Source of the DNA: a phage | NCBI GenBank assembly: GCA_030393635.1 | Contig: GCA_030393635.1_4352.1 | Length of the DNA stretch: 44,340 nucleotides | Reading direction: 5' to 3' (one strand) | Part shown: positions 1 through 44,340 of the stretch, piece by piece | Position numbering within the stretch: the first letter of the stretch is position 1 | Layout of the letters: each line of letters begins with the position of its first letter | Position numbers and translations under genes: made by a program | The notes under the pieces: generated by a model | Seen by the model: only the letters and a program-made list of their open reading frames with translations | Databases searched by the model: none | Told to the model about the DNA's origin: nothing

Positions 1-91
1 ATCAGATACTTAAGATATATGCCGCCGATGAGCATAGAGCTTGCCCAGGGCAACTGGAGATACTTAGGAAGGAAAGTTACGATAATTCTCG
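1..91. repeat. Terminal redundancy or circular wrap: 1..91 is repeated at 44250..44340
   Basis: Direct comparison of the first 91 nt with the last 91 nt of the window shows the same sequence. Confidence 0.9.
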
Positions 92-230
92 TGTTCAGTA
101 AGCCTGCTGCTTAACCCTTTGCTTAATGCACGGGTTAAGCATTCTTACAAGGTGAACAGGAATCAAAGTAACTAAGATATAGAAGCACCTTAAACGAAGA
201 TTTTCATAATGTCAATAGGTGCGATTATGT

Positions 231-259
231 TTGATTTCCCATTATTCGCAATGTATACT
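231..259 (+). promoter_or_regulatory. Sigma70-like promoter for the plus-strand early operon
   Basis: TTGATT (231-236), 17-bp spacer, TATACT (254-259), about 33 nt upstream of the ATG at 292. Confidence 0.45.
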
Positions 260-291
260 TGGTTTCGTTAACTGATAATGAGGGTTTGAGA

Positions 292-462
292 ATGACGCAG
301 AATGAAGTGGCTGAGCGTATCGGGGTTACTCGTCGCACGCTGAATAACTGGTTAAAGAGTGGGAAGTTCCCTGATTGCTGTATTCGCATTATGGGCCGCC
401 GTCAGCCGGGTACGTTCGACCCGGAGAAAGTGGAAGCGTGGATTAAGGAGAATGTGAAATGA
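292..462 (+). CDS. Small HTH DNA-binding protein (MerR/AlpA/excisionase-like fold)
   Basis: ORF 259..462 with ATG at 292 preceded by GAGGG; the EVAERIGVTRRTLNNWLKSGKFP segment reads as a helix-turn-helix. Confidence 0.6.
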   Translation: MTQNEVAERIGVTRRTLNNWLKSGKFPDCCIRIMGRRQPGTFDPEKVEAWIKENVK

Positions 463-692
463 CCGAATTTCAGTCACGCGTATTTACGGCAGTCGTTTCG
501 TTAACACGTAAAAAAGGGTCGTGCAGCGTTATCGACTTGCGCCGTAGTTATTTTAAGTACTATAGTTCAGCCATTATTGAAGGGTCGTTGGAGGTACTGG
601 TTAAATCCGGTATCGTGAAAAATGTTGGCGGGAAATATAGCGCCGTTGCTGAAGTTCGCGGAATGACCGCTACTTTAGAAGACCTGGAATAA
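459..692 (+). CDS. Hypothetical protein with acidic C-terminal TLEDLE tail
   Basis: 77-aa ORF; its ATG overlaps the upstream stop (ATGA); C-terminus is TATLEDLE. Confidence 0.5.
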   Translation: MTEFQSRVFTAVVSLTRKKGSCSVIDLRRSYFKYYSSAIIEGSLEVLVKSGIVKNVGGKYSAVAEVRGMTATLEDLE

Positions 693-751
693 AAGAAAGC
701 CCCGACGCGGTGAACGCCGAGGCCAAATTACTTGCTGAAGGAATACACGAT

Positions 752-2992
752 ATGTCCGATGTGATTTTATCCTACTCGTGGTCCCGTCGCAACGCGCGGG
801 CAGAGAAAAAGGATATAAACGTCAGAACCACACACACAGCAACACTTGACGACCTGAAAGAGTTAATTCAGCCGCTAGATGCTGTTCGTGACGGGATTAA
901 CCCTAAGACTGCCCCCGGCTATATCACAGCCGCGTGCGACTCTATGCACAGCACCGTAAAAGACCCGGAAACCGGCGACTTTAAGCAAGCGCGCAAAGGC
1001 TTCTTCTATCGCTGCGACGCGTCTGTAAGCAAATCGTCGCTGGCGTATCTGGACTTCGACAGTGCGACGCCGGAAGAGTATCAGGAAGCTGTGCGTCTGG
1101 TTAAGCGCAGCCGTAAAGCCATGTGCCTCTACACTACGGCATCGCATACCGACGAATCGCCGCGCTTTCGCGTCGTCATGCCGCTGGTGCGCCCGGTTGA
1201 AGGCGGTGACATCATCCGTGTTCGCCATGGATTACTTGAGCACTTCTTCAAAGGCATGGGCGCTGACCGCAGCGGGTTCACTCTTTCGCAACCGATGTAC
1301 CTGCCGCCGGTCGGCTCTACCGTTATCTGGTCGCGCCGCAACGACCTGATTGACCCGGACGAGTTACTGGAAGGCATCCCGACCGTTGACGTTAGCAGCG
1401 CATCGGATTACCAGATACCGGAAGAACTACGCACCGCGTTTACTGACGCGTTCGAAGCACTGGCGTTCGAGTACGGCGGCATCATGACACCGCGTGGCCT
1501 AAAAATGCCAGCCACACCAGAGCATGCAGAAAACTACAGCGACCCGACGCCGCGTCCGGACGACTTCCTGCTGTGTTTCCCGCGTGAAGGATATGAAGCG
1601 CCGAACGTAACCATGATCCACGACACCGACATTACGGCGACCGAAGGCATGTCGCCGAAAGAGGTGTGGAAATACGCGTGCGATGCGACCGGGCTGCCGT
1701 TCAGTGAAGTCGCTGAGGCAATCGGCTGGGGTGCGCGAGAGTCCGTTTCATGCAGCCTTGACGACCTGGAAGACGACGAGGACCCAGAGGAGGACGAGTT
1801 ACCTGAACCGGTAAAGGCTGATTTTGTCGTCGAGGGGTACATGCCGTCGGATTGTATCTGGGACATCGTGGGGGAATCTGGCACGTACAAATCGTTCTAT
1901 ACGCTGGGGATGATGTACCTGAGCGCCGCCGGATACCGGTTTGCGGGTGCGGATACGCAACGTTGCCACCATTTCTATATTGATGGGGAGGGTGGTGCAG
2001 CTACACGCACCCGTATTGATGCGCTCGCAGCTAAGTATGGCGAGGAAGGTAAAGATTATGTACATGTCATCGATATGGGTGAAGTCGGAAAACTGAAAAG
2101 CCTGATTAAGTTGATGCGTGAAACTGCAGGCGACGAACCAATCGGCATGGTCGCATTCGACACCCTCAACCAGACGCTGGCCCTGACGATTGATAAGTTC
2201 GACGAGAACAGTTCATCGACGGCAATCGGCATGGGTAAAGTTATTGCCATCCTGAAAGAAGTACGTGATGCGACTAAAGCCGCGGTAGGCGTTGTCCACC
2301 ATACGCCGAAGGGCGGAAAGAAAGCCCGTGGTAGCGGGGCGCTGTATGCGGGTGTTGACGTGGAACTGACAATTGAACGTGCAACCGACCGTCAAATAAA
2401 CGTATACCACTCAAAATTTAAGCACGGGCCCCAACAGAAGACCGTTGGCATGGTGCTTGAGTCGGTACAGTTCCGTGAAGCGCCGCCGCCGAAAGAGTAC
2501 CGCGCGGTTGAGTTCCTCGGTAGCACAGAGGAATACGGCCCAATCGTAAACCTCGACCTGCCTGAGCCGCACAAGGCGCTTGTGCTGATGCCGTGGGGCT
2601 TCGAGCCGTTCAAAACTGACGAGGAGAAAGAGCGGGAAGAAGGGCTGACAAAGGAAGGTAAAGAAAACGTAAAGAATGCTGTAAAACGCGGGAAGGATGA
2701 AGGGCGTAAGGAATCAATACTCGCCGCACTGGAAGACCTGCAACAGTCCGATGACACCGGACGAGGTTTTACGCAACGGCAGATAGTGGCGAACTCAGGC
2801 GACCACGCCATCACAAACTACCATCTTGAGAAGATGCTGAAAGACGGTGAGTTGATGCTCGGGTGCGATGTTAACGGTGAAGTTATACCAGGCACATACC
2901 GGATACCGGAAAAGATGGGTGACAGATTAAGGCCAAAGACAATATACGAGCCGAATGAAATGCTGACAGTGACAGAGGAGGATTTGGAATAG
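752..2992 (+). CDS. DNA primase/helicase (N-terminal primase-like region plus RecA-fold ATPase)
   Basis: ORF 710..2992 (GTG at 710; ATG at 752 has GAAGGA 9 nt upstream). Walker A GESGTYKS, Walker B-like VAFDTL, VVHHTPKGG motif; acidic linker DDLEDDEDPEEDE; C-terminal TEEDLE. Confidence 0.75.
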   Translation: MSDVILSYSWSRRNARAEKKDINVRTTHTATLDDLKELIQPLDAVRDGINPKTAPGYITAACDSMHSTVKDPETGDFKQARKGFFYRCDASVSKSSLAYLDFDSATPEEYQEAVRLVKRSRKAMCLYTTASHTDESPRFRVVMPLVRPVEGGDIIRVRHGLLEHFFKGMGADRSGFTLSQPMYLPPVGSTVIWSRRNDLIDPDELLEGIPTVDVSSASDYQIPEELRTAFTDAFEALAFEYGGIMTPRGLKMPATPEHAENYSDPTPRPDDFLLCFPREGYEAPNVTMIHDTDITATEGMSPKEVWKYACDATGLPFSEVAEAIGWGARESVSCSLDDLEDDEDPEEDELPEPVKADFVVEGYMPSDCIWDIVGESGTYKSFYTLGMMYLSAAGYRFAGADTQRCHHFYIDGEGGAATRTRIDALAAKYGEEGKDYVHVIDMGEVGKLKSLIKLMRETAGDEPIGMVAFDTLNQTLALTIDKFDENSSSTAIGMGKVIAILKEVRDATKAAVGVVHHTPKGGKKARGSGALYAGVDVELTIERATDRQINVYHSKFKHGPQQKTVGMVLESVQFREAPPPKEYRAVEFLGSTEEYGPIVNLDLPEPHKALVLMPWGFEPFKTDEEKEREEGLTKEGKENVKNAVKRGKDEGRKESILAALEDLQQSDDTGRGFTQRQIVANSGDHAITNYHLEKMLKDGELMLGCDVNGEVIPGTYRIPEKMGDRLRPKTIYEPNEMLTVTEEDLE

Positions 2993-2999
2993 GGAAAAA

Positions 3000-3022
3000 G
3001 AAAGGGGCGTTAAGCCCCTTCA
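3000..3022. terminator. Hairpin between convergent genes
   Basis: GGGGC-gttaa-GCCCC stem-loop with A-run upstream and TT downstream. Confidence 0.5.
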
Positions 3023-3225
3023 CCAAACGCCAGCCACTTGGCGTCTACTTGCAGCACTTCTGCCAGTCTAAACAGCGTCGCAGGGCGGACGTCCTGAGTT
3101 ACTCCGAGCGCAAGCTGGTTAATTGCGCCCTGGGAAACGCCGGCCAGAACAGCCAGACGGCGCTGGGAGATTCCGAGTTCTTTACGGCGTTGTTCTACAC
3201 GGATGCCTAGTTCAGATGGTTGCAT
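3010..3225 (-). CDS. XRE-family (Cro/CI-type) HTH transcriptional regulator
   Basis: 71-aa ORF; ISQRRLAVLAGVSQGAINQL is a typical XRE HTH; AAGGAG RBS 7 nt upstream of the ATG on the minus strand. Confidence 0.8.
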   Translation of the reverse strand: MQPSELGIRVEQRRKELGISQRRLAVLAGVSQGAINQLALGVTQDVRPATLFRLAEVLQVDAKWLAFGEGA

Positions 3226-3256
3226 GTCAATTACTCCTTAGTTAGTTTATATGTGA

Positions 3257-3318
3257 ATAGTACCATATTAATTATTTTAGAAAAGCCCATTGACATCATG
3301 AATAGTTCGCTATTATAG
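3257..3318. promoter_or_regulatory. Divergent promoter/operator region between the XRE regulator and the small ORF at 3352
   Basis: Minus strand: TACTAT -10 overlapping palindrome AATAG-TACC-ATATT (3256-3269). Plus strand: TTGACA (3290-3295), palindrome AATAG-TTCG-CTATT (3301-3314), -10-like TATAGT. Confidence 0.55.
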
Positions 3319-3351
3319 TGAGCCTATACTAAACGAGAGGAGAGAAGCAAA

Positions 3352-3501
3352 ATGACCAATAACCGCAAAGCAAAGATTCTGTTAGGCCTTGATGTCGCAT
3401 TTGGAACTAAAGAAACCGCGCGCTATCGCGTAAGCAACAATCGTGTTGGCTTCTTCGACAAAGTGACAGGCCAGTTAGTTAAAACCGTTAAATATAAATA
3501 A
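3352..3501 (+). CDS. Small hypothetical protein (49 aa)
   Basis: ATG at 3352 preceded by strong SD GAGAGGAGAG; not in the ORF track because it is under 60 aa. Confidence 0.5.
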   Translation: MTNNRKAKILLGLDVAFGTKETARYRVSNNRVGFFDKVTGQLVKTVKYK

Positions 3502-3516
3502 ACAGGAGAACAAATA

Positions 3517-4008
3517 ATGTTAGAGAAATTCTTAGTATTAATTGAGCGTGGTGTAGTTGCACTTGAACTGATTGCCGCGAACAGTGTGAAACAACCGGTG
3601 TATGAACTTAAGGCAGAGGCAAAAGTAGCCGATAAGGTTCGTGATGTTGTTGTAAAAGAAGCAACAAAAGAAGTCCCGGTCGAAGGTGAAGACATCGTTG
3701 ACACTAAACCGGCAGAAGAAGAAGAGAAGCCAAAACGCAAGCCGCGTAAAGCTAAAGTAGAGGAGCCAACGCCAGAGCCGGAGGAAGAGAAAGAAGAGGT
3801 CGATTACCAGTCTCTTCGTGACCAGATTCAGGCTATCGACGATGCGATTAACGAAGGTCCGAGCGATGCCGCGTGCGATGATTCCGATGAACTGCTGGAA
3901 GAGTTCACCGGTAAGAAAATGAAGATTGCCGCGATTAAAGACGAAGACCTGGCTGAATATCTGGAACGCCTGACTGCAATCAAGAACAAGTATTTCGAAG
4001 AAGAATGA
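3517..4008 (+). CDS. Acidic K/E-rich hypothetical protein
   Basis: 163-aa ORF with RBS AACAGGAGAA; long acidic/lysine-rich low-complexity segment. Confidence 0.6.
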   Translation: MLEKFLVLIERGVVALELIAANSVKQPVYELKAEAKVADKVRDVVVKEATKEVPVEGEDIVDTKPAEEEEKPKRKPRKAKVEEPTPEPEEEKEEVDYQSLRDQIQAIDDAINEGPSDAACDDSDELLEEFTGKKMKIAAIKDEDLAEYLERLTAIKNKYFEEE

Positions 4009-4023
4009 TTTATCAGCGGCCTT

Positions 4024-4046
4024 CGGGCCGCTTTAACTGAGGGTAA
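4024..4046 (+). terminator. Intrinsic terminator
   Basis: GCGGCC-ttcg-GGCCGC stem followed by TTT. Confidence 0.55.
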
Positions 4047-4050
4047 AGAA

Positions 4051-4323
4051 ATGATTTACCAACTCTACCGCGCCGTAGATAGGCGGGATAGCACAGAGGC
4101 GTTGTGGCTATTACGTGCGCCGTCTGGTGCGCACCTGATGGAAGAGATGGCGTACTTAGGCAAAGTGCCACGGCCTAAAGATATAGGCCGTCACGTGTCG
4201 CAGATTAAGCGCACGACTTTCGCAAAACCAGACTTTTATGTCTTCGAGTTGATGTATGGGTGGGCGATGCACTGCCATCACCAGACGCGACATTTAATCG
4301 ACCAGTGGGAGAACAGGGTATGA
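4051..4323 (+). CDS. Hypothetical protein
   Basis: 90-aa ORF with upstream GAGGG. Confidence 0.5.
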   Translation: MIYQLYRAVDRRDSTEALWLLRAPSGAHLMEEMAYLGKVPRPKDIGRHVSQIKRTTFAKPDFYVFELMYGWAMHCHHQTRHLIDQWENRV

Positions 4324-4469
4324 CAAGGTACGCGATAATCGTAGAAATAGACGGTAAAGACCAGGAGCATAGTCGCTACGCCCGTTTGGATGAAGCTAGG
4401 TATGTCTTCTATACATTCGGATTCGAACGCAGTTTCAATAATGCGCGTATTGTGGAGATTACGAAATGA
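4320..4469 (+). CDS. Small hypothetical protein
   Basis: In-frame ATG at 4320 with GGGAGAACAGGG upstream; overlaps the upstream stop and is coupled to the next gene. Confidence 0.45.
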   Translation: MTRYAIIVEIDGKDQEHSRYARLDEARYVFYTFGFERSFNNARIVEITK

Positions 4470-5707
4470 TTTTAAAAGAACGCGGTGGCAATAACGATGT
4501 TCACGCCCTACTGTCACCGTCAGGCGCTAAAAAGTGGCTAAGCTGCGCCGCATCACTGGCCTGTGAAAAAGATATTCCTAACACGTCCGGCAAAGCTGCC
4601 GTATTAGGCACAGCTATGCACACCATAGCTGAGATGCACCTTAACCAGTACATCAAAGGTACTGCGTTGCCGTTAGAGCGTGAAGTCGGCGCTTACGTGC
4701 TGGATGAGGGCAAGGGCCAGATTAAGGCGCTAATCAGCCCAATTAAAGACGCGGTACTCATTACGGCGGACATGATTGAGCAGGTGCGCAAGTACACCGA
4801 CTACTGCAAAGCGATTATAGACGTGGCGACTTACGCCAAGCTGGAGATGCGCGTCAATCTTACTGAGGTATTGCATCCGGGGTATGAAGGCGTTGAGACG
4901 TTCGGAACCGCTGACCTTGTTGCCGTTCAGGAACTGGCAAACACCGACGGGCACATGCTCATTATTGGCGACCTGAAAACTGGACGGCATCGTGTCGAAG
5001 CGAAAGAAAACAAGCAGCTTATGCTTTATGCTCTCGGTGTTTATCGCCGACTCAAGAGACGCTATAACATAACAGTTGTTCGTCTGGTTATATTCCAGCC
5101 GTATGCTGGCGGTGCGTCGGAGTGGGACATCTCGGTTGAAGGTCTGGAACTGTTCGCTAAGTTCGCACGGAAACGTGCACTGTTAGCCCTTGATGCATAT
5201 TTCCGGGGCAAGAAGAACCTGAAAGCGTCGGACTTCAGGCCGTCGGTCGATGGTTGTCAGTGGTGTCGGTTCTCTGAGCAATGCGCCGTGCGTACAAAAA
5301 CCGTTAACGCGATACTGGCGGAAGAACTGGAGGGCGGCTTTGCACTCGAACTGACGCCTGAGCAACTCGTAGCTGAGTACGAGAAGTTGCCGCTGTTGCG
5401 ACAGCACATCGACAAGGTTGAAAAAGCTATGGCTGCCGCGCTGCATTCCGGTAAGAAAGTGCCTGGGTACAAACTCGTTGAGGGTAAGATGGGCAACCGT
5501 GCGTGGAAAGATTCCGATGCGGTATTCGAGAAGTACGGCGCTATGTTGCAAAAGGTAGTTCTCATGACGCCGACCGAAGCGGTTAAAGTGATACCGGAAG
5601 AAGAACTGAAAAACTTCATTACCCGTAAGCCGAGCGCACCATGTGTCGCAACGGCAGACGACAAACGTCCTGAGTGGAATCAGGTAACAGAGGAGGATTT
5701 AGAATAA
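4466..5707 (+). CDS. PD-(D/E)XK exonuclease, Cas4/RecB-like with putative Fe-S cysteines
   Basis: 413-aa ORF; N-terminal Cys (WLSCAASLAC) plus C-terminal C-x2-C-x5-C (GCQWCRFSEQC) as in Cas4-type nucleases; C-terminal TEEDLE. Confidence 0.65.
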   Translation: MILKERGGNNDVHALLSPSGAKKWLSCAASLACEKDIPNTSGKAAVLGTAMHTIAEMHLNQYIKGTALPLEREVGAYVLDEGKGQIKALISPIKDAVLITADMIEQVRKYTDYCKAIIDVATYAKLEMRVNLTEVLHPGYEGVETFGTADLVAVQELANTDGHMLIIGDLKTGRHRVEAKENKQLMLYALGVYRRLKRRYNITVVRLVIFQPYAGGASEWDISVEGLELFAKFARKRALLALDAYFRGKKNLKASDFRPSVDGCQWCRFSEQCAVRTKTVNAILAEELEGGFALELTPEQLVAEYEKLPLLRQHIDKVEKAMAAALHSGKKVPGYKLVEGKMGNRAWKDSDAVFEKYGAMLQKVVLMTPTEAVKVIPEEELKNFITRKPSAPCVATADDKRPEWNQVTEEDLE

Positions 5708-5711
5708 AGTG

Positions 5712-5740
5712 TTGACACCTGAATAGTTAGCTATTATATT
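5712..5740 (+). promoter_or_regulatory. Sigma70-like promoter with embedded palindrome, upstream of the SSB gene
   Basis: TTGACA (5712-5717), 17-bp spacer containing AATAG-TTAG-CTATT (5722-5735), TATATT (5735-5740). Confidence 0.6.
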
Positions 5741-5798
5741 TCTAACCACTGGCCGGGCAGTTCCCGGAGTAAACGAAACTTAAAAGCGAGAAATCAAG

Positions 5799-6425
5799 AT
5801 GGGACTGAAACTGAATCTGCGTAAAGTAAACACTGCATGGGTTAACGTATTCGAACGCGAAAAAGACCGCGAAAACGATGATGGCTCAATCACTAAAGGC
5901 CAGTACAGCGCAACGATTATCCTGCCGCCGGACCATGCTCAAATCGACGCGCTCTACGACACTGTTTACGCTGTAGTTGAGGGAGCGTTAGGCGCAGCCG
6001 CCGCCGAGAAATGGATGAAGTCCAACTACGGCGAAGGTAAGCACATGGATAAATGCGCGATTAAAGACATTGCCGAGCGCGACAATCCGTTTGAAGACTT
6101 CCCGGAAGGCTTCTACTTCAAAGCGAAAGCACAGAAACAGCCGCTGATTGTAACCTCTAAAAAAGGCGAGGCTCAGGTAGAGCAGGACTTCAATGTAGAC
6201 GGCGAACAGATTGAAGGTGAACAGGTTTACAGCGGCTGTGTTGCCAACGTAAGCGTTGAAATCTGGTTCAGCCAGAAATACAAAGTCCTCGGTGTTAACC
6301 TGCTGGCAATTAAATATGTTGGCGAGGGTAAAGCGTTCGGTGGTTCTAAAGTCGCCGCAAGTGTCGACGACCTCGAAGACGACGAAGATGATGAAGCACC
6401 GCGCCGCGAACGTCGTCGCCGTTAA
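5799..6425 (+). CDS. Single-stranded DNA-binding protein (T7 gp2.5-like)
   Basis: 208-aa ORF with acidic DDLEDDEDDE segment near the C-terminus, resembling the gp2.5 tail, followed by a basic RRERRRR terminus. Confidence 0.55.
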   Translation: MGLKLNLRKVNTAWVNVFEREKDRENDDGSITKGQYSATIILPPDHAQIDALYDTVYAVVEGALGAAAAEKWMKSNYGEGKHMDKCAIKDIAERDNPFEDFPEGFYFKAKAQKQPLIVTSKKGEAQVEQDFNVDGEQIEGEQVYSGCVANVSVEIWFSQKYKVLGVNLLAIKYVGEGKAFGGSKVAASVDDLEDDEDDEAPRRERRRR

Positions 6426-6443
6426 TATCTGAATCAATTTAAC

Positions 6444-6468
6444 TGAGGCCCTTTATTGGGCCTTTTTA
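6444..6468 (+). terminator. Intrinsic terminator after the SSB gene
   Basis: AGGCCC-tttatt-GGGCCT stem followed by TTTTT. Confidence 0.6.
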
Positions 6469-6636
6469 CTAAGGGTCGAAAATAATGTTTTTCTGTAAGC
6501 ACGTTTATCGCTATATGAAACCGCTTCCGTGGTACGCGGATAAGTACCGGGCCGGATACCGGCATGTGTGGATTTGCCGTGATTGTATGAAAATAAGATT
6601 AAGCGAAACGAAGGCACTGGATTTAAGGAAAAAGAA

Positions 6637-8838
6637 ATGAGCTACTTATACCTGGACTTTGAAACATTCTCCGAAGCCGATTTAAAGAAAGTCGGTTCCT
6701 ACGCTTACGCCGAACATCCAACTACCGAAGTGCTTATCTGTACCTATGCTTTCGATGACGAGCCTGTGCAGGTATGGGATTGCACCGACGGCAGCGACAT
6801 GCCGGGCGATTTGCACCGCGCGTTACGCCGTCTGGTTAAGCCAAACAGCCGCATCAAGATGGTGTGGCACAACGGCTCAATGTTCGATCGCCTCATCATG
6901 AAGCACTGCTGGGGTTTTGGTATTCCGGTAAGCAACACCATTGATACTATGATTTGGGCGTTTCGTCACGCGCTGCCGGGTTCACTTGATGCGTTATGTG
7001 AAGTGCTGGGTGTATCCGCGGACAATGCAAAAGATAAACGCGGTAAGGCACTGATTCAACGTTTTTCTAAACCGACACCGAAGAACTACAAAATCCGCCG
7101 CTACACCGCCGAAACACACCCGGACGAGTGGGCGCTGTTCATCAAGTACGCCGTGAGCGACATCACTGCTATGCGTGAGGTCTTCCATAAGCTGCCGCGG
7201 TGGGGTAACTCCGAGTTCGAAGACCGTGTACTGGAACTTGACCAGTTAATCAATGACCGTGGGTTTAAGGTTGACGTTGCGCTGGCAGAAGCCGCTATTG
7301 AAGCCGTGGAGAAACACAAAGCGCAGTTACAGGAAGAAGCCCAACGCAAATACGGCGGCTCGCTTACCGGTAAGGACTTTCTGCCGATTCTGCGTGAACT
7401 CGCACCCGCGCACCGCATCCACAACGCGCAGAAGTCAACGCTTAACGACCTGCTGGCAGATGATGACTTACCAGACGACGCCCGCACGATTATCGAAATG
7501 CGCCTCGGGGCTGCGTCAACAGCGTCCACGAAATATAACCCGCTGCTGTTGGGCCGCTCGTCTGACGACCGTCGCCGCGGCTGCTTGCAGTACGGTGGGG
7601 CGAAACGGACTCTGCGATGGGCGGGTAAAGGCTTTCAGCCGCAGAACCTGGCGCGCGGGTACTATCACGATGATGAACTGGATAAAGGCATTTCTGCGCT
7701 ACTTAAAGGTCGTGCTCATCGCCGTTTTGACGTAGCCAAGCTGACGGCATCGACGGTTCGTAGCTGCATTATCCCAGAGGCAGGGCATAAGTTTGTCGTC
7801 GCCGATTACTCTAACGTTGAAGGCCGTGGGCTTGCGTGGCTGTCGGGCGAAGAAACCGCGCTTGATACGTTCCGCGCCGGACTGGATATTTACTGTGTAA
7901 CCGCGGGCAAGATGTTCGGTATGGACCCTGATGACATTAAGAAAAACTTCAAGGAAATCAGACAGATAGGCAAGGCCTGCGAGCTTGGCCTCGGCTATGA
8001 GGGAGGCGTCGGAGCATTCGTTACGTTCGCTAAAAACTTAGGTCTTGACCTTATTGAGATGGCAAAAACAATGGACGGTACTTTTCCTGATCATATATGG
8101 GCGGCTACCGCACGTGGTTATGAATGGGCGCGTATCCAGGAAGCAAAGCGACCCCCGCATCCTGGTGAAAAGGACGACAGACCATCGTATATTCTGGACA
8201 AGAAAGTGTGGCGCACATGCGACGCAATCAAGCGTATGTGGCGTGAGTCTCATCCGGAAACAGTAGCTTTCTGGTGTGACCTTAAAGACGGAATTTTAGC
8301 CGCTGTTCGTAATCCTGGTCGTGAATTTTGGGCAGGGGCACACTTGCGCAGGAATGGGGAAAGGGCTATCCGCATATGGCGCACCGTAGAAAACGATTCA
8401 TCCGGTAGGAAAGTTCCAGGTTGGTGGCTGTGTATGGAGTTGCCGTCAGGCCGTATCCTTTCGTATCCGGGAATCGGAGTTAGCGTGACAAAGGAAACAG
8501 ACGAAGACGGACGGGTAAACACGAATGTGCGAATCAAGTATCAGGGTGAAAACCAGTTAACCCGCCAATGGACTACCCTGTACACACACGGCGGCAAAGC
8601 CTGTGAAAACATTGTTCAGGCGCTGTGCCGTGATTTGCTGGCTAATGCCCTGCTGAACGTAGAAGCAAACGGCTACCCGATTGTGCTTCATGTTCACGAT
8701 GAAATTATCTGCGAGACGCCAGATTTACCGGAATACAATGTCGCAGAGCTTGAGCGATTGATGTGCGAATTACCGGAATGGGCTGAGGGGTTCCCTCTTG
8801 TGGCAGAAGGTGCGGAGATGAAGCGTTATGCCAAGTAA
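6637..8838 (+). CDS. Family-A DNA polymerase with N-terminal 3'-5' exonuclease
   Basis: ORF 6583..8838; ATG at 6637 after AAGGAAAAAG; Exo I-like LDFETFS; typical Pol I length and layout. Confidence 0.85.
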   Translation: MSYLYLDFETFSEADLKKVGSYAYAEHPTTEVLICTYAFDDEPVQVWDCTDGSDMPGDLHRALRRLVKPNSRIKMVWHNGSMFDRLIMKHCWGFGIPVSNTIDTMIWAFRHALPGSLDALCEVLGVSADNAKDKRGKALIQRFSKPTPKNYKIRRYTAETHPDEWALFIKYAVSDITAMREVFHKLPRWGNSEFEDRVLELDQLINDRGFKVDVALAEAAIEAVEKHKAQLQEEAQRKYGGSLTGKDFLPILRELAPAHRIHNAQKSTLNDLLADDDLPDDARTIIEMRLGAASTASTKYNPLLLGRSSDDRRRGCLQYGGAKRTLRWAGKGFQPQNLARGYYHDDELDKGISALLKGRAHRRFDVAKLTASTVRSCIIPEAGHKFVVADYSNVEGRGLAWLSGEETALDTFRAGLDIYCVTAGKMFGMDPDDIKKNFKEIRQIGKACELGLGYEGGVGAFVTFAKNLGLDLIEMAKTMDGTFPDHIWAATARGYEWARIQEAKRPPHPGEKDDRPSYILDKKVWRTCDAIKRMWRESHPETVAFWCDLKDGILAAVRNPGREFWAGAHLRRNGERAIRIWRTVENDSSGRKVPGWWLCMELPSGRILSYPGIGVSVTKETDEDGRVNTNVRIKYQGENQLTRQWTTLYTHGGKACENIVQALCRDLLANALLNVEANGYPIVLHVHDEIICETPDLPEYNVAELERLMCELPEWAEGFPLVAEGAEMKRYAK

Positions 8839-8977
8839 ACTGATTATCGCGGTACTGGCGGGATTCGCCGCCGGTGTCTACTGTCACGAGGGCCAATACG
8901 GCATGATTGTCGCCGTATTGGGTATGTTCATAGCAATTTATCTGTGGGTGCTGGAATGAAAATTTACTGGTTTTATG
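8828..8977 (+). CDS. Small membrane protein (49 aa)
   Basis: ORF overlapping the polymerase 3' end; hydrophobic IIAVLAGFAAGV and IVAVLGMFIAIY segments. Confidence 0.35.
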
Positions 8978-9041
8978 AAGAAGACTGTAGAATCTGTCCG
9001 CGCTGTGGGATTGAGCATACGAAACGGGAGGGATGCGTATT

Positions 9042-9194
9042 ATGACAATGTTTGTATTCTGGACAATCGTAACCCTGCTCGCACTGTTACTCGGTGCGGG
9101 AGTAGCCGCGGTGTTCTGTTACGACCTGTTCTTTAAGTTTGTCGGTGTTGCCGTTCTAAGCGGAGCTTTCCTTACTTGGGTTCTACGCTCATGA
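9042..9194 (+). CDS. Small membrane protein (50 aa)
   Basis: Hydrophobic MTMFVFWTIVTLLALLLGAGVAAV; stop overlaps the next start as ATGA. Confidence 0.4.
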   Translation: MTMFVFWTIVTLLALLLGAGVAAVFCYDLFFKFVGVAVLSGAFLTWVLRS

Positions 9195-9475
9195 CTAAAG
9201 AGGGCCGCATACAGAAATACGCAAAAGACCGATTCGAGGCCATCGGCGGCCTCGTTCGTAAGTTATCGTACGAGGGGCGCTCCGGCGCTCCCGACCTGCT
9301 GGTAATTCTCCCCGGCAGCATAGTCTGGTTCGTCGAGGTTAAGAAAGACGAAAACACGAAGCCAGACCCGCACCAGCTACGGGAACATGAGCGGATGCGC
9401 AAACGTGGCGCGAATGTTTTTGTCGTCGGTTCGTTTAAACAGGTTGACGACCTAATAGCGAACTATTATAGTTAG
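9191..9475 (+). CDS. VRR-NUC domain nuclease (PD-(D/E)XK)
   Basis: ORF 9176..9475 with ATG at 9191; GAPDLLVI...VEVKK matches the VRR-NUC catalytic core. Confidence 0.65.
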   Translation: MTKEGRIQKYAKDRFEAIGGLVRKLSYEGRSGAPDLLVILPGSIVWFVEVKKDENTKPDPHQLREHERMRKRGANVFVVGSFKQVDDLIANYYS

Positions 9476-9505
9476 TCCTACACCAACAATATAAGGAATT
9501 GAGAA

Positions 9506-9697
9506 ATGAAACACGAATATGACCGAAAACCAGCACGTGACATCGTACCGGGCGACATGATTTTCAACGTTAAGACACGCCAGCCTGTTGCCGTTGATAC
9601 GGTGTTCGTCGAGTCGAACGGTAAACTGGTTATCGAAGATGTAACGGGTAACGTTACCGCGTTTGGACGTAAAGAGTTAGTTCTGGTGGCTAAATGA
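9506..9697 (+). CDS. Hypothetical protein
   Basis: 63-aa ORF with AAGGAATTGAG RBS. Confidence 0.5.
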   Translation: MKHEYDRKPARDIVPGDMIFNVKTRQPVAVDTVFVESNGKLVIEDVTGNVTAFGRKELVLVAK

Positions 9698-10716
9698 ACT
9701 ATTACAACGAATGGGATAAAGGCGCAGCCGCGTGGCTGCGTGAGTTGATAAAACAGGGTCACATACCTTTTGGAGTTGTAGATGAAAGAAGCATTACCGA
9801 AGTTAAGCCAGAAGACCTTGACGGGTTCACCCAGTGTCATTTTTTCGCTGGTATCGGCGGCTGGCCTCTCGCGCTCAGACTTGCGGGAGTTTCGGAAGAT
9901 ACGCCTCTCTGGACGGGAAGCCCGCCTTGCCAACCGTTTAGCGCGGCAGGAAAGCAACTCGGACAGTTCGACCCAAGACACCTCGCGCCTGTATTCCTCG
10001 ACCTCATCAGCGAGTGCCGCCCTCCAGTCCTCTTTGGGGAACAGGTTGCGCCAGCAATTGCAAAATCGTGGATGTGCGATTTACAAACTCACCTGGAAGG
10101 AGAAGACTACGCCGTCGGGTTTGCCGTACTCCCAGCTTGTAGCGTCGGCGCACCGCACAAGCGCGACAGATTGTTCTTTGGAGCGCATAGACTGGCCCAC
10201 ACCCGCAGTATCACCGATAACAAACGATGTGAATATGCGCAGTACAGACGGCAGAACGAAACCGAACAAACTGGGTTGGGCCGCTGCGATGGCGGCATGG
10301 CCCACTCCGACGACACGCGACCACAAGGACGGGAAAGAGTGCCTGAACGTGCCAACGAACAGTCTGCTGGGGCGGGAAGTGTGGAAAGCAAGTTGGCCGA
10401 CGCCACGAAGCGCCGACGGGGAGAAGAATGTCCGGACACTGAACGGCGCGTTGTCCGAGATTCAGAGGAAGGGTGGGCCCCAGGACGTGGCACAAGCGGC
10501 GGCTATAACACAACCAATACGCATAACGGCTTCTGGTCAGATGCTGACTGGCTCGGATGCCGGGATGGAAAATTCAGGCCAGTTGAATCCGGAACATTCC
10601 CGCTGGCTAATGGGATACCCGCCAGAGTGGGACGATTGCGCGGTTACGGCAATGCCATCGTCCCGCAAGTAGCCGCTGAATTTATAAAGGCATTCATGGG
10701 GGCGGTAAATGAGTAA
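9694..10716 (+). CDS. DNA cytosine-5 methyltransferase-like gene with apparent frame disruption (see finding)
   Basis: Frame 1 carries FFAGIGG, PCQPFSAAGK, FGEQV, GAPHKRDRLFFG and the C-terminal GNAIVPQVA; the overlapping frame 2 (9782..10672) carries three WPTP motifs and RWLMGYPPEW. Confidence 0.6.
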   Translation: MNYYNEWDKGAAAWLRELIKQGHIPFGVVDERSITEVKPEDLDGFTQCHFFAGIGGWPLALRLAGVSEDTPLWTGSPPCQPFSAAGKQLGQFDPRHLAPVFLDLISECRPPVLFGEQVAPAIAKSWMCDLQTHLEGEDYAVGFAVLPACSVGAPHKRDRLFFGAHRLAHTRSITDNKRCEYAQYRRQNETEQTGLGRCDGGMAHSDDTRPQGRERVPERANEQSAGAGSVESKLADATKRRRGEECPDTERRVVRDSEEGWAPGRGTSGGYNTTNTHNGFWSDADWLGCRDGKFRPVESGTFPLANGIPARVGRLRGYGNAIVPQVAAEFIKAFMGAVNE

Positions 10717-12133
10717 GTTCCAAAGGCGCGAGTACCAAAAGCTCATGACTTCGTTCATGTTGCAACACCCGCGCTGTAATATCTGGGCTAGCATGGGTGC
10801 AGGGAAGACGGGCAGCGTATTGTGGGCATTAAACCGCCTGTTCCGCAACGGCCAACTTAATGACGACGACCGTGTGTTAATCCTTGCCCCGTTACGAGTT
10901 GCATCCTGTACGTGGCCTGCAGAGCAAGAGAAATGGCGGTTCCCGTGTCTGAGTGTCGTCGATGCAACTGGTTCAGAGAAGCGCCGTATCGCGGCGCTGG
11001 AGTCAGACGCTAACGTGGTCTGTACAAACTACGAAGTTATCGAGTGGCTGATTGACTACTACGGCAAAGACGACTGGCCTTTTACGGTTATCGTTGCCGA
11101 TGAAAGCACGAAGCTGAAGTCATTCCGTAGTCGTTCTGGCGGGAGTAAGCGAGCGAAGGCGCTAAGTAAGGTGGCGTTCGGAAAGGTTAAGCGTTTCATC
11201 AACCTGACAGGTACACCATCACCAAACGGCCTCAAAGACTTGTGGGGCCAGAACTGGTTTATCGACGCTGGCGAGCGCCTGGGTTCTTCATACACCGCGT
11301 TCACCGACCGATGGTTTAACTCTGTGCAGAAAGGCAAATCAGCGATGGCGCGTGAGTATCATGCGCGACCGGGTGCGGATAATGAGATTCACCAGAAGAT
11401 GAAGGACATTAGTCTCACGATTGACGCCGCCGAGTGGTTCGGGTGTGAAGCGCCGATTATCGTACCGGTTGAAATAGACCTGCCTAAGAAAGCGCGCCAG
11501 GCGTACATAGATATGGAGGAGAAGCTATTCGCAGAACTGGAGAGCGGGGAAGTTGAAGCGGCTAACGCCGCGGCGAAGACGTCAAAGTGTCTGCAGATTG
11601 CATCCGGTGCTGTATATGTATCGGGGCCAGACGGAGAAGCAACGAAAGACTGGGAGAAAGTGCATGACACGAAACTTGATGCGCTGGAGTCAATTGTGGA
11701 GGAGTTACAGGGCGCGCCGTTGCTTGTGGCCTATCAGTTCAAGCACGAACTGGAGCGCATCCTTAAGCGATTCCCGCAGGCGCAGGCGTTCGCCAAAGGT
11801 GCTAAGGGCAATAAGCAGATGGAAGCGTGGAACCGCGGTGAAATCGAAATCTTATGCGTCCACCCAGCGTCAGCCGGGCATGGTTTGAATTTACAGGACG
11901 GCGGCCATCATCTGGCGTTCATCTCGCAAGGGTGGAACCTTGAGCACTATTTGCAGGTTGTCGAGCGTATAGGCCCTGTCCGCCAGAAACAGGCGGGCCA
12001 CGAGCGCCCGGTGTTCCTCTACCACATCGTTGCTAAAGACACGCTGGACGAGGTTGTTGCCGCCCGTACCGACGAGAAGAAATCGGTACAGGAAGAATTG
12101 CTTAATTACATGAAGAGACGAGGTAAGAAATGA
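10709..12133 (+). CDS. SNF2/DEAD-like ATP-dependent helicase
   Basis: 474-aa ORF; motif I GAGKTG, motif II ADESTKLK, helicase C-terminal region. Confidence 0.75.
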   Translation: MSKFQRREYQKLMTSFMLQHPRCNIWASMGAGKTGSVLWALNRLFRNGQLNDDDRVLILAPLRVASCTWPAEQEKWRFPCLSVVDATGSEKRRIAALESDANVVCTNYEVIEWLIDYYGKDDWPFTVIVADESTKLKSFRSRSGGSKRAKALSKVAFGKVKRFINLTGTPSPNGLKDLWGQNWFIDAGERLGSSYTAFTDRWFNSVQKGKSAMAREYHARPGADNEIHQKMKDISLTIDAAEWFGCEAPIIVPVEIDLPKKARQAYIDMEEKLFAELESGEVEAANAAAKTSKCLQIASGAVYVSGPDGEATKDWEKVHDTKLDALESIVEELQGAPLLVAYQFKHELERILKRFPQAQAFAKGAKGNKQMEAWNRGEIEILCVHPASAGHGLNLQDGGHHLAFISQGWNLEHYLQVVERIGPVRQKQAGHERPVFLYHIVAKDTLDEVVAARTDEKKSVQEELLNYMKRRGKK

Positions 12134-12309
12134 AACTTAATACAGCGTTAACAGTTTTGTGGCTATTCTGCCGAGTGGGGCCTGGGTCCGTATTATTATT
12201 GTGCGGTATCTTGGCCGAAAAAACATTTGATGCGGGCTTGATGGTGGGTGCAGGAATGATGTTGTTGGCTGCGGGCATTGCAGAATTGTATAAGGATTTT
12301 AAGAAATGA
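12130..12309 (+). CDS. Small membrane protein (59 aa)
   Basis: ATGA overlap with the helicase stop; two hydrophobic segments. Confidence 0.4.
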   Translation: MKLNTALTVLWLFCRVGPGSVLLLCGILAEKTFDAGLMVGAGMMLLAAGIAELYKDFKK

Positions 12310-12443
12310 ACATCATAGCCCCGATTCCGGCATTGCAAAAACGTATCAAGGAACTCGAAGAAGAGGTTCTACGACTACGGCAGCAAAGAGACGCAGCTAA
12401 TGCGCAACTGGCGTTTGTGCTGGAGAAGTTATCAGAAGAGTAG
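12306..12443 (+). CDS. Small coiled-coil protein (45 aa)
   Basis: ATGA overlap with the previous ORF; KELEEEVLRLRQQRDAANAQL. Confidence 0.35.
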   Translation: MNIIAPIPALQKRIKELEEEVLRLRQQRDAANAQLAFVLEKLSEE

Positions 12444-12445
12444 AG

Positions 12446-12474
12446 AAAAGGCCCCGAAAGGGGCCTTAGTTTTA
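12446..12474. terminator. Bidirectional intrinsic terminator between convergent operons
   Basis: AGGCCCC-gaaa-GGGGCCT stem flanked by A-run and T-run. Confidence 0.7.
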
Positions 12475-12475
12475 T

Positions 12476-14509
12476 TTAAATCAAACCGTATATGACGTTA
12501 TGTAAAGAGAAACTACCAGCTGACCCCCCTATCGCAAAATTTATTTCAGCGGTTAAGGCCCCAGGAGGGACGGTGTCCACGAAAGCAAAGAAAGCATAAG
12601 TAGAGGATTGCGGGATAGAGTACCCCGAACTTGACGCTACGGCGTTACCACTTTTATCTAAAAACCTAATGCTTGCAAGCACAGGCACTAACCCTTTAGC
12701 CCAAAATCCTAACTGGAAATATCGACCCGGCTCGCAATCTTCACAAGTCTGTGTGAAGTTGGCGCTCGCAGATGACGCCGGGGTAGTGACTGAAAACGCT
12801 GTCGTAAACATTTGAGTATTCGGTACGTCATTGTTTACAGATACAGTTACCGTGCCTGTACCAGTTTGCGATAGCGTCCAGTTTGAAATTGATAAGAACT
12901 GTCCTGAGCCATTGCTTAGACTGTTTATGTATGGGCTTACTATGGCCCCTAAATTCCAGTTGCTAGATATAAAACCAGCTCTAGGGTAGCATCCGCGTGA
13001 CATAACTTTTTTGCTCAAGCCGCCTACCAACTGCCGGGTAGGGAACCCGGTGGCGATGAGGGTGCTGCCGTATAACGGCAAAGAGCAATTGCTAAGACTG
13101 ACAACCCCGTCGCCATTACATACAATAGGAGCCGAAGCGTAATCAGACGGCAGAAAGACAGTCGAGTCTTTTATGCTCAGCCGTGAGCTACCTGCAACCG
13201 TGAATCCGACGAAACTTTGCCCCGGCTGGTACTCTATATTACCGTTGGCGAATACTACGTGGGCGTTATCAGAAAGTGCCAATACAGGGTCAAAGTATCC
13301 CGTTCTCTTACCCGCCGGCAGCGAGCAACCATCAAAGACGAATTGCCCGTTAGTTAACGTAAATGGTCCGCCGTTATCCACCATCCAACAGTGATTAAAC
13401 TTAATAGCCTCACCAGCGTTAGCAGGAGAATTGAAAATAACCGAGTCCGTGAAACTTCTGGACAACGTACATTTATCAAACAATACGCGGTGTGCATTAT
13501 CAAGGAACTCGACTCCGGCTGTTGAAATAAACCCACAATTAGATATTCTTAACTCTGAGACTTCCCCACTGGTAGAACCACCAATCGCCAATTTCCTGGC
13601 CCCTTTTCCAACAAATGACACTCCAGTCATTAACGCAGTTGCGTTAATTACATCTCTATTAGTGTAGTCCGTGTTTGAGTTAATAATGGTTAGGTAGTAG
13701 TCACCAGTTACGGAAGCAGATTCTGTTAAAGTACATTTATTTTTTCCGATAAGTGCGCCTTTTGCTATGTCTAAAACAATCGGTGTTGTTATCTCACCAG
13801 AAACAGGCACCACACAGTCATAACCTGCCAAATTTATTTTATTAATGTACGCGGCTAAATCTCCCGTGCCGTTAAACCCCGCGTCATACACTGTTGCACA
13901 CCCATCGAAGAATTTCCTTTTCCAGACAACACCATCACCGGGAAATGTTACGATATTATCGACATCAACTGTCGACGAAACCGCCACCATAATGCCGCCG
14001 CCTAGGTTACTGCCCGCGTAAGAATCGAGGATAATACTATCCCCCTCCGAAGCACTGACCGTAGCTAACGCCAAGACATCAGGAACGCTACCAATTAAAG
14101 TTAACCCGTCTTGGGCAGACAGGTCATCTCGCAAATTTGGGTCAGTCTGTGGCTTCCAGTTGGCATTACCAACCGGGTTAAATGACGCCGGGATAACAAC
14201 AGGCAGCGTACCTGCATACGAGTACCAAGTCCGGCTAACAGGGTCGTAGACAACTTTGTCACGGTCATTAACTGTTAACGTACCACCAGTGGAGAAGTCC
14301 CATGGCACAGGGGAAAAGCCAGCGGCACGCAACACGGCGGGGAGCGTCTTTTGGGTCTGTCCCGTAACTGCGTTGGTCGCGTAATCAATATCCGCGCCAC
14401 CAGCTACGCCGCCGGATTTACCGGTGATAACCTCAGCTTCGAAAATCTGGTGTTTCTTGGCGGTTTGCAAATCCGCCAGGCTTAAAACGTCACCGCATCC
14501 GCTTGACAT
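12476..14509 (-). CDS. Tail fibre / tailspike protein (probable beta-helix receptor-binding protein)
   Basis: 677-aa ORF immediately downstream of the tail-tip gene; G/S/T/N-rich repeats typical of beta-helix spikes. Confidence 0.65.
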   Translation of the reverse strand: MSSGCGDVLSLADLQTAKKHQIFEAEVITGKSGGVAGGADIDYATNAVTGQTQKTLPAVLRAAGFSPVPWDFSTGGTLTVNDRDKVVYDPVSRTWYSYAGTLPVVIPASFNPVGNANWKPQTDPNLRDDLSAQDGLTLIGSVPDVLALATVSASEGDSIILDSYAGSNLGGGIMVAVSSTVDVDNIVTFPGDGVVWKRKFFDGCATVYDAGFNGTGDLAAYINKINLAGYDCVVPVSGEITTPIVLDIAKGALIGKNKCTLTESASVTGDYYLTIINSNTDYTNRDVINATALMTGVSFVGKGARKLAIGGSTSGEVSELRISNCGFISTAGVEFLDNAHRVLFDKCTLSRSFTDSVIFNSPANAGEAIKFNHCWMVDNGGPFTLTNGQFVFDGCSLPAGKRTGYFDPVLALSDNAHVVFANGNIEYQPGQSFVGFTVAGSSRLSIKDSTVFLPSDYASAPIVCNGDGVVSLSNCSLPLYGSTLIATGFPTRQLVGGLSKKVMSRGCYPRAGFISSNWNLGAIVSPYINSLSNGSGQFLSISNWTLSQTGTGTVTVSVNNDVPNTQMFTTAFSVTTPASSASANFTQTCEDCEPGRYFQLGFWAKGLVPVLASIRFLDKSGNAVASSSGYSIPQSSTYAFFAFVDTVPPGALTAEINFAIGGSAGSFSLHNVIYGLI

Positions 14510-14521
14510 ATAGAGTCCTCT

Positions 14522-17077
14522 TTAATTAAAACCATTGCTGAATCCGTCGGAGAAACCGCGGCCGAAAGGCGCGACGCCGTCGTATTTATAGAATCCGTCG
14601 TCATAGTTGTAGCCTGTAATCTTGACCGTGCGGTCGTCGCCCGGGTCGATTGAAGAAACAACTATCTTCTGAGCATTATGCCTTGCTTCGTTGCCGAATG
14701 AAAACTCAGTTTTTAGTGCGCTATTCCCCGTATAGATTGCCTCCTCCGGCGCGGAGAGCATAATCACTTCGCGGTCGTGGCTTCCTTTGATAACAGAGAT
14801 GCTTTGCACTGAGCCATCGCGCTTCTTGAGGATGATGGAGTGGTCATCGCCGGGGGTAAACGTAACGGGCTGCGACAACGTCAGTGTAAGGCCATTAACG
14901 GCAACAACATAGCCGTCCTGTGGCGCGATGCGTGAACCTTTAACTACGCTGATTACCCCACCGGGCGTAGCCAGCGCACCCTCTTCCGTAGCTTCGAACT
15001 CTACGACAACTTTACTTAACGCGTTGCGCTGATAGCGACGCCACGCCAGCCAGTACGCTTGCTGGTAGTTGCGCACGCCCTTCGATTCATATTCCTCTGT
15101 ATTTACCCCGAGTTCTTCCGGGATATAAATCGTTTCCTGTACGTTAGTATCCGGGTCGATGTATGAGAACGACAGGCTATCGTAGGTAGTAGAATCGTTG
15201 AACGTGCGCGTCCATTTCTCTGTACCGGTAGTTTTGCTGCGGTGGGTGAACACCATCTCAGGCCCCGCAACTGGACGGTCGAAGCGCAACATAATATCCG
15301 CGCCTTTACGGTACGCTGTGCAGAACACGGCTTCCGCTATAGTCTGAACGATGTCCTGCATCGTGGTGTCGTAGTCGTCGAACGTGTAGCAGAACTGCCC
15401 CGCCAATTCACTTCCGAAATAGGACTCAATTTCTTCCTGCACGGATAGTAACTTATCCATGTTTGCCGTTGTGAGTTCCAGATTACCAACCGCCGGGTCA
15501 CGCGCCAGTCGGATTAGAGATTGCACGGCCTGCGTATTCGGCGTCATTACGGTATCGAATACCCCATTGCCGAGGTATTTGTAGCACATCTCGGTTGCAA
15601 TCATGCGCAGTTCCGGGTTGTCGATACTGGCGGCACGCGGCGTCTGTTTACGGGCACAATGTACGGTAGTTCGGTTGCCGTAGTGCGGGGTTGTGTCCAG
15701 AGACTGACCGTACAGGTTGATGAAGGTTATCTCGTCGCTTACCGTACCGTCGTAGTCTTTATCAAAATTCGTTATACGACGCATACGGGCGCGGAAACGC
15801 GATGCAGTAGGCAGTTGACCGTAGATAGACGTGCCGACGTAGTCCGTGTTGTTGCCTGTAATTGTGGCCTGTACCGTGTAAATATCGCTCAACGGGTTAC
15901 GCTGAGAGTCAATCATCTGGTACTGGAGTTCTACGGTTACGCTGGTGCGGTTATATCCGCCGTCGTATTTGTAGAGGCCGTTCTGCCCCGCGATGTTAGC
16001 GAGCACACGGTCAACCTCTCCGCGAACCATGTAATACCAGTCCGTAAGAGATACGTCATAGGTGTTGCTTGGGCCAATGAATGTATCAGAACGCTCTGTA
16101 AGTGCGTAAGTCTCTCCGCTATTAAGGTTGCCCCAGTTACCTATATCCCCGACGTACAACCTAACCTCAAAGTCGTCAACGTATAAAACCTCAAACGAGC
16201 CGTTCAGGTTAGTGACGTCAGCAACATCGAAGTTGCTAAGCACCGCGACATCACCGACGCTAAGAAACTCAGAAAAAGCAGAGTCGCCCGACGGGTCGTA
16301 GATGTAGCCTGTGGTTGAAATACGTTTAGCTGTGCCGCCGGCGCTTGGGTTAGCCCCAATGTCGTTTGGCGCCTTCAGTACAATACCATCAACGTCGTCG
16401 TTGGAGTATGTCACATAGAGTTTCTGGTCAATGACGTCGCCGATTTGTAGTTGAGGCGATGCGGTGTTGTTCGGGGAAGTATACGGCGCATACACGGCAA
16501 CAGAGGAGCCTGTGATGTCGCTTATCAGGGTGTCGCCTTCTGTGACGCCATCCGCCTCAATATGCAGATGTCCGCGCCCTGCGTCGTAGTACGAATACTC
16601 CAGCAACGCACCAGTGGAGTTGAACGCCTTGTACGTCTGCATCAGGTCATTAGGGATTGTCTGCACAGTTCCGCAAATATCGTAGGAACGCTCGTAAGGA
16701 CGCGGCTTGTTGGAGCGGTCTGTGAGGCTGTTATTCGGCGATGTTGTCTGGTTGTTAGTCGCCGTGTAGTTGGCGTTGGCGGCCGTGTTCAGACCAAACA
16801 ACTTGGCAATTGGCTTAAGGATAAAACCGAACACCTTACTAACAGCACCAAGCGCCCCGCTACCGGCGCCCTCAATAATGTGGTACACGGCGTCTTCGTC
16901 TTTAAGCGCATCGAAGTCGTCAGTTACGTCGGTATCATCACCAATCTCACCGAGGTAGACTCGCACAGGCACGCCGTCGGGAATACGGTTAACGACAAAC
17001 TCCATCGGCATCCCGACGTGTTTTGTACGGTCGAAAGCGCCGTCGGCGTTTCGCGTGTAGTGCAGGATTATCGCCAA
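14522..17077 (-). CDS. Tail tip / central fibre protein (lambda gpJ-like)
   Basis: 851-aa ORF at the end of the L/M/K-like minor tail gene series. Confidence 0.6.
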   Translation of the reverse strand: MAIILHYTRNADGAFDRTKHVGMPMEFVVNRIPDGVPVRVYLGEIGDDTDVTDDFDALKDEDAVYHIIEGAGSGALGAVSKVFGFILKPIAKLFGLNTAANANYTATNNQTTSPNNSLTDRSNKPRPYERSYDICGTVQTIPNDLMQTYKAFNSTGALLEYSYYDAGRGHLHIEADGVTEGDTLISDITGSSVAVYAPYTSPNNTASPQLQIGDVIDQKLYVTYSNDDVDGIVLKAPNDIGANPSAGGTAKRISTTGYIYDPSGDSAFSEFLSVGDVAVLSNFDVADVTNLNGSFEVLYVDDFEVRLYVGDIGNWGNLNSGETYALTERSDTFIGPSNTYDVSLTDWYYMVRGEVDRVLANIAGQNGLYKYDGGYNRTSVTVELQYQMIDSQRNPLSDIYTVQATITGNNTDYVGTSIYGQLPTASRFRARMRRITNFDKDYDGTVSDEITFINLYGQSLDTTPHYGNRTTVHCARKQTPRAASIDNPELRMIATEMCYKYLGNGVFDTVMTPNTQAVQSLIRLARDPAVGNLELTTANMDKLLSVQEEIESYFGSELAGQFCYTFDDYDTTMQDIVQTIAEAVFCTAYRKGADIMLRFDRPVAGPEMVFTHRSKTTGTEKWTRTFNDSTTYDSLSFSYIDPDTNVQETIYIPEELGVNTEEYESKGVRNYQQAYWLAWRRYQRNALSKVVVEFEATEEGALATPGGVISVVKGSRIAPQDGYVVAVNGLTLTLSQPVTFTPGDDHSIILKKRDGSVQSISVIKGSHDREVIMLSAPEEAIYTGNSALKTEFSFGNEARHNAQKIVVSSIDPGDDRTVKITGYNYDDGFYKYDGVAPFGRGFSDGFSNGFN

Positions 17078-17433
17078 AATTCAATCTCCGTGTACGTGTC
17101 TTTTAGGTCCGCCAGCCTGTCAAGCCGTACCTGACGGGACGCAAGTTCACAATGACTTACCATTCCGTCGAAGTAAACTCCTGCGTGCCATATGATACGA
17201 CCCCCACGGCGATAGCCCATAAGCACCGCACAGAAGTCTTCAGGCTTATCAATTTTTGTAAGCCCCTTCGTGTTGCGATGCCCTTCGTCAAACGCTTCGT
17301 TAATCGCCGTTGGGCTTGTAACGTCAAACGCAGGGGTTTCTAACCCGGCATCCGCGCGGACAATGCGCACGTGATGCCAGCAATTGCGTTTGCGAAAGTC
17401 GTAAGGTATGCCCGTGTAGTCGTTAATATTCAT
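17068..17433 (-). CDS. Tail assembly protein (lambda gpK-like, NlpC/P60-type Cys/His)
   Basis: 121-aa ORF; RKRNCWHHV motif; position between L-like and J-like genes. Confidence 0.5.
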   Translation of the reverse strand: MNINDYTGIPYDFRKRNCWHHVRIVRADAGLETPAFDVTSPTAINEAFDEGHRNTKGLTKIDKPEDFCAVLMGYRRGGRIIWHAGVYFDGMVSHCELASRQVRLDRLADLKDTYTEIEFWR

Positions 17434-17960
17434 GTGGTCAACAGGCCGCGTAATAACGGTATCTCTTTAGGTGTCATCAGTATACCAGTGCTTCGTTGGT
17501 TCAGCATAGGTGTACCGACATCCGCGGAGAACTCGCCCTTCTCCTGGTTGATGGCCTGTAACTCGTACACGACAGGACCATCTGCGGGGTACGACAGGTC
17601 GGTGCTGACGTAGCGCCGGAAGATGAACTTCGGCAACTCGGTATTACTCATCGGAATTTTGTCCATCTCATCGTCAAGTTGATTTAGGATATCCGGTAAA
17701 GTAAATGTCGTTGTCTGGTCCATGTCACTGTTGTTAGCTGCCCCGGATGCTTCCATCGGGGTAGGTTCAAACGTGATTGTTTCGCCCGTCTCCAGTGTTG
17801 CCGTAAGTTCCTGCAGCCCGCGCACAAGATAGTACGTCTTCGACAGTAACGGGTGACTGATTTGCAACGTGATGTAATCCATCTCGCCGTCGGGGTTTGA
17901 GGCCAGCTTACGGCGATAGGCTGCTTCTACTGATTCCTGACTCATTGCATCGGGTCCCAA
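17430..17960 (-). CDS. Minor tail protein (gpL-like)
   Basis: 176-aa ORF, position-based. Confidence 0.5.
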   Translation of the reverse strand: MGPDAMSQESVEAAYRRKLASNPDGEMDYITLQISHPLLSKTYYLVRGLQELTATLETGETITFEPTPMEASGAANNSDMDQTTTFTLPDILNQLDDEMDKIPMSNTELPKFIFRRYVSTDLSYPADGPVVYELQAINQEKGEFSADVGTPMLNQRSTGILMTPKEIPLLRGLLTT

Positions 17961-18442
17961 ATTCGTGGAAACGTTGATTGCGCGGTTCCATAGGCTTTAA
18001 GGAAACATCCCAGCCCGTCGCCGTAGCAGCCATACAAATCAGGCAGATTGTTAATCAGGCACTGGTTCTCAGGGTCCTGGAACGGGGATTTCTCGGCGGT
18101 TGCCGTGAAAGTAATTGTCCAGTTAATGCCGTCTTCGGTGGACTCAGCGATGGTGGACGTAATGGTTACCTGATAATCCTGAATACCCATGCCGAAGTCA
18201 TGCGCCATCCAGAAACTTGACGCACCGCCATCGACTTTCTCAAGGAACGACAGAAACGCCTGCCGCCCTAGTGCTGAGGTAATCAGGGTTACGCTTATTG
18301 GGAACACGTCGTAATACGTGTCGCGACCCTGACGCACCCCGCCACCGGCTAAATCAACGCTCCAGACGTTGTTACGTCTGGTCATTGAGTAGCCTTTTGA
18401 CACCACCGGCTTAAGGCTACGTGGAAAAAATAAGTCAGTCAT
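17942..18442 (-). CDS. Minor tail protein (gpM-like)
   Basis: 166-aa ORF directly downstream of the tape measure gene. Confidence 0.5.
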   Translation of the reverse strand: MTDLFFPRSLKPVVSKGYSMTRRNNVWSVDLAGGGVRQGRDTYYDVFPISVTLITSALGRQAFLSFLEKVDGGASSFWMAHDFGMGIQDYQVTITSTIAESTEDGINWTITFTATAEKSPFQDPENQCLINNLPDLYGCYGDGLGCFLKAYGTAQSTFPRIWDPMQ

Positions 18443-20730
18443 TATTTGAACCCCGGCGCATTTCTTGTGGCCTTTCGGGCCTTGCTAATCTTACTGTTGC
18501 TGTTCTGCAAAGAGGCCGCCACTTGCTCTTCTATGATGATGCGCAAACGGCCTTCATCATCCTGCTCAGTGGATACGTTGCCGATTTGAGAACTCGTGTT
18601 GTTTACGATGGTAACATTAGACGGTCCAGAAGAAGACCCGTTTTGCCCCATAATTTCTTTCATCTGCTGCGCAGTTCGTACGCGAGATGCGCCTGCTGGC
18701 ATGATAACTTCTGGTTTACCACGTTCGGCGATGGTGGAAGCCTGCCCCGCGGATAACTGACCGCCCTGTTCACGGGCGGACCTGATAGCGGAAATCTGCG
18801 CCATACCCGCCCCAACGGCAGCGGCGGCAGCTACAGGAGCCAGGAACGGACCGACTACAGGGATAGCTGCTGTGGACTTGTACGCCTCAATAGCTGCGGT
18901 GTACGTGGCTATGGTGGCCTGTACGATAGCAAATGCCTTGTACGCACCAGAAGCCTCACCCAACGCAGACCCGATGTTTGAAGCCATGTTACCAAAGGCG
19001 GTTGCCGTTGCGTCGGCACGCTTTGTGGCGTACTGCTCGTTGATGGCGTTAAGCGCAGCCTGATACTGCTTCTCGCTAATCAGACCCTGCTCACGGTACT
19101 TATCGGCTACCGCCAGTTTCTGCTGTTCCTGGATGTCTAGAAGCTCAAGTTCAGTAGCGTTCTGGCCCATAATCTGAGCCATGAAGTCGTCACCTTTCTG
19201 CTGCTTTTCCTGGGCTTCTTTCTGGCGTTTATCCAGTTCATCTTGGCGTTTTTGCCCTGCTTCAAGGACAATAGCCGTTTTTGCTTGCTCGTATTCTTTC
19301 AGAGACAACGCGCCCTGGCTGTAGAACTCTTTTGCCTTAGCAAGTTTCTGCTTTTCCTGCGCGTCAATAGCCTTTATCTCGTCGTTGTTCTGACGGGCCA
19401 AAGTGTCGAGATAATCTTGCGCCTGATTCCGCAACTGCTCAGCTTTCTTAGCGGCTGCTTTTGCCGCTTTATCGTCGGCGTTTCCGGTGTTGCCAGTTCC
19501 GCCTTTTTTATTAACAAGGCTGGCTAAGTCAATTTCTTGCTTCTTGCGCTCGTCGTACTGCTTGCGCTGTTCCTCAATTTCTTTCTTACGCTGTTTAGAC
19601 CTGTTGGTAATGGCCTGTGATTCGGCCTCTGCGCGTTTTATGCTGGCGGCGTATGCGGCGTCGGCTTCTGCGGTCAGGTTTTTAAATGTTAGCGCTGCCG
19701 TTTTGCTCGGGTCGAACACGTCGGCAAGGGTCTGGCCTAACGCTACGGCGTAATCGTCAATGCGCTGGAACCACGCGATAACCTCGTGGAATGTCTGCTG
19801 GATGTCAGGCAGCCACTCTCGGATGGCGTCAGGGATAGTTCCCAGCGAGTCGGACATATCCACGGATTTGTCCTCGGTATCGTATGCCAGGTCGTTTAAG
19901 GCATCAGAAATAAACTTGAACGATTCATTGAACAGTGTCACCCAATCCTGGAGTGTAGCGGCTATCTCATTAGACGCGATGGCGTCGGTAAGCGCCGTGA
20001 TAGCGTCTTCTGCCTTCGCGGCTTGCTCACCTACGGCGTCGCCGAAACCTGATTGCGCCACCGCAAGTACAAGGCCGTCAAAGGAGTCCGCGAGGCTAGA
20101 TAACTGCCCGTCAAGGGTTTTCGAACGCGTTTCCATCGCCCCGGCGAAATCAGTGTTACCGATGTTTAGCAGGTATTTCTGAATCTCTTCGGAGTTCTTC
20201 TTAACGGTAGTCGTTACGCCACGGAACGTGAAAGAAACCGTATCCGCCTGTTGCGACGACTTGATACCAAACTCTTTCAGTCGCTCAAACTCAAAGGTAC
20301 TGGCGTCCGCCACGGCCTCAATCATCTGATTAAGGTCTTTACCCATAGCGGCCGCGGTATTGCCGTAAGAGATTAACGCCTCTTTGCTTGGGTTCAGGCC
20401 GAGGGCCACCAGCTTAGTAAAGCCTTCCACCGCCTGGTTAAGACCATATGGGGTTTCTTTTGCGAACTGTTGCAGGACGCTGAAAGCCTTAGCCGCGTTA
20501 TCAGCGCTCCCGGTCATCGTGATGAGGCCGGAATTCAGCTTATCGAAGTTGCGCTGGGAGTCCACCAGCGCACTGAACACCTGCTTAGCGGTTTCCAGAC
20601 TGACGACGGCAGCAGCAGCGGCCCCAGCCGCCTTAGTAAGCCCGTTCAGTTGTGATGTGGTTTTATCGACGCCGGTCGATGATACTCGTACTATCAAGCT
20701 AGCGGTATCAGCCATGATTTCTACCTTCAA
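18442..20730 (-). CDS. Tail tape measure protein
   Basis: 762-aa ORF, strongly alpha-helical and A/Q/K/E-rich, downstream of the chaperone pair. Confidence 0.85.
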   Translation of the reverse strand: MKVEIMADTASLIVRVSSTGVDKTTSQLNGLTKAAGAAAAAVVSLETAKQVFSALVDSQRNFDKLNSGLITMTGSADNAAKAFSVLQQFAKETPYGLNQAVEGFTKLVALGLNPSKEALISYGNTAAAMGKDLNQMIEAVADASTFEFERLKEFGIKSSQQADTVSFTFRGVTTTVKKNSEEIQKYLLNIGNTDFAGAMETRSKTLDGQLSSLADSFDGLVLAVAQSGFGDAVGEQAAKAEDAITALTDAIASNEIAATLQDWVTLFNESFKFISDALNDLAYDTEDKSVDMSDSLGTIPDAIREWLPDIQQTFHEVIAWFQRIDDYAVALGQTLADVFDPSKTAALTFKNLTAEADAAYAASIKRAEAESQAITNRSKQRKKEIEEQRKQYDERKKQEIDLASLVNKKGGTGNTGNADDKAAKAAAKKAEQLRNQAQDYLDTLARQNNDEIKAIDAQEKQKLAKAKEFYSQGALSLKEYEQAKTAIVLEAGQKRQDELDKRQKEAQEKQQKGDDFMAQIMGQNATELELLDIQEQQKLAVADKYREQGLISEKQYQAALNAINEQYATKRADATATAFGNMASNIGSALGEASGAYKAFAIVQATIATYTAAIEAYKSTAAIPVVGPFLAPVAAAAAVGAGMAQISAIRSAREQGGQLSAGQASTIAERGKPEVIMPAGASRVRTAQQMKEIMGQNGSSSGPSNVTIVNNTSSQIGNVSTEQDDEGRLRIIIEEQVAASLQNSNSKISKARKATRNAPGFK

Positions 20731-21103
20731 AGATTGCTTCTAAGCCCATGATAATGTCTATCTCGAACAGGCTAAGCTGTTTTTGCGTAACATCGAGATA
20801 GGCTTTCAGGTCTTGCCACGTAACGGATTCTCTTGCAAACAATACTACAGCGTCCTCGCGCACGTGTCGCGTAAACTTAATGTCGCAATACGTCTCAAAG
20901 GTGGATATAAAAAGGGGCGGGCATTCCGGCCCACCCCGTCGCGCTGCACGTTTTTTCTTATCGATTACACCCATCGCGATAAGCGCCTGTTCGTGTCCGT
21001 CGGCTATAGAATCAAACTCTCTGATTTTATGCTTATCCACAAACTCGTAGGTGGCGAACCTGTACAGCGCGTCTACTTTTCCTGTAATGCTTTGCGCTCG
21101 GCG
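20708..21103 (-). CDS. Tail assembly chaperone T-frame (possible G-T -1 frameshift extension)
   Basis: ORF 20708..21040 is in the -1 frame relative to the upstream chaperone and stays open upstream to 21103, overlapping its last codons; AGGAAAAG lies in the overlap. Confidence 0.45.
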   Translation of the reverse strand, partial: RRAQSITGKVDALYRFATYEFVDKHKIREFDSIADGHEQALIAMGVIDKKKRAARRGGPECPPLFISTFETYCDIKFTRHVREDAVVLFARESVTWQDLKAYLDVTQKQLSLFEIDIIMGLEAIFEGRNHG

Positions 21104-21489
21104 TTATGGAACGCCGCCACCTGTGTACCCAATGCCTTGAACTGATCCAGCAATTTGTTAAGCGCTTCCTTAGAGAAAGGCTCATCAAAGCTCCAGCCGT
21201 TTACGACTTCCGACGCGAGTTGTCGGTTGAGGTCTTCCGCCAGTTCGTTAACCGCCAGGTTATATTCAGTATAGTCGCCGGATTCTTTGGAGGCTTTTTC
21301 CAGTTCTTCAAAACGCGCCAACCCGCGGCGGTACGCGATAATGAAAGCCCGCCCCGCTTTAACGGCGGCATCCGCATCAGGGCCTACAACATTAAGCCAC
21401 TCACCGGAGTCTTCGCCGTTTGGTAGCAGAATCGGCATCTTCTTGCCTACCAGTGCTTTCTCTTCGAAATAAAAATCAGAAAGTTTCAT
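21073..21489 (-). CDS. Tail assembly chaperone (gpG-like)
   Basis: 138-aa ORF immediately upstream of the T-frame ORF and tape measure gene. Confidence 0.55.
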   Translation of the reverse strand: MKLSDFYFEEKALVGKKMPILLPNGEDSGEWLNVVGPDADAAVKAGRAFIIAYRRGLARFEELEKASKESGDYTEYNLAVNELAEDLNRQLASEVVNGWSFDEPFSKEALNKLLDQFKALGTQVAAFHNAERKALQEK

Positions 21490-21596
21490 TCTTTAATCCT
21501 TTGGTTAAGAGGTTACTGGTTGATGGTGTTGCGCCAGACGGGAACCACCCGCTTTTCGTGTGCGACACTAGGCGCAAAATTATTCTATCACATTAC

Positions 21597-21626
21597 TTGC
21601 GCGCCCCAATATAATAGGGTACTATT
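21597..21626 (+). promoter_or_regulatory. Promoter with embedded palindromic operator, upstream of the Imm-like gene
   Basis: TTGCGC, 17-bp spacer, TACTAT; palindrome AATAG-GGTA-CTATT (21613-21626). Confidence 0.6.
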
Positions 21627-21655
21627 CACTTACACCGACAACGAAGGGGTTTAAA

Positions 21656-21847
21656 ATGTCAAGTTTACCGGTTTCCCTAATTCTATTTGCGCTGCTCGCT
21701 TATTTCGCACCTTTCCTGGTTGCGTATTTCCGCAACCATAAAGCGAAGTTGGCGATATTCATGGCCAATCTGTTTCTTGGTTGGATTCTGCTGCCGTGGG
21801 TCTTTATTTTAATCTGGGCATGCAACTCGAATGTTAACGAGAAGTGA
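21656..21847 (+). CDS. Superinfection-immunity-like small membrane protein
   Basis: 63-aa ORF with two transmembrane segments and NLFLGWILLPW, reminiscent of Imm-type proteins. Confidence 0.5.
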   Translation: MSSLPVSLILFALLAYFAPFLVAYFRNHKAKLAIFMANLFLGWILLPWVFILIWACNSNVNEK

Positions 21848-21885
21848 GCTAGTATAGGACAAATCCTAAACACGAGGAAGTAAGC

Positions 21886-23016
21886 ATGGCCCGGAAGAAA
21901 ATAACCGACGAACAATTACAGGAAGAATTGAACGCCGGAGTTAAAACTATCGATATAGCCCGTAAATATGGCATCTCAGACCGCGTTATTCGTATCCGTA
22001 AAGCGAAGCTGGCTAAGAAAGGCGTAGGCCACGGGCGCGACGTTAGCCACCTTGTCCCGGACGGCTACAAGATTAAAGGAACGTCGTCACTTGTAGACGA
22101 GTTCGGCAACACTAAGTTGCAATGGGTTAAGACCGATACTGACGCCGAACGTCAGGTCGAGTTAATGAAAGCCGTAATTGAGGGCATGAAGTCAGAGATT
22201 ACGCCCGTTGCTCCTGTTAAAGCCACCCGTTCCAAACGCGACGATAAACTACTCAATCTTTACACCGTGTCTGACTTTCATCTCGGTATGCTGGCCTGGG
22301 CCGACGAGAGCGGCGACGACTGGGATATGAAAATCGCGGAGGGCCTGTTCTCCCGATGGTTCGACGAGGCGTTTCAGAAAGCGCCGGACGCTGGGACCGG
22401 AGTTATTAACCTGCTAGGCGACTTCGCGCACTTCGATAGTCTGGTTGCCGTTACACCTGCAAGCGGTCACGCTCTTGACGCCGACACCCGTTATCAGAAA
22501 CTTGTCCGCTACATGATTCGTATGGTCCGCCGTGTTGTCGATATGGCGCTGGTTAAGCATAAAACTGTTCGCTTGCTTATTGTGCAAGGGAACCACGACG
22601 AAAGCGGAATGATTTGGTTAGCTGAGATGTTCAGTACGCTGTACGACAATGAGCCTCGTGTGTTCGTCGATACGTCGCCGGATGTTTACAAGATGGTGCA
22701 ACACGGCAAAACGACGCTGTTCTTTCATCACGGCCATAAGGCGCGATTCGACGCTATCGAACCGGTTATGATTGCCAAGTTCCGCAAAGCGTTCGGCGAG
22801 AGTGTTTACAGCTACGCCCACGTAGGCCACCTGCACCACCAGAAGGTTGTAGAAAGCCGTAACATGATTGTTGAGCAACACCGCACCTTAGCGGCCAAAG
22901 ACGCCTACGCCTCCCGTGGCGGATGGATGTCGGGCCGTAGTGCAAATGTAATTACTTATAGCGCCGAATACGGCGAGGTCGCGCGTTTAACTATTTCACC
23001 GGAGATGCTGGGATGA
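21886..23016 (+). CDS. Calcineurin-like metallophosphoesterase with N-terminal HTH
   Basis: 376-aa ORF; metal-binding GNHDE, FHHGHKA and HVGHLHH motifs; N-terminal IDIARKYGISDRVIRIRK HTH-like segment. Confidence 0.65.
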   Translation: MARKKITDEQLQEELNAGVKTIDIARKYGISDRVIRIRKAKLAKKGVGHGRDVSHLVPDGYKIKGTSSLVDEFGNTKLQWVKTDTDAERQVELMKAVIEGMKSEITPVAPVKATRSKRDDKLLNLYTVSDFHLGMLAWADESGDDWDMKIAEGLFSRWFDEAFQKAPDAGTGVINLLGDFAHFDSLVAVTPASGHALDADTRYQKLVRYMIRMVRRVVDMALVKHKTVRLLIVQGNHDESGMIWLAEMFSTLYDNEPRVFVDTSPDVYKMVQHGKTTLFFHHGHKARFDAIEPVMIAKFRKAFGESVYSYAHVGHLHHQKVVESRNMIVEQHRTLAAKDAYASRGGWMSGRSANVITYSAEYGEVARLTISPEMLG

Positions 23017-23498
23017 AAGATATTGTAATTTTCGATTTAGACGGGACATTAGCAGATGGTACACATCGTTTACACCTGCTGCCGAAAGATAACTACGGTG
23101 AAACATGGGCTTGGAAGCCTTTTAACATGGCGTGCAAAGATGATGAGCCAATTAGAGATAATATCGAACTATGTAACGCCCTTAATCGGCGATACGCCGT
23201 TATTATTTTAACCGGTCGCAGTGATGATGCAGAAAAAGAAACCAGAATGTGGCTGCAGCGCCACCGCGTCGAATTTTATAAGCTAATCATGCGCAGCAAA
23301 CACGACAACAGAAAAGACATCGTAATTAAAGAAGAGGTGTTACGTGCTATCGGGCTGGAAAGAATATTGTGCGCATTCGACGACTCTCCGGCGGTAATAA
23401 AGCATTTCCGCGGACTCGGTATAACCACTCACGCGGTTACTGAATACGACTGTAACGGGAATTCTACACACTTAAAATCACACGGGAGCGATAAATAA
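23013..23498 (+). CDS. HAD-superfamily phosphatase / nucleotidase
   Basis: 161-aa ORF; N-terminal FDLDGTL (DxDGT) catalytic motif. Confidence 0.65.
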   Translation: MKDIVIFDLDGTLADGTHRLHLLPKDNYGETWAWKPFNMACKDDEPIRDNIELCNALNRRYAVIILTGRSDDAEKETRMWLQRHRVEFYKLIMRSKHDNRKDIVIKEEVLRAIGLERILCAFDDSPAVIKHFRGLGITTHAVTEYDCNGNSTHLKSHGSDK

Positions 23499-24052
23499 TG
23501 GCTAAGGTAATTATTCTTAATGGCCCGGCGGGTTGTGGGAAAGACACACTTGCTATGGCGCTGGTAGAAATGGGCTTTGCGAAGGGAACTACCAGTTTCA
23601 AGAATCCAATGTTCAATATCGCTCTGGCGGCGTTAGGCCCGGATGCTTACCACGAGTTTCTCGACGGCTACGACGACCGGGCGCGGAAAGAAAAGCCAGA
23701 AGGTTTCCTTAATGGTTTGTCGCGACGTCAGTTCATGATTGCTATCTCTGAACAGTTCATTAAACCGGTTCTAGGCAGCGATTATTTCGGTAAGTATCTT
23801 GCTGAAAACTTGCCCGACGGCGATGACGTTTTTGTAGTGTCGGATGGCGGGTTCGCCAGCGAAGTAGCCCCTATCGTCGCCGCAGGTCATGATGTAAGAA
23901 TCGTTCGCTTGCACCGAGACGGCTATACGTTTGACGGTGATAGCCGCGGTTACCTGTACGATGTTGGCGGTGATGAAGATTATGATGTATACATCATACC
24001 TGGTGACGTTAAATCTAACGTTATAGACATTGCTTTAAAATTAGGTTTGTAA
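23498..24052 (+). CDS. Deoxynucleoside monophosphate kinase (T4 gp1-like)
   Basis: 184-aa ORF; P-loop GPAGCGKDT and YDVYIIPGD segment resembling T4 dNMP kinase. Confidence 0.6.
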   Translation: MAKVIILNGPAGCGKDTLAMALVEMGFAKGTTSFKNPMFNIALAALGPDAYHEFLDGYDDRARKEKPEGFLNGLSRRQFMIAISEQFIKPVLGSDYFGKYLAENLPDGDDVFVVSDGGFASEVAPIVAAGHDVRIVRLHRDGYTFDGDSRGYLYDVGGDEDYDVYIIPGDVKSNVIDIALKLGL

Positions 24053-24053
24053 G

Positions 24054-24084
24054 AAAAAGGCCCCAAACGGGGCCTTAGTTTTAT
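24054..24084. terminator. Bidirectional intrinsic terminator
   Basis: AGGCCCC-aaac-GGGGCCT stem with flanking A- and T-runs between convergent genes. Confidence 0.7.
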
Positions 24085-25253
24085 GCGTAGGTGATACGCT
24101 GGATGACAATAGACGACTGGTACTGGTTGCCAGTAGCCTGGCCTTCAATGGACTGAGTGATTGACTCAGGTCCGCCAATCTCTGGTGTAACCGCCGTGAG
24201 TTCTGCACGTTTCAAACTGAAAGACATAGCCCCGTTTACCCCCGCCAGAATAGAGTTAATCTCCACCTGTTGCTCGTTGATAAACTTCTGAATCATCGCC
24301 ATGTCGTACAGCTTGCCGGAGATGGAGAAGGTGTTAGCCGCGCGGCTACGCTCCACAAACGCTACGTTAGTGTTGCCGAGTTCGAACTGTGCGGACGCGC
24401 TGTTATCGTTGGTGATGGTCAGGCTGTCGCAACGCAACGGCGTAGACCCATCGAACACAGAAACGTCAACCGAGGAGAACGGCTCATCACCAAACGTAAC
24501 GGAAGAGAAGTCGGAACCAGACGGCGCGGAGGTGAGAATCTCCTGGCTGCGCCCGATGAATGGGAAGCTGCCAGTTACCATCGCATTAACTGCCTGTTCA
24601 ACGGTGAAACCAGAAACTTCCACGCCTTTGGTTAGGGTGTACGCGTCAGTCCCACCACATTGGCCTTTGTACCATGTGAGAATAGAGAACGTCTTACACT
24701 GGCTGCCGGTTTCCAGTTTGTCGCCTGTCTTAGCCTTACTGGTTTTTGTCTCGACGGTCAGGGGGTGTTGGATACCTGCACCAGTAACAACCGTAGCCGT
24801 TACCGCGGTGACGATAAACGGTTTTGCGTTGTCGCCGGTTAAGTCGGTAAACGCAATCAGGTCGCCCACTTCAACGCCGTCGGTAATAAAGCTGCCATCA
24901 GCACGGGTAAACGTCTTACCCGCCGGTGCGACGGTAATAGATAGCCCTGACAGAGAAACACCGGATTGCCACGTAGAGCCTAAAGCACCCGCCAGCCAGT
25001 CGTCCTGGCTTTTCGAGCTAAGCTCAATAGCGTATTCTCCGCTAACCTGCTTGTTGCCGGTGCGGATGGACGTAGTTTCGCGGCTGCCGTCCAGTTCATT
25101 GGAGGTAAGCGTGTCGCGGGTAATGGCAGGAACGCCGCCGGTGTTGCGCAACGGCGACCATACCGGGTTACTTGGTGTTACACCCGGGGTCACTTCCACC
25201 ACATAGAATTGCGCGGTATTCGCGCCCTTAAAAGGAGTTGTTGCCATATTCAC
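24081..25253 (-). CDS. Major tail protein
   Basis: 390-aa ORF upstream of the chaperone genes and downstream of connector-type genes. Confidence 0.55.
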   Translation of the reverse strand: MNMATTPFKGANTAQFYVVEVTPGVTPSNPVWSPLRNTGGVPAITRDTLTSNELDGSRETTSIRTGNKQVSGEYAIELSSKSQDDWLAGALGSTWQSGVSLSGLSITVAPAGKTFTRADGSFITDGVEVGDLIAFTDLTGDNAKPFIVTAVTATVVTGAGIQHPLTVETKTSKAKTGDKLETGSQCKTFSILTWYKGQCGGTDAYTLTKGVEVSGFTVEQAVNAMVTGSFPFIGRSQEILTSAPSGSDFSSVTFGDEPFSSVDVSVFDGSTPLRCDSLTITNDNSASAQFELGNTNVAFVERSRAANTFSISGKLYDMAMIQKFINEQQVEINSILAGVNGAMSFSLKRAELTAVTPEIGGPESITQSIEGQATGNQYQSSIVIQRITYA

Positions 25254-25666
25254 AGCCTCTTGGTGAATGCAATAAAGTTAATTGACAATGGTCGTTTGGC
25301 CCATCCGTTTTCTACAATCAGCGGCCCCAGGCTAACCGATTGAACCTCGGCGCAGATGTCGTTACGCGAAAATGACTTACCTGCTTTAAACGCCGTGTTA
25401 AGTAAGTCTGCCATTTTATTGATCGGCGCGCTACCTTTCACCGATGCGTAGTTAATGTCTACCTGATAAATACCTGCACGTTGCTCGGTGAAGAACAAAT
25501 CGGCCTGCGCGGTATCTGCTAGTAGCATGTAACTCGCAAGGTATGGCGTATCAGTTGACGTCGGCGCGTCGATGTTTTCAAGCGCAACCTTGATGCCGTT
25601 GGTGTTTCCGAAGGCTACCAGCGGCACATCAAATGCTTTGGTTAAGTCCTCAAAGTAGCCCATCAT
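25250..25666 (-). CDS. Tail completion / terminator-like protein
   Basis: 138-aa ORF, position-based. Confidence 0.4.
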   Translation of the reverse strand: MMGYFEDLTKAFDVPLVAFGNTNGIKVALENIDAPTSTDTPYLASYMLLADTAQADLFFTEQRAGIYQVDINYASVKGSAPINKMADLLNTAFKAGKSFSRNDICAEVQSVSLGPLIVENGWAKRPLSINFIAFTKRL

Positions 25667-26058
25667 TTCACCTTATTGGCTTCTTCGTTAATAAGTTGCT
25701 GGAAGCGCGACACGTTAGTCCTGACCATACCTTGTGGGGCCTGTTGCGACCAACCGTACTCAAGAGGTTGAGCGTACGGCAGGTTATTGGTGAGTGTGAA
25801 CTCCTTCCAGTCTGCGGCTTTCAGCACAAAACTTGTAGCGTTTCCGATTGCTATGTTTCCTGATTTATCCGTAGCGTCTGTAGTTCCAGTGGCAGGAGTA
25901 CCGTCAGAGGCCATCCAGTTCATACGCGCTCGGCCGTATTTAACTGGCGTCGCCTTTATAATAGCGGAAAACAGCTTGATAGACACCTGACGCATCACCG
26001 TTTCAGGGTTCTTCTTCGCCTTCTCGACGAACTTAGAGACATCAAGCGCGAAACTCAT
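25663..26058 (-). CDS. Head-tail joining protein
   Basis: 131-aa ORF, position-based. Confidence 0.4.
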   Translation of the reverse strand: MSFALDVSKFVEKAKKNPETVMRQVSIKLFSAIIKATPVKYGRARMNWMASDGTPATGTTDATDKSGNIAIGNATSFVLKAADWKEFTLTNNLPYAQPLEYGWSQQAPQGMVRTNVSRFQQLINEEANKVK

Positions 26059-26414
26059 TTTCTCACCTGAATGAAGTAAGCCACAACGTCATCATTAACC
26101 ATCTTCTTCTCGATGGCTACTACTGACCACTGCTCGCCGCCGAATTTCACCTTGTCTTCCATCTTCGGAACGACGCTGTAATCGGCTTTAACAATCATGT
26201 CACCGGCCTGAATGGTTGTGCCGTTAACTAATCCGGCATTAACCGGAACAGGAACAGCTTTCAACGGCAGCACTTCGTCGGCAGACCAGATGTATTCTCC
26301 GAGAACTTCATCCCACACTTTCGAGCCAGCGCGAACCAGAGATACCGTGCCGCCGAATTTGGTTAGCAGACGTGTACCCACGCCCTGCATACGTTTACTA
26401 AAGGCGGTACTCAT
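26055..26414 (-). CDS. Head-tail adaptor-like protein
   Basis: ORF 26055..26501; ATG at 26414 preceded by GGGGAG. Confidence 0.4.
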   Translation of the reverse strand: MSTAFSKRMQGVGTRLLTKFGGTVSLVRAGSKVWDEVLGEYIWSADEVLPLKAVPVPVNAGLVNGTTIQAGDMIVKADYSVVPKMEDKVKFGGEQWSVVAIEKKMVNDDVVAYFIQVRK

Positions 26415-26541
26415 GTTGGCTCCCCGCAAACCGCTAAAAATATAATTAGAGCTGTTGTTGATACCAGCGCAAACACTGATACCAAAAATTCGTACTTCCA
26501 CAAAAAATCAGAGTTAACCCACATATTAATTATTTTACGCA

Positions 26542-27156
26542 TTACGCAGCCCCCAGTCTCGAGATAACCAGTAACGCAGAAGGCGCTGTACCCCATGCTG
26601 TTACGGTCGCGGCCTGTGGGTATACACCGCCGAAGTTCGTCCCGGCACTGTCGCGCATAATCTGAACGGCAAATGTTTGCCCGGCGGTTGGATTAATCAC
26701 TACACGGGATTCAATCGGGATGGTAGTTTCCGCGCTAACCAGTTTCGTAGCTGCCGGTGAGCCATATTGAGCGCCGTTTACCAGAACGCGTGGCAACAAG
26801 ATAGACGTGCCGCTTGCTCCGGTTCTCCCGGCCTGTAACTTGATACGAACTGCATAATTACCCGCAGTGTTGAAGGTTACCAGACCCGCCGCGTTGATCA
26901 TAACCGGGTCGGAGGCGCTACCTTGCGCGGCACCGAAGGTTAGTTGCAACGCGGTATCGACCGCAGATGGGGCCTGAACGGCAGTAGACGCGGCGCGAAG
27001 CACTTCAACCTCTTTCACGCCGGGGTTGGCATAAATAGGCGAGTCGGCCATTTGGGTTAGCACCCCGCGTAACTTCTCCGGGGTGATTAGCCTGGTTGTG
27101 TTATCCGGTAATTCAGACCCGATTAGTGTAAATATCTCTGTTTTAGTCTTCGCCAT
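26542..27156 (-). CDS. Structural protein of unknown role
   Basis: 204-aa ORF in the structural operon. Confidence 0.4.
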   Translation of the reverse strand: MAKTKTEIFTLIGSELPDNTTRLITPEKLRGVLTQMADSPIYANPGVKEVEVLRAASTAVQAPSAVDTALQLTFGAAQGSASDPVMINAAGLVTFNTAGNYAVRIKLQAGRTGASGTSILLPRVLVNGAQYGSPAATKLVSAETTIPIESRVVINPTAGQTFAVQIMRDSAGTNFGGVYPQAATVTAWGTAPSALLVISRLGAA

Positions 27157-27158
27157 TT

Positions 27159-27671
27159 TTAGCCCCGGTACACGTTAAACGAGAAGCCATTGTTAAGGCC
27201 GCCGCAAAGAAGCGGGCGCAAGGCGTCATCGGCTGCGGTGATTGACGTAGTAGCTCCAGAACTGCCGTTGTTGAAATAGGTGACGGTTACTGCGCCCTCT
27301 ACGCGCTCAGTCTGTACTGAACGCCCGTCTGAGTTGGCGCGCACCTCTGTACCAGCACCGTAGGTTACAGCAGCGATTACCTGAGCAAGAATTACCTGCT
27401 TAGGTATTACATTGTTCGCCACAGGGAAGCCGTTCAGCGTTACCCCGGTTCGCGGGTATGCCAGTGACTGCTCGGCGGACACACGGCGACCGCACATCTG
27501 AGGTTCAGACAGGCCGACGTACGTCGCACCATTTCGCAAGGCTACTTCAGCGTCGGTATCGTCAACAGGTAGCTTAAGACCATAATTAGCCGCTAACGCG
27601 CGGGCGTCAGCCAGGCTAACGTAACTGTCAGCATTCGGGACTATTTCCCCAGTTTCCACGATTAGCGGCAT
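27159..27671 (-). CDS. Head-tail connector-like structural protein
   Basis: 170-aa ORF, position-based. Confidence 0.4.
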   Translation of the reverse strand: MPLIVETGEIVPNADSYVSLADARALAANYGLKLPVDDTDAEVALRNGATYVGLSEPQMCGRRVSAEQSLAYPRTGVTLNGFPVANNVIPKQVILAQVIAAVTYGAGTEVRANSDGRSVQTERVEGAVTVTYFNNGSSGATTSITAADDALRPLLCGGLNNGFSFNVYRG

Positions 27672-27674
27672 AAA

Positions 27675-27854
27675 TTATTCCTCAGACTTACGGCGACGAC
27701 GCTTAGCACCACCGCCGTTGTTGTGCGCTTCTTCGTTGTCCGGTTGAGCCGAAACCAGTTCATCAGCTTCTACAACACCGCGCACCGGCATCACCTGACC
27801 ATCAACCATATCGACGTGGGTGTACTTTTCGCGGATTACATAATTATCTGCCAT
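27675..27854 (-). CDS. Small hypothetical protein (59 aa)
   Basis: ATG at 27854 with GGAAAGG upstream; basic C-terminus; fills the gap between neighbours. Confidence 0.4.
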   Translation of the reverse strand: MADNYVIREKYTHVDMVDGQVMPVRGVVEADELVSAQPDNEEAHNNGGGAKRRRRKSEE

Positions 27855-27890
27855 GACCTTTCCTTATTACGGCCCCGAAGGGCCGTTGTA

Positions 27891-28241
27891 TTAAGACACA
27901 GTTGCTACAGTGCTGCTGGAGATAATATTACCATACACATCGTGAACAACCACTTTATACGTGCCTGAATCTGCGGTAGTAGTGGACGCCTTCGCATAGG
28001 TAGCAGCGTTTGCCTCGGCGATAGCGTTGTTGTTCTTGTACCACTGGTAGGAATATGGCTCCAGACCGCCGGTTACGGCTACGGTAAGAGTCATCGTCTG
28101 CCCCGTAGACTTGGTAGTGGTAGCGGCAAGTGCGGTAGAAAAAGATGCGGGCGAGATGTTTGCCATATCGATTTCAACCTGGCCATCAGCAGGAGAATCA
28201 TCAGAAACACCGGTAATACGACGTTTGATTACATCAACCAT
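27891..28241 (-). CDS. Ig-like domain protein (possible decoration protein)
   Basis: 116-aa ORF; LEPYSYQWYKNN...SGTYKVVV pattern typical of bacterial Ig-like domains. Confidence 0.5.
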   Translation of the reverse strand: MVDVIKRRITGVSDDSPADGQVEIDMANISPASFSTALAATTTKSTGQTMTLTVAVTGGLEPYSYQWYKNNNAIAEANAATYAKASTTTADSGTYKVVVHDVYGNIISSSTVATVS

Positions 28242-28253
28242 TTTTAAGCTCCT

Positions 28254-28553
28254 TTAGCTTACAGTTCCCGCGTTTTTAAGCGCGGTTAACAGGTTCGCTA
28301 CGGTAGTGCGCAGCGCGGTAACATCGGTTCGAAGTTTGTTGTACTCGGTTACAAGGGCATCGAACTCGGTCTTAGTCGGGTCCGCAGCGGACTGCGACCC
28401 GGCGGCAGCGGTAATGGCGGCGGGTGCAGCCACAGTAGCTGACTTTTTAACGCCACCAACTACGCTGGTAGTGGCGGGCGTGACGGGGATATCAAAGTCG
28501 CCGAAGTCGACATTCTGAAGGCTGCGCGGCAAGCCTTTTCCGGTCTTAGCCAT
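28254..28553 (-). CDS. Hypothetical head-associated protein
   Basis: 99-aa ORF directly downstream of the capsid gene. Confidence 0.4.
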   Translation of the reverse strand: MAKTGKGLPRSLQNVDFGDFDIPVTPATTSVVGGVKKSATVAAPAAITAAAGSQSAADPTKTEFDALVTEYNKLRTDVTALRTTVANLLTALKNAGTVS

Positions 28554-28573
28554 AATTTACCTCTTAGTAAATG

Positions 28574-28596
28574 AAAAGAGGGACCGAAGTCCCTCT
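28574..28596 (-). terminator. Hairpin/attenuator after the major capsid gene
   Basis: GAGGGAC-cgaa-GTCCCTC stem followed by a T-run on the minus strand. Confidence 0.5.
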
Positions 28597-28612
28597 CGAT
28601 TATATCTTAACC

Positions 28613-29662
28613 TTAAGCACCGACACCAGTTACCAGGAAGGCAATCGGTACATGCTTACGGTCCACAACGCGGTTCCAGTTGGAGGCGTTAGCCAGGTCC
28701 TGCCAGGAAGCAGAGCGGGCTACAGTCTCGGTGCCGTTGCCAGTAATTACCGCGCTGGTGAAGCTGTAGCCCAGCGGGTGCAGCAACCAGGTCTTACGGG
28801 TCCACAGAGTTTCAACGCCACCGCCGTTACCACGGGACGCTTCGCGTTCGTATTCCAGCGGGTTGGACGGGTTGCCTTCACCATAACCGATAGCACCGTT
28901 GCCGAAGATGATGGAGATGAACTTGCGGCTGCCGCCAGTACCGACTACGGTCATGCTGTCGTCAACAATCACACGGTATCCCTGGTAGGTGGCGAACAAG
29001 GTGTCGTTGTCGGCGTCTTTGATGAAGTCAATAAGCTGCTGCTTACGCGCCTGCGCATAAACGAAGCTGTGCATCGCGATAGCGCCCAGCACCTCACCAC
29101 CGTTACCCATAAGAGCATCGCCCATAGTCTGAGTGGCGTCGATGAACGCACCTGCGTCGAAGCCCAGAGTAGCAGACACGTCGATAACCATGTCGTTCTG
29201 CGTATGGTAAGCATCGGTAGCGGTTACGTTGTCGTTGTACAGACCGAGCGCGGTAGCAATAAGACGGCGTTGTGCCTGACGCTGCCAGAAGTTATCCAGA
29301 CGGGACGCTACGGATTGCAGCGGATTCTGGCCGGTAAGTTCAACGGTGAGGTCTGCCTGACCAAAACCTTCGTTCAGGTATGCAACGCGCGCCATCATTT
29401 CGCCGGTCTGCACGTTACGCGGGGTAGCGATGTCCTGATACACATCGTTCGAGTAGTTCGGCTCGATAGAAGTATCAATCGCTTTCCAGAAAGGGATGTT
29501 GGCGATGTTGGACGGACCGCGAGCAATCTCTGCGGCGTACGGAGTCGGAGTCAGAATACCGGACTGGAAGAACGCGGTTTTTTCTACCGGGTCCTCGGTC
29601 ATATAAGACGCCAGGACCGGGATGTTGCCAGTTACGATATCGCCGATAGTGGTAATTGCCAT
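28613..29662 (-). CDS. Major capsid protein
   Basis: 349-aa ORF downstream of a coiled-coil scaffold gene. Confidence 0.75.
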   Translation of the reverse strand: MAITTIGDIVTGNIPVLASYMTEDPVEKTAFFQSGILTPTPYAAEIARGPSNIANIPFWKAIDTSIEPNYSNDVYQDIATPRNVQTGEMMARVAYLNEGFGQADLTVELTGQNPLQSVASRLDNFWQRQAQRRLIATALGLYNDNVTATDAYHTQNDMVIDVSATLGFDAGAFIDATQTMGDALMGNGGEVLGAIAMHSFVYAQARKQQLIDFIKDADNDTLFATYQGYRVIVDDSMTVVGTGGSRKFISIIFGNGAIGYGEGNPSNPLEYEREASRGNGGGVETLWTRKTWLLHPLGYSFTSAVITGNGTETVARSASWQDLANASNWNRVVDRKHVPIAFLVTGVGA

Positions 29663-29664
29663 TA

Positions 29665-30366
29665 TTATTTCCTCAGGGCTTTAAGTTGCCGTTCAAATTC
29701 GGCAGGGTTCGATTTATACAGAGCTAAACGCTCCGCTTCACTCATGTCTTTAAACGCTGGTGCGGCCCCGCCGCCTTTGCCACCGGAAGCCCCGCCGCCG
29801 GAAGCTGCATTTGCTTTAATCAAATGCGAAAACGCTTTGTGTTCGCGCAGGTATTTGCGAAACTGTTCCGGGTCAGTCGTGATTACGTTGCCATCTGCAC
29901 CGACAAACTTAGTAACCACGTCATCACCTTCGAACTCAGTCTTAACGAACGGAGCAAGAATGTCTACTGCTTCCGGGGTAATAAAGTCACCCGCGAAAGA
30001 GCCTAACACTGCTTTACGTTCGCTGCCGAGGATGCGCTCTGCCATTTTGGAGATGCGACCATCTTTCTCGGCTAACACCGGGTCATACTGGCTACGAATC
30101 GTCTTTTCGAACTCGTCCATCTTACCAGCGGCTTTTAACGCCTCCTGGTGTGCGCGCTGCCGTTCTTCTTCGGCCTCTTTTGCTTTGCGAGCGGCTTCTT
30201 TCTTCTCCGCCAGCAATGCTTCCTGATTGGCCTTAAGACCAGCGACTTCTTTCTCAATCAGCGCCTGAACTTCTTCAGCGGTGAACATTTTTGGCGCGTC
30301 ACCGCCACCAGCTTTATCTTCTGCTCCAGCTTCTTCCTGGAACGGATAACGTAAAAAACGATTCAT
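29665..30366 (-). CDS. Head scaffolding protein
   Basis: ORF 29665..30420 with ATG at 30366; K/E/A-rich coiled-coil, directly upstream of the capsid gene. Confidence 0.6.
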   Translation of the reverse strand: MNRFLRYPFQEEAGAEDKAGGGDAPKMFTAEEVQALIEKEVAGLKANQEALLAEKKEAARKAKEAEEERQRAHQEALKAAGKMDEFEKTIRSQYDPVLAEKDGRISKMAERILGSERKAVLGSFAGDFITPEAVDILAPFVKTEFEGDDVVTKFVGADGNVITTDPEQFRKYLREHKAFSHLIKANAASGGGASGGKGGGAAPAFKDMSEAERLALYKSNPAEFERQLKALRK

Positions 30367-30448
30367 AGTCAGTATGTCCCCTGGACGTTGGAACCCGGGC
30401 CACCCGGATTTACATGTCAAGAATAAATTATTCCAACATGCAAGGCAA

Positions 30449-30712
30449 CTATTCCAGAATATTCCTCACGTAATCCTGCAACATGAACACTTTCAGCCTC
30501 AGCTGCCGTACGCATTCGGCGTTCTTAACATCGATAGCTAAATCTTCGTCAGCGTCGCTACTTGGCAGCGCCAGTTTGCACGGCGGCTGCATCATCGTCG
30601 TATCCGGGGATGGAATTGGCGTTGGCGACGGCGCGGGACTTGAGCAGGACGCGAGCATCGTCGAAAGTGCACACGCTGCGGCCAGGCGTTTTAATGTACT
30701 TAACGACTTCAC
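30449..30712 (-). CDS. Outer-membrane spanin (Rz1-like lipoprotein)
   Basis: Signal peptide with lipobox LASC and Pro-rich SSPAPSPTPIPSPD; starts inside the i-spanin gene in another frame and extends past its end. Confidence 0.55.
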   Translation of the reverse strand: MKSLSTLKRLAAACALSTMLASCSSPAPSPTPIPSPDTTMMQPPCKLALPSSDADEDLAIDVKNAECVRQLRLKVFMLQDYVRNILE

Positions 30713-30944
30713 GGGTAATCACCTCTGATTTCGTCTTGCCTTCGTTATCAGCGGCGGCGGCCTTTGATTCGTCCTGCTGCTGCCGTTGTGTTTTCTTCGC
30801 TAACTCAACCTGTGCTTTCTGCTGTTGCTGCGAAACGAGATTCGCCCGGCCTTCGGTCCAGCCGATGCGGTATTGATAGTATCCGTGTGCGTATAACAGG
30901 ATGATGAAACATGCTCCCGCTACGACAGTTGCTTTAAGATTCAT
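30558..30944 (-). CDS. Inner-membrane spanin (Rz-like)
   Basis: 128-aa ORF; N-terminal TM helix, Q/K/E-rich coiled-coil, C-terminal periplasmic domain. Confidence 0.6.
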   Translation of the reverse strand: MNLKATVVAGACFIILLYAHGYYQYRIGWTEGRANLVSQQQQKAQVELAKKTQRQQQDESKAAAADNEGKTKSEVITREVVKYIKTPGRSVCTFDDARVLLKSRAVANANSIPGYDDDAAAVQTGAAK

Positions 30945-31194
30945 GTTTCTCCTTTCTCGATAAGTAAAGCCCCGCCATAAAGCGGGGCGCTAGTCCTTAT
31001 CATTTAAACATAGAAACGGCGTAATCTCAGTAAACCAGTTACTTTTTACACAAGCAATAGAGTACGGCCCTTCCGAACGCGTCAGCGTAACTACACTCAG
31101 GACTTACGTCCAGCTCCGTTACCTGCCCGCGCCGCGGTCGCTTGTTCATACTTCACAAGCTCAGGTGGAGCTTAGCACATTTTTAGTGAAAAGT

Positions 31195-31210
31195 CAACTA
31201 TTCGAATAGT
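31195..31210. promoter_or_regulatory. Perfect 16-bp palindrome AACTATTCGAATAGTT
   Basis: Read directly; contains the CTATT/AATAG half-sites in everted order, about 55 bp upstream of the -35 of the promoter at 31264. Confidence 0.5.
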
Positions 31211-31297
31211 TTATTCCAACATTTACAATTGAGTGGAATAACCGGAATAGGTGAATAAATAGTTTGCGCACCCCAACATAATAGGGTACTATTCACT
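31209..31297 (+). repeat. Copy A of an ~89-bp direct repeat carrying a promoter/operator
   Basis: Near-identical to 31599..31687; TTATTCCA...TGGAATAA inverted repeat, TTGCGC-17-TACTAT promoter, palindrome AATAG-GGTA-CTATT (31280-31293). Confidence 0.7.
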
Positions 31298-31321
31298 CAC
31301 ACCAACAAGAGGCGAGAAGAA

Positions 31322-31573
31322 ATGATTACGAAACCAGCAAAACATCGTGTACGGGACCTTGGTTCTTTTCTTAAAAAAGAGTATGAACAGGCCGAATTAC
31401 GCGGCGACATTTCGGCGTATATTGAGCTTCAGCAGATGCAACTGGACGCGCAAGAAGACGGGGATATGTCTCTATCCGCCGCGGTCGGCAGAAGTATGCG
31501 CCAGATTCGTGAAAAGTATGACCGAAACGTCTGGAATAGAGAGATTAACTTAACCCAAGAGACAGGGTATTAA
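31322..31573 (+). CDS. Hypothetical protein (83 aa)
   Basis: ORF with GAGGCGAGAAG RBS, flanked by its own promoter copy and terminator. Confidence 0.55.
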   Translation: MITKPAKHRVRDLGSFLKKEYEQAELRGDISAYIELQQMQLDAQEDGDMSLSAAVGRSMRQIREKYDRNVWNREINLTQETGY

Positions 31574-31604
31574 AACTGAGGCCCCTTTCGGGGCCTCAGT
31601 TTAT
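31574..31604 (+). terminator. Intrinsic terminator
   Basis: CTGAGGCCCC-tttc-GGGGCCTCAG stem followed by TTTATT. Confidence 0.7.
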
Positions 31605-31687
31605 TCCAACATTTACAATTCGGTGGAATAACTGGAATACTTAAATAAATAGTTTGCAAACACCAATATAATAGGGCACTATTCACT
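31599..31687 (+). repeat. Copy B of the ~89-bp direct repeat carrying a promoter/operator
   Basis: TTGCAA-17-CACTAT promoter with palindrome AATAG-GGCA-CTATT (31670-31683), upstream of the PAPS-reductase-like gene. Confidence 0.7.
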
Positions 31688-31709
31688 TAACTTGAACAGG
31701 AGGCATTAT

Positions 31710-32522
31710 ATGAAACATGTAATCAGTTTTTCAGGCGGCAGAACATCAGCGTACACAACCCTTGAAGTGCTTAAACTCTACCCCGATGCTGAGGTCATCT
31801 ATATGGATACTGGGGCGGAGCACCCCAAGACATACGAGTTCATCCGCAATTTTGCTAAGCACTTTAATATTGCGGTGACGTGCCTGCGGGTGGTCCCTAA
31901 CCCAGAAATGCGTAAGGCCAGTACCTATGAAGTCCTTAGTGTAGATGAAATAGGTCCTGACCTGGAGCCGTGGCGCAGAATGCTGCGTAAGTATGGGCAC
32001 CCATACGTCGGCGGCGCTTTCTGCACAGACCGGATGAAGACGGTGCCGTTCACCAAATACTGCGACGAGAAATACGGCAAAGGAAAATACGACAGATGGC
32101 TGGGGGTCCGCTGTGACGAACCTAAGCGCCTGGTAAACAGGAAAGATGGGTTCCACTATCTTGCAGACATAAGTGATTTTGAGAAACAGGACATAATCGA
32201 GTGGTGGGCGAAACAGGAATTTGACCTTGGTATAGAAGAACACTTAGGTAACTGTGTTTTTTGTATCAAAAAGAGCCTGCAAAAAGTAGCACTGGCGGCT
32301 AAGGATGAACCTCAGTTAGCCGAACAATTTTGGGGAATGATTCAGGAAGAAGACATAAAGCGGGATAAGGTTATGTATAGGTCGAACAGAACCCTCGGCG
32401 AGGTCATCGCACTGTTTCGGGATGAGCGCCGTGAGGAGCTTGCATCTCGTATACGCTCAATGCGGCAGTACGACACGGGGTCATGCAGTGAAAGCTGTGA
32501 AGCGTTTTCCGTTTCTGAATAA
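31710..32522 (+). CDS. PAPS reductase-like (PP-loop ATP-pyrophosphatase family) protein
   Basis: ORF 31692..32522 with ATG at 31710 after AGGAGG; N-terminal SFSGGRTS PP-loop motif; C-terminal cysteines CVFC and CSESC. Confidence 0.65.
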   Translation: MKHVISFSGGRTSAYTTLEVLKLYPDAEVIYMDTGAEHPKTYEFIRNFAKHFNIAVTCLRVVPNPEMRKASTYEVLSVDEIGPDLEPWRRMLRKYGHPYVGGAFCTDRMKTVPFTKYCDEKYGKGKYDRWLGVRCDEPKRLVNRKDGFHYLADISDFEKQDIIEWWAKQEFDLGIEEHLGNCVFCIKKSLQKVALAAKDEPQLAEQFWGMIQEEDIKRDKVMYRSNRTLGEVIALFRDERREELASRIRSMRQYDTGSCSESCEAFSVSE

Positions 32523-32523
32523 A

Positions 32524-32550
32524 ACTAAGGCCCCGTAATGGGGCCTTTTA
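32524..32550. terminator. Bidirectional intrinsic terminator
   Basis: AGGCCCC-gtaat-GGGGCCT stem with T-run. Confidence 0.7.
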
Positions 32551-33012
32551 TCATTCTGGCTTAGCGACCTTCGCCGCTTTGCTGACAGCCTCTACACCAT
32601 CAGCATCAGTAACTTTGACGAAGTATTCGCCTGCCGCGTTAACCGTCAGAGACAAAGCCTCTTCTGGGGCGTTGACCACTTCCTTCCCGTCTTTGTACCA
32701 TGTCAGCGCATATGGTGCTTTACCCGCTTTAACTTCTACGGTGATAGTTGCGCTGCCGCCCGCCAGTTCCTGGTCCTGCGGTTGCACAGAGAAATACACA
32801 TCGCCCGCGTCCGCCAGATACGGAATCTCATAAAGCATGCTCGCCGCAGGTAGTGCAATACCGGTTTTATCTGCAAACGGCATATCGTCTACCGGGGTAC
32901 CTAGTACACTTTCGTCTTCGATGAATACCACGTTCTCACCAGAACCGGACACTCGGGCGTACTGGACTACGCGACGCGATGGTACATCAGTTACTTTGAA
33001 AAAGCCCATCAT
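32551..33012 (-). CDS. Ig-like domain protein
   Basis: 153-aa ORF; APYALTWYKDGKEV...GEYFVKVTDADG Ig-like pattern similar to 27891..28241. Confidence 0.5.
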   Translation of the reverse strand: MMGFFKVTDVPSRRVVQYARVSGSGENVVFIEDESVLGTPVDDMPFADKTGIALPAASMLYEIPYLADAGDVYFSVQPQDQELAGGSATITVEVKAGKAPYALTWYKDGKEVVNAPEEALSLTVNAAGEYFVKVTDADGVEAVSKAAKVAKPE

Positions 33013-34088
33013 TATTCCCCTTTCAGATAATCAGCAACACGTTTATCGAGTTCCGCCATCTGCTTAAGCGTGAGCGGATTCCCGAAACCATCTACAGATA
33101 TTACGCGAAACTCTTCCGGCGATATACCGCTGTTGCGGAAAATCTTACCGCGAACAGGGCCTAGTGCTTCATCCTGAAACCATGCCGGTTGTTGTTTCAG
33201 GAACTCGTAATAGGTGGTGTCCGCACTTACCTGAGTACCGCCTTCGGCGCCCTTAGCCGCTCGTTTCGCTCCTTTATCGAGGAAGTCGAACTCCGAACTT
33301 ATTACAGGTGCCGTGCACGACCGACAGTTCGGATGGGCCGGAGGCATCGGCCCTTTACCAATTTCCCACGTCATTCCGTCTCTGGCTCTGCAAATCGTAC
33401 TGGTACGGCTGTCCAGCGTTGACACCCATTCGTACTTCTCGATGATGTCGTCGTTCTGACGGTACGTTTCGTTACGTGCTTCGTTGGATACGTGGGACAG
33501 CGCGGTGCGGATTACCGTAGCGGCGTTGCGTTCCGAGATGTCAGCCAGCCCGCCAGCGCCTACGACATTCTTAACAATCTGCCGTGTGGTTTGGCCTTGT
33601 ACAAAGCCCATCTTAACGCCGGTTACCAGGCGCGATACTTCTGTTTCGCCCCAGCCTGACATCAGCTTGGTGAAATCGACAGGCTTGTCGCCCAACGATA
33701 AGGGTTGAAACTCGGCAGCGGCCCACACCTGCTCTGCGGTAGGCGTAACAAATTCCACGTCAACGTTGGCGGTCAGCGTTTTTACGTTCCACTCTGCCTC
33801 ATACGCCGCCAGCTCCTTGAGGTCTTCTGTCAGCTTTGTTTGCCAGTCGCCTGTAAGCCCGGTTAATGCTTCTTCAATGTCGCGTAACAGTTTATTCAGG
33901 CGCGCTGTGCTGCGACCGTCGTCACCGAACAGCAAAACCTGCCATTTGATTTCGTCCCGCATTTCCTGAAGAAACGGCGCAAGGTCTTTCACTTCACCGG
34001 ATGCGGTGCGTTGCAGCCATATCTGGTGGCTGATTAGGGATGTAAGTAAGCTCATAGATAAACCCTGTGGTGCTAAAGTTAATAGCAT
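33012..34088 (-). CDS. Head morphogenesis / minor head protein
   Basis: 358-aa ORF immediately downstream of the portal gene. Confidence 0.55.
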   Translation of the reverse strand: MLLTLAPQGLSMSLLTSLISHQIWLQRTASGEVKDLAPFLQEMRDEIKWQVLLFGDDGRSTARLNKLLRDIEEALTGLTGDWQTKLTEDLKELAAYEAEWNVKTLTANVDVEFVTPTAEQVWAAAEFQPLSLGDKPVDFTKLMSGWGETEVSRLVTGVKMGFVQGQTTRQIVKNVVGAGGLADISERNAATVIRTALSHVSNEARNETYRQNDDIIEKYEWVSTLDSRTSTICRARDGMTWEIGKGPMPPAHPNCRSCTAPVISSEFDFLDKGAKRAAKGAEGGTQVSADTTYYEFLKQQPAWFQDEALGPVRGKIFRNSGISPEEFRVISVDGFGNPLTLKQMAELDKRVADYLKGE

Positions 34089-34124
34089 ACTATAAGAAAG
34101 CCCCTTTCGGGGCTATATGCGAAC

Positions 34125-35606
34125 TTACTGCTGAGCGGTGTCTTGTTGCCGCGCCGACTGCGGAATCTCCCCCGCTACCTGAGTGACAGCACCTAACGGC
34201 AGCGGTGCATCCTCGATTGCGTTCTGAATATCCTCGTCAGTCCAGTCGGTTACACCCGCCTTGCGCAATGCGGCGTAGTAGGCAGTAGCTGGTAACAGGC
34301 CTGCGTTAATGTCCGCCATCCACTGAGCGCGGTCCTGAGCGGTCATCGGTTGCAGGAAGAACTCCATGTTCAGTTTGAATTCAATCTCTGTGCCTTCACG
34401 CAACCCTAGCATTGCAGCTACCCAGCGCAGCGCATCGGTATACGCCATGCTTACGTTACGCGCGATTGTCGCCATAACGGACGTATCAGCGCCGCGTTGC
34501 AGGCGAGCCGATTCCGCGGTGATTTGCTGCGTGGGGGTGATAAGCTGCGCGCCAATCTGGATGGCCTGATTCTCTTTATCCAGCATGTTCTGCTTAGCGA
34601 GGTTGTTCTCTCCTGCCTGAACCAGAAACGCATTGCCGCCGTAACCAATGTTGTGGCCTGAACGCGACCCCATACGCACGCCGTGGGGGTTGGCTTCTTT
34701 CCATTGTTCCATGCTCATATTCTCGCCCGGGGCGATGAACAGAGTGGGCTGGCCTACAACGAAACTGGACTCCTCATTGTCTGCACTGTTGCGGAAATGC
34801 CCAATATTAAGCTCGGCCAACGGCAGCAAAGGTGCATCATCAATGGTTGCGTCATTGTTGCTTGCCCCGATGAACGTGAACGGGATTTTACCGCGCAACT
34901 GTTCGCCAAGTTCCGGGAAGATTTCGATTACTTCATCCTGCGCACCGCCTTCAGCATCGAAGCGGTAAATGCGCTGGCGGTAGCGACCGTCAAGCAGGTC
35001 AAGGACTCGGTATTGCTCACCGAACTTGGTTTCGAACTCTGTGCCAGGTTCTGAGTATTCCCATACCTCACGCAGCACGACCATAGTCACGCAGTTCACT
35101 GAACCGATGCGGGTCAGTCGCCAGTTGATGATGTTCTCTGCGGTGTAGAATGCGATGACCGGGTTTAATAATCCCGCGTTCTGTTCGGCTGCCGTTGCCG
35201 CGGCTGTCTCCGGCGCGTCCACCAGCAACCCGCCACGACCCACCGAGTCAATCTCCATTAACGTATCCTGCGCGTGCTGCCACAGCCCGACACCAGAACC
35301 GTCAGCGTTGCGTAACAGGTATTCCAGTTCAGGTGGGATAATCTGCTCGGGGTCTTTGCGCATCACTGACCCCACCATCCCCGCCAGGGTACGTTTAGTG
35401 AAGTTATAGCAGATAGCGCCGTTCTCGTATTCTTCCTGGCGCTGTGCCGCGTAGGTCGGGTCAGGCTCGTTCTTCCCGACATTGCGCAGATAACGAATAA
35501 GGTCACCCTCCAGTGCGTGGCGCACCTTCTGCCATTTATCGAAGTGATGCAGCCATTCCTGGTGTTTTGTCTTAACACCCTGATTCTGACCGTTCATAGT
35601 TAACAT
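34125..35606 (-). CDS. Portal protein
   Basis: 493-aa ORF immediately downstream of the large terminase gene. Confidence 0.75.
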   Translation of the reverse strand: MLTMNGQNQGVKTKHQEWLHHFDKWQKVRHALEGDLIRYLRNVGKNEPDPTYAAQRQEEYENGAICYNFTKRTLAGMVGSVMRKDPEQIIPPELEYLLRNADGSGVGLWQHAQDTLMEIDSVGRGGLLVDAPETAAATAAEQNAGLLNPVIAFYTAENIINWRLTRIGSVNCVTMVVLREVWEYSEPGTEFETKFGEQYRVLDLLDGRYRQRIYRFDAEGGAQDEVIEIFPELGEQLRGKIPFTFIGASNNDATIDDAPLLPLAELNIGHFRNSADNEESSFVVGQPTLFIAPGENMSMEQWKEANPHGVRMGSRSGHNIGYGGNAFLVQAGENNLAKQNMLDKENQAIQIGAQLITPTQQITAESARLQRGADTSVMATIARNVSMAYTDALRWVAAMLGLREGTEIEFKLNMEFFLQPMTAQDRAQWMADINAGLLPATAYYAALRKAGVTDWTDEDIQNAIEDAPLPLGAVTQVAGEIPQSARQQDTAQQ

Positions 35607-35618
35607 TGAATAATCCTC

Positions 35619-36869
35619 TTAAAGTGCGAAAGTCACCGGGATGTTGATTACGGGTTTAACCACCGGCATCTCGTAAACTACAGGATAACCGAGAGCATCG
35701 GCCATATGGTCAATGATGCCGTCTTTAGCTGGCTCTCCGTTATCGTCATATGCCTGCTGCTCCAGCGTCTTCGCTATCTCAGGGCATAAGTGGTCGTTAA
35801 CCCACAGCTTACCTTTTTCCAGTGCGGTATTCACCGCTAAAACGCGGTCTTTAACCGGAGGGTTGGCAGATTTAGCGCGAACATCGAACCCGGCCTGCTG
35901 GAGTAACGCAATATCAGAGATTGATGCCGAGTTTGTCTTGCGGTTCTTGCCGCTGGCGTCGGGGTAAACGACGATACGGTGGCCTTGCGACTTCCACTTC
36001 TCGGTAATTACGCGCACGGTGTCAGGCGTATCGAACAGTCCTTTCAGTTCTGCTACCGCGTGCCACCCGTTAGGGCGTTGCACATATACGGCGCTGGCGT
36101 TTTTCGTAACGTTGAAGTCCTGCCCGATGTACAGAGTGTCGCCCGGTTCGATTGTCTCTTTGCTGCGGTGCTTACGGCGGTCGTATGCGTAATACACGCT
36201 GCCGGAGGTCAGGTTGACAAACTCACCGTTGAGATACGCGTTAATCAACTGCGCCGGATATGTCTCGGTCAGTGAGCTAATGTAATCTGGTGGCAGGAAC
36301 CGCGCATTCTCATGAGTTGATGCCTGCACCATAGAGTAACTTGGCGTCGGGTTCTCTTTGAACTTGGCATAGACGAACTTGAACCCTTCCGGCGTCGTGG
36401 TGACGGAGATGTGGTTAGTTACACCCGGGATAACAAGACGCATACGGGCAACAATTTTGTTCCATGCCAGTTCAGCTTTCTCGCGACTCAATACGTCCAA
36501 CTCATCGACGACCGCAGCCGCGATTTTGAAGCCGACGATAGAGCCGGGGTTATCCATTGAACGGCAGATAACCGTACCGAGCACCGTCTTGCCTCGCGTA
36601 ACAACGACCTCTTTGTCGCCGGATTTAACAAGCACATCAAGGCCGAGCAGGTTAGCCGCTTCCTCGAATGTCGGGTAGAAGATGTCGCGGATGGCCGGGT
36701 ATGTAGGGCCGAAGTAGCCCAGGCGAGTACCTGGGTGCTTGAGCATAAACGTAAGCAGGTCAAGGCAGCCAACAAATGTCTTGCCGCTGCCGAAACCGCC
36801 GACGTAGGCTTTGTATTTGTTATCGCAATTCAGGAACAGCGCCTGCGGGGCGGATAGCTGAATACTCAT
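35619..36869 (-). CDS. Terminase large subunit
   Basis: 416-aa ORF; Walker A VGGFGSGKT near the N-terminus; nuclease-type acidic residues in the C-terminal half. Confidence 0.85.
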   Translation of the reverse strand: MSIQLSAPQALFLNCDNKYKAYVGGFGSGKTFVGCLDLLTFMLKHPGTRLGYFGPTYPAIRDIFYPTFEEAANLLGLDVLVKSGDKEVVVTRGKTVLGTVICRSMDNPGSIVGFKIAAAVVDELDVLSREKAELAWNKIVARMRLVIPGVTNHISVTTTPEGFKFVYAKFKENPTPSYSMVQASTHENARFLPPDYISSLTETYPAQLINAYLNGEFVNLTSGSVYYAYDRRKHRSKETIEPGDTLYIGQDFNVTKNASAVYVQRPNGWHAVAELKGLFDTPDTVRVITEKWKSQGHRIVVYPDASGKNRKTNSASISDIALLQQAGFDVRAKSANPPVKDRVLAVNTALEKGKLWVNDHLCPEIAKTLEQQAYDDNGEPAKDGIIDHMADALGYPVVYEMPVVKPVINIPVTFAL

Positions 36870-37411
36870 TCCTCTACCTCGCCCATGTTCGTCGTAACGA
36901 TTTTACCTACCGGCTCCGCCACGGTGAACACAATCTCAGTTGGCGCTGTTTCTTCGGTGGATTCAACTGGTTTCTCTTTGCTTAACCCCAGCTTGGCAGC
37001 AGCAAACGTGGCGGAGATACCCGCGGCACCCGTCTCAGTGAAATATGCCTCTTCCAGCGCCTGCGCCGTTTCATAGGCTTCCGCGAAAGCCGGAATCTCA
37101 CGCAGCCACAGCTTAATAATCGGGATAGTGACGCCGATATGTAAGGCGAAGCGGGCTAGTGACGGAGGTTTATCCTGAATAAGCGGGCGTTCGTCGCCCT
37201 TGGACGTAGGTACGAGTTCCCACGACGTTCGGTCAAAGAACCTGATTAACTCGTCGCAATAGTCCGGGTCCCACAATGCCGCGGAATTACGGGATGACTG
37301 GTAAAGGCTCTGTTTACCGCGCGGTCGTTTACGGCGACGGTTGGCGCTAACAGCCTCTTCATGTGCAGCTTGCACCACCTCAGGTGATGGTTGCTTAAGT
37401 GTAAGTTTCAT
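36866..37411 (-). CDS. Terminase small subunit
   Basis: 181-aa ORF overlapping the large terminase start; HTH-like LARFALHIGVTIPIIKLWLREIPAF. Confidence 0.6.
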   Translation of the reverse strand: MKLTLKQPSPEVVQAAHEEAVSANRRRKRPRGKQSLYQSSRNSAALWDPDYCDELIRFFDRTSWELVPTSKGDERPLIQDKPPSLARFALHIGVTIPIIKLWLREIPAFAEAYETAQALEEAYFTETGAAGISATFAAAKLGLSKEKPVESTEETAPTEIVFTVAEPVGKIVTTNMGEVEE

Positions 37412-37504
37412 ATAACCCCCGACATATGCGTCCGACCATCAGAGCGCATCAGACGCGCCCTACGCGTCTAAAGGGATTATATAAGGGGATTGGGCGGGAT
37501 GTAC

Positions 37505-37530
37505 AGAAAAGCCCTCCGTAGAGGGCTTGT
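37505..37530 (-). terminator. Intrinsic terminator between the small-gene block and the terminase operon
   Basis: AGCCCTC-cgta-GAGGGCT stem followed by a T-run on the minus strand. Confidence 0.6.
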
Positions 37531-37629
37531 ATCAGTTGTATAGGCCGTGTCGTGAGGCTCTTTTACCATCGCCGTCGTAATGGTCGTTAGCTACGGCGAT
37601 AGCCCAGGCGTTCGGGATGATTAACAGTC

Positions 37630-37863
37630 TCATTCCTTCTCCCCTCTGGCGATACGTTGCTCTGTTTTAGTGATACCGCGGCGCGTGAATAACACCGGGC
37701 TTGTCTTAACGTGCGTCATGAGACGGTTGTTATAAATTACATGGCGCTCGCAGTTCACGTCTTTGCTGTACTTGGCAATCGTCATCTCGCAGATACCGGT
37801 TTGTCGGCAAGTCTCCGACATATTTCCGTACTCTTCGATCAGTTTAGGGATGCTGGTAATCAA
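37630..37863 (-). CDS. Hypothetical small protein
   Basis: 77-aa ORF, last in a chain of overlapping small ORFs. Confidence 0.4.
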   Translation of the reverse strand: MITSIPKLIEEYGNMSETCRQTGICEMTIAKYSKDVNCERHVIYNNRLMTHVKTSPVLFTRRGITKTEQRIARGEKE

Positions 37864-38141
37864 TTTGTCTCTCCTTTAGTGACGGTAATATCTTTCTTGT
37901 TAAGGTCTACGAAAATCGTATGTGCGCCGCTTGTGTAAATGTGGCACCGCGGGACTAGGCTTTCTGTGGTCCATAAAAACTCGTACGGACGGTCGGCGCG
38001 CACCCTTCTAACCTCAAACTTGCCGTATTTAACAATAACTCCGTAGTTATGTACCGCGGAGGGGTTGCAAAATCTACAATAAACGGCTTCTTCTATAGCG
38101 GATTCAATATCAGTGAATCTCGCGGAAACAGTACGTGCCAC
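37860..38141 (-). CDS. Hypothetical small protein
   Basis: 93-aa ORF with 4-nt overlap to its neighbour. Confidence 0.4.
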   Translation of the reverse strand: MARTVSARFTDIESAIEEAVYCRFCNPSAVHNYGVIVKYGKFEVRRVRADRPYEFLWTTESLVPRCHIYTSGAHTIFVDLNKKDITVTKGETN

Positions 38142-38144
38142 ACA

Positions 38145-38327
38145 TTACCCCACTATCTCATCACCAAGCCACGCCGTTTCTCGTATATCATCGACCACAC
38201 AGGCGGCGTGCTCCCGGCTAATTGCAAAAATGTAGAAGCTAAACTTCTTCCCGTCGGCGTCGATGTGGTTAACCGAGTATGGTTTCCACAGGACGCCGTC
38301 GATAACTACTGGCTCAGGCGCTTTCAT
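38145..38327 (-). CDS. Hypothetical small protein
   Basis: ORF 38145..38375; ATG at 38327 has GGTGG upstream. Confidence 0.35.
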   Translation of the reverse strand: MKAPEPVVIDGVLWKPYSVNHIDADGKKFSFYIFAISREHAACVVDDIRETAWLGDEIVG

Positions 38328-38601
38328 CTGGCGACCACCAAAGACCACTAAGCATGTTAGTAATCTCCGACTCAAGCCGTTTTCCTAACTCCGATTCTGC
38401 GCAATGCTCGCCCCATTCCCCCGACTCTAGAAGGGCGACAATATTTTCTATGTCCGCCGTTAATGTGAGTAACTGCTTAAACGCCTCCAGTTGAAACTCA
38501 CCGTTAATTGACAGTTGCCCGCCTAACGTCTGTTTCTCTGACTCAAGCACCAGGATACGGCGCTCGAGCGATGCGATTGTGATTTTAGGCATTGGTATCA
38601 C
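38314..38601 (-). CDS. Hypothetical small protein
   Basis: 95-aa ORF. Confidence 0.4.
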   Translation of the reverse strand: MIPMPKITIASLERRILVLESEKQTLGGQLSINGEFQLEAFKQLLTLTADIENIVALLESGEWGEHCAESELGKRLESEITNMLSGLWWSPDESA

Positions 38602-38770
38602 CTTTGTTCAGGTTGAAGCGGTTAATCAGTTCACGGCGTGTCTCATAAAGCGACTCAACCATTTGCTCAGCTACAGCAATTTTAGTATTAATGACGTACA
38701 TCACGTGTCCGATGTCTACGCCGCCGTTAACGGCTTCTACCATCATCTTTTCGTATTCACGGTCAGTCAT
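38585..38770 (-). CDS. Hypothetical small protein
   Basis: 61-aa ORF; its start overlaps the upstream stop (ATGA). Confidence 0.4.
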   Translation of the reverse strand: MTDREYEKMMVEAVNGGVDIGHVMYVINTKIAVAEQMVESLYETRRELINRFNLNKGDTNA

Positions 38771-38924
38771 TTTTACGCTCTCCCCACATGCGATTAAGAT
38801 ACTTGTTCTTGTCTGGCCCCGGGAAACTGTTACGTTTCATCAGTTCCTCACGTGTCGGGAACGGGGTGTGACTGACTTTACGGCCTACTCGTAATGGTTG
38901 ACTTACCGGGCCTTGTTCACTCAT
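38763..38924 (-). CDS. Hypothetical small protein (53 aa)
   Basis: Fills the gap between neighbours; ATGA start/stop overlaps on both sides. Confidence 0.35.
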   Translation of the reverse strand: MSEQGPVSQPLRVGRKVSHTPFPTREELMKRNSFPGPDKNKYLNRMWGERKND

Positions 38925-39118
38925 TCTACAACCTCCCATTTAACGCCGTGGAAACCATCACCGTCATCGTTACCAAAGTCTATGAAAATATGGCAGTCGT
39001 CGTCGGAGTCTATATAACCGAAACCAGTAGCTGTCGGGTTGTATACATCATACACTTTACCCTCTGTGACATAGTCAAGGGCGGCTAACCAGAGAATTTT
39101 AGCGGCTTTAACTTTCAT
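38921..39118 (-). CDS. Hypothetical small acidic protein
   Basis: 65-aa ORF. Confidence 0.4.
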   Translation of the reverse strand: MKVKAAKILWLAALDYVTEGKVYDVYNPTATGFGYIDSDDDCHIFIDFGNDDGDGFHGVKWEVVE

Positions 39119-39264
39119 TTCTTCTCTCCTGCATAAGCTGCTTTCAGTGTCTGCATAGCGGCGAACCAGAACGAATCCGCGGGGATGCTTCCACCCAGGT
39201 TACTAACGGCAATACGTGCCATCAGTTGCGCGTCTTCGAATGCCTCGATATCTGTGATTTTCAT
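39115..39264 (-). CDS. Hypothetical small protein (49 aa)
   Basis: ATGA overlaps with both neighbours. Confidence 0.35.
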   Translation of the reverse strand: MKITDIEAFEDAQLMARIAVSNLGGSIPADSFWFAAMQTLKAAYAGEKK

Positions 39265-39458
39265 TCGTATCCCTCAAACTTACGTAAATCGCCTTTAGTG
39301 ATATATTTACGGCGGGCCAATATCGTGTCCACGTCATAATCCATTAGTGCGCCTGTTTCACATCCATCCGGCGTCATACTTGGCCCGTAAACAGAAAGAC
39401 CCATCTCGTTAAGGTACTCCATAAACTGCTCTACCGTTTTCTTCTGGTAACGCTTCAT
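39261..39458 (-). CDS. Hypothetical small protein
   Basis: 65-aa ORF, first gene after the promoter at 39482..39510. Confidence 0.45.
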   Translation of the reverse strand: MKRYQKKTVEQFMEYLNEMGLSVYGPSMTPDGCETGALMDYDVDTILARRKYITKGDLRKFEGYE

Positions 39459-39481
39459 CTTCTCTGCTCCGTTCTCGTTGT

Positions 39482-39510
39482 CGATGAAGTAAATATAATA
39501 GGGTCGAGGG
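39482..39510 (-). promoter_or_regulatory. Sigma70-like promoter (minus strand)
   Basis: TTGACT, 17-bp spacer, TATATT read on the minus strand. Confidence 0.5.
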
Positions 39511-39650
39511 TAATAGTCAACTAGTCATTGCAGAAAATAGATAAAAAAAAAATCCCGGCTGGGTCAGGGCTGGGATAAAACTGGAGAGTAGAGGGATGGA
39601 ACAGGAGGTGATTTAAGTATCGTCGGATTAGTCTTAGGTGTCAATTGGTA

Positions 39651-39682
39651 AAATAAAACCCGGATTCGTGGTCCGGGTTTTG
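39651..39682. terminator. Bidirectional intrinsic terminator
   Basis: AAAA-CCCGGA-ttcgtgg-TCCGGG-TTTT. Confidence 0.7.
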
Positions 39683-39809
39683 GCCATAAGCCTCTGAACC
39701 CTACGCAGTCTCCACCGCTTGGGCTGCTGCTTCAGGTTTACCAAGGCTTAGTATGCAAATACGAAAAACTTGGCTTAACCATAATACTAAACACCTTCGT
39801 ATTCGTCCA

Positions 39810-40310
39810 TCATTTAACAGCCCTCCCGATTGCCTCAGCCTCCCGCCACGGTTTACCGTCGAACAGAGCAAGACGACCGACGGTACGGCGGCGCAGGCCA
39901 AGTAACGGTTTGCCGTGCTGGTTGATGAACAGCGCCAGCTTAGCCCGCAGCGTCGCAGTATCGCCGGAACGCAGCGCCTTACCTGTGCCAGTAGTTGCTG
40001 CAATCACGCCAGCCCCCGCGTTGTAGACCAGGTCGCACACTGCATCAAACTGCGCCTGTGTAAGTGAATGGTGCGCCGCCGCATCAACCGCGGCTACGGC
40101 CTTAGCCATATCGCGATTCAGTAACAGGAGGCCTTGTCCGGGGGTGATGGTCTTACCAGGTGTTACGTCGGGCCCATAGTGCCCATAGCCAATAGTCAGG
40201 TACTTCTCGTTCGGCGTAGCGCGATACGCAGTTCCGCGGAATCCCTCAAACGCAGCGGTGAAATGCAATCCATTATCTGAGATATTTCGAGACACGCTTA
40301 TATCCTCCAT
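39810..40310 (-). CDS. Endolysin, T4 lysozyme-like (GH24)
   Basis: ORF 39810..40346 with ATG at 40310; FEGFRGTAYRATPNEKYLTIGYGHYG matches the T4-lysozyme family core. Confidence 0.8.
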   Translation of the reverse strand: MEDISVSRNISDNGLHFTAAFEGFRGTAYRATPNEKYLTIGYGHYGPDVTPGKTITPGQGLLLLNRDMAKAVAAVDAAAHHSLTQAQFDAVCDLVYNAGAGVIAATTGTGKALRSGDTATLRAKLALFINQHGKPLLGLRRRTVGRLALFDGKPWREAEAIGRAVK

Positions 40311-40545
40311 ATGACATCCACGCCTGACGAATCTGGCGTAGCGCAACTAATGTGATTAATGTCTCTGGCAGAGTAGGTGACATGCTGCCCTGTAACAGGT
40401 GGATACATCCGGCAGCGCAGACGATAGCAGTCAGGATGTAGAGCACCCGACCAAATAGCCCGTCGTCAACGCTGGGATGATACACATTAAACAGCGATGT
40501 GCCCCCGATTGCCAGCATACCGCCGAACCAGAATAACTCATTCAT
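40273..40545 (-). CDS. Holin-like / antiholin-like membrane protein
   Basis: In-frame ATG at 40545 after GAGGAGG; two predicted TM helices; overlaps the endolysin start. Confidence 0.5.
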   Translation of the reverse strand: MNELFWFGGMLAIGGTSLFNVYHPSVDDGLFGRVLYILTAIVCAAGCIHLLQGSMSPTLPETLITLVALRQIRQAWMSYGGYKRVSKYLR

Positions 40546-40846
40546 CTGTGCCTCCTCGACGTGCGATGTATTCTCCGGCGACGATACCGGAGAGGCGGGA
40601 ATAGATGGGCATCCAGAGAATAGCGATAATAAATCCCAGGCCAGCGATTTCACGCTCACCGGTAATGCCAAACCATTGAGCCGCGAGAGGCGCACCAAAT
40701 ACGGCGCAGGTGAAGCCAGTTGCGATAAAGCAGAAGCCATCGATAGGGCCAGAAATAACGGACTTATGTTGTCGTAGTCCGATAACCCCTCCGGCTAGTG
40801 CGGCAGCGAGAAGCCAGCCTGTTACTGTTTCAGTAAATTTATCCAA
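40538..40846 (-). CDS. Holin
   Basis: 102-aa ORF with 2-3 TM helices and charged C-terminus, immediately upstream of the endolysin. Confidence 0.6.
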   Translation of the reverse strand: MDKFTETVTGWLLAAALAGGVIGLRQHKSVISGPIDGFCFIATGFTCAVFGAPLAAQWFGITGEREIAGLGFIIAILWMPIYSRLSGIVAGEYIARRGGTDE

Positions 40847-40921
40847 GATGAATCCTCCAGGTGCGTATTAAGTATGCAGTAACTGGAGGATACCACGGGT
40901 AGGAATTATCTTAATAACGGT

Positions 40922-41215
40922 TTATTTATGGCGCCAGATGTATTGGCGTCTCTGCGGTTTCGTCGGAATATCTTCATATCCCAGCGATTTCCAGTAATTA
41001 AATAACCGATTAGCGATAGCGGCGCGTTCCTTTGTTTTAAACTCACCGAGGTTCACGGCCTTCCCGTTCTGGAATCCGCAGGCGCGGACAGCTTTGCGTC
41101 TGGCCTGAATCTCGGGGAACAGTGCGTTACCCCGACGCTTGTATATCTGTGTTTTAGCTCTCGGTGACAGCGGCGCAAGGCCGCTTCGTTTCAGGATGTC
41201 AGTTGCGAGGCTCAT
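40922..41215 (-). CDS. Possible DNA-binding protein
   Basis: ORF 40922..41260 with ATG at 41215 overlapping the upstream stop; basic segment GKAVNLGEFKTKERAAIANRLF. Confidence 0.35.
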   Translation of the reverse strand: MSLATDILKRSGLAPLSPRAKTQIYKRRGNALFPEIQARRKAVRACGFQNGKAVNLGEFKTKERAAIANRLFNYWKSLGYEDIPTKPQRRQYIWRHK

Positions 41216-41403
41216 ATACCGAGAATCCCGCGGGCCATTTCTTCGGTGGCTTTCGAACACGGCTCATACATTACCTGTTCAGCGAAGTTACGCAGCTTAT
41301 GCTCAAGCGCCGCGTAATCATCGTATGTCACATAGTCGCCGTAGTCCCATTTAGCCATCTCAGGCTGGCCCCATCTATCCGATAGCTCATATCTCTGTAC
41401 CAT
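41212..41403 (-). CDS. Small protein, paralog A of a tandem pair
   Basis: Starts MVQRY; shares the DYVTYDDYAALEHKL-type motif with the upstream gene. Confidence 0.4.
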   Translation of the reverse strand: MVQRYELSDRWGQPEMAKWDYGDYVTYDDYAALEHKLRNFAEQVMYEPCSKATEEMARGILGI

Positions 41404-41579
41404 CACTGCGCCCCTCCCACATGTGTAACTGACCCACAGTTCGCGCACTCGACGTAATCCGGGAACTGGTCTTTGTATTTCTGTAACTCAGCTTCTAGCT
41501 TCACGTAGTCTTCGTATTTGACGTATCTACCGTCGGCATCCGGTACACAAAAACCGTTGTTAGAATATCTCTGCGCCAT
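41403..41579 (-). CDS. Small protein, paralog B (C-terminal CxxC)
   Basis: ATG at 41579 after AGGAG; starts MAQRY; RYVKYEDYVKLEAELQKY motif; C-terminal CANCG. Confidence 0.45.
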   Translation of the reverse strand: MAQRYSNNGFCVPDADGRYVKYEDYVKLEAELQKYKDQFPDYVECANCGSVTHVGGAQ

Positions 41580-41581
41580 AA

Positions 41582-41785
41582 TCACTTCTCCTGTTTACCA
41601 AGTCGCTTAGGTGAGCAGATAGCGCGTACCTCTGAATCGTTGGGCTTGTCGACCTGAAACAGGAAGTGCGCGTTCTCTGCGGCGCGTGCGGCTGACTGGC
41701 ACGCCTCCATCGAGTAAAACGTTTCTGATGCCGCTAGTTGCATCTGGCCTGCGGACAGTACCCAGATAAAGAGGATGCTGGTCAT
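41582..41785 (-). CDS. Small secreted/membrane protein
   Basis: ORF 41582..41806 with ATG at 41785 after GGAGG; N-terminal hydrophobic signal-like segment. Confidence 0.4.
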   Translation of the reverse strand: MTSILFIWVLSAGQMQLAASETFYSMEACQSAARAAENAHFLFQVDKPNDSEVRAICSPKRLGKQEK

Positions 41786-41973
41786 TGCTTCGCCTCCACA
41801 CCGCATTTACGGCAATACGGAACACCAGGTCTATTGCCAAAAACCGTCTTACATCTCCACTCATGCTCACACTCATTACCCATTCTCTTGCGAAGTTTGG
41901 CGTAAGCCGCATCGAATCCTTCCGTACGGGCATTGTGCTGGAAGGCGCACCGTGTGCAAAAACAGTCTGCCAT
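41782..41973 (-). CDS. Small zinc-ribbon protein
   Basis: ORF 41782..41985 with ATG at 41973; ECEHEW...CRKCG module. Confidence 0.45.
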   Translation of the reverse strand: MADCFCTRCAFQHNARTEGFDAAYAKLRKRMGNECEHEWRCKTVFGNRPGVPYCRKCGVEAKQ

Positions 41974-42656
41974 TATGCTAACCACCGTAAATCATAAGGT
42001 AACGTTTCGCTCCGCGCACCGCAAACGTCACATTCATAAAAGCCAGGCCCGTCACCCATGACGTAACTCCACTCATGCTCACATTCCTGAGTATCGTTTT
42101 TCGGTTTATATTCCTTGTCGTCCCACTCACGTTTACCACATTTAGAGCAAAGCTCACTACCAGGAACGTTGTTCGGATTGCCTTCGCTGAGAAACAACCC
42201 AGGCATAATAATCCAAGAGTGCTCGCATTCCTGAACGTCTTCCTTACGGCAACCGGATTGCTCGGGTCCGTGTTCGCCTACTACGTAGCTCTTCCCTTTA
42301 GGCAGTGGGCCGCCGTGGTTGGTTACACGGTCGAAGTCCTCATTCATTAGTTTTATTGTTTCCTGCAACTCAGCCACCAGCGCCGACGCATCCCGTAACT
42401 GATTCTTAAGTGACAGCACCTCATGGGCCAGGTCTTCGCACTGGTTGTTATTTACCTGTTGCCGTAGGGTGTCTTTCAGCACACGTATTTCGTCGTCCCT
42501 ACCAGCGATATGCTGCTGTAGGTTGTGGATTACCTGCTTGACCTCATCAAGGTCGGATATCTGTACAGACACATTGAAAGATGTGACATCTTTCTTATTT
42601 ACCTGCTGCCGTAGTTGGTCAATCAGGTACTCGAATACTTCGTTTTTGTTACTCAT
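41973..42656 (-). CDS. Coiled-coil protein with two tandem zinc-ribbon modules
   Basis: 227-aa ORF; repeated LRQQVN segments; two ECEHxW...CxxCG modules. Confidence 0.55.
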   Translation of the reverse strand: MSNKNEVFEYLIDQLRQQVNKKDVTSFNVSVQISDLDEVKQVIHNLQQHIAGRDDEIRVLKDTLRQQVNNNQCEDLAHEVLSLKNQLRDASALVAELQETIKLMNEDFDRVTNHGGPLPKGKSYVVGEHGPEQSGCRKEDVQECEHSWIIMPGLFLSEGNPNNVPGSELCSKCGKREWDDKEYKPKNDTQECEHEWSYVMGDGPGFYECDVCGARSETLPYDLRWLA

Positions 42657-42687
42657 CTTCTGTCTCTCCTCTCGTTCATGTAAATGA

Positions 42688-42716
42688 ATAGTAGCCTATT
42701 CTATCTTAGTGTGCAA
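42688..42716 (-). promoter_or_regulatory. Promoter with embedded palindromic operator (minus strand)
   Basis: Minus strand: TTGCAC, 17-bp spacer, TACTAT; palindrome AATAG-TAGC-CTATT at 42687-42700. Confidence 0.6.
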
Positions 42717-42723
42717 GTAAATT

Positions 42724-42900
42724 TTATTGGTGCTGAGTATTCACGTGATGGCACTTTCTACACTTGTGAACAACCTGGCCGCCCAGGTACGAGATTAACT
42801 GTACCTGCTCGCCGCCGCAGTTGGCGCATTTACGGTAACTTCGAGCCGCAGCATCTCGCTTTGTAACACACTCCATAAGTTTCTCGGTGAACGTTTTCAT
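42724..42900 (-). CDS. Small zinc-ribbon protein (58 aa)
   Basis: ATG at 42900 after GGAG; CANCGG and CRKCHH pairs. Confidence 0.4.
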   Translation of the reverse strand: MKTFTEKLMECVTKRDAAARSYRKCANCGGEQVQLISYLGGQVVHKCRKCHHVNTQHQ

Positions 42901-43037
42901 TGTTGCATCTCCTGCAATAGTAGCTTCGATTGTTGCGTTTGGTGAAATAGAACAAAAATGAGAAAAATGATACGCTGCTGTGCAGCAGCGTAAGTCACTC
43001 AGTCAATTAGTAACCTTTTGACCTGTTACACCACCTG

Positions 43038-43241
43038 TTATACCGGCACTGGCGGCTCTGGTAACGGCATCCAGTGGGTAGCCGGCACCCCATGGCATCT
43101 GTCAAGCTCGCACACGAAGCACTTACCGCCTATAACATCTACAACCTTACATACGCCCGACCTAACGACACCACGAAACGCTGTAAGGACCATCTCGCCT
43201 TCTTCCGGCATCCGCTCACTACACTTAATCCACTCGCTCAT
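43038..43241 (-). CDS. DUF551-like phage protein
   Basis: 67-aa ORF; C-terminal HWMPLPEPP is the DUF551 signature. Confidence 0.55.
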   Translation of the reverse strand: MSEWIKCSERMPEEGEMVLTAFRGVVRSGVCKVVDVIGGKCFVCELDRCHGVPATHWMPLPEPPVPV

Positions 43242-43244
43242 AAA

Positions 43245-43388
43245 TCACCTCTGATTCGCAATAAACAACACACCAGCTTTCCACGCCCGCCACGCGAGAC
43301 GCGTCTTAACGTTCAGGTACTCTTTCTTTGAACCCTTGTTAACCGGCAGACCCTCGACGACGGCCCACCGTTCGAATGCTTCTCTCAT
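43245..43388 (-). CDS. Small hypothetical protein (47 aa)
   Basis: ORF filling the gap between neighbours. Confidence 0.3.
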   Translation of the reverse strand: MREAFERWAVVEGLPVNKGSKKEYLNVKTRLAWRAWKAGVLFIANQR

Positions 43389-43391
43389 AAC

Positions 43392-43595
43392 TTAGTCCCC
43401 ATCATCTTCTAAGTCAGGGTACACTATGAAACCCCCAAGCCTTTGCAACTCAGCGCCAGCCATAAAATAACCAAGTGCTTCGGCTCTTTCGGAATCGGTT
43501 TTAAACTCAGACAGAGGATATCTTTCGTAGAACTTGTTAATTAATAACGCCTGGTCAAACTTAGTCGCATCATAATTTTTCATACCAACCCCCAC
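43392..43595 (-). CDS. Hypothetical small protein
   Basis: 67-aa ORF. Confidence 0.4.
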   Translation of the reverse strand: MGVGMKNYDATKFDQALLINKFYERYPLSEFKTDSERAEALGYFMAGAELQRLGGFIVYPDLEDDGD

Positions 43596-43694
43596 AATGC
43601 GTGCGTCACATAAACGACGCTGACAATTAAAATATTATTCACGGCAACCCCCCTCAGAGTCGTCGGCACGAGCATCATGATTCGATGCCGTCTG

Positions 43695-43853
43695 TTAGTG
43701 TTCAACTTCCACCCCGTCTTTCGTTACATGGAAATAAATCTTAGGTAAATGCTTGTACTTGCTAATCCACATCTCTGCGCCAGCTAAAGTAGAAAACTCT
43801 TTAGCTAATATCGTCCGCGTCGATTCTTTTGATTTAATCTCAACTCTAAACAT
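43695..43853 (-). CDS. Small hypothetical protein (52 aa)
   Basis: Start overlaps the upstream stop (TGATG). Confidence 0.3.
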   Translation of the reverse strand: MFRVEIKSKESTRTILAKEFSTLAGAEMWISKYKHLPKIYFHVTKDGVEVEH

Positions 43854-44053
43854 CACTTCGCCCCTTTGAATTTAAAATTGTTGCCGATGAGTTTTAAATT
43901 CTCTTCCGCTACGTATACCACCGAATTTACTCCTCTCACCTTTTGCACAGTAACTACGTACTCTCCCGGAAATAAAGCAGATTTTAATTCAATCACACCG
44001 TGTTTACCGTCGGCGCATTTAACCAACTGACCCTTCTTAAACATAACCCTCAC
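43853..44053 (-). CDS. Hypothetical protein, first gene of a minus-strand operon
   Basis: 66-aa ORF with GGAGTGAGGG RBS, directly downstream of the promoter at 44079..44107. Confidence 0.5.
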   Translation of the reverse strand: MRVMFKKGQLVKCADGKHGVIELKSALFPGEYVVTVQKVRGVNSVVYVAEENLKLIGNNFKFKGAK

Positions 44054-44078
44054 TCCTCTGTCTCGTCTCGATAAGTGA

Positions 44079-44107
44079 ATAGTACCCTATTATGTTGGGG
44101 CGTGCAA
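44079..44107 (-). promoter_or_regulatory. Promoter with embedded palindromic operator (minus strand)
   Basis: Minus strand: TTGCAC, 17-bp spacer, TACTAT; palindrome AATAG-TACC-CTATT at 44078-44091. Confidence 0.6.
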
Positions 44108-44249
44108 GAGAATAGTTACGTTGCCGTTGTGATTCTTCAGGCGGGGGTTGTGCCTTTATTCTTATTACTTGGTAACTAAAGGGCAGGCCCTAAGCCTGCC
44201 CAATAATCGTTACATTTTTACGGTTGCGAATCTACGGCACATTAAGAAA

Positions 44250-44340
44250 ATCAGATACTTAAGATATATGCCGCCGATGAGCATAGAGCTTGCCCAGGGC
44301 AACTGGAGATACTTAGGAAGGAAAGTTACGATAATTCTCG
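44250..44340. repeat. Second copy of the 91-bp end repeat
   Basis: Matches 1..91; implies a unit genome of about 44,249 bp. Confidence 0.9.

Follow-up and report, generated by a model that had tools for sequence, protein, structure and literature searches.

In bacteria, the acidic disordered segment and hydrophobic tip at the C-terminus of SSB (DDDIPF in E. coli) serve genome maintenance as a general-purpose docking peptide, with one protein showing the peptide and many partners having pockets for it. The contact between lambda Exo and Beta is made via a folded C-terminal domain of the annealase. In the phage T7 replisome, contacts are made through flexible acidic tails (PMC12593628; PMC10359462), with those of gp4 (..DWSNDTDF) binding basic patches of the polymerase gp5 (PMC12593628), and that of gp2.5 (..EADEDGDF) binding both polymerase and helicase (PMC10359462; PMC5686142). 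For Enc34 ORF6, an SSB of the DUF2815 family, the passages on the tail describe a crystal in which the last traceable tail residues enter the groove of a neighbouring SSB and bury 842 A2, a crystal-packing contact, with a tail-in-groove arrangement likewise in two other DUF2815 crystals and T7 gp2.5; these same passages treat the SSB tail only and leave tails on other module proteins unmentioned (PMC5686142).

The window analysed here, a single stretch of 44 kb (44,340 nucleotides), is the genome of an E. coli phage of the genus Kagunavirus (Guernseyvirinae), and its gene order exonuclease-SSB/annealase-PolA is the exact order of the duf2800-gp2.5-polA module named by Steczkiewicz et al. 2021 (PMC8093625). 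A short acidic peptide recurs on four replication proteins of this genome, and judging from its sequence behaviour we consider it probable (roughly 0.6) that the peptide serves as a shared docking motif for a co-evolving phage-encoded receptor, by which the replication machinery would be assembled.

The motif and the proteins that carry it

The initial annotation had proposed that one C-terminal peptide (EEDLE) is common to a 77-aa protein (p77), the primase-helicase and the exonuclease, and that DDLEDDED occurs both in the SSB and in the primase-helicase linker; all three tails ([E/L]EDLE) and both internal copies were located as described, the SSB copy lying beyond the end coordinate of that annotation though named in its text (Table 1). 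When all six frames of the window are read for ORFs of 60 aa or more, [DE]DLE occurs five times, always in these four replication proteins, compared with 0.11 expected when the four are shuffled (0/20,000 shuffles), and the three C-terminal copies compare with 3e-4 expected from the same four proteins (0/20,000 shuffles). Only p77, the primase-helicase and the exonuclease end in [DE][DE]LE among window ORFs of at least 30 aa. Leu is written CTG, TTG and TTA in the three tails, and Asp as GAC or GAT; the primase-helicase and exonuclease tails are identical at 19/23 nt, with GAGGAG in both, and the p77 tail matches the other two at merely 11-13/23 nt. Given these differences in Leu and Asp codons and the divergence of the p77 tail, the resemblance lies at the protein and not the DNA level, and the peptide, as read from its sequence, is a short linear motif with the core [S/T]-[D/E]-[D/E]-D-L and an acidic flank.

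Table 1. Replication-module features and motif copies in the window
Feature	Position	Strand	Remark
77-aa protein p77 (phrog_5169)	459..692	+	winged-helix domain (predicted), then disordered acidic tail
p77 tail copy 1 TATLEDLE	666..689	+	C-terminus
Replicative primase-helicase	752..2992	+	ORF opens GTG 710; probable start ATG 752
Primase-helicase linker copy SLDDLEDDEDPEEDE	1754..1798	+	internal; contains DDLEDDED
Primase-helicase tail copy 2 TVTEEDLE	2966..2989	+	C-terminus
DUF2800 / PD-(D/E)XK (Cas4-like, 4-Cys) exonuclease	4466..5707	+	Pfam PF10926, PF12705
Exonuclease tail copy 3 QVTEEDLE	5681..5704	+	C-terminus
gp2.5-like / Enc34-ORF6-type ssDNA-binding and annealing protein (DUF2815)	5799..6425	+	Pfam PF10991
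SSB motif copy SVDDLEDDEDDE	6360..6395	+	contains DDLEDDED
SSB basic cap APRRERRRR + stop	6396..6425	+	directly after acidic motif
Family A DNA polymerase	6637..8838	+	Pfam DNA_pol_A + 3'-5' exonuclease; candidate receptor

The smallest carrier, p77, has homologues only among close relatives and gave no match in a Pfam search. Its AF2 model (mean pLDDT 86, topology H-H-H-strand-strand) resembles the winged helices of LexA-N, MotA, IclR and Rpa32C in Foldseek (TM 0.6-0.7, all with E of at least 0.007), and behind this confidently predicted domain the last ~15 residues drop to pLDDT 55-65, which fits a flexible display of the tail. L73, E74 and L76 never vary among 21 homologues, at least 90% of which also keep D75; Jerseyvirus versions end in ATPEDLE.

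In the primase-helicase, the alignment to phrog_3228 ('replicative helicase-primase') begins at residue 15, and the annotated protein of Bas73 begins MSDVILSY. Residues 366-536 correspond to Pfam AAA_25, and SLDDLEDDEDPEEDE lies between the primase region and this helicase domain. A C-[ST]-D-E-D-L-[DE]-D-like motif occupies the equivalent linker site in Jerseyvirus and some other lineages and is absent from the primase-helicase of several lineages examined (VSiP, phiEap-2, JL1), so that the linker motif is an accessory copy; the C-terminus, by comparison, is DL plus 0-3 residues in every related contig from which the gene was recovered. The exonuclease matches PF10926 (3.7e-65) as well as PF12705, and among 60 diverse homologues C27, C267 and C273 are invariant and C264 near-invariant. 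D411 and L412 of its tail are invariant in an alignment reaching down to 35% identity, the linker before them varies, and 118/120 close homologues end in DLE. A disordered C-terminal region has been described for a DUF2800 homologue (bioRxiv 10.64898/2026.07.14.737667).

The SSB was assigned by Pfam (PF10991, 3.6e-15), by a sequence match to PDB 4jg2, a DUF2815 protein, and by the annotation of its relatives as 'Gp2.5-like', its own predicted model reaching a pLDDT of 36. The motif begins 7 residues past AFGG, the last conserved globular motif, with the anchor Leu 9 residues past it, a position equivalent to AYDEDED/AWDEDED of the Enc34 and Chi SSBs. Homologues down to 61% identity keep D191, L192, E193, D194 and D195 without exception, and every SSB of the clade reads [ST]D[DE]DL[DG]DDD at this site. 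The basic RRERRRR end, singled out early as unusual, proved to be a trait of the Guernseyvirinae/Dhillonvirus clade only: relatives carry in its place a polyampholyte extension, 20-90 aa long, in which acidic and P-R/K runs alternate, and the compared SSBs from outside the clade lack the cap and end with the acidic tail. Since the SSB motif is internal in this clade, a free carboxylate cannot contribute to its recognition, which sets it apart from the tails of T7 and of E. coli SSB.

Conservation and co-variation of the tails across phages

Conservation of the tail in related phages, which the initial annotation had put forward as a check, was borne out in 79 related IMG/VR contigs, where primase-helicase, exonuclease and SSB almost universally carry the motif core. 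In these contigs and additional isolates, whose exonucleases are 43-95% identical, the C-termini of primase-helicase and exonuclease read [DE]DL plus 0-3 aa, [ST]D[DE]DL directly follows the fold of the SSB, and linker positions adjoining the motif show an entropy of 2-3 bits; S/T at position -3 is conserved across the three protein families. The 35 distinct primase-helicase tail-coding variants make use of all 6 Leu codons, both Asp codons and 9 Ser/Thr codons, and tails within Chi, and within LAh_7, likewise differ synonymously. Amino acids that stay fixed while codons vary across relatives argue for selection on the tail at the protein level.

More distant phages with the duf2800-gp2.5-polA module have lineage-specific tails, each common to two to six proteins. 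Chi ends its primase in DEDEV, its exonuclease and TerS in DDDEV and its SSB in WEDEV, six proteins of Aeromonas LAh_7 end in D[DE][DE]I, and in Strep Javan29 the SSB ends in DFLN and the primase-helicase in DFLD. Other tails are DDEDFL or DDDDFLN in Gram-positive phages of the module, DDLA and DDLM in Bacteroides BF486P2, and DLV twice in BMP-1. Up to six proteins bear the tail in relatives, including an SNF2-type helicase and, in Casjensviridae, the small terminase. Tails were more alike within than between genomes (0/5000 shuffles, for tail-bearing proteins picked by eye). In the proximal motif, SSB and exonuclease share the type of anchor residue in 13/13 genomes and the very residue in 12/13 (W/F in Redjac), with L/L, W/W, W/F and F/F as observed states, three of them inside Casjensviridae alone. 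Part of this co-variation reflects shared ancestry, because the genes for exonuclease, SSB and primase are co-inherited, and independent concordant anchor changes amount to only a handful (F to L, F to W). Phages of one host also differ, with DEV in Chi and DLE in Jerseyvirus (both Salmonella), and DLE in Kagunavirus and DL[KS]x in Dhillonvirus (both E. coli), which argues for a receptor encoded by the phage.

Candidate receptors and alternative readings

A docking motif of this kind would be displayed on flexible ends or linkers of unrelated DNA-handling proteins, here the winged-helix protein, the primase-helicase (with two copies), the Cas4-like exonuclease and the gp2.5-like SSB, and all copies would compete for, or pass between, one receptor site. 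The large number of displaying proteins implies one or few receptors, and tethering could join priming and unwinding, end resection, ssDNA coating and annealing, and DNA synthesis in one assembly. We infer that the motif binds protein, with two candidate receptors that may serve singly or together: the groove on the concave beta-sheet of the SSB and, by analogy with T7, a basic surface on the polymerase. In the former case a client protein would hold the SSB by its groove, from which nascent ssDNA could displace the tail, as T7 suggests, and an exonuclease tail placed in the groove would provide exonuclease-annealase coupling.

A strict T7 arrangement, as in the initial annotation, with tails docking only on a basic patch of the polymerase as a single hub, is possible, though we consider it doubtful. 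Of the core module proteins, the polymerase alone is always without the tail, ending in RYAK or YxKD in every lineage compared, but this ..Y.K[D] terminus is a conserved part of the structure and the missing tail may thus be a constraint and not the sign of a receptor. It has a conserved basic segment at residues 131-156 (AKDKRGKALIQRFSKPTPKNYKIRRY), in the exonuclease domain of the polymerase subfamily, where 9 distant phages all have K132, G136 and R155; the gp5 patches that receive the gp4 tails (PMC12593628), however, are unmappable on it, since BLASTP gave no usable alignment between T7 gp5 and this polymerase. The T7 gp2.5 tail interacts with polymerase and primase-helicase (PMC5686142; PMC10359462), whereas the only structural observation in the SSB family puts the tail on the SSB groove (PMC5686142). 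A polymerase hub would also hardly explain the tail on the small terminase of Casjensviridae.

Every tail-bearing protein binds DNA, so the acidic tails could instead act in cis, each folding back as a DNA mimic on its own DNA-binding surface to block non-specific binding or sharpen specificity, with the resemblance arising from similar physicochemical needs. Tail-less Enc34 ORF6 bound dsDNA with about the affinity that it had for ssDNA, the latter being unchanged (PMC5686142), and in T7 the tail and ssDNA are reported to compete for one surface (PMC10359462; a reference title in PMC5686142). We nevertheless regard independent mimics as unlikely, for they would not account for exact anchor and terminal residues (L; V; I; F-L; F) that agree across unrelated folds of one genome yet change from genome to genome, and the S/T kept at -3 would be left unexplained.

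Still less probable is mimicry of the host SSB tip or another hub peptide, by which the tails would recruit or block host replication-repair proteins: an acidic run with a near-C-terminal hydrophobic residue does resemble bacterial SSB tips, and Gram-positive phages of the module end in DDEDFL or DDDDFLN, but none of the tails reproduces the I-P-F tip, and phages sharing a host genus differ in tail. A nucleic-acid element (Shine-Dalgarno, terminator, promoter or recombination hotspot) or a recent gene conversion that made the peptide incidental would account for the likeness of the primase-helicase and exonuclease tails and their GAGGAG, but can practically be set aside, as this GAGGAG is misplaced for a ribosome-binding site (the next genes lie 90 nt downstream, the SSB, or on the opposite strand), none of the promoter- or terminator-like elements falls within the tail codons, the p77 tail is too dissimilar and the codon variation across relatives contradicts it.

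Comparison with known systems

The bacterial SSB interactome is inverted in topology relative to the docking arrangement that we favour, in which many proteins display the peptide, and the peptide here lacks I-P-F. With lambda Exo-Beta and RecE-RecT this locus shares an adjoining exonuclease and annealase, suggestive of a functional pair; unlike in Exo-Beta, the coupling proposed here would run through a short acidic peptide of the exonuclease that is identical to the tail motif of the annealase itself. The Enc34 ORF6/DUF2815 SSBs (PDB 5ODJ, 5ODK, 5ODL, 4JG2, 4KLK) belong to the same Pfam family, PF10991, and likewise have an acidic tail straight after ..FG[GE] with a hydrophobic anchor 8-9 residues past it, but the Enc34 and Chi proteins end in that tail (..WDEDEV), whereas the SSB here has a single DDLEDDED capped by APRRERRRR.

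The T7 replisome has the same set of a gp2.5-fold SSB, a bifunctional primase-helicase and a family A polymerase, and there too unrelated proteins of one phage have a common acidic tail with a hydrophobic anchor. In T7 the anchor is a C-terminal Phe, whereas here it is a Leu followed by Glu, up to three trailing residues (0-3) are allowed, and in the SSB the motif is internal with a basic cap after it. The motif here is also found on a recombination exonuclease and a small winged-helix protein, whereas gp6, the T7 exonuclease, shows no such tail in its sequence, and no thioredoxin-binding domain is identifiable here, unlike in the T7 system. The idea of a common docking peptide like the tails of gp4 and gp2.5, put forward in the initial annotation, is strongly supported by conservation, synonymous codon turnover and co-variation, but the C-terminal aromatic residue that is the hallmark of those tails is lacking. 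By analogy, the tail system of this phage is most likely a variant of the T7 acidic-tail principle.

The acidic peptide within the replication module

The window has approximately 90% nucleotide identity to Escherichia phages M01, CR01 and Bas73 and to many Kagunavirus-named records, and hundreds of Salmonella Jerseyvirus are found among its relatives, which together indicate that it is a Guernseyvirinae siphophage genome. A DUF2800 nuclease, a DUF2815 SSB and a family A polymerase (PolA) are encoded by adjacent genes on one strand, with no separate ssb gene, and this exonuclease-SSB-PolA order is that of the "duf2800-gp2.5-polA module" of Steczkiewicz et al. (PMC8093625). ATG 752 is favoured as the start of the primase-helicase because a terminator-like hairpin overlaps the GTG at 710.

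Features of the window and of related phage loci (coordinates local to each locus)
Locus	Feature	Coordinates	Strand	Remarks
Window	HTH_17 gene	259-462	+	replication/recombination module
Window	p77	459-692	+	no Pfam match; phrog_5169
Window	terminator-like hairpin	698-724
Window	primase-helicase	ORF from 710, probable start 752, end 2992	+	AAA_25; phrog "replicative helicase-primase"
Window	GC-rich hairpin	3000-3021		between convergent primase-helicase and HTH genes; resembles a shared terminator
Window	HTH repressor-like gene	3010-3225	-	convergent; in module
Window	sigma-70-like promoter	3290-3319		near-consensus (11/12 matches); upstream of the 3352 gene
Window	163-aa acidic protein	3517-4008	+	phrog_3127; a few genes 5' of exonuclease
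Window	DUF2800/PD-(D/E)XK exonuclease	4466-5707	+	in module
Window	sigma-70-like promoter	5712-5740		near-consensus (11/12 matches); directly after exonuclease stop
Window	SSB, Enc34-ORF6-type (gp2.5-like, DUF2815)	5799-6425	+	PF10991 (Enc34_ssDNA-bd) 3.6e-15; match to DUF2815 structure 4jg2
Window	family A polymerase	6637-8838	+	in module
Window	SNF2-type helicase	10709-12133	+	further along module
Window	small terminase	36866-37411	-	ends GEVEE
Window	67-aa ORF	43392-43595	-	phrog_27229; ends ..VYPDLEDDGD
L007 (Chi)	small protein, phrog_3127-type	9173-9589
L007 (Chi)	small terminase	15869-16438		ends ..VDDDEV
L012 (LAh_7)	small protein, phrog_3127-type	4084-4491
L012 (LAh_7)	small terminase	10545-11144		ends ..DDDEEI
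L095 (Redjac)	small terminase	13863-14483		ends ..DDDDEV
L006 (phi7401PVL)	small protein, phrog_3127-type	7604-7966
L006 (phi7401PVL)	exonuclease	7963-9177
L005 (Dhillonvirus and relatives)	SSB with polyampholyte extension	9721-10464		also L072, L056, L061, L088
L002 (Jerseyvirus and related contigs)	polymerase with insertion	10041-12425		also L049, L070 pol ORFs

All of the peptides described in the initial annotation were found in the sequence: the C-termini TATLEDLE in p77 (a 77-aa winged-helix protein), TVTEEDLE in the primase-helicase and QVTEEDLE in the exonuclease, the copy SLDDLEDDEDPEEDE in the primase-helicase linker, and SVDDLEDDEDDE followed by APRRERRRR in the SSB. The motif-bearing peptides of the module proteins read RPEWNQVTEEDLE, NEMLTVTEEDLE, RGMTATLEDLE and AASVDDLEDDEDDE. 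Among the ORFs of 60 aa or more read in six frames over the whole window, [DE]DLE occurs five times, always within these four proteins, and besides the three tails no ORF of at least 30 aa in the window ends in [DE][DE]LE. From shuffling of the four proteins, the motif is expected 0.11 times in total and 3e-4 times at a C-terminus; none of 20,000 trials attained the 5 and 3 observed. The resemblance is not a DNA repeat, since the three tails differ in their Leu and Asp codons and that of p77 has only 11-13 of 23 nt in common with the other two. By gene spacing, the GAGGAG present in two tails lies in a position unsuited to a ribosome-binding site, and in an element scan none of the promoter-like or terminator-like elements listed in the table overlapped the tail codons.

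Other candidates in the window were rejected. The 67-aa ORF has a sole homologue in the fetched loci, which ends ..YWEEDEEY, and its likeness to the DDLEDD motif is probably due to chance; neither its ending nor that of the small terminase is conserved in relatives. No significant similarity was found that would make p77 a stand-alone copy of the C-terminal region of the primase-helicase.

Conservation and lineage-specific forms of the peptide

Conservation within the clade was followed in 79 loci recovered from IMG/VR by a profile search with a closer 12-sequence DUF2800 alignment (a 60-sequence alignment had no conserved stretch and was not used for locus search), whose exonucleases are 43-95% identical to that of the window. 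ORFs were called in these loci as well as in fetched isolates, with BLASTP used to identify the module proteins; another set of exonuclease homologues, all >92% identical, is useful for tail counts only. In every locus with intact recovery, [DE]DL plus zero to three residues forms the C-terminus of both the primase-helicase and the exonuclease (e.g. TEEDLE, TEGDLE, EEDDLEN, EDDDLAD, TDDDLKD, TDSDLDD, SDDDLSN, TDEDLSNE), with rare exceptions that resemble frameshifts, read-through or single substitutions. Exonuclease D411 and L412 are invariant in an alignment reaching down to 35% identity, and the residues immediately preceding them vary. The SSB carries [ST]-D-[DE]-D-L-[DG]-D-D-D throughout the clade, soon after the last conserved motif of its fold (..AFGG). 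When exonuclease, primase-helicase and SSB were aligned on DL (which is 100% by construction), one consensus emerged, with a small hydrophobic residue at -4, Ser/Thr at -3 (97% in the exonuclease, 69% in the primase-helicase and 85% in the SSB), acidic residues at -2 and -1, and usually another acidic residue after D-L. Taken together, the distinct tail-coding variants use all six Leu codons, both Asp codons and nine for Ser/Thr, and this free codon variation is the mark of purifying selection on the peptide. The remaining copies are more narrowly distributed: p77 is restricted to Kagunavirus and Jerseyvirus, where [LP]EDLE is retained, and the primase-helicase linker copy is accessory, since it reads DEEDLDDEE in Jerseyvirus and TDEDLDDD or TDEDLEDE in other lineages, and is absent from further ones.

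The initial annotation had also called the basic end of the SSB unusual, which is correct: it is specific to the clade, whereas SSBs outside the clade end in the acidic tail. Kagunavirus and Jerseyvirus SSBs continue from the motif into APRRERRRR, and those of Cornellvirus, phiEap-2-like phages and Dhillonvirus into 20-90 residues in which acidic runs alternate with P-R/K-rich runs, with tandem repeats in Dhillonvirus. The extension in Dhillonvirus and its relatives is a polyampholyte of approximately 40-90 aa with repeat units such as DDDDEDDKPRKSKKSKRR, and SSB length across the clade is 208-288 aa. Because the clade's SSB motif is internal and capped, the sequences indicate that a free C-terminal carboxylate cannot be required for recognition here. 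The cap may mask the motif of the SSB itself, provide additional contacts to DNA in annealing or act in inter-SSB zippering; as a general receptor of acidic tails it was rejected, given that lineages with uncapped SSBs also have common tails.

The SSB and the exonuclease have a further feature in common, an acidic-hydrophobic motif 7-10 residues past their last conserved globular motif (D[GD]E[PA]FG[GE] and DKRP[AE]x, respectively). The anchor residue of this motif is of the same type in both proteins in 13 of 13 genomes and identical in 12, and Casjensviridae alone contain three anchor states, concordant each time. Both proteins have Leu as the anchor in Kagunavirus, Jerseyvirus, Cornellvirus, Dhillonvirus and Klebsiella N133. 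For SSB/exonuclease, Chi has W/W, Redjac W/F and LAh_7 YW..F/YW..F; F/F or F..L/F..L occurs in RcRios and in the phages of Staphylococcus, Streptococcus, Bacteroides, Paenibacillus and Corynebacterium. In the SSB, the anchor stands 8-9 residues past ..FG[GE] and is accompanied by an acidic tail (window FGG-SKVAASVDD-L, Enc34 FGE-GRVDTSDA-Y, Chi FGE-GRVDTSDA-W), and the Leu of the window's SVDDLEDDED is the positional equivalent of the Tyr/Trp of Enc34 and Chi. Over 139 representative DUF2800 clusters (at most 50% identity), a strict acidic-hydrophobic tail anchor is found in 60%, vs 17% of interior control segments, and Asp plus Glu make up 26% of the last 20 residues of the representatives vs 14% elsewhere. 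In Staphylococcus phi7401PVL, the proximal motif is AEDDFDKL in the exonuclease and AEDDFDEL in the SSB; a basic extension, KKLKRTVYKHESKSIK, follows it in the exonuclease, overlapping the start of the SSB gene and recalling the window's SSB cap.

By tblastn, the exonuclease family is present in 1,493 of 50,697 phage records, from phages of many bacterial phyla, and other lineages carry tails of their own.

C-terminal tails of module proteins outside the clade, with T7 for comparison
Phage	SSB	Primase-helicase (Chi, Redjac: primase)	Exonuclease	Other
Chi	..WEDEV	..FDDEDEV	..DDDDEV	SNF2 helicase ..VWDDEE; small terminase ..VDDDEV; conserved small protein upstream of exonuclease ..GEEDDV
Redjac	as Chi	..DVWGDD	as Chi	set as in Chi
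Aeromonas LAh_7				D[DE][DE]I on six proteins
Streptococcus Javan29	..DDDFLN	..GDDFLD
Bacteroides BF486P2	..YDDLA	..EDDLM
Staphylococcus phi7401PVL	..DDEDFL	..LEDLI
Bordetella BMP-1	..AADLV		..VEDLV
T7	gp2.5 ..DEDGDF	gp4 ..SNDTDF	gp6, no such tail

Among ORFs of at least 60 aa in Chi (102) and LAh_7 (86), only these genes have at least four acidic and no basic residues in their last eight. Tails are significantly more alike within than between genomes (0 of 5000 label shuffles, for proteins chosen by eye), also when the DL clade, i.e. the Guernseyvirinae/Dhillonvirus relatives with a Leu anchor, is collapsed to one genome. The small terminase of Casjensviridae ends with the acidic tail of the same phage's replication proteins, a hint that packaging is linked to the replication/recombination hub in this family.

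Two further proteins differ between these lineages and the window's clade. The phrog_3127-type small protein, directly 5' of the exonuclease in the Chi, LAh_7, Redjac and Staphylococcus loci, has a conserved C-terminal helix (..E[ED]hxxxhxxh..) in common with that of the window; it ends with the module tail in Casjensviridae (..GEEDDV, ..AEDDI, ..DDDDDI) and with YFEEE, HVEEE or YDIEE in the window's clade. The SNF2-type helicase has a basic end, ..NYMKRRGKK, throughout the DL clade, and in Casjensviridae an acidic tail comes after this basic stretch (..RRKKSKNKGVWDDEE, ..KRIAALADGDDDEI).

Candidate docking sites and rival explanations

The tail bears the marks of a short linear interaction motif for a common, co-evolving partner: it lies in disordered sequence, its core is conserved, its codons turn over freely, and it changes concordantly among unrelated proteins of the same genome. 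The proteins that bear it are structurally diverse. The p77 model (mean pLDDT 86) is a winged helix of three helices and two to three strands, with low confidence over the last ~15 residues; its closest structures are winged helices of LexA-N, MotA, IclR and Rpa32C type (TM 0.6-0.7, no E below 0.007), so that p77, as modelled, consists of a small domain for DNA binding or adaptor function and a flexible tail. The exonuclease has conserved cysteines C27, C264, C267 and C273, in the four-Cys pattern of Cas4/AddB-type iron-sulfur nucleases, and the C-terminal region of a DUF2800 homologue from a BASEL phage, reported to be a type IX retron trigger, has been described as disordered (bioRxiv 10.64898/2026.07.14.737667). 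An AF2 model of the full-length window SSB, from a separate 12-sequence alignment, reached a mean pLDDT of 36, too low for use.

Structural precedents point to where such a peptide might dock. In the crystal of the DUF2815 homologue Enc34 ORF6 (tail ..FGEGRVDTSDAYDEDEDEW..), the last traceable tail residues enter a neighbouring SSB at its concave seven-stranded sheet, burying 842 A2, and like contacts are described for two other DUF2815 crystals and for T7 gp2.5 (PMC5686142). In T7, gp4 tails dock onto basic patches of the polymerase (PMC12593628), and the gp2.5 tail contacts both polymerase and helicase (PMC12593628; PMC10359462). By analogy, we infer that the hub would be the SSB groove and/or a basic polymerase surface, to which the exonuclease, the primase-helicase and p77 would be tethered via the peptide that the SSB also carries; tethered in this way, the exonuclease would link the resection of ends with loading of the annealing protein. 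The most specific form of this reading, to which we give roughly one chance in three, is an "inverted SSB-tip" system, in which all peptides dock at one site, most likely the ssDNA-binding groove of the SSB, and are displaced by ssDNA. The SSB would then be a universal hand-off adaptor for replication, recombination and packaging, with up to six clients (among primase-helicase, SNF2-type helicase, Cas4-like exonuclease, SSB, small conserved protein, winged-helix protein and, in Casjensviridae, small terminase), and the Guernseyvirinae/Dhillonvirus cap would modulate the competition.

It is possible that the polymerase is the only hub. Its residues 131-156, a strongly basic segment (AKDKRGKALIQRFSKPTPKNYKIRRY) within the 3'-5' exonuclease domain, are a candidate receptor site for acidic tails and only that; K132, G136, L139, I140, F143 and R155 are invariant across nine distant module-bearing phages, and BLASTP of the window polymerase against T7 gp5 gave spurious short matches only. 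The polymerase itself never carries the tail in the phages compared, which may be a structural constraint, its C-terminal ..RYAK or ..FYxKD being conserved. A polymerase-only hub is weakened by this possible constraint and by the tail on the Casjensviridae small terminase. Separately, the polymerase is 1032-1041 aa long in several Jerseyvirus and related contigs, by an insertion that resembles an intein; this insertion, placed within the conserved RQIGKA|CELGLGY segment, runs from C-LHRHTQVL to ..VAHN, with a Cys next; the SE2 record annotates its polymerase as two CDSs.

Acidic tails acting in cis as DNA mimics would account for the acidity of the peptide, but leave the concordant anchors unaccounted for. 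The partner of the peptide is probably phage-encoded, because phages of the same host differ in their peptide (Chi vs Jerseyvirus on Salmonella, Kagunavirus vs Dhillonvirus on E. coli), and the same diversity disfavours a host factor as the target. The codon diversity contradicts a nucleic-acid origin of the resemblance, whether as Shine-Dalgarno sequence, terminator or product of gene conversion, and together with the gene spacing and the element scan it excludes one.

Significance and comparison with known systems

Detailed understanding of replisome organisation is limited to a few model phages (T7, T4), and to our knowledge no study has addressed the protein contacts of the duf2800-gp2.5-polA module, whose phages infect hosts ranging from Enterobacteria to Staphylococcus, Streptococcus, Bacteroides and Corynebacterium. 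A common co-evolving peptide offers an experimental handle on the coupling of unwinding, priming, resection, annealing, synthesis and possibly packaging. It would also explain the conserved disordered C-terminus of DUF2800 nucleases, a family whose retron-trigger member is reported to have an unknown role in the phage life cycle (bioRxiv 10.64898/2026.07.14.737667). Lineage-specific tails could, moreover, be a compatibility code that limits or permits the exchange of replication genes among phages.

Within the literature found on Enc34/DUF2815, DUF2800, gp2.5-like proteins and Kagunavirus/Jerseyvirus replication, there is no description of tails common beyond the SSB; this coverage is incomplete, and a prior description is possible. 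Relative to it, the new elements are the presence of the peptide on the recombination exonuclease and the winged-helix protein and, in relatives, on the SNF2 helicase, the conserved small protein and the small terminase; its lineage-wise co-variation across the module of ~1,500 deposited phages; and the internalised and capped SSB copy of Guernseyvirinae/Dhillonvirus.

Known docking peptides differ from these tails in their defining residues. Unlike the bacterial SSB-Ct (DDDIPF), the window SSB ends in RRERRRR, and none of the proteins has a P-F tip; unlike the beta-clamp motif (QL[SD]LF or QLxLxL), the tails (T-E-E-D-L-E) have one hydrophobic residue in an acidic context. Likeness to T7 is greater. 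The window SSB has, by family match, the gp2.5 OB-fold (PF10991; 4jg2 match), which the Enc34 ORF6 fold is reported to resemble (PMC5686142); an acidic, clade-conserved tail is present on both the SSB (SVDDLEDDED) and the primase-helicase (SLDDLEDDED in the linker, TEEDLE at the C-terminus); and a family A polymerase and a primase-helicase are both encoded. In contrast to gp2.5 and gp4, which end in DF, the window's tails end in D-L-E, and its SSB motif is internal. Because the defining C-terminal Phe is absent and polymerase binding is only a candidate here, the two systems are not to be equated; the T7 gp2.5/gp4 tail pair is nevertheless the closest known system, with which the window's tails would work alike, and a hub with multiple clients would widen the two-client tail principle of T7.

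Follow-up and report, generated by a model that had tools for sequence, protein, structure and literature searches.

An orphan 434 Cro homolog and its probable genome-wide operator set in a virulent Kagunavirus

Small repressors of the 434 Cro type (PDB: 2CRO, 3CRO), like the N-terminal domain of 434 cI, adopt a five-helix HTH_3 fold, and a 434-type dimer contacts the two half-sites of its operator while leaving the operator centre uncontacted. In lambdoid lytic growth, Cro turns off early transcription. The 434 operators (ACAA-N6-TTGT) are 14 bp long, with conserved outer half-sites and a variable centre, overlap promoters and occur as OR1-3 and OL1-3 triplets; the cro gene heads an early operon that runs on into the replication genes, and a CI-type partner, with an HTH plus an S24 peptidase, is encoded divergently. 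Controller (C) proteins such as C.AhdI and C.BclI, which act in post-entry timing next to a restriction-modification pair, are likewise small HTH_3 dimers on dyads in their own promoters. A third point of comparison is a repeated sequence: for Kagunavirus fBC-Eco01, seven PHIRE "phage promoters" with the consensus tgAATAGTa-ccTATTat-T have been published as serving a "phage-encoded RNA polymerase," with no remark on a dyad, on registers or on a link to an HTH protein (PMC9825357), and seven PHIRE promoters have been reported for phage Golestan (PMC7203180).

The DNA analysed here, referred to below as the window, is a stretch of 44,340 bp that encodes an orphan homolog of 434 Cro, and the reading we favour, at somewhat better than even confidence, is that this protein represses most promoters of the phage through a dyad, AATAG-N4-CTATT, carried by about eleven sigma-70-type promoters. 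The first 91 bases of the window recur at its end, so that it is a near-complete, in essence whole, genome of a Kagunavirus, a virulent siphovirus of the subfamily Guernseyvirinae. A 2-kb stretch around the regulator gene matches 444 phage records at 80–95% identity, nearly all of them from Escherichia Kagunavirus and Salmonella Jerseyvirus. Pfam and PHROGs scans were run on 40 distinct ORFs of the window, including the regulator, nine other small ORFs and every ORF longer than 600 aa. Replication and other DNA functions are represented by a helicase-primase, a PD-(D/E)XK exonuclease, an Enc34-type single-stranded DNA (ssDNA)-binding protein, a family A DNA polymerase, a cytosine methylase and an SNF2 helicase, and structural and lysis functions by a terminase, a portal, a Mu-F-like head protein, a tail tube, a tape measure, a tail protein, a tail spike and a lysozyme; the ORFs above 600 aa are all assigned (helicase-primase, family A DNA polymerase, tape measure, tail protein and tail spike). 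This is the gene set expected for a virulent siphovirus, and the annotated relatives BUCT825 and SETP13 have the same content.

Among the 40 scanned ORFs we found no integrase or recombinase domain, no S24-peptidase CI-type repressor and no other lysogeny gene, nor are lysogeny genes annotated in BUCT825 or SETP13; the absence of an integrase or other lysogeny gene, noted in the initial annotation from the letters of the sequence, is borne out by these scans and by the annotated relatives. The same 40 ORFs yielded no phage-encoded RNA polymerase or sigma factor and no second HTH_3 protein or Peptidase_S24 match (none is annotated in the relatives), and the genome scans gave no partition system or antirepressor. 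No close homolog of the regulator and no prophage relative turned up in a scan of 185,579 bacterial and archaeal species, each represented by a single genome, the best bacterial match being 46% identical and lying in an unrelated context. Strictly lytic behaviour has been reported for Guernseyvirinae phages (PMC9787291; PMC9825357).

The positions of the regulator gene, its signals and the sites discussed below are collected in Table 1. In the replication module (259-12133), where all other genes lie on the plus strand, the regulator alone is encoded on the opposite strand, and its product is a member of the XRE/HTH_3 family (PF01381; E = 3.7e-12, 46.5 bits against a cut-off of 23, residues 11–65), just as had been described: a lone minus-strand XRE HTH gene amid plus-strand replication genes. 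The terminator over its stop codon has an 8-bp stem with 5 GC pairs and the tail CTTTTTCCCT, lies 9 nt past the convergent helicase-primase gene, and makes the regulator gene monocistronic. Over 35 distinct Kagunavirus alleles, pN/pS is 0.059, a value that reflects strong purifying selection and thus a functional gene. Orthologs with at least 93% identity are present in ∼117 Kagunavirus records, and orthologs at the same position with ∼51% identity make up most of the 418 records that fall below 60%, chiefly from Salmonella Jerseyvirus; the ortholog of Cornellvirus SP-031 (71 aa, 40% identity) lies upstream of the helicase-primase gene and is co-directional with it. In GenBank the gene is labelled "transcriptional repressor," "Cro," "DicA" or "XRE family regulator." It has been counted as a core regulatory gene of the Jerseyviruses (PMC8425127), and some genome papers claim the absence of any repressor (PMC9787291).

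The closest solved relative by both sequence and fold is 434 Cro, a genuine phage repressor, which upholds the earlier description of the protein as repressor-like. In a phmmer search of the PDB, 434 Cro is the best match (E = 6.3e-7, residues 6–68), followed by the 434 cI N-terminal domain and P22 C2, with HipB and HigA among the weaker matches; the regulator and 434 Cro are both 71 aa long and align end to end with 43% identity. A single-sequence AlphaFold2 model (pLDDT 84) has five helices, and its top Foldseek match in the PDB is again 434 Cro (2cro; TM 0.72/0.78). The regulator is thus a single domain of ∼70 aa with full-length similarity to 434 Cro and the five-helix, lambda-repressor-like fold. 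Outside the Guernseyvirinae, the nearest IMG/VR proteins are 71-aa Cro proteins of 434-type lambdoid phages, 434 Cro included, at 41–50% identity. The recognition helix of the regulator reads S31-Q-G-A-I-N-Q37, and the corresponding helices are SQGAINQ in Kagunavirus, SQSLITH in Jerseyvirus, TQSAISH in Cornellvirus and KQQSIQL in 434; the Gln that opens the helix is kept (Q32 in the regulator, Gln28 in 434 Cro).

Table 1. Regulator gene, expression signals and predicted operators in the window
Feature	Position	Strand	Basis or remark
Intrinsic terminator, hairpin and T-run over regulator stop codon	3001..3021	-	terminator scan
XRE/HTH_3 regulator gene, 434 Cro homolog	3010..3225	-	ORF with ATG start, 71 aa; Pfam HTH_3
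Ribosome-binding site AAGGAG, 8 nt 5' of ATG	3234..3239	-	direct reading; kept in 45 aligned upstream regions
Imperfect operator copy AATAGTACCATATT, 1 mismatch, over predicted regulator promoter	3256..3269		invariant in 35/36 Kagunavirus sequences
Predicted extended -10 TGgTACTAT of regulator promoter	3257..3265	-	sequence reading; Jerseyvirus has TTGCGT-N17-TACTAT at the homologous place
Strong divergent sigma-70 promoter TTGACA-N18-TATAGT	3290..3319	+	11/12 consensus match
Perfect dyad AATAGTTCGCTATT, predicted operator in 18-bp spacer, ~-25 to -12	3301..3314		half-sites invariant in all Kagunavirus sequences
First gene of divergent operon, 49 aa	3352..3501	+	ORF; PHROG 1380, E = 2e-5
Putative class A operator in spacer of TTGACA-N17-TATATT (5712-5740)	5722..5735		upstream of ssDNA-binding protein and DNA polymerase genes
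Putative class A operator in spacer of TTGACG-N17-TATAGT (9444-9472)	9454..9467		upstream of methylase and SNF2 helicase genes
Putative class B operator over -10 of TTGCGC-N17-TACTAT, for plus-strand module 21886-24052	21613..21626	+	kept in L001, L002
Putative class C site, one mismatch, holding -35 TTGACT; upstream of scaffold and capsid genes	31189..31202	-	kept in L001, L002
Putative class B operator and promoter, upstream of 83-aa ORF	31280..31293	+	dyad scan
Putative class B operator and promoter, upstream of PAPS-reductase-domain ORF 31692-32522	31670..31683	+	dyad and domain scans
Putative class C site, one mismatch, holding -35 of TTGACT-N17-TATATT (39492-39520, minus)	39512..39525	-	one-mismatch in L001, L002 too
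Putative class B operator and promoter TTGCAC-N17-TACTAT, upstream of 41973-42656 and lysis region	42687..42700	-	dyad scan
Putative class B operator and promoter, leftward block of small genes (43853-44053 onward)	44078..44091	-	dyad scan

The control region between the regulator and the divergent operon had been proposed to hold two divergent promoters, each overlapped by a copy of the palindrome. For the plus-strand promoter this is what we find: a perfect dyad sits inside a near-consensus promoter that drives the second replication operon (small ORFs, exonuclease, ssDNA-binding protein and polymerase), and among Kagunavirus sequences the centre of the site and its -35-proximal flank vary. 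On the minus strand the proposal stands in part, in that a copy of the dyad does cover the predicted -10 of the regulator gene, but that copy is the weaker, imperfect one, and the promoter is a prediction that does not conform to the sigma-70 consensus and has a poor -35. Read on the regulator strand, this site is AATATGGTACTATT and resembles the class B sites described below, its mismatch creating the TGn of the extended -10. The homologous region of Jerseyvirus has a complete TTGCGT-N17-TACTAT promoter, whose dyad contains two mismatches and so is more degenerate, and an extra 10–11 bp places the two sites 55 bp apart rather than 45, about one more helical turn. In each of the 36 Kagunavirus loci, the regulator control region is flanked by two dyads, and a perfect dyad lies no more than 170 nt from the regulator gene; in Jerseyvirus the dyads at this place are degenerate. 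The position of the first divergent ORF is mosaic among isolates, with at least five alternative first genes in the alignment.

The candidate regulon extends well beyond this control region, to ∼11 promoters in three registers. With at most one mismatch, AATAG-N4-CTATT occurs 13 times in the window against 0.98 expected, a number reached in none of 100 shuffles (0/100). When all 5-N(0-8)-5 palindromes are counted without bias, it ranks first in the window and in Kagunavirus BUCT825, and the same dyad, as TAATAG-N4-CTATTA, ranks first in Jerseyvirus SETP13 (i.e., in three genomes from two genera). Although intergenic DNA makes up only 9.4% of the window, 10/13 sites are intergenic (binomial P ∼ 1e-8), and the sites are positionally conserved at homologous promoters between Kagunavirus and Jerseyvirus. 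Two of the 13, at 15418 (within a tail gene) and 34081 (unconserved in relatives), are probable chance matches.

The sites fall into three classes by their register relative to the promoter. In class A (3301, 5722 and 9454), the dyad fills the spacer of TTGAC(A/G)-N17/18-TATAGT/TATATT, at ∼-25 to -12; these promoters are the three best sigma-70 matches in bases 1-20000 and head replication operons. Class B comprises three plus-strand sites (21613, 31280 and 31670) and two minus-strand sites (42687 and 44078); here the dyad lies over the -10, at ∼-19 to -6, in the arrangement TTGCRC-N10-AATAGGGTACTATT, where the right half-site forms part of the -10 TACTAT 17 bp from TTGCRC. Class B promoters (TTGCRC-N17-TACTAT) score only 7/12 against the sigma-70 consensus and are missed by automated scoring, so that their assignment rests on fixed spacing and conservation rather than on a sigma-70 scan; an alternative -10, (T/C)ATAAT just 5' of the dyad, was set aside as the less likely choice because no -35 goes with it. 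In class C (39512 and 31189, read on the minus strand), a one-mismatch dyad contains the -35 TTGACT of the promoters of the late structural operons, at ∼-40 to -27; the site at 39512-39525 lies upstream of an operon of small genes, terminase and head genes.

Conservation separates the half-sites from their surroundings. Over 95 class A sites in 36 Kagunavirus loci, the two half-sites are invariant in 92/95 and 93/95, whereas the centres comprise 17 different tetranucleotides and the stretch of 4–5 nt that separates the dyad from the -35 is constant neither in sequence nor in length. Cornellvirus SP-031 lacks the dyad of Kagunavirus and Jerseyvirus; enriched in its place is an AT-rich TAWTA-N6-TAATAT, which is looser and not cleanly palindromic and is suggestive only of an operator that covaries with the protein.

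Judged by its distribution, AATAG-N4-CTATT should be a protein-binding site, and three lines of evidence agree on this: its presence in three registers relative to the -35 and -10 is unlike an element recognised by polymerase, invariant half-sites around a free centre are the footprint expected of a dimer reading two half-sites, and the lack of a phage RNA polymerase or sigma factor among the scanned ORFs supports a protein site over a special promoter. That the XRE protein is what binds it, as a dimer, is probable. The geometry of the sites is like that of the operators of its closest relatives, dyads bracket its own control region, and gene and dyad are conserved together in Kagunavirus and Jerseyvirus. 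Exact dyads were also counted in the neighbourhoods of the two groups of 71-aa proteins: 460 kb of Kagunavirus loci contain 154 copies of AATAG-N4-CTATT and 5 of ACAA-N6-TTGT, whereas 403 kb of 434-type Cro loci contain 2 and 153, with 47 of the 153 lying no more than 170 nt from the cro gene. Since the count recovers the experimentally known 434 operators for the homologous proteins, it points to a different dyad for the Kagunavirus protein. Klebsiella phage klb_E, which encodes a 45% identical protein, was considered as a distant Guernseyvirinae relative and rejected; it is lambdoid with 434-type operators and served as a positive control. Against the XRE protein as the binder stand the Cornellvirus SP-031 genome, with its own motif in place of the dyad, and the recognition helices of Kagunavirus and Jerseyvirus, which differ at 4/7 positions although the half-site is identical.

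This last discrepancy also counts in favour of a reading in which the dyad is a real operator of another factor and the XRE protein has a narrower or different target, a reading that we regard as unlikely. The candidates would be the other small phage DNA-binding proteins (an HTH_17 protein encoded at 259-462 and a 77-aa protein at 37630-37863) or a host regulator. To our knowledge, HTH_17/excisionase-type proteins of ∼60 aa have no dimerisation module suited to such dyads, and we know of no E. coli regulator with an AATAG-N4-CTATT consensus. The HTH_17 gene does behave as a master early regulator might, in that its predicted promoter (231-259) carries no dyad and its ortholog belongs to the mere four genes that peak early in Kagunavirus K1B4 (PMC12645636). 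However, operators of the 434 Cro family have just this geometry of 14 bp, two 5-bp half-sites and an unconstrained centre, and the XRE protein is the sole member of that family among the candidates; it is also the XRE control region that two dyads flank in 36/36 Kagunavirus loci. The repeat could instead be an intrinsic promoter element of the phage, such as a specialised signature of the -10 or the spacer, read by the host polymerase, possibly after modification by the phage, with the XRE protein regulating something else. The published PHIRE repeat is the identical sequence, in seven copies in a sister genome, and was taken for a promoter; a one-sided TAT extension of the dyad does give -10-like hexamers, the right half-site of class B lies within the -10 TACTAT, and in class B the whole element of ∼40 nt is conserved, so that part of the dyad may be intrinsic to the promoter there. 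The three registers speak against this reading, as do the lack of a phage RNA polymerase or sigma factor in the 40 ORFs and the class A half-sites, which lie in a spacer that polymerase does not read base-specifically and yet are invariant and perfectly symmetric while their neighbours drift; we consider it quite unlikely. Its narrower form, a promoter of a phage polymerase, is rejected, no RNA polymerase domain having been found in the 40 ORFs scanned, which include all those above 600 aa.

Other readings accept the XRE protein as the binder and assign it a different role. The gene might be a relic of a lambdoid immunity region, serving mainly in superinfection silencing or in a carrier or pseudolysogenic state rather than in timing: its closest relatives outside the subfamily are, after all, the Cro proteins of temperate 434-type phages, of the same length and 41–50% identical, and dyads at nearly all regulated promoters, the late ones included, are how an immunity repressor would be deployed. 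Stable repression, however, normally needs a cooperative C-terminal domain, which the 71-aa protein lacks, and the rest of an immunity system (integrase, partition system, CI-type cleavable repressor or antirepressor) was not found in the ORFs scanned; with a best bacterial homolog of 46% identity in the 185,579-species scan and the strictly lytic behaviour reported for the subfamily (PMC9787291; PMC9825357), we hold such a role to be distinctly improbable. The weak match of class B promoters to the consensus (7/12) also raises the possibility that they need help, and that the protein is an activator there, or a dual regulator; relatives such as 434 cI both activate and repress. We think this very unlikely indeed, as a dyad over the -10 hexamer is in the position for repression, unlike that of known activators, and we know of no activation surface on a protein the size of Cro. 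Two further identities were rejected from the gene's surroundings. An antitoxin of the HipB/HigA type would have an adjacent toxin gene, whereas the regulator stands alone between promoter and terminator, flanked by the helicase-primase gene and the divergent small ORF; for a C protein, no endonuclease partner was detected next to the regulator, and the only methylase (9694-10716) is 6.5 kb away.

The reading we favour, repression by the XRE protein, can be set out as follows. A dimer of the 71-aa protein would occupy the 14-bp dyad, which about eleven promoters carry in their core: three strong replication promoters have it in the spacer, five promoters of the form TTGCRC-N17-TACTAT have it across the -10, and two late promoters have it at the -35. 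Because each of these positions coincides with a core promoter element, bound protein should repress, and in any of the three registers it would keep the host RNA polymerase out. At infection, transcription by the host polymerase would start from the promoters of classes A and B and from that of the regulator gene. With increasing amounts of the protein and of phage genomes, the promoters that carry perfect dyads would be the first to be turned down, and those with one mismatch (the promoter of the regulator and the two late structural ones) would respond only once the protein is more concentrated. Early and middle transcription would thereby come under negative feedback, and the balance would move toward the late genes. 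Every structural element of the initial interpretation, an autoregulatory arrangement that may be a timing switch in a virulent phage, held up on analysis; autoregulation and the timing role themselves are putative. It should be noted that a repressor that covers the late promoters as well leaves the upper hand of the late genes unexplained by itself.

The one expression time-course available is that of Kagunavirus K1B4, a coarse one of eight time points in which genes are classed by the time of their peak (PMC12645636). The XRE ortholog there, gene 004 (3386-3601, 216 nt), lies antiparallel to an AAA-domain helicase-primase gene and is classed as "middle," a class that also takes in replication genes (PMC12645636), and this assignment speaks neither for nor against a role in timing. 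An "early HTH gene" of K1B4 was considered as the regulator and rejected, since by the coordinates in the supplement the early gene 008 (6308-6490) is the HTH_17 ortholog.

Compared with the systems described at the outset, the locus is most like 434 Cro in its protein and in the form of its sites: candidate 14-bp symmetric operators with conserved outer half-sites and a variable centre, overlapping promoters as judged at the sequence level, and a protein of the same fold and length. It differs in the dyad itself (AATAG-N4-CTATT rather than ACAA-N6-TTGT) and in the recognition helix (SQGAINQ rather than KQQSIQL), and in context. No divergently encoded CI-type partner was found among the scanned ORFs, and operator triplets are missing, the locus having a pair of sites spaced by 45 bp and the other promoters one site each. 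The regulator gene, a monocistronic unit, runs against the replication genes and does not head an early operon, and the integrase, maintenance genes and prophage copies of a lambdoid lysogeny module were not found. Agreement in sequence, fold and operator geometry together with this difference in context argues for Cro-like action and not for a lambdoid immunity switch. By analogy with lambdoid Cro, a small, early-made repressor would dampen strong early promoters later in infection; unlike in the lambdoid phages, this would be its sole role, with no lysogeny, and its targets would include middle and late promoters. The resemblance to C proteins, which are among the fold matches, extends to their size, their dyads and a possible role in timing after entry, but sequence similarity is far lower than to 434 Cro and there is no adjacent restriction-modification pair. 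Most likely, the locus encodes an orphan Cro whose operators are spread over the genome of a virulent phage, its mechanism being a conventional one.

A more far-reaching version holds that practically all regulated promoters of a strictly virulent subfamily are controlled by a single Cro-like brake that lacks a partner repressor, through one shared dyad in three registers and in graded copies. We regard this as rather doubtful; if true, the whole temporal programme would consist of the host polymerase and one dose-dependent brake, and the protein supplied in trans should give cross-genus "immunity" against Kagunaviruses and Jerseyviruses.

In the searchable literature, outside which most papers in subscription journals fall, we found no description of the motif as a dyad operator, of its three sigma-70 registers or of a link to an HTH protein, and the connection made here between a known repressor gene and a published "phage promoter" motif appears to be new. 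When phages are sought for therapy or biocontrol against E. coli and Salmonella, Guernseyvirinae of the genera Kagunavirus and Jerseyvirus are among the most frequent isolates; they are also coming into use as small engineering chassis, and their transcription programme is essentially undescribed so far: genome papers ignore the regulator gene, call it a "repressor" or deny that there is any repressor, and the repeat has been misread in print as the promoter of a polymerase that the phage does not encode. If the pair is real, it would explain why, in safety assessments, a repressor-like gene need not mean a temperate phage, and it would offer a compact orthogonal switch for engineering Guernseyvirinae; such a repressor-operator pair, extending to most promoters, would provide a testable model for how transcription is ordered in a phage with neither a polymerase nor a sigma factor of its own.

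Within the regulator's control region, the two copies of the AATAG-N4-CTATT dyad, the candidate operator of the 71-residue XRE protein, lie 55 bp apart (start to start) in Jerseyvirus (L002 32372-32442) versus 44-45 bp in Kagunavirus (window 3256-3314). The Jerseyvirus insert of 10-11 bp, about one helical turn, supplies the -35 element (TTGCGT) of the regulator promoter; the predicted Kagunavirus promoter lacks this element, and a TGn extended -10 appears to make up for it. Where the regulator converges with the helicase-primase gene, a region at 2992-3021, there is a single hairpin with a T-run on the regulator's strand only, so that read-through from the helicase-primase operon would cross the regulator gene in antisense, possibly adding a further layer of control. 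On the other side, the first gene behind the divergent promoter occupies a mosaic position (window 3320-3520; upstream of 7001 in the Kagunavirus loci L004-L049): depending on the isolate, the shared, conserved promoter, operator, and ribosome-binding site precede one of at least five coding starts that are unrelated to one another.

Class B sites, in which the dyad overlies the -10 of TTGCRC-N17-TACTAT promoters, are each enclosed in a conserved element of ∼40 nt, TTGCRCNCCCCAAYATAATAGGGTACTATTCACTTA, which is common to the window and Jerseyvirus and is longer than the -35, the -10, and the operator together would require. Downstream lie mostly operons of small or accessory genes, several of them antiparallel within the structural gene block. 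The cytosine-C5 methylase gene and the ORF with a PAPS-reductase domain, both directly behind dyad-bearing promoters, possibly have DNA-modification functions. The three hairpins at gene-orientation flips are near-identical (AAGGCCCC-loop-GGGGCCTT) and look like bidirectional terminators insulating the modules.

Coordinates of class B elements, orientation-flip hairpins, and genes behind dyad-bearing promoters in the window
Feature	Position	Remark
Class B element	21587-21640	dyad site inside conserved ∼40-nt stretch
Class B element	31255-31305	dyad site inside conserved ∼40-nt stretch
Class B element	31645-31695	dyad site inside conserved ∼40-nt stretch
Class B element	42675-42730	dyad site inside conserved ∼40-nt stretch
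Class B element	44065-44115	dyad site inside conserved ∼40-nt stretch
GC-rich hairpin	12448-12467	T-runs on both sides; at gene-orientation flip
GC-rich hairpin	24057-24076	T-runs on both sides; at gene-orientation flip
GC-rich hairpin	32527-32547	T-runs on both sides; at gene-orientation flip
PAPS-reductase-domain ORF	31692-32522	directly downstream of dyad-bearing promoter
Cytosine-C5 methylase	9694-10716	directly downstream of dyad-bearing promoter

Because its first 91 bases recur exactly at the opposite end (44250-44340), the window is essentially one complete genome; the duplication represents either a short terminal repeat or, if the genome is circularly permuted, overlapping ends left by the assembly.

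In Cornellvirus FSL SP-031 (L098 10724-13749), a 71-residue ortholog lies upstream of the helicase-primase gene and in the same direction, a Cro-like position. This genome lacks the dyad, and its intergenic regions are enriched instead in the AT-rich motif TAWTA-N6-TAATAT. The unannotated Klebsiella phage record klb_E was rejected as a Guernseyvirinae relative: it is a lambdoid, temperate-type phage with a 434-type cI/cro region (L003 9890-9980), in which ACAA-N6-TTGT operators lie upstream of a 73-residue Cro.

The helicase-primase operon begins with an HTH_17 (excisionase-like) gene (259-462), whose promoter (231-259) carries no dyad. Only four genes peak early in the published RNA-seq of the Kagunavirus K1B4, among them gene 008, the ortholog of this gene, and the HTH_17 protein is a candidate second regulator.

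Follow-up and report, generated by a model that had tools for sequence, protein, structure and literature searches.

A recurring AATAG-N4-CTATT dyad at promoters of a Kagunavirus genome: a probable operator set for a Cro-like protein

The Cro protein of phage 434 binds as a dimer to 14-bp dyads of the form ACAA-N6-TTGT. In other phages, one small repressor acts at many dispersed sites, such as the operators of P1 C1, the stoperators of Cluster A mycobacteriophages and the inverted repeats of phiC31. The Guernseyvirinae (Kagunavirus, Jerseyvirus) are among the most often isolated phages of E. coli and Salmonella and have been put forward as therapy and biocontrol agents; there has been hardly any study of their transcription programme. 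In Kagunavirus fBC-Eco01, seven sites detected by PHIRE, with the consensus tgAATAGTa-ccTATTat-T, are designated ‘phage RNA-polymerase promoters’ in the section that describes them (PMC9825357). Likewise, the corresponding section on Jerseyvirus SGP-C presents the PHIRE element TAATAGTACCCTATTATGTT as a ‘phage-specific regulatory element’, and part of that paper speculates, from phenotype, on immune and possibly episomal lysogens (PMC8790156). As given in those sections, both elements are the same sequence element as the dyad analysed here, in close relatives; the descriptions themselves mention neither dyad symmetry, nor several registers, nor a link to a Cro-like protein. Literature searches returned neither a reading of the motif as an operator nor experiments on the regulator. 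RNA-seq data on phage K1B4 give no start sites, on a coarse time scale and with gene naming that is ambiguous for two HTH genes. Collectively, the motif is already known, and its reading as an operator is new but conventional in kind.

The DNA analysed, a stretch of 44,340 bp hereafter called the window, covers nearly the whole genome of a Kagunavirus (Guernseyvirinae), a K1G/K1ind-like E. coli siphovirus. Phages ULINTec2, NTEC3 and Bas73 are ∼90% identical to its first 12 kb. Bases 1-90 are identical to bases 44251-44340, a match due to a terminal repeat or else to overlapping ends of a circular assembly. In annotated relatives, the structural, lysis and small-gene operons share one strand and the replication operons occupy the opposite one, with a few short islands in counter orientation. 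The large ORFs of the window correspond to helicase-primase, DNA polymerase A, tape measure, tail protein and tailspike. Genes for RNA polymerase, integrase or partition are not annotated in Bas73, SETP13 and Schulenburg.

A sequence-only reading of this DNA had noticed a recurring AATAG-N4-CTATT palindrome and suggested searching for it with a shuffled-sequence null. The palindrome is real. In this search, AATAGNNNNCTATT (AATAG-N4-CTATT) has eight exact matches in the window, at 3301, 5722, 9454, 21613, 31280, 31670, 42687 and 44078, against a mean of 0.02 in dinucleotide shuffles, none of which reaches eight; with at most one mismatch, 13 dyads are found for 0.98 expected. The coordinates listed in that reading are correct, including the single mismatch of the dyad at 3256, but the list had overlooked the exact site at 9454. 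When every arm of 4-6 bp is scanned with gaps of 0-12, AATAG-N4-CTATT is the most enriched non-terminator dyad in the window, the remaining enriched dyads being only G+C-rich terminator stems, and it likewise tops the scan in Bas73 and Schulenburg. In Jerseyvirus SETP13, the top dyad with 6-bp arms is TAATAG-N4-CTATTA, with six copies for 0.01 expected. Eight exact and four conserved one-mismatch dyads are thus dispersed over the 44-kb window at unrelated operons. The one-mismatch sites at 31189, 39512 and, less clearly, 34081 apparently occupy the same positions in related genomes, and that at 15418, within a tail gene, looks like a chance occurrence. The arm centres are 9 bp apart. The extended Kagunavirus motif, TGAATAG-N4-CTATTAT, has asymmetric flanks (TGAATAG ... 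CTATTAT), and its orientations are opposite in the promoter classes A and B defined below. Sites 9454 and 3301, found in the same promoter type, are exact reverse complements of each other.

Three classes of sites are defined by the position of the dyad within a sigma-70-type promoter. The promoter-like context stated in the sequence-only reading holds for the hexamers, which are 17-18 nt apart, for the location 25-45 nt 5′ of an RBS and ATG (except for the long-leader promoter at 31169) and for conservation. It finds no echo in generic sigma-70 scans of the whole window, where hits are no commoner than in shuffles; as such scans alone do not establish it, the promoter context rests on the hexamers, the placement 5′ of RBS and start codon, and conservation. 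The match to consensus covers 10-11 of 12 positions in class A promoters and 10 of 12 in the class C promoter at 39492-39520.

In class A (3301, 5722 and 9454), TTGAC(A/G) is followed after 4-5 nt by the dyad, which lies in the spacer at about -25 to -12 and whose last T starts the -10 hexamer TATAGT or TATATT. These promoters, all on the plus strand, belong to three replication and recombination operons. The promoter at 3290..3319 (TTGACA-18-TATAGT), with the exact dyad 3301-3314 in its spacer, is predicted to serve 3352..3501, 3517..4008 and the genes on through the exonuclease at 4466..5707. That at 5712..5740 (TTGACA-17-TATATT; exact dyad 5722-5735) would serve the gp2.5-like SSB (5799..6425) and the DNA polymerase (6583..8838). 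For both, the earlier description of TTGACA with a dyad inside the spacer is confirmed. The third, at 9444..9472 (TTGACG-17-TATAGT; exact dyad 9454-9467), is predicted to serve 9506..9697, a methyltransferase and a helicase. It falls within the 3′ end of ORF 9176..9475, the counterpart of a Bas73 gene annotated as Holliday junction resolvase; its dyad overlaps the final codons of this ORF, so this site does not share the intergenic position claimed for the others.

In class B (21613, 31280, 31670, 42687 and 44078), the promoters read TTGC(G/A)(C/A)-17-(T/C)ACTAT, as rechecking of the five previously described sites confirms; the dyad begins 10 nt past the -35 hexamer and its right arm lies within the -10. 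They are associated with small early genes, a superinfection-immunity gene and a PAPS-reductase-like accessory gene. On the plus strand, the promoter at 21597..21626 (TTGCGC-17-TACTAT; dyad 21613-21626 over the -10) is predicted to serve the superinfection-immunity gene 21656..21847 and the exonuclease 21886..23016, that at 31264..31293 (TTGCGC-17-TACTAT; dyad 31280-31293) the gene 31322..31573, and that at 31654..31683 (TTGCAA-17-CACTAT; dyad 31670-31683) the PAPS-reductase-like accessory gene, ORF 31692..32522. On the minus strand, the promoter at 42687..42716 (TTGCAC-17-TACTAT; dyad 42687-42700) would serve 41973..42656 and downstream genes, and that at 44078..44107 (TTGCAC-17-TACTAT; dyad 44078-44091) the gene 43853..44053 and downstream small early genes. 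Readings of class B promoters on the opposite strand, or with an embedded TATAAT as alternative -10, were rejected for want of a usable -35. A class B variant is found at the own promoter of the XRE gene (3256..3269, minus strand), where the one-mismatch dyad AATATGGTACTATT (minus strand) covers the -10 and no recognisable -35 is seen. Here, the mismatch (AATAT/GG) generates the extended -10 TGg-TACTAT at 3257-3265. This site is present in all Kagunavirus genomes examined, and its Jerseyvirus equivalent is ATTACTGTACTATT.

Several features of these regions extend beyond the dyad. The promoters at 31264 and 31654 are duplicated cassettes, and the segments 31230-31293 and 31620-31683 have ∼45 bp of upstream sequence in common (ggaataacYggaata...aataaatagtttgc). 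The PAPS-reductase-like gene 31692..32522 is not annotated at the corresponding position of Bas73, and the region resembles a moron-type insertion combined with duplication of the promoter cassette. CCCCAAYAT just 5′ and CACTTA just 3′ of class B dyads recur at separate loci in both genera, the CCCCAAYAT spacers of the window being located at 21603-21612, 31270-31279, 31660-31669 and 44092-44101, with the promoter at 42687 as an exception. This conservation is explained neither by a symmetric operator nor by sigma-70 hexamers. Leaders of the AACGAGAGGAG type with an RBS are repeated 5′ of the first genes of several dyad-controlled operons (e.g. 3333-3343, 42660-42672 and 44055-44070). In SETP13, the dyad 14869-14882, placed between the genes for superinfection immunity and the tail chaperone, is common to two apparent back-to-back promoters, TTGACG-17-TATTAA and TTGCAT-17-TATTAT.

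In class C (39512 and 31189), the -35 hexamer of TTGACT-17-TATATT or TTGACT-17-TAAGCT forms the centre of a one-mismatch dyad. The promoter at 39492..39525 (minus strand; TTGACT-17-TATATT), with its -35 within the dyad ACTAGTTGACTATT at 39512-39525, comes after a T run and faces small genes and then the terminase. Its site occurs in all Kagunavirus and Jerseyvirus genomes examined, with the Jerseyvirus mismatch falling in the opposite arm. The promoter at 31169..31202 (minus strand; TTGACT-17-TAAGCT), with its -35 within the dyad AATAGTTGACTTTT at 31189-31202, faces the spanin, scaffold and capsid genes via a leader of ∼200 nt. This untranslated leader (30945-31197, minus strand) ends in a strong intrinsic terminator, 30969-30988, which stands just 5′ of the spanin, scaffold and capsid genes; by analogy with the lambda PR′-6S RNA-tR′ arrangement, which it resembles, the layout hints at antitermination control of late genes. 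A further one-mismatch dyad, TATAGTATGCTATT (minus strand), lies at 34081..34094, directly past a terminator and between the portal and head-morphogenesis genes. The sites had been assigned to early and accessory genes; these are included, but replication operons and, in weaker form, promoters facing the terminase and the spanin and capsid genes have to be added.

The position of the dyad relative to the hexamers differs between classes: it starts 4-5 nt past the -35 in class A and 10 nt past it in class B, and it encloses the -35 in class C. At the SETP13 site 14869, a -35-like hexamer lies 7 nt off the dyad on both strands. This varying register argues against an element read by RNA polymerase, which would hold one register. 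A second line of evidence comes from ten genomes (Kagunavirus, intermediate and Jerseyvirus) in which the three class A loci were compared column by column. Variation touches a single one of the 30 arm columns but 10 of the 12 in the centre (Fisher p = 5e-7), and in the upstream columns (-35, linker and one flanking base) 20 of 33 vary, mostly in the linker. Since every genome covering a class A locus has the site, ascertainment bias is small. Sigma-70 makes few base-specific contacts in the spacer, at about -25 to -12. With arms near-invariant and a centre free to vary in class A, a promoter consensus alone is insufficient, and the dyad is supported as an element under selection in its own right, apart from the -35 and -10 hexamers. 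An extended promoter consensus, offered in the sequence-only reading as the alternative to an operator, accounts in part for the TTGCNC class and fails on the register shifts and the class A spacer arms. Class B also keeps CCCCAAYAT and CACTTA, and part of its similarity is thus due to promoter consensus or cassette duplication. In IMG/VR, the class A composite TTGAC-N5-AATAG-N4-CTATTATA is found in 68 stretches, on contigs of ∼5-45 kb and mostly 41-45 kb, and most of these stretches have homologues of the replication proteins of the window. One of them (L041), which shares 0 of 10 Guernseyvirinae query proteins, is probably a chance match. On these comparisons, the class A composite appears specific to this phage group, a third indication of more than a promoter consensus.

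The candidate dyad-binding repressor is the product of the XRE/Cro-like gene at 3010..3225 (minus strand), a protein of 71 aa. It contains a Pfam HTH_3 domain (46.5 bits for a cut-off of 23; E 3.7e-12), and its best PDB sequence match in phmmer is phage 434 Cro (E 6.3e-7). Its AlphaFold model has five helices (pLDDT 84), with 2cro, 1pra and 3cro as top Foldseek matches in the PDB (TM about 0.72-0.79; 2cro first), and the protein is predicted to adopt the five-helix lambda-repressor-like fold. In several relatives it is annotated as Cro, repressor or transcriptional regulator. The layout of the gene is autoregulatory, its start at 3225 being preceded by two putative operators, the dyads 3256-3269 and 3301-3314, one of which covers the XRE -10. 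These dyads do not flank the gene, as had been stated; both sit upstream of it, in a divergent region of 127 bp. The proposal of a dimeric binder gains partial support from the separability of the selected dyad from the hexamers and from the neighbouring XRE protein, a 434 Cro homologue in a family of dimers that bind 14-bp dyads; indirectly, the dyad geometry and the klb_E control described below also fit it.

Comparison of regulators and sites across phages bears on this candidate in both directions. In the positive control, an unrelated Klebsiella phage (klb_E) that shares with the window only the XRE homologue, this homologue has the 434-type helix KQQTIQ, and two ACAA-N6-TTGT dyads occur directly 5′ of its gene (L003 34284-34324), with a third at 35673. 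In genomes encoding the Jerseyvirus XRE helix SQSLITH, the base flanking the arm is T in 36/36 half-sites; with the Kagunavirus helix SQGAINQ, it is T in 47, G in 39, A in 3 and C in 3, a difference that favours XRE on the basis of very few independent evolutionary events. The XRE proteins of Kagunavirus and Jerseyvirus are 51% identical, and their recognition helices differ at four of six positions. Despite this divergence, the AATAG core is unchanged, which counts against XRE as the binder. An indexed search of a large protein database with XRE as query recovered relatives of at least 75% identity only and no new lineages. In Klebsiella phage 37P2 (Guernseyvirinae), the XRE homologue is present and no repeated dyad was detected.

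An operator dyad recognized by another binder, either a host factor or the HTH_17 protein (excisionase/Cox-like; 292..462, plus strand; Pfam HTH_17, E 3.3e-7; PHROG 66), is an unlikely alternative with some attractive features. The HTH_17 gene is the first of the helicase-primase operon, and the 89% identity of its product between Kagunavirus and Jerseyvirus parallels the invariant AATAG core. In the phage collection, it is found solely in Kagunavirus- and Jerseyvirus-type phages, mostly of Escherichia and Salmonella, the group that has the strong motif, and Cornellvirus Shemara and Serratia phage Otaku, both with a weak or altered canonical dyad, lack it. Moreover, in the time course of the Kagunavirus K1B4, an HTH gene is among only four ‘early’ genes, in a text that is ambiguous between the two HTH genes. 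Against this reading, the usual targets of HTH_17, Xis and Cox-type proteins, bound by monomers or filaments, are direct repeats and not 14-bp dyads; a solved relative of HTH_17 was not found, and no dyad lies upstream of its own gene. The phage collection does not separate the two candidates, XRE and HTH_17 both occurring in the same Kagunavirus- and Jerseyvirus-type phages; the outgroups alone do so. Shemara and Otaku, both without HTH_17, have XRE-type regulators with other helices and retain variant dyads at promoter sites: ATTAG-N4-GTAWT at five sites in Shemara (∼0.1 expected by chance) and ARTAG-N4-CKATT at four in Otaku (0.1 expected), an enrichment that is overstated as the patterns were picked after inspection. 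These variants lie in intergenic stretches or sigma-70-like promoter sequences, including one 5′ of the SSB gene in both phages. The comparison, based on very few independent evolutionary events, favours a dyad that tracks XRE-bearing lineages and not HTH_17. In Shemara (L009 5331-5552) and Otaku (L010 29108-29341), the XRE-type gene is the first of the helicase-primase operon; in Kagunavirus and Jerseyvirus, HTH_17 holds that position, with XRE encoded on the opposite strand, downstream of the operon. As for host factors, an AATAG-N4-CTATT consensus is not known for any E. coli or Salmonella regulator, and to our knowledge the spacing of the dyad does not fit a Fur-box, OxyR or ARG-box likeness.

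It is equally improbable that no trans factor acts at all and that the dyad is a shared strong-promoter sequence, spread by cassette duplication, with incidental symmetry, a view to which the PHIRE-based papers in effect amount. The ∼45 bp that class B promoters have in common, including CCCCAAYAT and CACTTA beyond the dyad, speak for it, as do the clear duplication of the 31264 and 31654 promoters with their common upstream sequence, the coincidence of the class B right arm with the -10 hexamer TACTAT, and the lack of symmetry in the Kagunavirus flanks; the published consensus tgAATAGTa-ccTATTat-T, in the section describing it, was detected solely as a repeated sequence. However, the dyad sequence stays constant while its position relative to the -35 and -10 moves by 5-15 bp and its orientation flips between classes, or even within one promoter type, as with 9454 and 3301. 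In class A, both spacer arms are near-invariant and the adjacent spacer bases variable, and because the N4 centre diverges freely, recent duplication does not explain the invariance of the arms. The flank position, in addition, undergoes symmetric, lineage-specific changes. An activator or dual regulator that represses classes A and B and activates the late-facing class C, in the manner of phi29 p4, is very unlikely. It would fit the different placement of the class C dyads over the -35, their imperfection in every genome examined and the weak class B -35 hexamers (TTGCNC), but the dyad overlaps core promoter elements in all three classes, activator sites are usually centred at about -41.5 or -61.5, and class A and C promoters, already at 10-11 of 12 consensus positions, should not need activation. 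Practically negligible, finally, is the probability that an RNA polymerase encoded by the phage uses the sites as its promoters, the reading given for fBC-Eco01, where, in the section concerned, seven sites with this consensus were so labelled from PHIRE output. The annotations of Bas73, SETP13 and Schulenburg list no such polymerase gene, other functions account for the large ORFs of the window, and the dyad sites bear good sigma-70 hexamers. Hairpin promoters of the N4 type were likewise rejected, the stem being weak and no virion RNA polymerase being encoded.

The likeliest reading, held with moderate confidence, is that (T/G)AATAG-N4-CTATT(A/C) is the operator of a Cro-type dimeric repressor, present as a genome-wide set, with the XRE protein (3010..3225) as its most probable binder. 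It is tempting to propose the following circuit. On injection, host sigma-70 RNA polymerase would initiate at the dyad promoters, and XRE would be produced from its own extended -10 promoter. As they accumulate, XRE dimers would fill the dyads, over the -10 in class B, in the spacer up to the -10 in class A and over the -35 in class C. Since the dyads overlap core promoter elements, bound XRE is proposed to shut out RNA polymerase. The perfect dyads, at early, accessory and replication promoters, may be silenced first, and the imperfect ones, at the XRE promoter (autoregulation) and at promoters facing the terminase and the spanin and capsid genes, occupied last or least. Such a circuit would correspond to the lytic-phase role of lambda or 434 Cro, extended to the whole genome and operating without a CI partner. 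Repressor sites over promoters that face structural genes are nevertheless unexpected in a phage regarded as strictly lytic, and this counts against the proposed reading. A bolder extension, in which XRE and its dyads, present on nearly all promoters, silence the whole genome and let nominally virulent therapy-candidate phages survive in a repressed carrier state, non-integrated and with superinfection immunity, appears quite doubtful; the SGP-C paper claims such a state from phenotype.

If one Cro-like protein does act at ∼12 promoters through a dyad of 14-16 bp, the temporal programme of a whole subfamily becomes testable with one protein and one site, and the published annotation as ‘phage RNA polymerase promoter’ would be corrected. 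This would also bear on a possible repressed carrier state of Guernseyvirinae and provide a compact orthogonal set of repressor, operator and promoters for engineering. The concept itself is a variation on the well-known Cro-operator theme.

Among known systems, phage 434 offers the closest counterpart. XRE and 434 Cro both have 71 aa, and 434 Cro is the best match in sequence and in fold. In both cases, the operator (putative in the window) is a 14-bp dyad with a variable centre between arms of 4-5 bp, its copies extend over the -10 or -35 of sigma-70 promoters, and the gene adjoins its own sites in a divergent control region. The half-sites differ, with AATAG and a 4-bp centre here and ACAA and a 6-bp centre in 434, and so do the recognition helices (SQGAINQ in XRE and KQQSIQ in 434 Cro). 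Unlike 434, the window has no CI partner and no tripartite OR, and integrase is not annotated in its relatives; among the small proteins scanned, the sole other HTH protein is HTH_17, which does not make a lambdoid CI/Cro bistable switch. Furthermore, ∼12 sites are spread over the whole genome, whereas in 434 they form two clusters (OR and OL). In this dispersal over unrelated operons, including replication and accessory genes, the window resembles the P1 C1, stoperator and phiC31 systems, although P1, the Cluster A mycobacteriophages and phiC31 are temperate and the phage group of the window is regarded as virulent. Asymmetry marks both P1 operators and stoperators, the latter also being orientation-biased and located inside transcription units; the dyads of the window, in contrast, have a symmetric core, occur in both orientations and are embedded in promoters.

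Follow-up and report, generated by a model that had tools for sequence, protein, structure and literature searches.

The gene at 4466..5707 (+ strand) of the window – the whole 44,340-nucleotide stretch of phage DNA analyzed here (assembly GCA_030393635.1, contig GCA_030393635.1_4352.1) – encodes a DUF2800 protein that is probably a RecB-family iron-sulfur nuclease, working with an SSB and a family A polymerase (PolA) and carrying possible docking parts at its C-terminal end. The probability of this explanation as a whole is put at about 0.8. There is little unusual about the protein as such, since its nuclease family is very common in phages: DUF2800 is present in 1,421 phage records, the gene belongs to a known module, and its orthologue group includes a proven nuclease, B14T.

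The gene encodes 413 amino acids plus a stop codon. The start codon and the stop of the preceding ORF overlap as ATGA, and the start is preceded by a GGAG at a distance of 8 nt. The Pfam model DUF2800 (PF10926) matches over its full length at 3.7e-65 (221 bits versus a cut-off of 21), with residues 13–402 of the protein aligned to model positions 1–368 of 368. PHROG 69, labeled ‘exonuclease’, matches at 7e-119, and nr holds a 100% identical protein named ‘DUF2800 domain-containing protein’. The Pfam model PDDEXK_1 also matches, at 7e-10; together with the DUF2800 match, this upholds the PD-(D/E)XK assignment of the original prediction. A search of NCBIfam gave no relevant match, and a single-sequence search of the PDB gave no match; it took a sequence profile to bring out AdnA and ACE1.

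The RecB-type PD-(D/E)XK nuclease domain spans residues ~13–285 (4502..5320, + strand). Its catalytic residues, all encoded on the + strand, are H52 (4619–4621), E127 (4844–4846), D150 (4913–4915), D169 (4970–4972), K171 (4976–4978), Q184 (5015–5017) and Y188 (5027–5029). The RecB motifs D150, D169-L-K171 and Q184-LML-Y188 are invariant, both in 146 representative homologues and in 82 phage loci, the latter located with a narrow alignment of 10 sequences. A structure model of the protein (pLDDT 93.4, pTM 0.86) found AdnA as its best match in Foldseek (5.6e-6) and Dna2 as its second, with ACE1, AddB, Exo5 and Cas4 also matched. Lambda exonuclease was a weaker match (1e-2). A reading of the protein as a lambda-exonuclease/YqaJ type was rejected, as the closest fold is elsewhere (AdnA) and putative iron-sulfur cysteines are present.

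Metal-dependent nuclease activity has been demonstrated in the orthologue group. B14T (Bas14_0045) is a DUF2800 protein that triggers retron type IX and has the catalytic residues D177 and K179. Purified B14T cuts the retron msDNA at the base of the stem-loop, and the D177A/K179A form is inactive. HK578 gp41, which is 45% identical to the protein in the window, has its D and K at exactly 177 and 179. The protein in the window is predicted to be a Mg2+-dependent nuclease, with catalysis by D150, D169-x-K171 and Q184xxxY188.

There are seven cysteines in the protein, at positions 27, 33, 114, 264, 267, 273 and 393, and four of these are the proposed ligands of an iron-sulfur cluster. Cys27 (4544..4546, + strand) would be the N-terminal ligand, and the other three would come from the triad C264-QW-C267-RFSEQ-C273 (5255..5284, + strand), which is exactly the C-x2-C-x5-C that had been predicted. 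The prediction of a single N-terminal cysteine is correct only for the conserved one, C27, as C33 is also present; likewise ‘C-terminal’ holds for the triad with respect to the nuclease domain only, as ~140 further residues of the protein come after it. Conservation in homologues had been set in advance as the test of the cluster, and it is complete: C27, C264, C267 and C273 are invariant in 146 of 146 representatives at 31–59% identity and in 82 of 82 independent phage loci. The three remaining cysteines are not conserved – C33 is replaced by L or M, C114 by V or I, and C393 by T or S. Eight of the 82 loci have altered spacing in the triad (C-x4-C-x5-C, C-x2-C-x7-C or C-x2-C-x9-C); since they keep all four cysteines, they are not evidence against a cluster.

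The four cysteines also align with those of known iron-sulfur nucleases. In the profile search, the triad aligned to ‘CRYCPFTSIC’ of ACE1 (9IAC) within a significant match, and it aligned to ‘CANCPVRSSC’ of AdnA in a segment that is not significant alone. C27 aligned to the cysteine of ‘LTDCP’ in AdnA. ACE1 binds Fe4S4 via the cysteines of this motif, and the iron-sulfur cluster of AdnA is documented. These alignments, along with the weaker match to lambda exonuclease, agree with the prediction of a Cas4/AddB-type rather than a lambda-exonuclease-type enzyme. In the model, C27 ends a helix (residues 18–26), and C264–C273 lie around two others (261–265 and 274–289). The invariance of four cysteines, the variability of the other three, and the fact that the closest structural matches of the model (AdnA, Dna2, ACE1 and Cas4) are all iron-sulfur, iron-staple nucleases make a cluster on C27/C264/C267/C273 very probable, as in Cas4, AddB and AdnA. 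By analogy, this cluster is most likely 4Fe-4S. No iron-sulfur cluster has been reported for the DUF2800 family, and B14T, its one biochemically studied member, was described with no mention of iron, cysteines or color.

The same cysteines could instead hold a structural zinc or a [2Fe-2S] cluster, with fold and function unchanged. AddB, Dna2, Exo5 and SSO0001 are all 4Fe-4S enzymes. The nearest solved relatives, AdnA and ACE1, carry iron-sulfur clusters, that of ACE1 being Fe4S4, and these precedents make zinc or [2Fe-2S] distinctly unlikely. On the other side, the Cas4 protein Pcal_0546 is reported to have a [2Fe-2S] cluster on the same four-cysteine layout (PMC4176176), and no color was reported for the B14T purification. 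In addition, the spacing of the triad varies in relatives (C-x4-C, x7, x9), which implies some freedom in cluster geometry.

The gene lies among replication genes in a phage genome, with no cas1 or cas2 and no association with a CRISPR array. Upstream, at 710..2992 (+ strand), is a 760-aa replicative helicase-primase (phrog_3228 at 1.5e-301, AAA_25). Directly downstream, at 5799..6425 (+ strand), is an SSB and annealing protein of the gp2.5/Enc34 type (Pfam Enc34_ssDNA-bd at 3.6e-15, phrog_112 at 3e-42), which has an acidic DDLEDDEDDE run followed by a basic end. Between the nuclease and SSB genes is a candidate sigma-70-like promoter, TTGACA-17-TATATT (5712..5740, + strand), proposed from an 11/12 consensus match only. 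The SSB gene is followed by one for a family A DNA polymerase (6583..8838, + strand; Pfam DNA_pol_A and DNA_pol_A_exo1, phrog_17) in which Pfam finds the 3’-5’ exonuclease domain and no 5’-3’ exonuclease domain. The SSB adjoins the nuclease in 81 of the 82 related loci and PolA does so in 56, and a duf2800-gp2.5-polA module has been described (PMC8093625). Neighboring genes for a gp2.5/DUF2815-type SSB and a family A polymerase are the context expected of a DUF2800 gene.

In the mechanism that we propose, Cys27, on the N-terminal helix, and Cys264/267/273, where the nuclease domain ends, would together hold one cluster, an iron staple that braces the core and pins both ends of the domain. By analogy with AdnA, ACE1 and Dna2, this would form an arch or channel that leads single-stranded DNA to the buried active site. 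The likely substrate is single-stranded DNA at or near junctions with duplex, such as 5’ tails, flaps and stem bases. With the adjacent gp2.5-like SSB/annealing protein and the family A polymerase as partners, the enzyme would serve recombination-dependent replication or repair by resecting ends, and it may trim 5’ flaps as well. The C-terminal domain and acidic tail may link it to the replication machinery.

A somewhat unlikely alternative is that the protein is a replisome component rather than a recombination exonuclease, and that it mainly trims 5’ flaps and RNA primers on the lagging strand, as Dna2 does. This would suit a polymerase with no 5’-3’ exonuclease domain and a related phage, Bas75, whose annotation lists neither a FEN nor an RNase H. 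It would also suit the rank of Dna2 as second-best structural match, the cleavage by B14T at the base of a stem, and the tail that the nuclease has in common with the replicative helicase-primase. However, phage Bas14 mutants that escape the retron include truncations of B14T. The phage can thus do without the orthologue in the laboratory, which argues against an essential role in the replisome, though host Pol I could compensate. Furthermore, the gp2.5-like partner counts among the single-strand annealing proteins, in keeping with an exonuclease/annealase pair (PMC8093625). Resection for recombination, with flap trimming as a possible further role, remains the preferred reading.

After the nuclease domain comes a conserved C-terminal domain (residues ~298–405; 5357..5680, + strand) in which K336, R345, W347, D399 and R401 are invariant. 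It is predicted to be folded, and no structural relative was found. The last seven residues, VTEEDLE (407–413; 5684..5704, + strand), form an acidic tail identical to that of the helicase-primase (2969..2989, + strand). A similar end, ATLEDLE, closes a 77-aa ORF (459..692), so that the shared EEDLE tail noted earlier is indeed VTEEDLE on two proteins, with a variant on the third. The same seven-residue C-terminus on 2 of ~60 proteins is far above chance. The tail occurs as [VA][TSA]EEDLE in 118 of 120 close homologues of the nuclease, and it recurs in phage Bas75.

The tail changes in step with tails on other replication proteins. In HK578 the nuclease and helicase-primase tails form a matching pair (ATDEDLKN/ATDDDLKD). 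Elsewhere the terminal hydrophobic residues of nuclease and SSB match within genomes (DMI/DMI, GLV/GLV, DFM/DFM). Tail similarity between nuclease and SSB of the same genome exceeded that in 10,000 of 10,000 permutations, and the same test gave no signal with PolA and SNF2 controls. The co-variation survives de-replication (p ~0.006–0.03 in the strict version, with 15 clades) and a nearest-neighbor test (p = 0.01–0.05). This tracking beyond chance suggests, from sequence comparison, that the tail is a docking peptide shared with the SSB or, in this lineage, with the helicase-primase. Candidate receptors could be the groove of the SSB, the polymerase, or the nuclease’s own C-terminal domain (K336/R345/W347/R401). 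Mutual information between tail and C-terminal domain was only weakly raised (mean z of 4.3 versus 3.0; 15 of the top 40 columns versus 10.7 expected), values that are confounded by column variability and phylogeny. In the model the tail is a short helix with pLDDT 89–92, and so it may pack in cis rather than being a free docking peptide.

The tails might also be alike without any docking role, if selection simply favors acidic disordered ends in general or if tail-coding segments recently underwent gene conversion. Acidic tails are frequent among replication proteins, the co-variation is weaker after strict de-replication, and the tail-coding stretches of helicase-primase and nuclease are identical at 20 of 21 nt and have a rare Leu codon in common. 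A cause at the DNA level – gene conversion, or a Shine-Dalgarno-like GAGGAGG – is disfavored, as the HK578 pair matches despite different codons and the codons of the 77-aa ORF differ as well. Given also the within-genome specificity of the terminal hydrophobics and the silence of the PolA and SNF2 controls, tail similarity with no docking role is judged unlikely.

If the docking reading is right, nuclease, helicase-primase and SSB probably take turns at one site, since the nuclease tail equals that of the helicase-primase here and resembles that of the SSB in distant relatives. A further step, which we put forward tentatively and at a little less than even odds, is a hand-off switch: a co-evolving tail common to nuclease and SSB (in Kagunavirus and Dhillonvirus, to nuclease and helicase-primase) would compete for one receptor site on the replisome and so choose between replication and recombination or flap processing. 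No description of such a switch was found in the literature for the nuclease/SSB/PolA module.

Strictly speaking, the enzyme is no Cas4, as the Cas4 family models do not match it: neither Pfam PF01930 (Cas_Cas4) nor NCBIfam cas4 gave a match even at E<=10, and the only related match was a weak one to the PADLOC model ‘Aga_Cas4-like_Nuc’ (6e-4). The term ‘Cas4-like’ in the original prediction thus holds as a resemblance and fails as a family assignment. A genuine Cas4 acting on CRISPR could place host-derived spacers in the host array, or follow some other anti-CRISPR route, as proposed for Cas4-like proteins of Campylobacter phages. Phage ‘Cas4-like’ proteins have been tied to spacer acquisition (PMC4804229), and one homologue of the nuclease is annotated ‘Cas4 family exonuclease’. 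Yet the protein, with its additional domain, is double the size of Cas4, its nearest fold is AdnA, and its gene sits with those for SSB and PolA rather than with cas genes. As it fails the tests of both family model and cas context, this candidate was rejected, and a role on CRISPR is highly improbable.

For annotation, ‘RecB-family iron-sulfur (iron-staple) nuclease, DUF2800’ could replace ‘hypothetical protein’, while ‘Cas4’ would mislead. Those who purify DUF2800 proteins, B14T included, should expect an oxygen-sensitive cluster and retain the C-terminal domain. Well over 1,000 sequenced phages, whose hosts include both Gram-negative and Gram-positive bacteria, have the nuclease/gp2.5-like SSB/PolA module. 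If matching tails do mark a shared docking peptide, they would give a simple, testable wiring rule for this module, and such a rule might help explain why defense systems sense its components.

Members of the Cas4 family (SSO0001, type I-C Cas4 and the Argonaute-associated ACE1) are half the length of the phage protein, whose gene lies in a replication module and has neither cas nor Argonaute genes as neighbors. The AdnA nuclease domain (mycobacterial AdnAB; PDB 6PPU, 9NP6) forms the C-terminal part of a helicase-like subunit of 1,046 aa, which belongs to a heterodimeric motor. The phage protein is a stand-alone enzyme without a motor, and its C-terminal domain and tail differ from those of AdnA. 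In AddB and Dna2 the nuclease is fused to helicase domains, and AddB, Dna2 and Exo5 are 11–15% identical to the phage protein. The lambda exonuclease, RecE and YqaJ types are toroidal oligomers with no iron-sulfur cysteines, and the Foldseek match to lambda exonuclease is ~1,000-fold weaker than that to AdnA. Precedents for docking by acidic tails come from T7 and Enc34: T7 gp2.5 and gp4 and Enc34 ORF6, like the proteins here, are replication proteins with short acidic C-terminal peptides, which bind a common partner or the groove of an SSB, and the SSB here is of the Enc34/gp2.5 family. In T7 it is the SSB and helicase-primase that carry the tails, and no report was found of a nuclease with a matching tail. 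B14T was studied as a proteolyzed fragment (residues 18–295), and neither iron-sulfur ligands nor a folded C-terminal domain has been described for it. The protein in the window is ~45% identical to the Dhillonvirus orthologue and lacks that orthologue’s low-complexity linker of ~55 residues, but it shares with B14T the same D-x-K, as judged by the HK578 gp41 numbering, and the same module of nuclease, gp2.5-like SSB and PolA.

The nuclease gene lies at exactly 4466..5707 (+) and encodes a DUF2800 protein of 413 aa; its ATG is overlapped by the stop codon of an upstream 69-aa ORF (ATGA), with GGAG 8 nt upstream. It gives a full-length match to Pfam DUF2800 (3.7e-65) and a match to PHROG 69 'exonuclease' (7e-119), and residues 16-273 match PDDEXK_1, Pfam's AddB/AdnA-type nuclease family (7e-10). 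A 100% identical protein in nr is named 'DUF2800 domain-containing protein', 10,977 clusters of homologues (50% identity) match at E<=1e-3, and 1,421 phage records contain a homologue, with hosts including Salmonella, Escherichia, Streptococcus, Bacteroides, Staphylococcus, Paenibacillus, Rhodobacter and Liberibacter. One homologue carries the existing annotation 'Cas4 family exonuclease'. In DNA the window region is ~90% identical to Kagunavirus-type siphophages of Escherichia, among them fFiEco03, M01, K1G and Bas75, where the gene is labelled 'putative nuclease', 'PD-(D/E)XK nuclease superfamily protein', 'exonuclease' or 'DUF2800 domain-containing protein'. The protein is an ordinary representative of a family that has many members and whose nuclease nature is already annotated.

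Seven cysteines are found in the protein (27, 33, 114, 264, 267, 273 and 393). Four of these – C27, C264, C267 and C273 – are kept in 146/146 sequences of an alignment of the nuclease with 145 representatives at 31-59% identity, and in 82/82 of an independent, genome-derived set made up of the window, the Dhillonvirus phage HK578 and 80 IMG/VR loci. Conservation in homologues had been chosen beforehand as one of the points on which the original prediction would stand or fall. The other three vary among the 146: C33 is mostly replaced by L/M, C114 by V/I and C393 by T/S. The predicted triad, C264-QW-C267-RFSEQ-C273, is an exact C-x2-C-x5-C, but it stands at the C-terminal edge of the nuclease domain, with about 140 residues after it, and the single N-terminal cysteine that had been counted is one of two (27, 33), of which C27 is conserved. 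Triad spacing differs in 8/82 loci (C-x4-C-x5-C, C-x2-C-x7-C or C-x2-C-x9-C) with no cysteine lost; insertions are tolerated while the cysteines themselves are unchanging, the pattern expected of metal ligands. H52, D150, D169, K171, Q184 and Y188 are invariant in both alignments and E127 is E/D, a set that makes up the RecB-type D / (D/E)xK / QxxxY catalytic motifs. These motifs and the PDDEXK_1 match bear out the assignment to the PD-(D/E)XK nucleases.

An AlphaFold2 model, made from a 90-sequence alignment, has a mean pLDDT of 93.4 and a pTM of 0.86, with predicted disorder confined to residues 1-10. Its structural matches (Foldseek figure, then a second, unlabelled figure) are AdnA (5.6e-6; 14.9 over 216 residues, 3.2 A), Dna2 (3.7e-5; 12.5), the Argonaute-associated Cas4-family ACE1 (4.9e-5; 10.3), AddB (2.7e-4; 8.4), Exo5 (2.7e-4; 8.2), RecE (3.2e-4; 9.4), type I-C Cas4 (4.7e-4; 9.1) and lambda exonuclease (1e-2; 8.4); Cas4 SSO0001, with a second figure of 9.9, is absent among the Foldseek matches listed. 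A profile search of PDB sequences found ACE1 (9IAC, 2.6e-4) and AdnA (6PPU, 5.9e-4), aligning C27 with the cysteine of AdnA 'LTDCP' and the triad with 'CRYCPFTSIC' of ACE1 and 'CANCPVRSSC' of AdnA. The cysteine arrangement is of the Cas4/AddB type and not of the lambda-exonuclease type, as had been proposed. In AdnA, AddB, Cas4, Dna2 and Exo5, one N-terminal and three later cysteines hold a cluster. In ACE1 such cysteines bind Fe4S4 and form an 'iron staple', and ssDNA passes along a narrow channel to reach the buried active site (PMC12094033). An Fe-S cluster in the nuclease is a sound prediction that follows directly from this known pattern, by analogy with which its presence and type would be assigned. 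No statement on such a cluster in DUF2800 was found in the searchable literature; what was already known is the nuclease nature of DUF2800 and the activity of one orthologue.

That orthologue, Bas14_0045 ('B14T') of the Dhillonvirus phage Bas14, is the phage trigger of retron type IX (2026 preprint, 10.64898/2026.07.14.737667). Its purified nuclease domain (residues 18-295) cuts retron msDNA, both strands, at the stem-loop base, the D177A/K179A mutant is inactive, and Bas14 escaper phages carry missense or truncating mutations in B14T; the preprint terms its C-terminal part disordered and nowhere mentions iron, cysteine or Fe-S (10.64898/2026.07.14.737667). In HK578 gp41, 45% identical to the window protein, D177 and K179 fall within the motif GDLKTG, so D169 and K171 of the window protein are the same residues.

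Residues ~298-405 of the window protein form a C-terminal domain, predicted with a pLDDT of 81-97 within the full model and of 92 in a model of the domain by itself. K336, R345, W347, D399 and R401 show little or no variation (146 + 82 sequences). The acidic tail has a pLDDT of 89-92 and a short helix at 409-412 even in the domain-only model, and therefore may pack in cis against this domain, in which the invariant residues are basic or aromatic. Mutual information between tail residues and body columns gave a weak, confounded enrichment for the C-terminal domain.

The gene was placed in a replication module, correctly, since replication genes surround it. An HTH protein (259..462) and a 77-aa ORF (459..692, +) of the uncharacterised family phrog_5169 are followed by a 760-aa replicative helicase-primase (710..2992; AAA_25, phrog_3228 at 1.5e-301), a convergent HTH repressor in the opposite orientation (3010..3225), three small ORFs and the nuclease. 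Downstream come an SSB and annealing protein of gp2.5/Enc34 type (5799..6425) and a family A polymerase (6583..8838) that has a 3'-5' exonuclease domain and lacks a 5'-3' one; a cytosine methylase and an SNF2 helicase lie further on. Two putative sigma-70-like promoters (+), each an 11/12 consensus match, lie at 3290-3319, before the small-ORF/nuclease operon, and at 5712-5740, starting 5 nt past the nuclease stop and before the SSB gene. A GC-rich hairpin at 3000-3021, with T/A runs on both sides, lies between the convergent genes, overlaps the 3' end of the repressor gene and is likely a bidirectional terminator. An SSB gene adjoins the nuclease gene in 81 of the 82 loci; for PolA the count is 56 and for the helicase-primase 37. 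According to a 2021 survey, the duf2800-gp2.5-polA module is widespread among phages infecting Gram-negative as well as Gram-positive bacteria (PMC8093625).

The shared EEDLE tail noted in the original prediction is present: VTEEDLE* ends both the nuclease and the helicase-primase. A third copy, ATLEDLE*, ends the 77-aa ORF just upstream of the helicase-primase gene. Internal copies, likely in linker or tail regions, are SLDDLEDDEDPEED at ~1754-1795 (helicase-primase aa 349-362) and SVDDLEDDEDDEA at ~6360-6398 (SSB aa 188-200); in gp41 of HK578 (L001 32834-34261, minus strand), TATDEDLGDDE occurs internally, within a low-complexity linker. Family-wide, the nuclease C-terminus is a conserved ...AP..DKRP... 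segment followed by a short acidic-hydrophobic motif, DDDL/EEDL in close and DDFE(D)L in distant relatives, and 118/120 close homologues end in [VA][TSA]EEDLE. The HK578 nuclease ends in ...EATDEDLKN and its helicase-primase in ...SATDDDLKD; both differ from VTEEDLE, so the two tails changed together. Those of Bas75 are VTEGDLE and VTEEDLE. The stretches coding for VTEEDLE (2972-2992 and 5687-5707) share 20/21 nt (ACAGAGGAGGATTT[G/A]GAATA[G/A]), including a rare TTR Leu codon, which could reflect recent gene conversion or chance. The HK578 pair lacks such sharing; because it and the 77-aa ORF use different codons, the constraint on the tail acts on the protein.

At more distant loci it is the SSB of the same genome whose tail the nuclease tail follows: SDMI with ADMI (L007), EGLV with EGLV (L020), DDFM with EDFM (L044), EDLV with DDLV (L002) and ADLI with EALI (L029). 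Similarity within genomes over the last 3, 4 and 6 residues was 1.74, 2.90 and 3.73, against -1.15, -0.27 and -0.78 for shuffled pairings, and 0/10,000 shuffles reached the observed value; the control tails of PolA and the SNF2 helicase gave no signal in the same test. The signal is retained when each nuclease clade is represented by a single locus (39 clades, 0-15 of 20,000; 15 clades, p about 0.006-0.03). In a conservative test against the nearest relative whose SSB tail differs, the tail of the genome's own SSB comes out ahead by 48 to 27 over six residues (p=0.01) and by 42 to 27 over four (p=0.046). The co-variation is real, but moderate after control for shared ancestry. Kagunavirus and Dhillonvirus SSBs have an acidic run, DDLEDDEDDE, before an Arg-rich end, and there the nuclease tail's match is the helicase-primase. 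This end, APRRERRRR, is at 6399-6422 in the window and likewise in HK578 and Bas75; R-terminal SSBs make up only 3/81 of the related SSBs, the others having the acidic-hydrophobic end usual for SSB tails. Across the very diverse loci L001-L081 the PolA (..GFExYRYRKD) and SNF2 helicase (..LLEAMKRK..) tails are conserved and basic, opposite in charge to the acidic tails, with an exception in L041, where the SNF2 tail LEDLVG matches the SSB tail DDDLVG. Tails of this sort have precedents. The acidic tail of T7 gp2.5 binds polymerase and helicase, and ssDNA is its competitor for the OB groove (PMC10359462). In crystals of the Enc34 SSB, the concave sheet of an adjacent molecule receives the tail, with 842 A2 buried (PMC5686142). 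A nuclease whose tail matches is mentioned in neither paper.

Most likely, the protein is a stand-alone iron-staple RecB-family nuclease that would cut ssDNA at or near junctions and act together with PolA and the gp2.5-like SSB/annealase, either in repair or in recombination-dependent replication, with the C-terminal domain and tail most likely attaching it to replication proteins. It may also remove 5' flaps or primers; a flap role has some support from the polymerase's lack of a 5'-3' exonuclease domain and from Bas75, in which a Mre11/SbcD-type exonuclease and a Holliday-junction resolvase are annotated and FEN or RNase H is not. Tolerance of truncation of the orthologue in Bas14 argues against an essential role. 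The analysis thus shows the family and fold, the residues that do not vary, the gene context and the co-variation of the tail, to which the measured activity of an orthologue can be added; a cluster and its type, the cutting polarity, the docking partner and the biological role are inferred. A 376-aa ORF at 21886-23016 (+) equals in size, and in size only, the Mre11/SbcD-type 'DNA repair exonuclease' of Bas75 (376 aa); if it is such an enzyme, the phage also carries a nuclease unrelated to the DUF2800 one. The parts that merit further study are the orphan C-terminal domain and the tail, with its co-variation.

The original observation is confirmed and its interpretation supported, with qualifications on cysteine count, triad placing and the name Cas4. 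Neither Pfam Cas_Cas4 nor NCBIfam cas4 matches the nuclease even at E<=10, and the nearest matches in the defence library are weak (DruK, 3e-5; an Argonaute-associated Cas4-like model, 6e-4). Compared to Cas4, the nuclease is twice as large, has an extra domain and is bordered by SSB (81/82 loci) and PolA (56/82) genes instead of cas genes, and a Cas4 in the strict sense is rejected. 'Cas4-like' is fair for the build of the nuclease domain; the protein is filed more accurately as an 'AdnA/AddB-like DUF2800 nuclease'.

Follow-up and report, generated by a model that had tools for sequence, protein, structure and literature searches.

The analysed window is a 44,340-nt stretch of phage DNA, which contains at positions 9694–10716 two long open reading frames (ORFs) on the same strand. 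The longer one, alpha, is in frame 0; the shorter one, beta, is in the +1 frame and lies wholly inside alpha, the nested overlap being the entire 891-nt beta ORF. The start codon of alpha overlaps the stop codon of the upstream ORF in an ATGA (9694–9697), the helicase gene begins at 10709 and overlaps the alpha stop codon, and the neighbours of the methylase locus are VRR-NUC and SNF2 helicase genes. The original prediction had described two overlapping ORFs with split methyltransferase motifs, and both ORFs and their coordinates are exactly as it gave them. The features of the locus are:

9694..10716, plus strand: alpha ORF, 340 aa, frame 0; putative large subunit in which motifs I–VIII are followed by an unconstrained linker, then by a conserved C-terminal element and motif X.
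9772..9775, plus strand: Shine–Dalgarno-like GGAG, 6 nt upstream of the beta ATG at 9782 and inside alpha codons.
9782..10672, plus strand: beta ORF, 296 aa, +1 frame, wholly inside alpha; putative small subunit with WPTP modules and motif IX.
9782..10006, plus strand: beta leader, residues 1–75, S/L/R-rich and predicted to be disordered; a "passenger" that is unconstrained in sequence and kept open.
9841..10182, plus strand: alpha catalytic motifs, i.e. motif I (FFAGIGG, 9841–9861), motif IV (PPCQPFSAAGK, 9922–9954), motif VI (FGEQV, 10033–10047) and motif VIII (GAPHKRDRLFFG, 10147–10182).
10007..10147, plus strand: helix (10007–10066) and β-hairpin with an LTWKEK motif (10079–10147) of beta; a dual-coding stretch over alpha motifs VI–VIII.
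10186..10527, plus strand: alpha linker, R/G/E-rich, ~113 aa; a "passenger" that is unconstrained in sequence and kept open.
10193..10579, plus strand: beta variable region, the presumed target-recognition part, with three WPTP modules (10193, 10298 and 10394) and IRITASGQMLTGS.
10528..10587, plus strand: conserved C-terminal element of alpha, GFWSDADWLGCRDGKFRPVE, constrained in frame 0.
10580..10630, plus strand: beta motif IX, QLNPEHSRWLMGYPPEW, dual-coded with alpha FPLANGIPARVG (10597–10632).
10633..10683, plus strand: alpha motif X region, RLRGYGNAIVPQVAAEF, containing GNAIVPQ.

Alpha matches phrog_363 end to end and is 100% identical to P0005. The Pfam family PF00145 covers only residues 74–192 (62.6 bits vs a cut-off of 22), and motifs I, IV, VI and VIII align to residues 2–33 and 77–169 of M.HhaI, with FGEQV matching FMENV in motif VI and PHKRDR matching PQKRER in motif VIII. 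Motif I, the catalytic motif IV and motifs VI and VIII, by which a C5-methyltransferase is recognised, are therefore all present in alpha. A monomeric enzyme also contains a target-recognition domain (TRD) and motif IX between motifs VIII and X of the same chain. Alpha differs in this respect, because its residues ~165–277 are low-complexity with a pN/pS of 1.2–1.7, and because the motif IX pattern is located in the +1 frame. The GNAIVPQ of motif X is invariant in 66 alpha sequences; the Pfam and PDB alignments stop short of motif X, and no Pfam extension to motif IX or X was found in alpha or in a frame-spliced composite. An AlphaFold model of alpha, built on a shallow alignment, has a mean pLDDT of 36.

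Beta matches phrog_1008 (E 1e-64), and its relatives comprise 9,943 representatives at 50% identity (E ≤ 1e-3). No Pfam family matches beta, NCBIfam is without a model for it, and a profile built from 123 beta sequences yielded no match among PDB sequences. AlphaFold models beta alone with partial confidence, the pLDDT being ~89 for residues 76–123 and ~50 for the leader, and a Foldseek search with this model found no meaningful match in the PDB. Beta carries a motif-IX-like LNPEHSRWLMGYPPEW, in which L268, W275 and W283 are invariant among the 123 beta sequences, while P270, H272, S273, R274, L276, M277, G278 and P280 are nearly so. This segment is collinear with residues 270–289 of M.HhaI, KTRKLHPRECARVMGYPDSY, but the match is weak and short and not significant alone. 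The tail of beta, CAVTAMPSSRK, is the frame-shifted image of the alpha motif X region. In-frame fusions of beta to Dam (PF05869) and N6_N4 methyltransferase (PF01555) domains were also found.

The paired-frame arrangement is present in 443 phage records at 80–93% nucleotide identity and in IMG/VR loci whose alpha N-terminus is down to 54% identical; in the IMG/VR loci, WLMG occurs in the +1 frame only and GNA(I/V) at the frame-0 C-terminus. Among distinct viral loci, both long frames were detected in ~60 selected by alpha and 138 selected by beta, and >200 distinct metagenomic loci in total carry the conserved arrangement. Both frames are open for ~200–500 codons in all 138 beta-selected loci and in nearly all of the alpha-selected loci of full length (~60, with 54–99% identity), compared with a median of 12 codons for the third frame. 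An alpha frame overlaps beta in every one of the 138 beta-selected loci; 128 of them contain both motif IV and motif X of alpha, and the remainder show one motif or are cut. The seemingly stand-alone P0142, P0252 and P0151 were considered as members of an independent beta family, a candidate that was rejected: their DNA always has an overlapping alpha.

This degree of conservation bears on the proposal that two compensating indels, an assembly error or a recent pseudogenisation created the locus. Single contigs (P0001/L109 and P0009/L108) do contain a 1-nt indel that places the N-terminus of alpha and the C-terminus of beta in one frame, and an E. coli prophage homologue is annotated by PGAP as two pseudogene pieces. 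However, the fused variants are singletons, each with a different junction, and the identical architecture of the 443 phage records and >200 metagenomic loci, in which alpha identity falls as low as 54%, refutes both an artefact and a pseudogene. Complementary segments are under purifying selection in both frames, and both frames are open against strong expectation, which leaves indels and decay with a negligible probability.

The occurrence of two long open frames over about 890 bp had been called improbable in itself, and this was confirmed by synonymous resampling: when the alpha protein is fixed and its synonymous codons are resampled, a +1 frame that is open for at least 296 codons arises by chance with P = 0.0006. 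The other genes of the window contain 11–42 stops in their +1 frame. Across relatives, the beta leader shows no +1-frame stop over the catalytic domain in 44 of 44 loci, where 130 stops would be expected, and the alpha linker shows no frame-0 stop in 50 of 50 loci, compared with an expectation of 196 given the beta protein. The +2 frame served as control and contains stops as the null predicts (203 vs 188). Selection thus keeps both "passenger" segments free of stops. In one relative, L085, an endonuclease VII-like domain is found in the beta frame within the beta leader and an HNH domain in the alpha frame within the alpha linker; both frames remain open for >700 codons with these nuclease domains inserted.

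At the amino-acid level, purifying selection acts on frame 0 from 9694 to ~10190, on the +1 frame from ~10021 to 10640 and on frame 0 from 10526 to 10716. Selection broadly follows the order frame 0, +1 and frame 0 in which the original prediction had read the enzyme, but the constrained blocks are not consecutive: 10021–10100 and about 10581–10640 are constrained in both frames, and 10526–10580 is constrained in frame 0. In the alpha catalytic motif region, the frame-0 pN/pS is 0.11–0.19, and the +1-frame pN/pS of the beta leader is >1.3. Within 10021–10100, frame-0 synonymous diversity decreases to 0.07 and the +1-frame pN/pS is 0.23. Comparing the window with its relative L002 over 10186–10525 reveals 21 synonymous and 5 non-synonymous differences in the +1 frame (pN/pS 0.08), while the same variable region has a pN/pS of 1.68 in the alpha frame; the frame-0 pN/pS of the alpha linker is 1.2–1.7. 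Further downstream, the pN/pS of alpha 10528–10587 is 0.23 in frame 0 vs 1.05 in +1, that of beta motif IX (10580–10630) is 0.24 in the +1 frame, and that of the motif X region is 0.08 in frame 0 vs 2.2 in +1. The CRDGK(F/Y)RP of the alpha C-terminal element is kept across lineages via codon changes that alter beta.

Programmed double frameshifting, +1 near 10186 and −1 near 10640, would produce a single canonical polypeptide from these segments and was among the readings offered by the original prediction. The broad frame 0, +1, frame 0 order of the amino-acid constraint agrees with such recoding, as do the composite of the alpha and beta frames, which puts motif IX collinear with M.HhaI, and an RNA fold of moderate stability immediately downstream of 10186 (z = −2.35). 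Yet the 75 loci compared share no slippery or hungry-codon site at junction 1; the codons at this position vary freely (e.g. CTC TTC TTT GGC, CTG TAC TGG GTG or CTC TTC TTC GTG). A canonical −1 heptamer near junction 2 was found in just 2 of the 75 loci, no structure follows this junction (z = +1.13), Rfam gave no match, and the module with the 10186–10285 fold is deleted in many close relatives. Because the constrained blocks overlap at 10021–10100 and 10581–10640, no single switch point keeps both, and alpha 10528–10587, although constrained in frame 0, would be skipped. Nor would double frameshifting need an open alpha linker or an open beta leader, but these wrong-frame stretches contain no stops where 196 and 130 are expected. 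Translational recoding is therefore not upheld, and the probability assigned to it is very small.

Features of the beta start suggest that beta is translated from its own initiation site. In the window, this site reads GGAG-N6-ATG (9772–9784), and the first beta ATG is preceded by a Shine–Dalgarno core of at least 4 nt in 36 of 60 distinct loci, compared with 13.8% of control ATGs. Distant lineages contain AGGAG-N8-ATG, which makes use of a rare AGG codon for Arg in alpha, and the combination of Shine–Dalgarno sequence and ATG is conserved at two alternative positions. The beta start is located ~75 codons upstream of the constrained part of beta, a distance that was counted against the synthesis of two polypeptides.

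A related scheme adds a third product to alpha and beta, a +1 frameshift fusion made at low level, in which the alpha N-terminus is joined to the beta C-terminus as a single-chain form. Natural indel variants encode such fusions. The scheme is nevertheless highly unlikely, as no shift site is conserved and the fusion would be without motif X and the beta helix-hairpin.

Alternatively, alpha could be a self-sufficient non-canonical methyltransferase and beta an unrelated overprinted protein, e.g. one involved in DNA binding or anti-restriction. Alpha contains a motif-IX-like segment of its own, FPLANGIPARVG, in front of motif X, and beta is without detectable similarity to solved structures or Pfam families and is in some cases joined to other methyltransferase or nuclease domains. 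On the other hand, the region between motifs VIII and X of alpha is unconstrained, of low complexity and down to about 35 residues long in relatives; therefore, alpha offers no plausible TRD. The beta pattern LNPxxSxWLMGYPxxW resembles motif IX of M.HhaI much more closely than the alpha segment does, all beta frames found are accompanied by alpha, and experiments on M.EcoHK31I show that such a beta chain is required. Self-sufficiency of alpha is thus considered unlikely. Of the earlier suggestion that a non-canonical enzyme is read in the alpha frame, one part stands, in that frame 0 is probably read end to end; the other part does not, since the middle of alpha is unconstrained (pN/pS 1.2–1.7) and alpha does not appear self-sufficient.

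The locus most probably encodes one C5-cytosine DNA methyltransferase that is made as two polypeptides from same-strand overlapping genes, to which a probability of about 0.8 is assigned. This two-polypeptide reading explains the data best because both passengers are kept open, because beta has a Shine–Dalgarno sequence and ATG, and because of the inserts in L085 and the lack of a conserved slippery site. As the nested two-protein design is conserved in hundreds of phage genomes, neither frameshifting nor sequencing error needs to be invoked. The nested-gene option with two polypeptides was absent from the original prediction and fits all data.

In the proposed enzyme, alpha would supply the AdoMet-binding and catalytic motifs I–VIII, followed by the unconstrained linker, the conserved element and motif X. 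Synthesis of beta would start at its own Shine–Dalgarno sequence and ATG ~30 codons into alpha with the disordered, unconstrained leader, which would be followed by the helix-hairpin, the variable WPTP-module region, probably dedicated to target recognition, and motif IX. By analogy to M.EcoHK31I, alpha and beta may assemble as a heterodimer that rebuilds the canonical enzyme. Its presumed role is that of an orphan methylase, shielding phage DNA from host restriction. A search of E. coli genomes retrieved prophage orphan copies only, and no restriction enzyme was found next to the two loci inspected. Among relatives, the alpha linker varies from about 35 to >230 aa, with the shortest alpha comprising 264 aa in total, and the beta variable region is a mosaic, indel-rich segment with 0–4 WPTP modules. 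Gain or loss of these modules presumably alters the specificity of the enzyme. The pattern of constraint suggests that beta, not alpha, holds the constrained variable TRD-like region, which adds a new angle to the literature on M.EcoHK31I.

These genes carry inconsistent annotations. Some are entered as a single methylase whose middle looks odd, others as a pair of "DNA methyltransferase" CDS, as pseudogene fragments or under the name "Mte8-like protein"; in phage K1G, which has one WPTP module compared with the three found here, beta is annotated as a second "DNA methyltransferase" CDS. Recognising the alpha/beta design would correct hundreds of phage and prophage genome annotations and prevent the genes from being wrongly called as "frameshift" or "pseudogene". 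With ~900 nt of naturally overlapping, deeply conserved same-strand genes, in which the frames alternate as "driver" and "passenger", the locus represents a clean system for studying the evolution of overlapping genes and the synthesis of two products from one mRNA. Target recognition apparently resides on a separate, modular small subunit, the modules of which are swapped among close relatives, and such swaps may be how these phages shift their methylation specificity and escape host restriction. A broader proposal, for which the odds are about even, is that the nested alpha/beta pair is an ancient, obligate design of a phage family with ~10^4 clusters (at 50% identity), in which (W/L)PTP units of the small subunit serve target recognition and the "variable region" of the large subunit is a stop-free tether forced by the overlap. 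If true, few same-strand dual-coding regions known from prokaryotic viruses would be as long or as widespread.

Programmed-frameshift genes, such as those for the phage tail assembly chaperone G/GT and prfB, contain a conserved slippery site, and their zero frame ends soon after it. Like the locus described here, they distribute parts of one functional unit over overlapping frames; in contrast to them, no site is conserved here and both frames are open for ~300 codons. Alpha and beta together display the order of M.HhaI-type monomers (PF00145), i.e. motifs I–VIII, variable region, IX and X, but the variable region and motif IX are located on another polypeptide and in another frame. A literature search for frameshifted or overlapping phage cytosine methyltransferases, "Mte8" and the Jerseyvirinae methylase did not find this arrangement described in phages.

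Two-chain C5-methyltransferases are known, and M.AquI is a natural heterodimer in which the conserved motifs are shared between two chains (PMC3404938). The division of motifs between two chains is common to M.AquI and alpha/beta, but the split of M.AquI is linear (I–VIII / IX–X, with a short ORF overlap), while here motif X is on the large subunit and the beta gene is fully nested.

The closest parallel is M.EcoHK31I of E. coli HK31, which recognises YGGCCR (Lee, Kam & Shaw 1995), a two-polypeptide C5-methyltransferase with beta nested in another frame of alpha (PMC2836561, PMC3404938). [quoted passage not shown] The N-terminal region of beta can in part be dispensed with, internal Met codons can initiate, and the predicted TRD has been placed in alpha (PMC2836561, PMC3404938). 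Compared by published description, the two systems share the nested beta, the partition of motifs and, probably, a beta start of its own, and the partly dispensable N-terminus of M.EcoHK31I beta parallels the unconstrained beta leader. They differ in that M.EcoHK31I belongs to a restriction-modification system, whereas alpha/beta appears to be an orphan phage or prophage methylase, and in that the TRD is predicted in M.EcoHK31I alpha, whereas the selected variable region is in beta here (pN/pS 0.08 vs 1.68). If the TRD is indeed borne by beta, the textbook TRD assignment for M.EcoHK31I-type enzymes needs revising. The nested design, rare and known once before from M.EcoHK31I, is conserved in hundreds of phage genomes.

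The window is a Guernseyvirinae-type siphophage (closest nucleotide match Salmonella phage MET_P1_001_43, 91.6%) and contains two overlapping ORFs exactly as in the original prediction: α in frame 0 (9694..10716, 340 aa) and β, nested in the +1 frame (9782..10672, 296 aa). The predicted division of cytosine-5 methyltransferase motifs is also present, with motifs I, IV, VI and VIII and a putative motif X in α, and WPTP and a motif-IX-like sequence in β:

9841-9861, + strand, frame 0: α motif I, FFAGIGG
9922-9954, + strand, frame 0: α PPCQPFSAAGK
10033-10047, + strand, frame 0: α FGEQV
10147-10182, + strand, frame 0: α motif VIII, GAPHKRDRLFFG
10193, 10298 and 10394, + strand, +1 frame: three β WPTP motifs
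10580-10630, + strand, +1 frame: β motif-IX-like QLNPEHSRWLMGYPPEW
10633-10683, + strand, frame 0: α putative motif X region, RLRGYGNAIVPQVAAEF

The two-frame finding is real and biologically meaningful without recoding, and a two-polypeptide C5-methyltransferase with β nested in the +1 frame of α is the probable reading, at roughly 0.8. The Pfam match to PF00145 is limited to α residues 74-192, and PHROGs holds α (phrog_363) and β (phrog_1008) as separate 'DNA methyltransferase' families.

At 10189-10204, a position compared across 75 loci, the first β WPTP shares bases with the α residues directly after motif VIII. α VADA/VADS at this point is GTG GCC GAC GCC, which shifted by one base gives TGG CCG ACG CC., or WPTP; as a general rule, WPTP-coding bases give LADA/MADA/LGDA repeats when read in frame 0. 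Upstream lies a VRR-NUC/Holliday-junction-resolvase-like ORF (9176..9475) and downstream an SNF2-type helicase. In the three consecutive genes 9506..9697, 9694..10716 and 10709..12133, each start lies within the end of the gene before it (ATGA at 9694-9697; helicase ATG at 10709 within the final α codons), which suggests that their translation may be coupled.

The double open frame is as improbable as anticipated: when the α protein was kept and synonymous codons were resampled, the +1 frame stayed open for at least 296 codons in 0.06% of trials, while the +1 frame of other window genes is interrupted by 11-42 stops. The α/β region matches 443 phage records, and the annotation of phage K1G carries both ORFs. 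Similarity to the α N-terminus (54-99% identity) yielded 80 IMG/VR loci. In essentially all 80, the open stretch of the +1 frame spans 200-500 codons, nearly co-extensive with α, compared with only ~50-140 codons in the +2 frame. WPTP and WLMG are confined to the +1 frame in this set; with few exceptions, most of which are cut or short loci, the frame-0 C-terminus has GNA(I/V). A further 138 distinct loci were chosen by similarity to β proteins of seemingly stand-alone type. None lacks α: motifs IV and X are found in the -1 frame in 128, and the remaining 10 are truncated or show a single motif (median open length 363 codons for α, 306 for β and 12 for the third frame). Since the arrangement is conserved, with both frames open in α-selected and β-selected loci, the assembly error or recent pseudogenisation originally considered is excluded.

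Selection on each frame was estimated as pN/pS from 16 close relatives and pairwise comparisons.

Selection by frame (window coordinates; pN/pS)
9694-10020: frame 0, 0.11-0.19; +1, above 1.3; α selected
10021-10100: frame 0, 0.42, synonymous diversity down to 0.07; +1, 0.23; both constrained
10186-10525, window versus the related locus L002: frame 0, 1.68 (4 synonymous, 21 non-synonymous); +1, 0.08 (21 synonymous, 5 non-synonymous); β selected
10526-10580: frame 0, 0.23; +1, 1.05; α selected
10581-10640: frame 0, 0.86; +1, 0.24; β selected, α sequence also kept across lineages
10641-10716: frame 0, 0.08-0.21; +1, above 1; α selected

The proposed reading through frame 1, frame 2 and frame 1 again is therefore a map of amino-acid constraint, whose location it matches, but the blocks overlap and α 10528-10587 (GFWSDADWLGCRDGKFRPVE) is constrained too. 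Here CRDGK(F/Y)RP is retained between lineages despite codon changes that alter β, and the segment is a real α element. The close relative L008 (aligned to 10536-10635) has a non-homologous replacement module, which reads KLESFHPIMARQIMGFPPEW in β, a more canonical motif IX, and FWSEWKTDKGADGKTRIIPPDYGSSDNGVPARVG in α; the characteristic patterns of both frames are still present.

Translational recoding would instead move ribosomes from frame 0 to +1 near 10186 (junction 1) and back near 10640 (junction 2). The 100 nt after junction 1 (10186-10285) have a moderate predicted fold (-27 kcal/mol, z -2.35 versus shuffles), which pairs the GGCCCAC...GGGCCGC parts of two WPTP-coding repeats and sits in a module missing from many relatives. 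Neither the sequence after junction 2 (z +1.13) nor that around the β start (z +0.54) shows unusual folding, and Rfam gave zero family matches. Among 75 loci, junction 1 has no conserved slippery or hungry site, the codons after motif VIII varying freely, and a canonical -1 heptamer lies close to junction 2 in only two. Proteins fusing an α N-terminus to a β C-terminus are few (P0001, P0002, P0009, P0014), singletons with differing junctions. In the two inspected at the DNA level (P0001/L109 and P0009/L108), the shifted frames are compatible with a single 1-nt indel, and the two represent sequencing errors or else rare knock-out mutants. Both are on single contigs, and motif X is left in the third frame. 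The 334-aa fusion-like P0014 is from a 46.5-kb contig that NCBI lists under Hevea brasiliensis (rubber tree); the source is almost certainly phage DNA contaminating the plant assembly.

Under frame switching, or translation of the constrained parts only, the unconstrained β leader (9782..10006, over the α catalytic domain) and α linker (10186..10527, over the β variable region) could gather stops, yet none gathered. The β leader has 0 stops in 44/44 loci versus 130 expected from synonymous resampling (the +2-frame control fits the null, 203 observed versus 188 expected), and the α linker has 0 in 50/50 loci versus 196 expected given the β protein. These open segments are the decisive point against frame switching and, together with the missing shift site and Rfam family, make recoding very unlikely. 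Modules are arranged in the middle region as a mosaic, and close relatives differ there by many indels; α length ranges from 264 to >480 aa, and both frames are open in every variant.

Two full-length translations are further supported by start signals that belong to β itself. The window group uses TTTGGAGttgtagATG (GGAG 9772-9775, ATG 9782), and distant groups use AGGAGcattgcagATG, made of the α codons R-S-I-A-D-V with the rare AGG. The first β ATG follows a Shine-Dalgarno core of >=4 nt in 36/60 loci versus 13.8% of control ATGs. The related locus L085 (1990-4209; α 740 and β 701 codons, both open) carries two inserted domains: an endonuclease VII-like one within the β leader and in the β frame, between α motifs VI and VII (phrog_3322, E 9e-26; phrog_1035, E 4e-18), and an HNH domain within the α linker and in the α frame (phrog_2255, E 4e-8). 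Folded domains in both segments argue for translation of both.

In-frame fusions of β also occur, with Dam (PF05869, E 4e-53) and with N6_N4 methyltransferase (PF01555) domains. In P0125, P0260, P0129, P0191 and P0225, the β frame runs into Dam, N6_N4 methyltransferase or DUF2800/PD-(D/E)XK, some with an HNH insertion that separates motif IX from the CAVTAMPS tail; these proteins may be bifunctional methylases or read-through to the next gene. The T6 run at 9840-9845 in CATTTTTTCGC (α motif I) is T8 or T7 in the IMG/VR relatives L025 and L081, so that the catalytic motifs are no longer in frame with the α N-terminus and instead continue from the β start (MKEALPKL...). Either on/off variation or a sequencing error in the homopolymer could be the cause.

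The AlphaFold model of β (123 homologues) has a disordered leader (residues 1-70), a confident helix (76-94) and hairpin (101-123; pLDDT ~89) and a confident region at 220-260. It lacks a compact fold (pTM 0.33), which is consistent with a subunit that would need a partner. Neither Foldseek with the model nor a sequence profile matched β to the PDB. A full HMMER scan with β residues 92-296 retrieved 9,943 representatives at 50% identity (E<=1e-3), 5,285 of them with E<=1e-10. Most have a TWK motif at residue ~90-130, as would be expected of nested ORFs that had been called alone. PGAP annotates an E. coli prophage homologue (NZ_CP041110, locus 2863-4032; L083) as two 'incomplete' cytosine methyltransferase pseudogene fragments, K1G has a pair of overlapping 'DNA methyltransferase' CDS in RefSeq, and β goes by the name 'Mte8-like protein' in older records. 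Annotation across this nested family is inconsistent.

Nested-β C5-methyltransferases are known but little recognised, and the window gene is an added case. α and β would assemble into an active methyltransferase with its own specificity, possibly with an anti-restriction role. The linear split of the M.AquI type (large subunit I-VIII, small subunit IX-X) does not fit this gene. β NSGQLNPEHSRWLMGYPPEW and the M.HhaI motif IX region (KTRKLHPRECARVMGYPDSY, residues 270-289) are collinear, a short match that is not significant alone. The α and β chains of M.EcoHK31I have ~309 and ~176 aa, sizes that would fit the window family if the M.EcoHK31I β starts near the helix. The nested design has been described once, for M.EcoHK31I, whose activity needs association of both chains; β can do without its first ~42 residues in vitro, and its translation can begin at internal Met codons (PMC2836561; PMC3404938). 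The window gene shares the nested architecture. It differs in that the variable region under purifying selection lies in β and not in α, which would make the small subunit the one that recognises the target.
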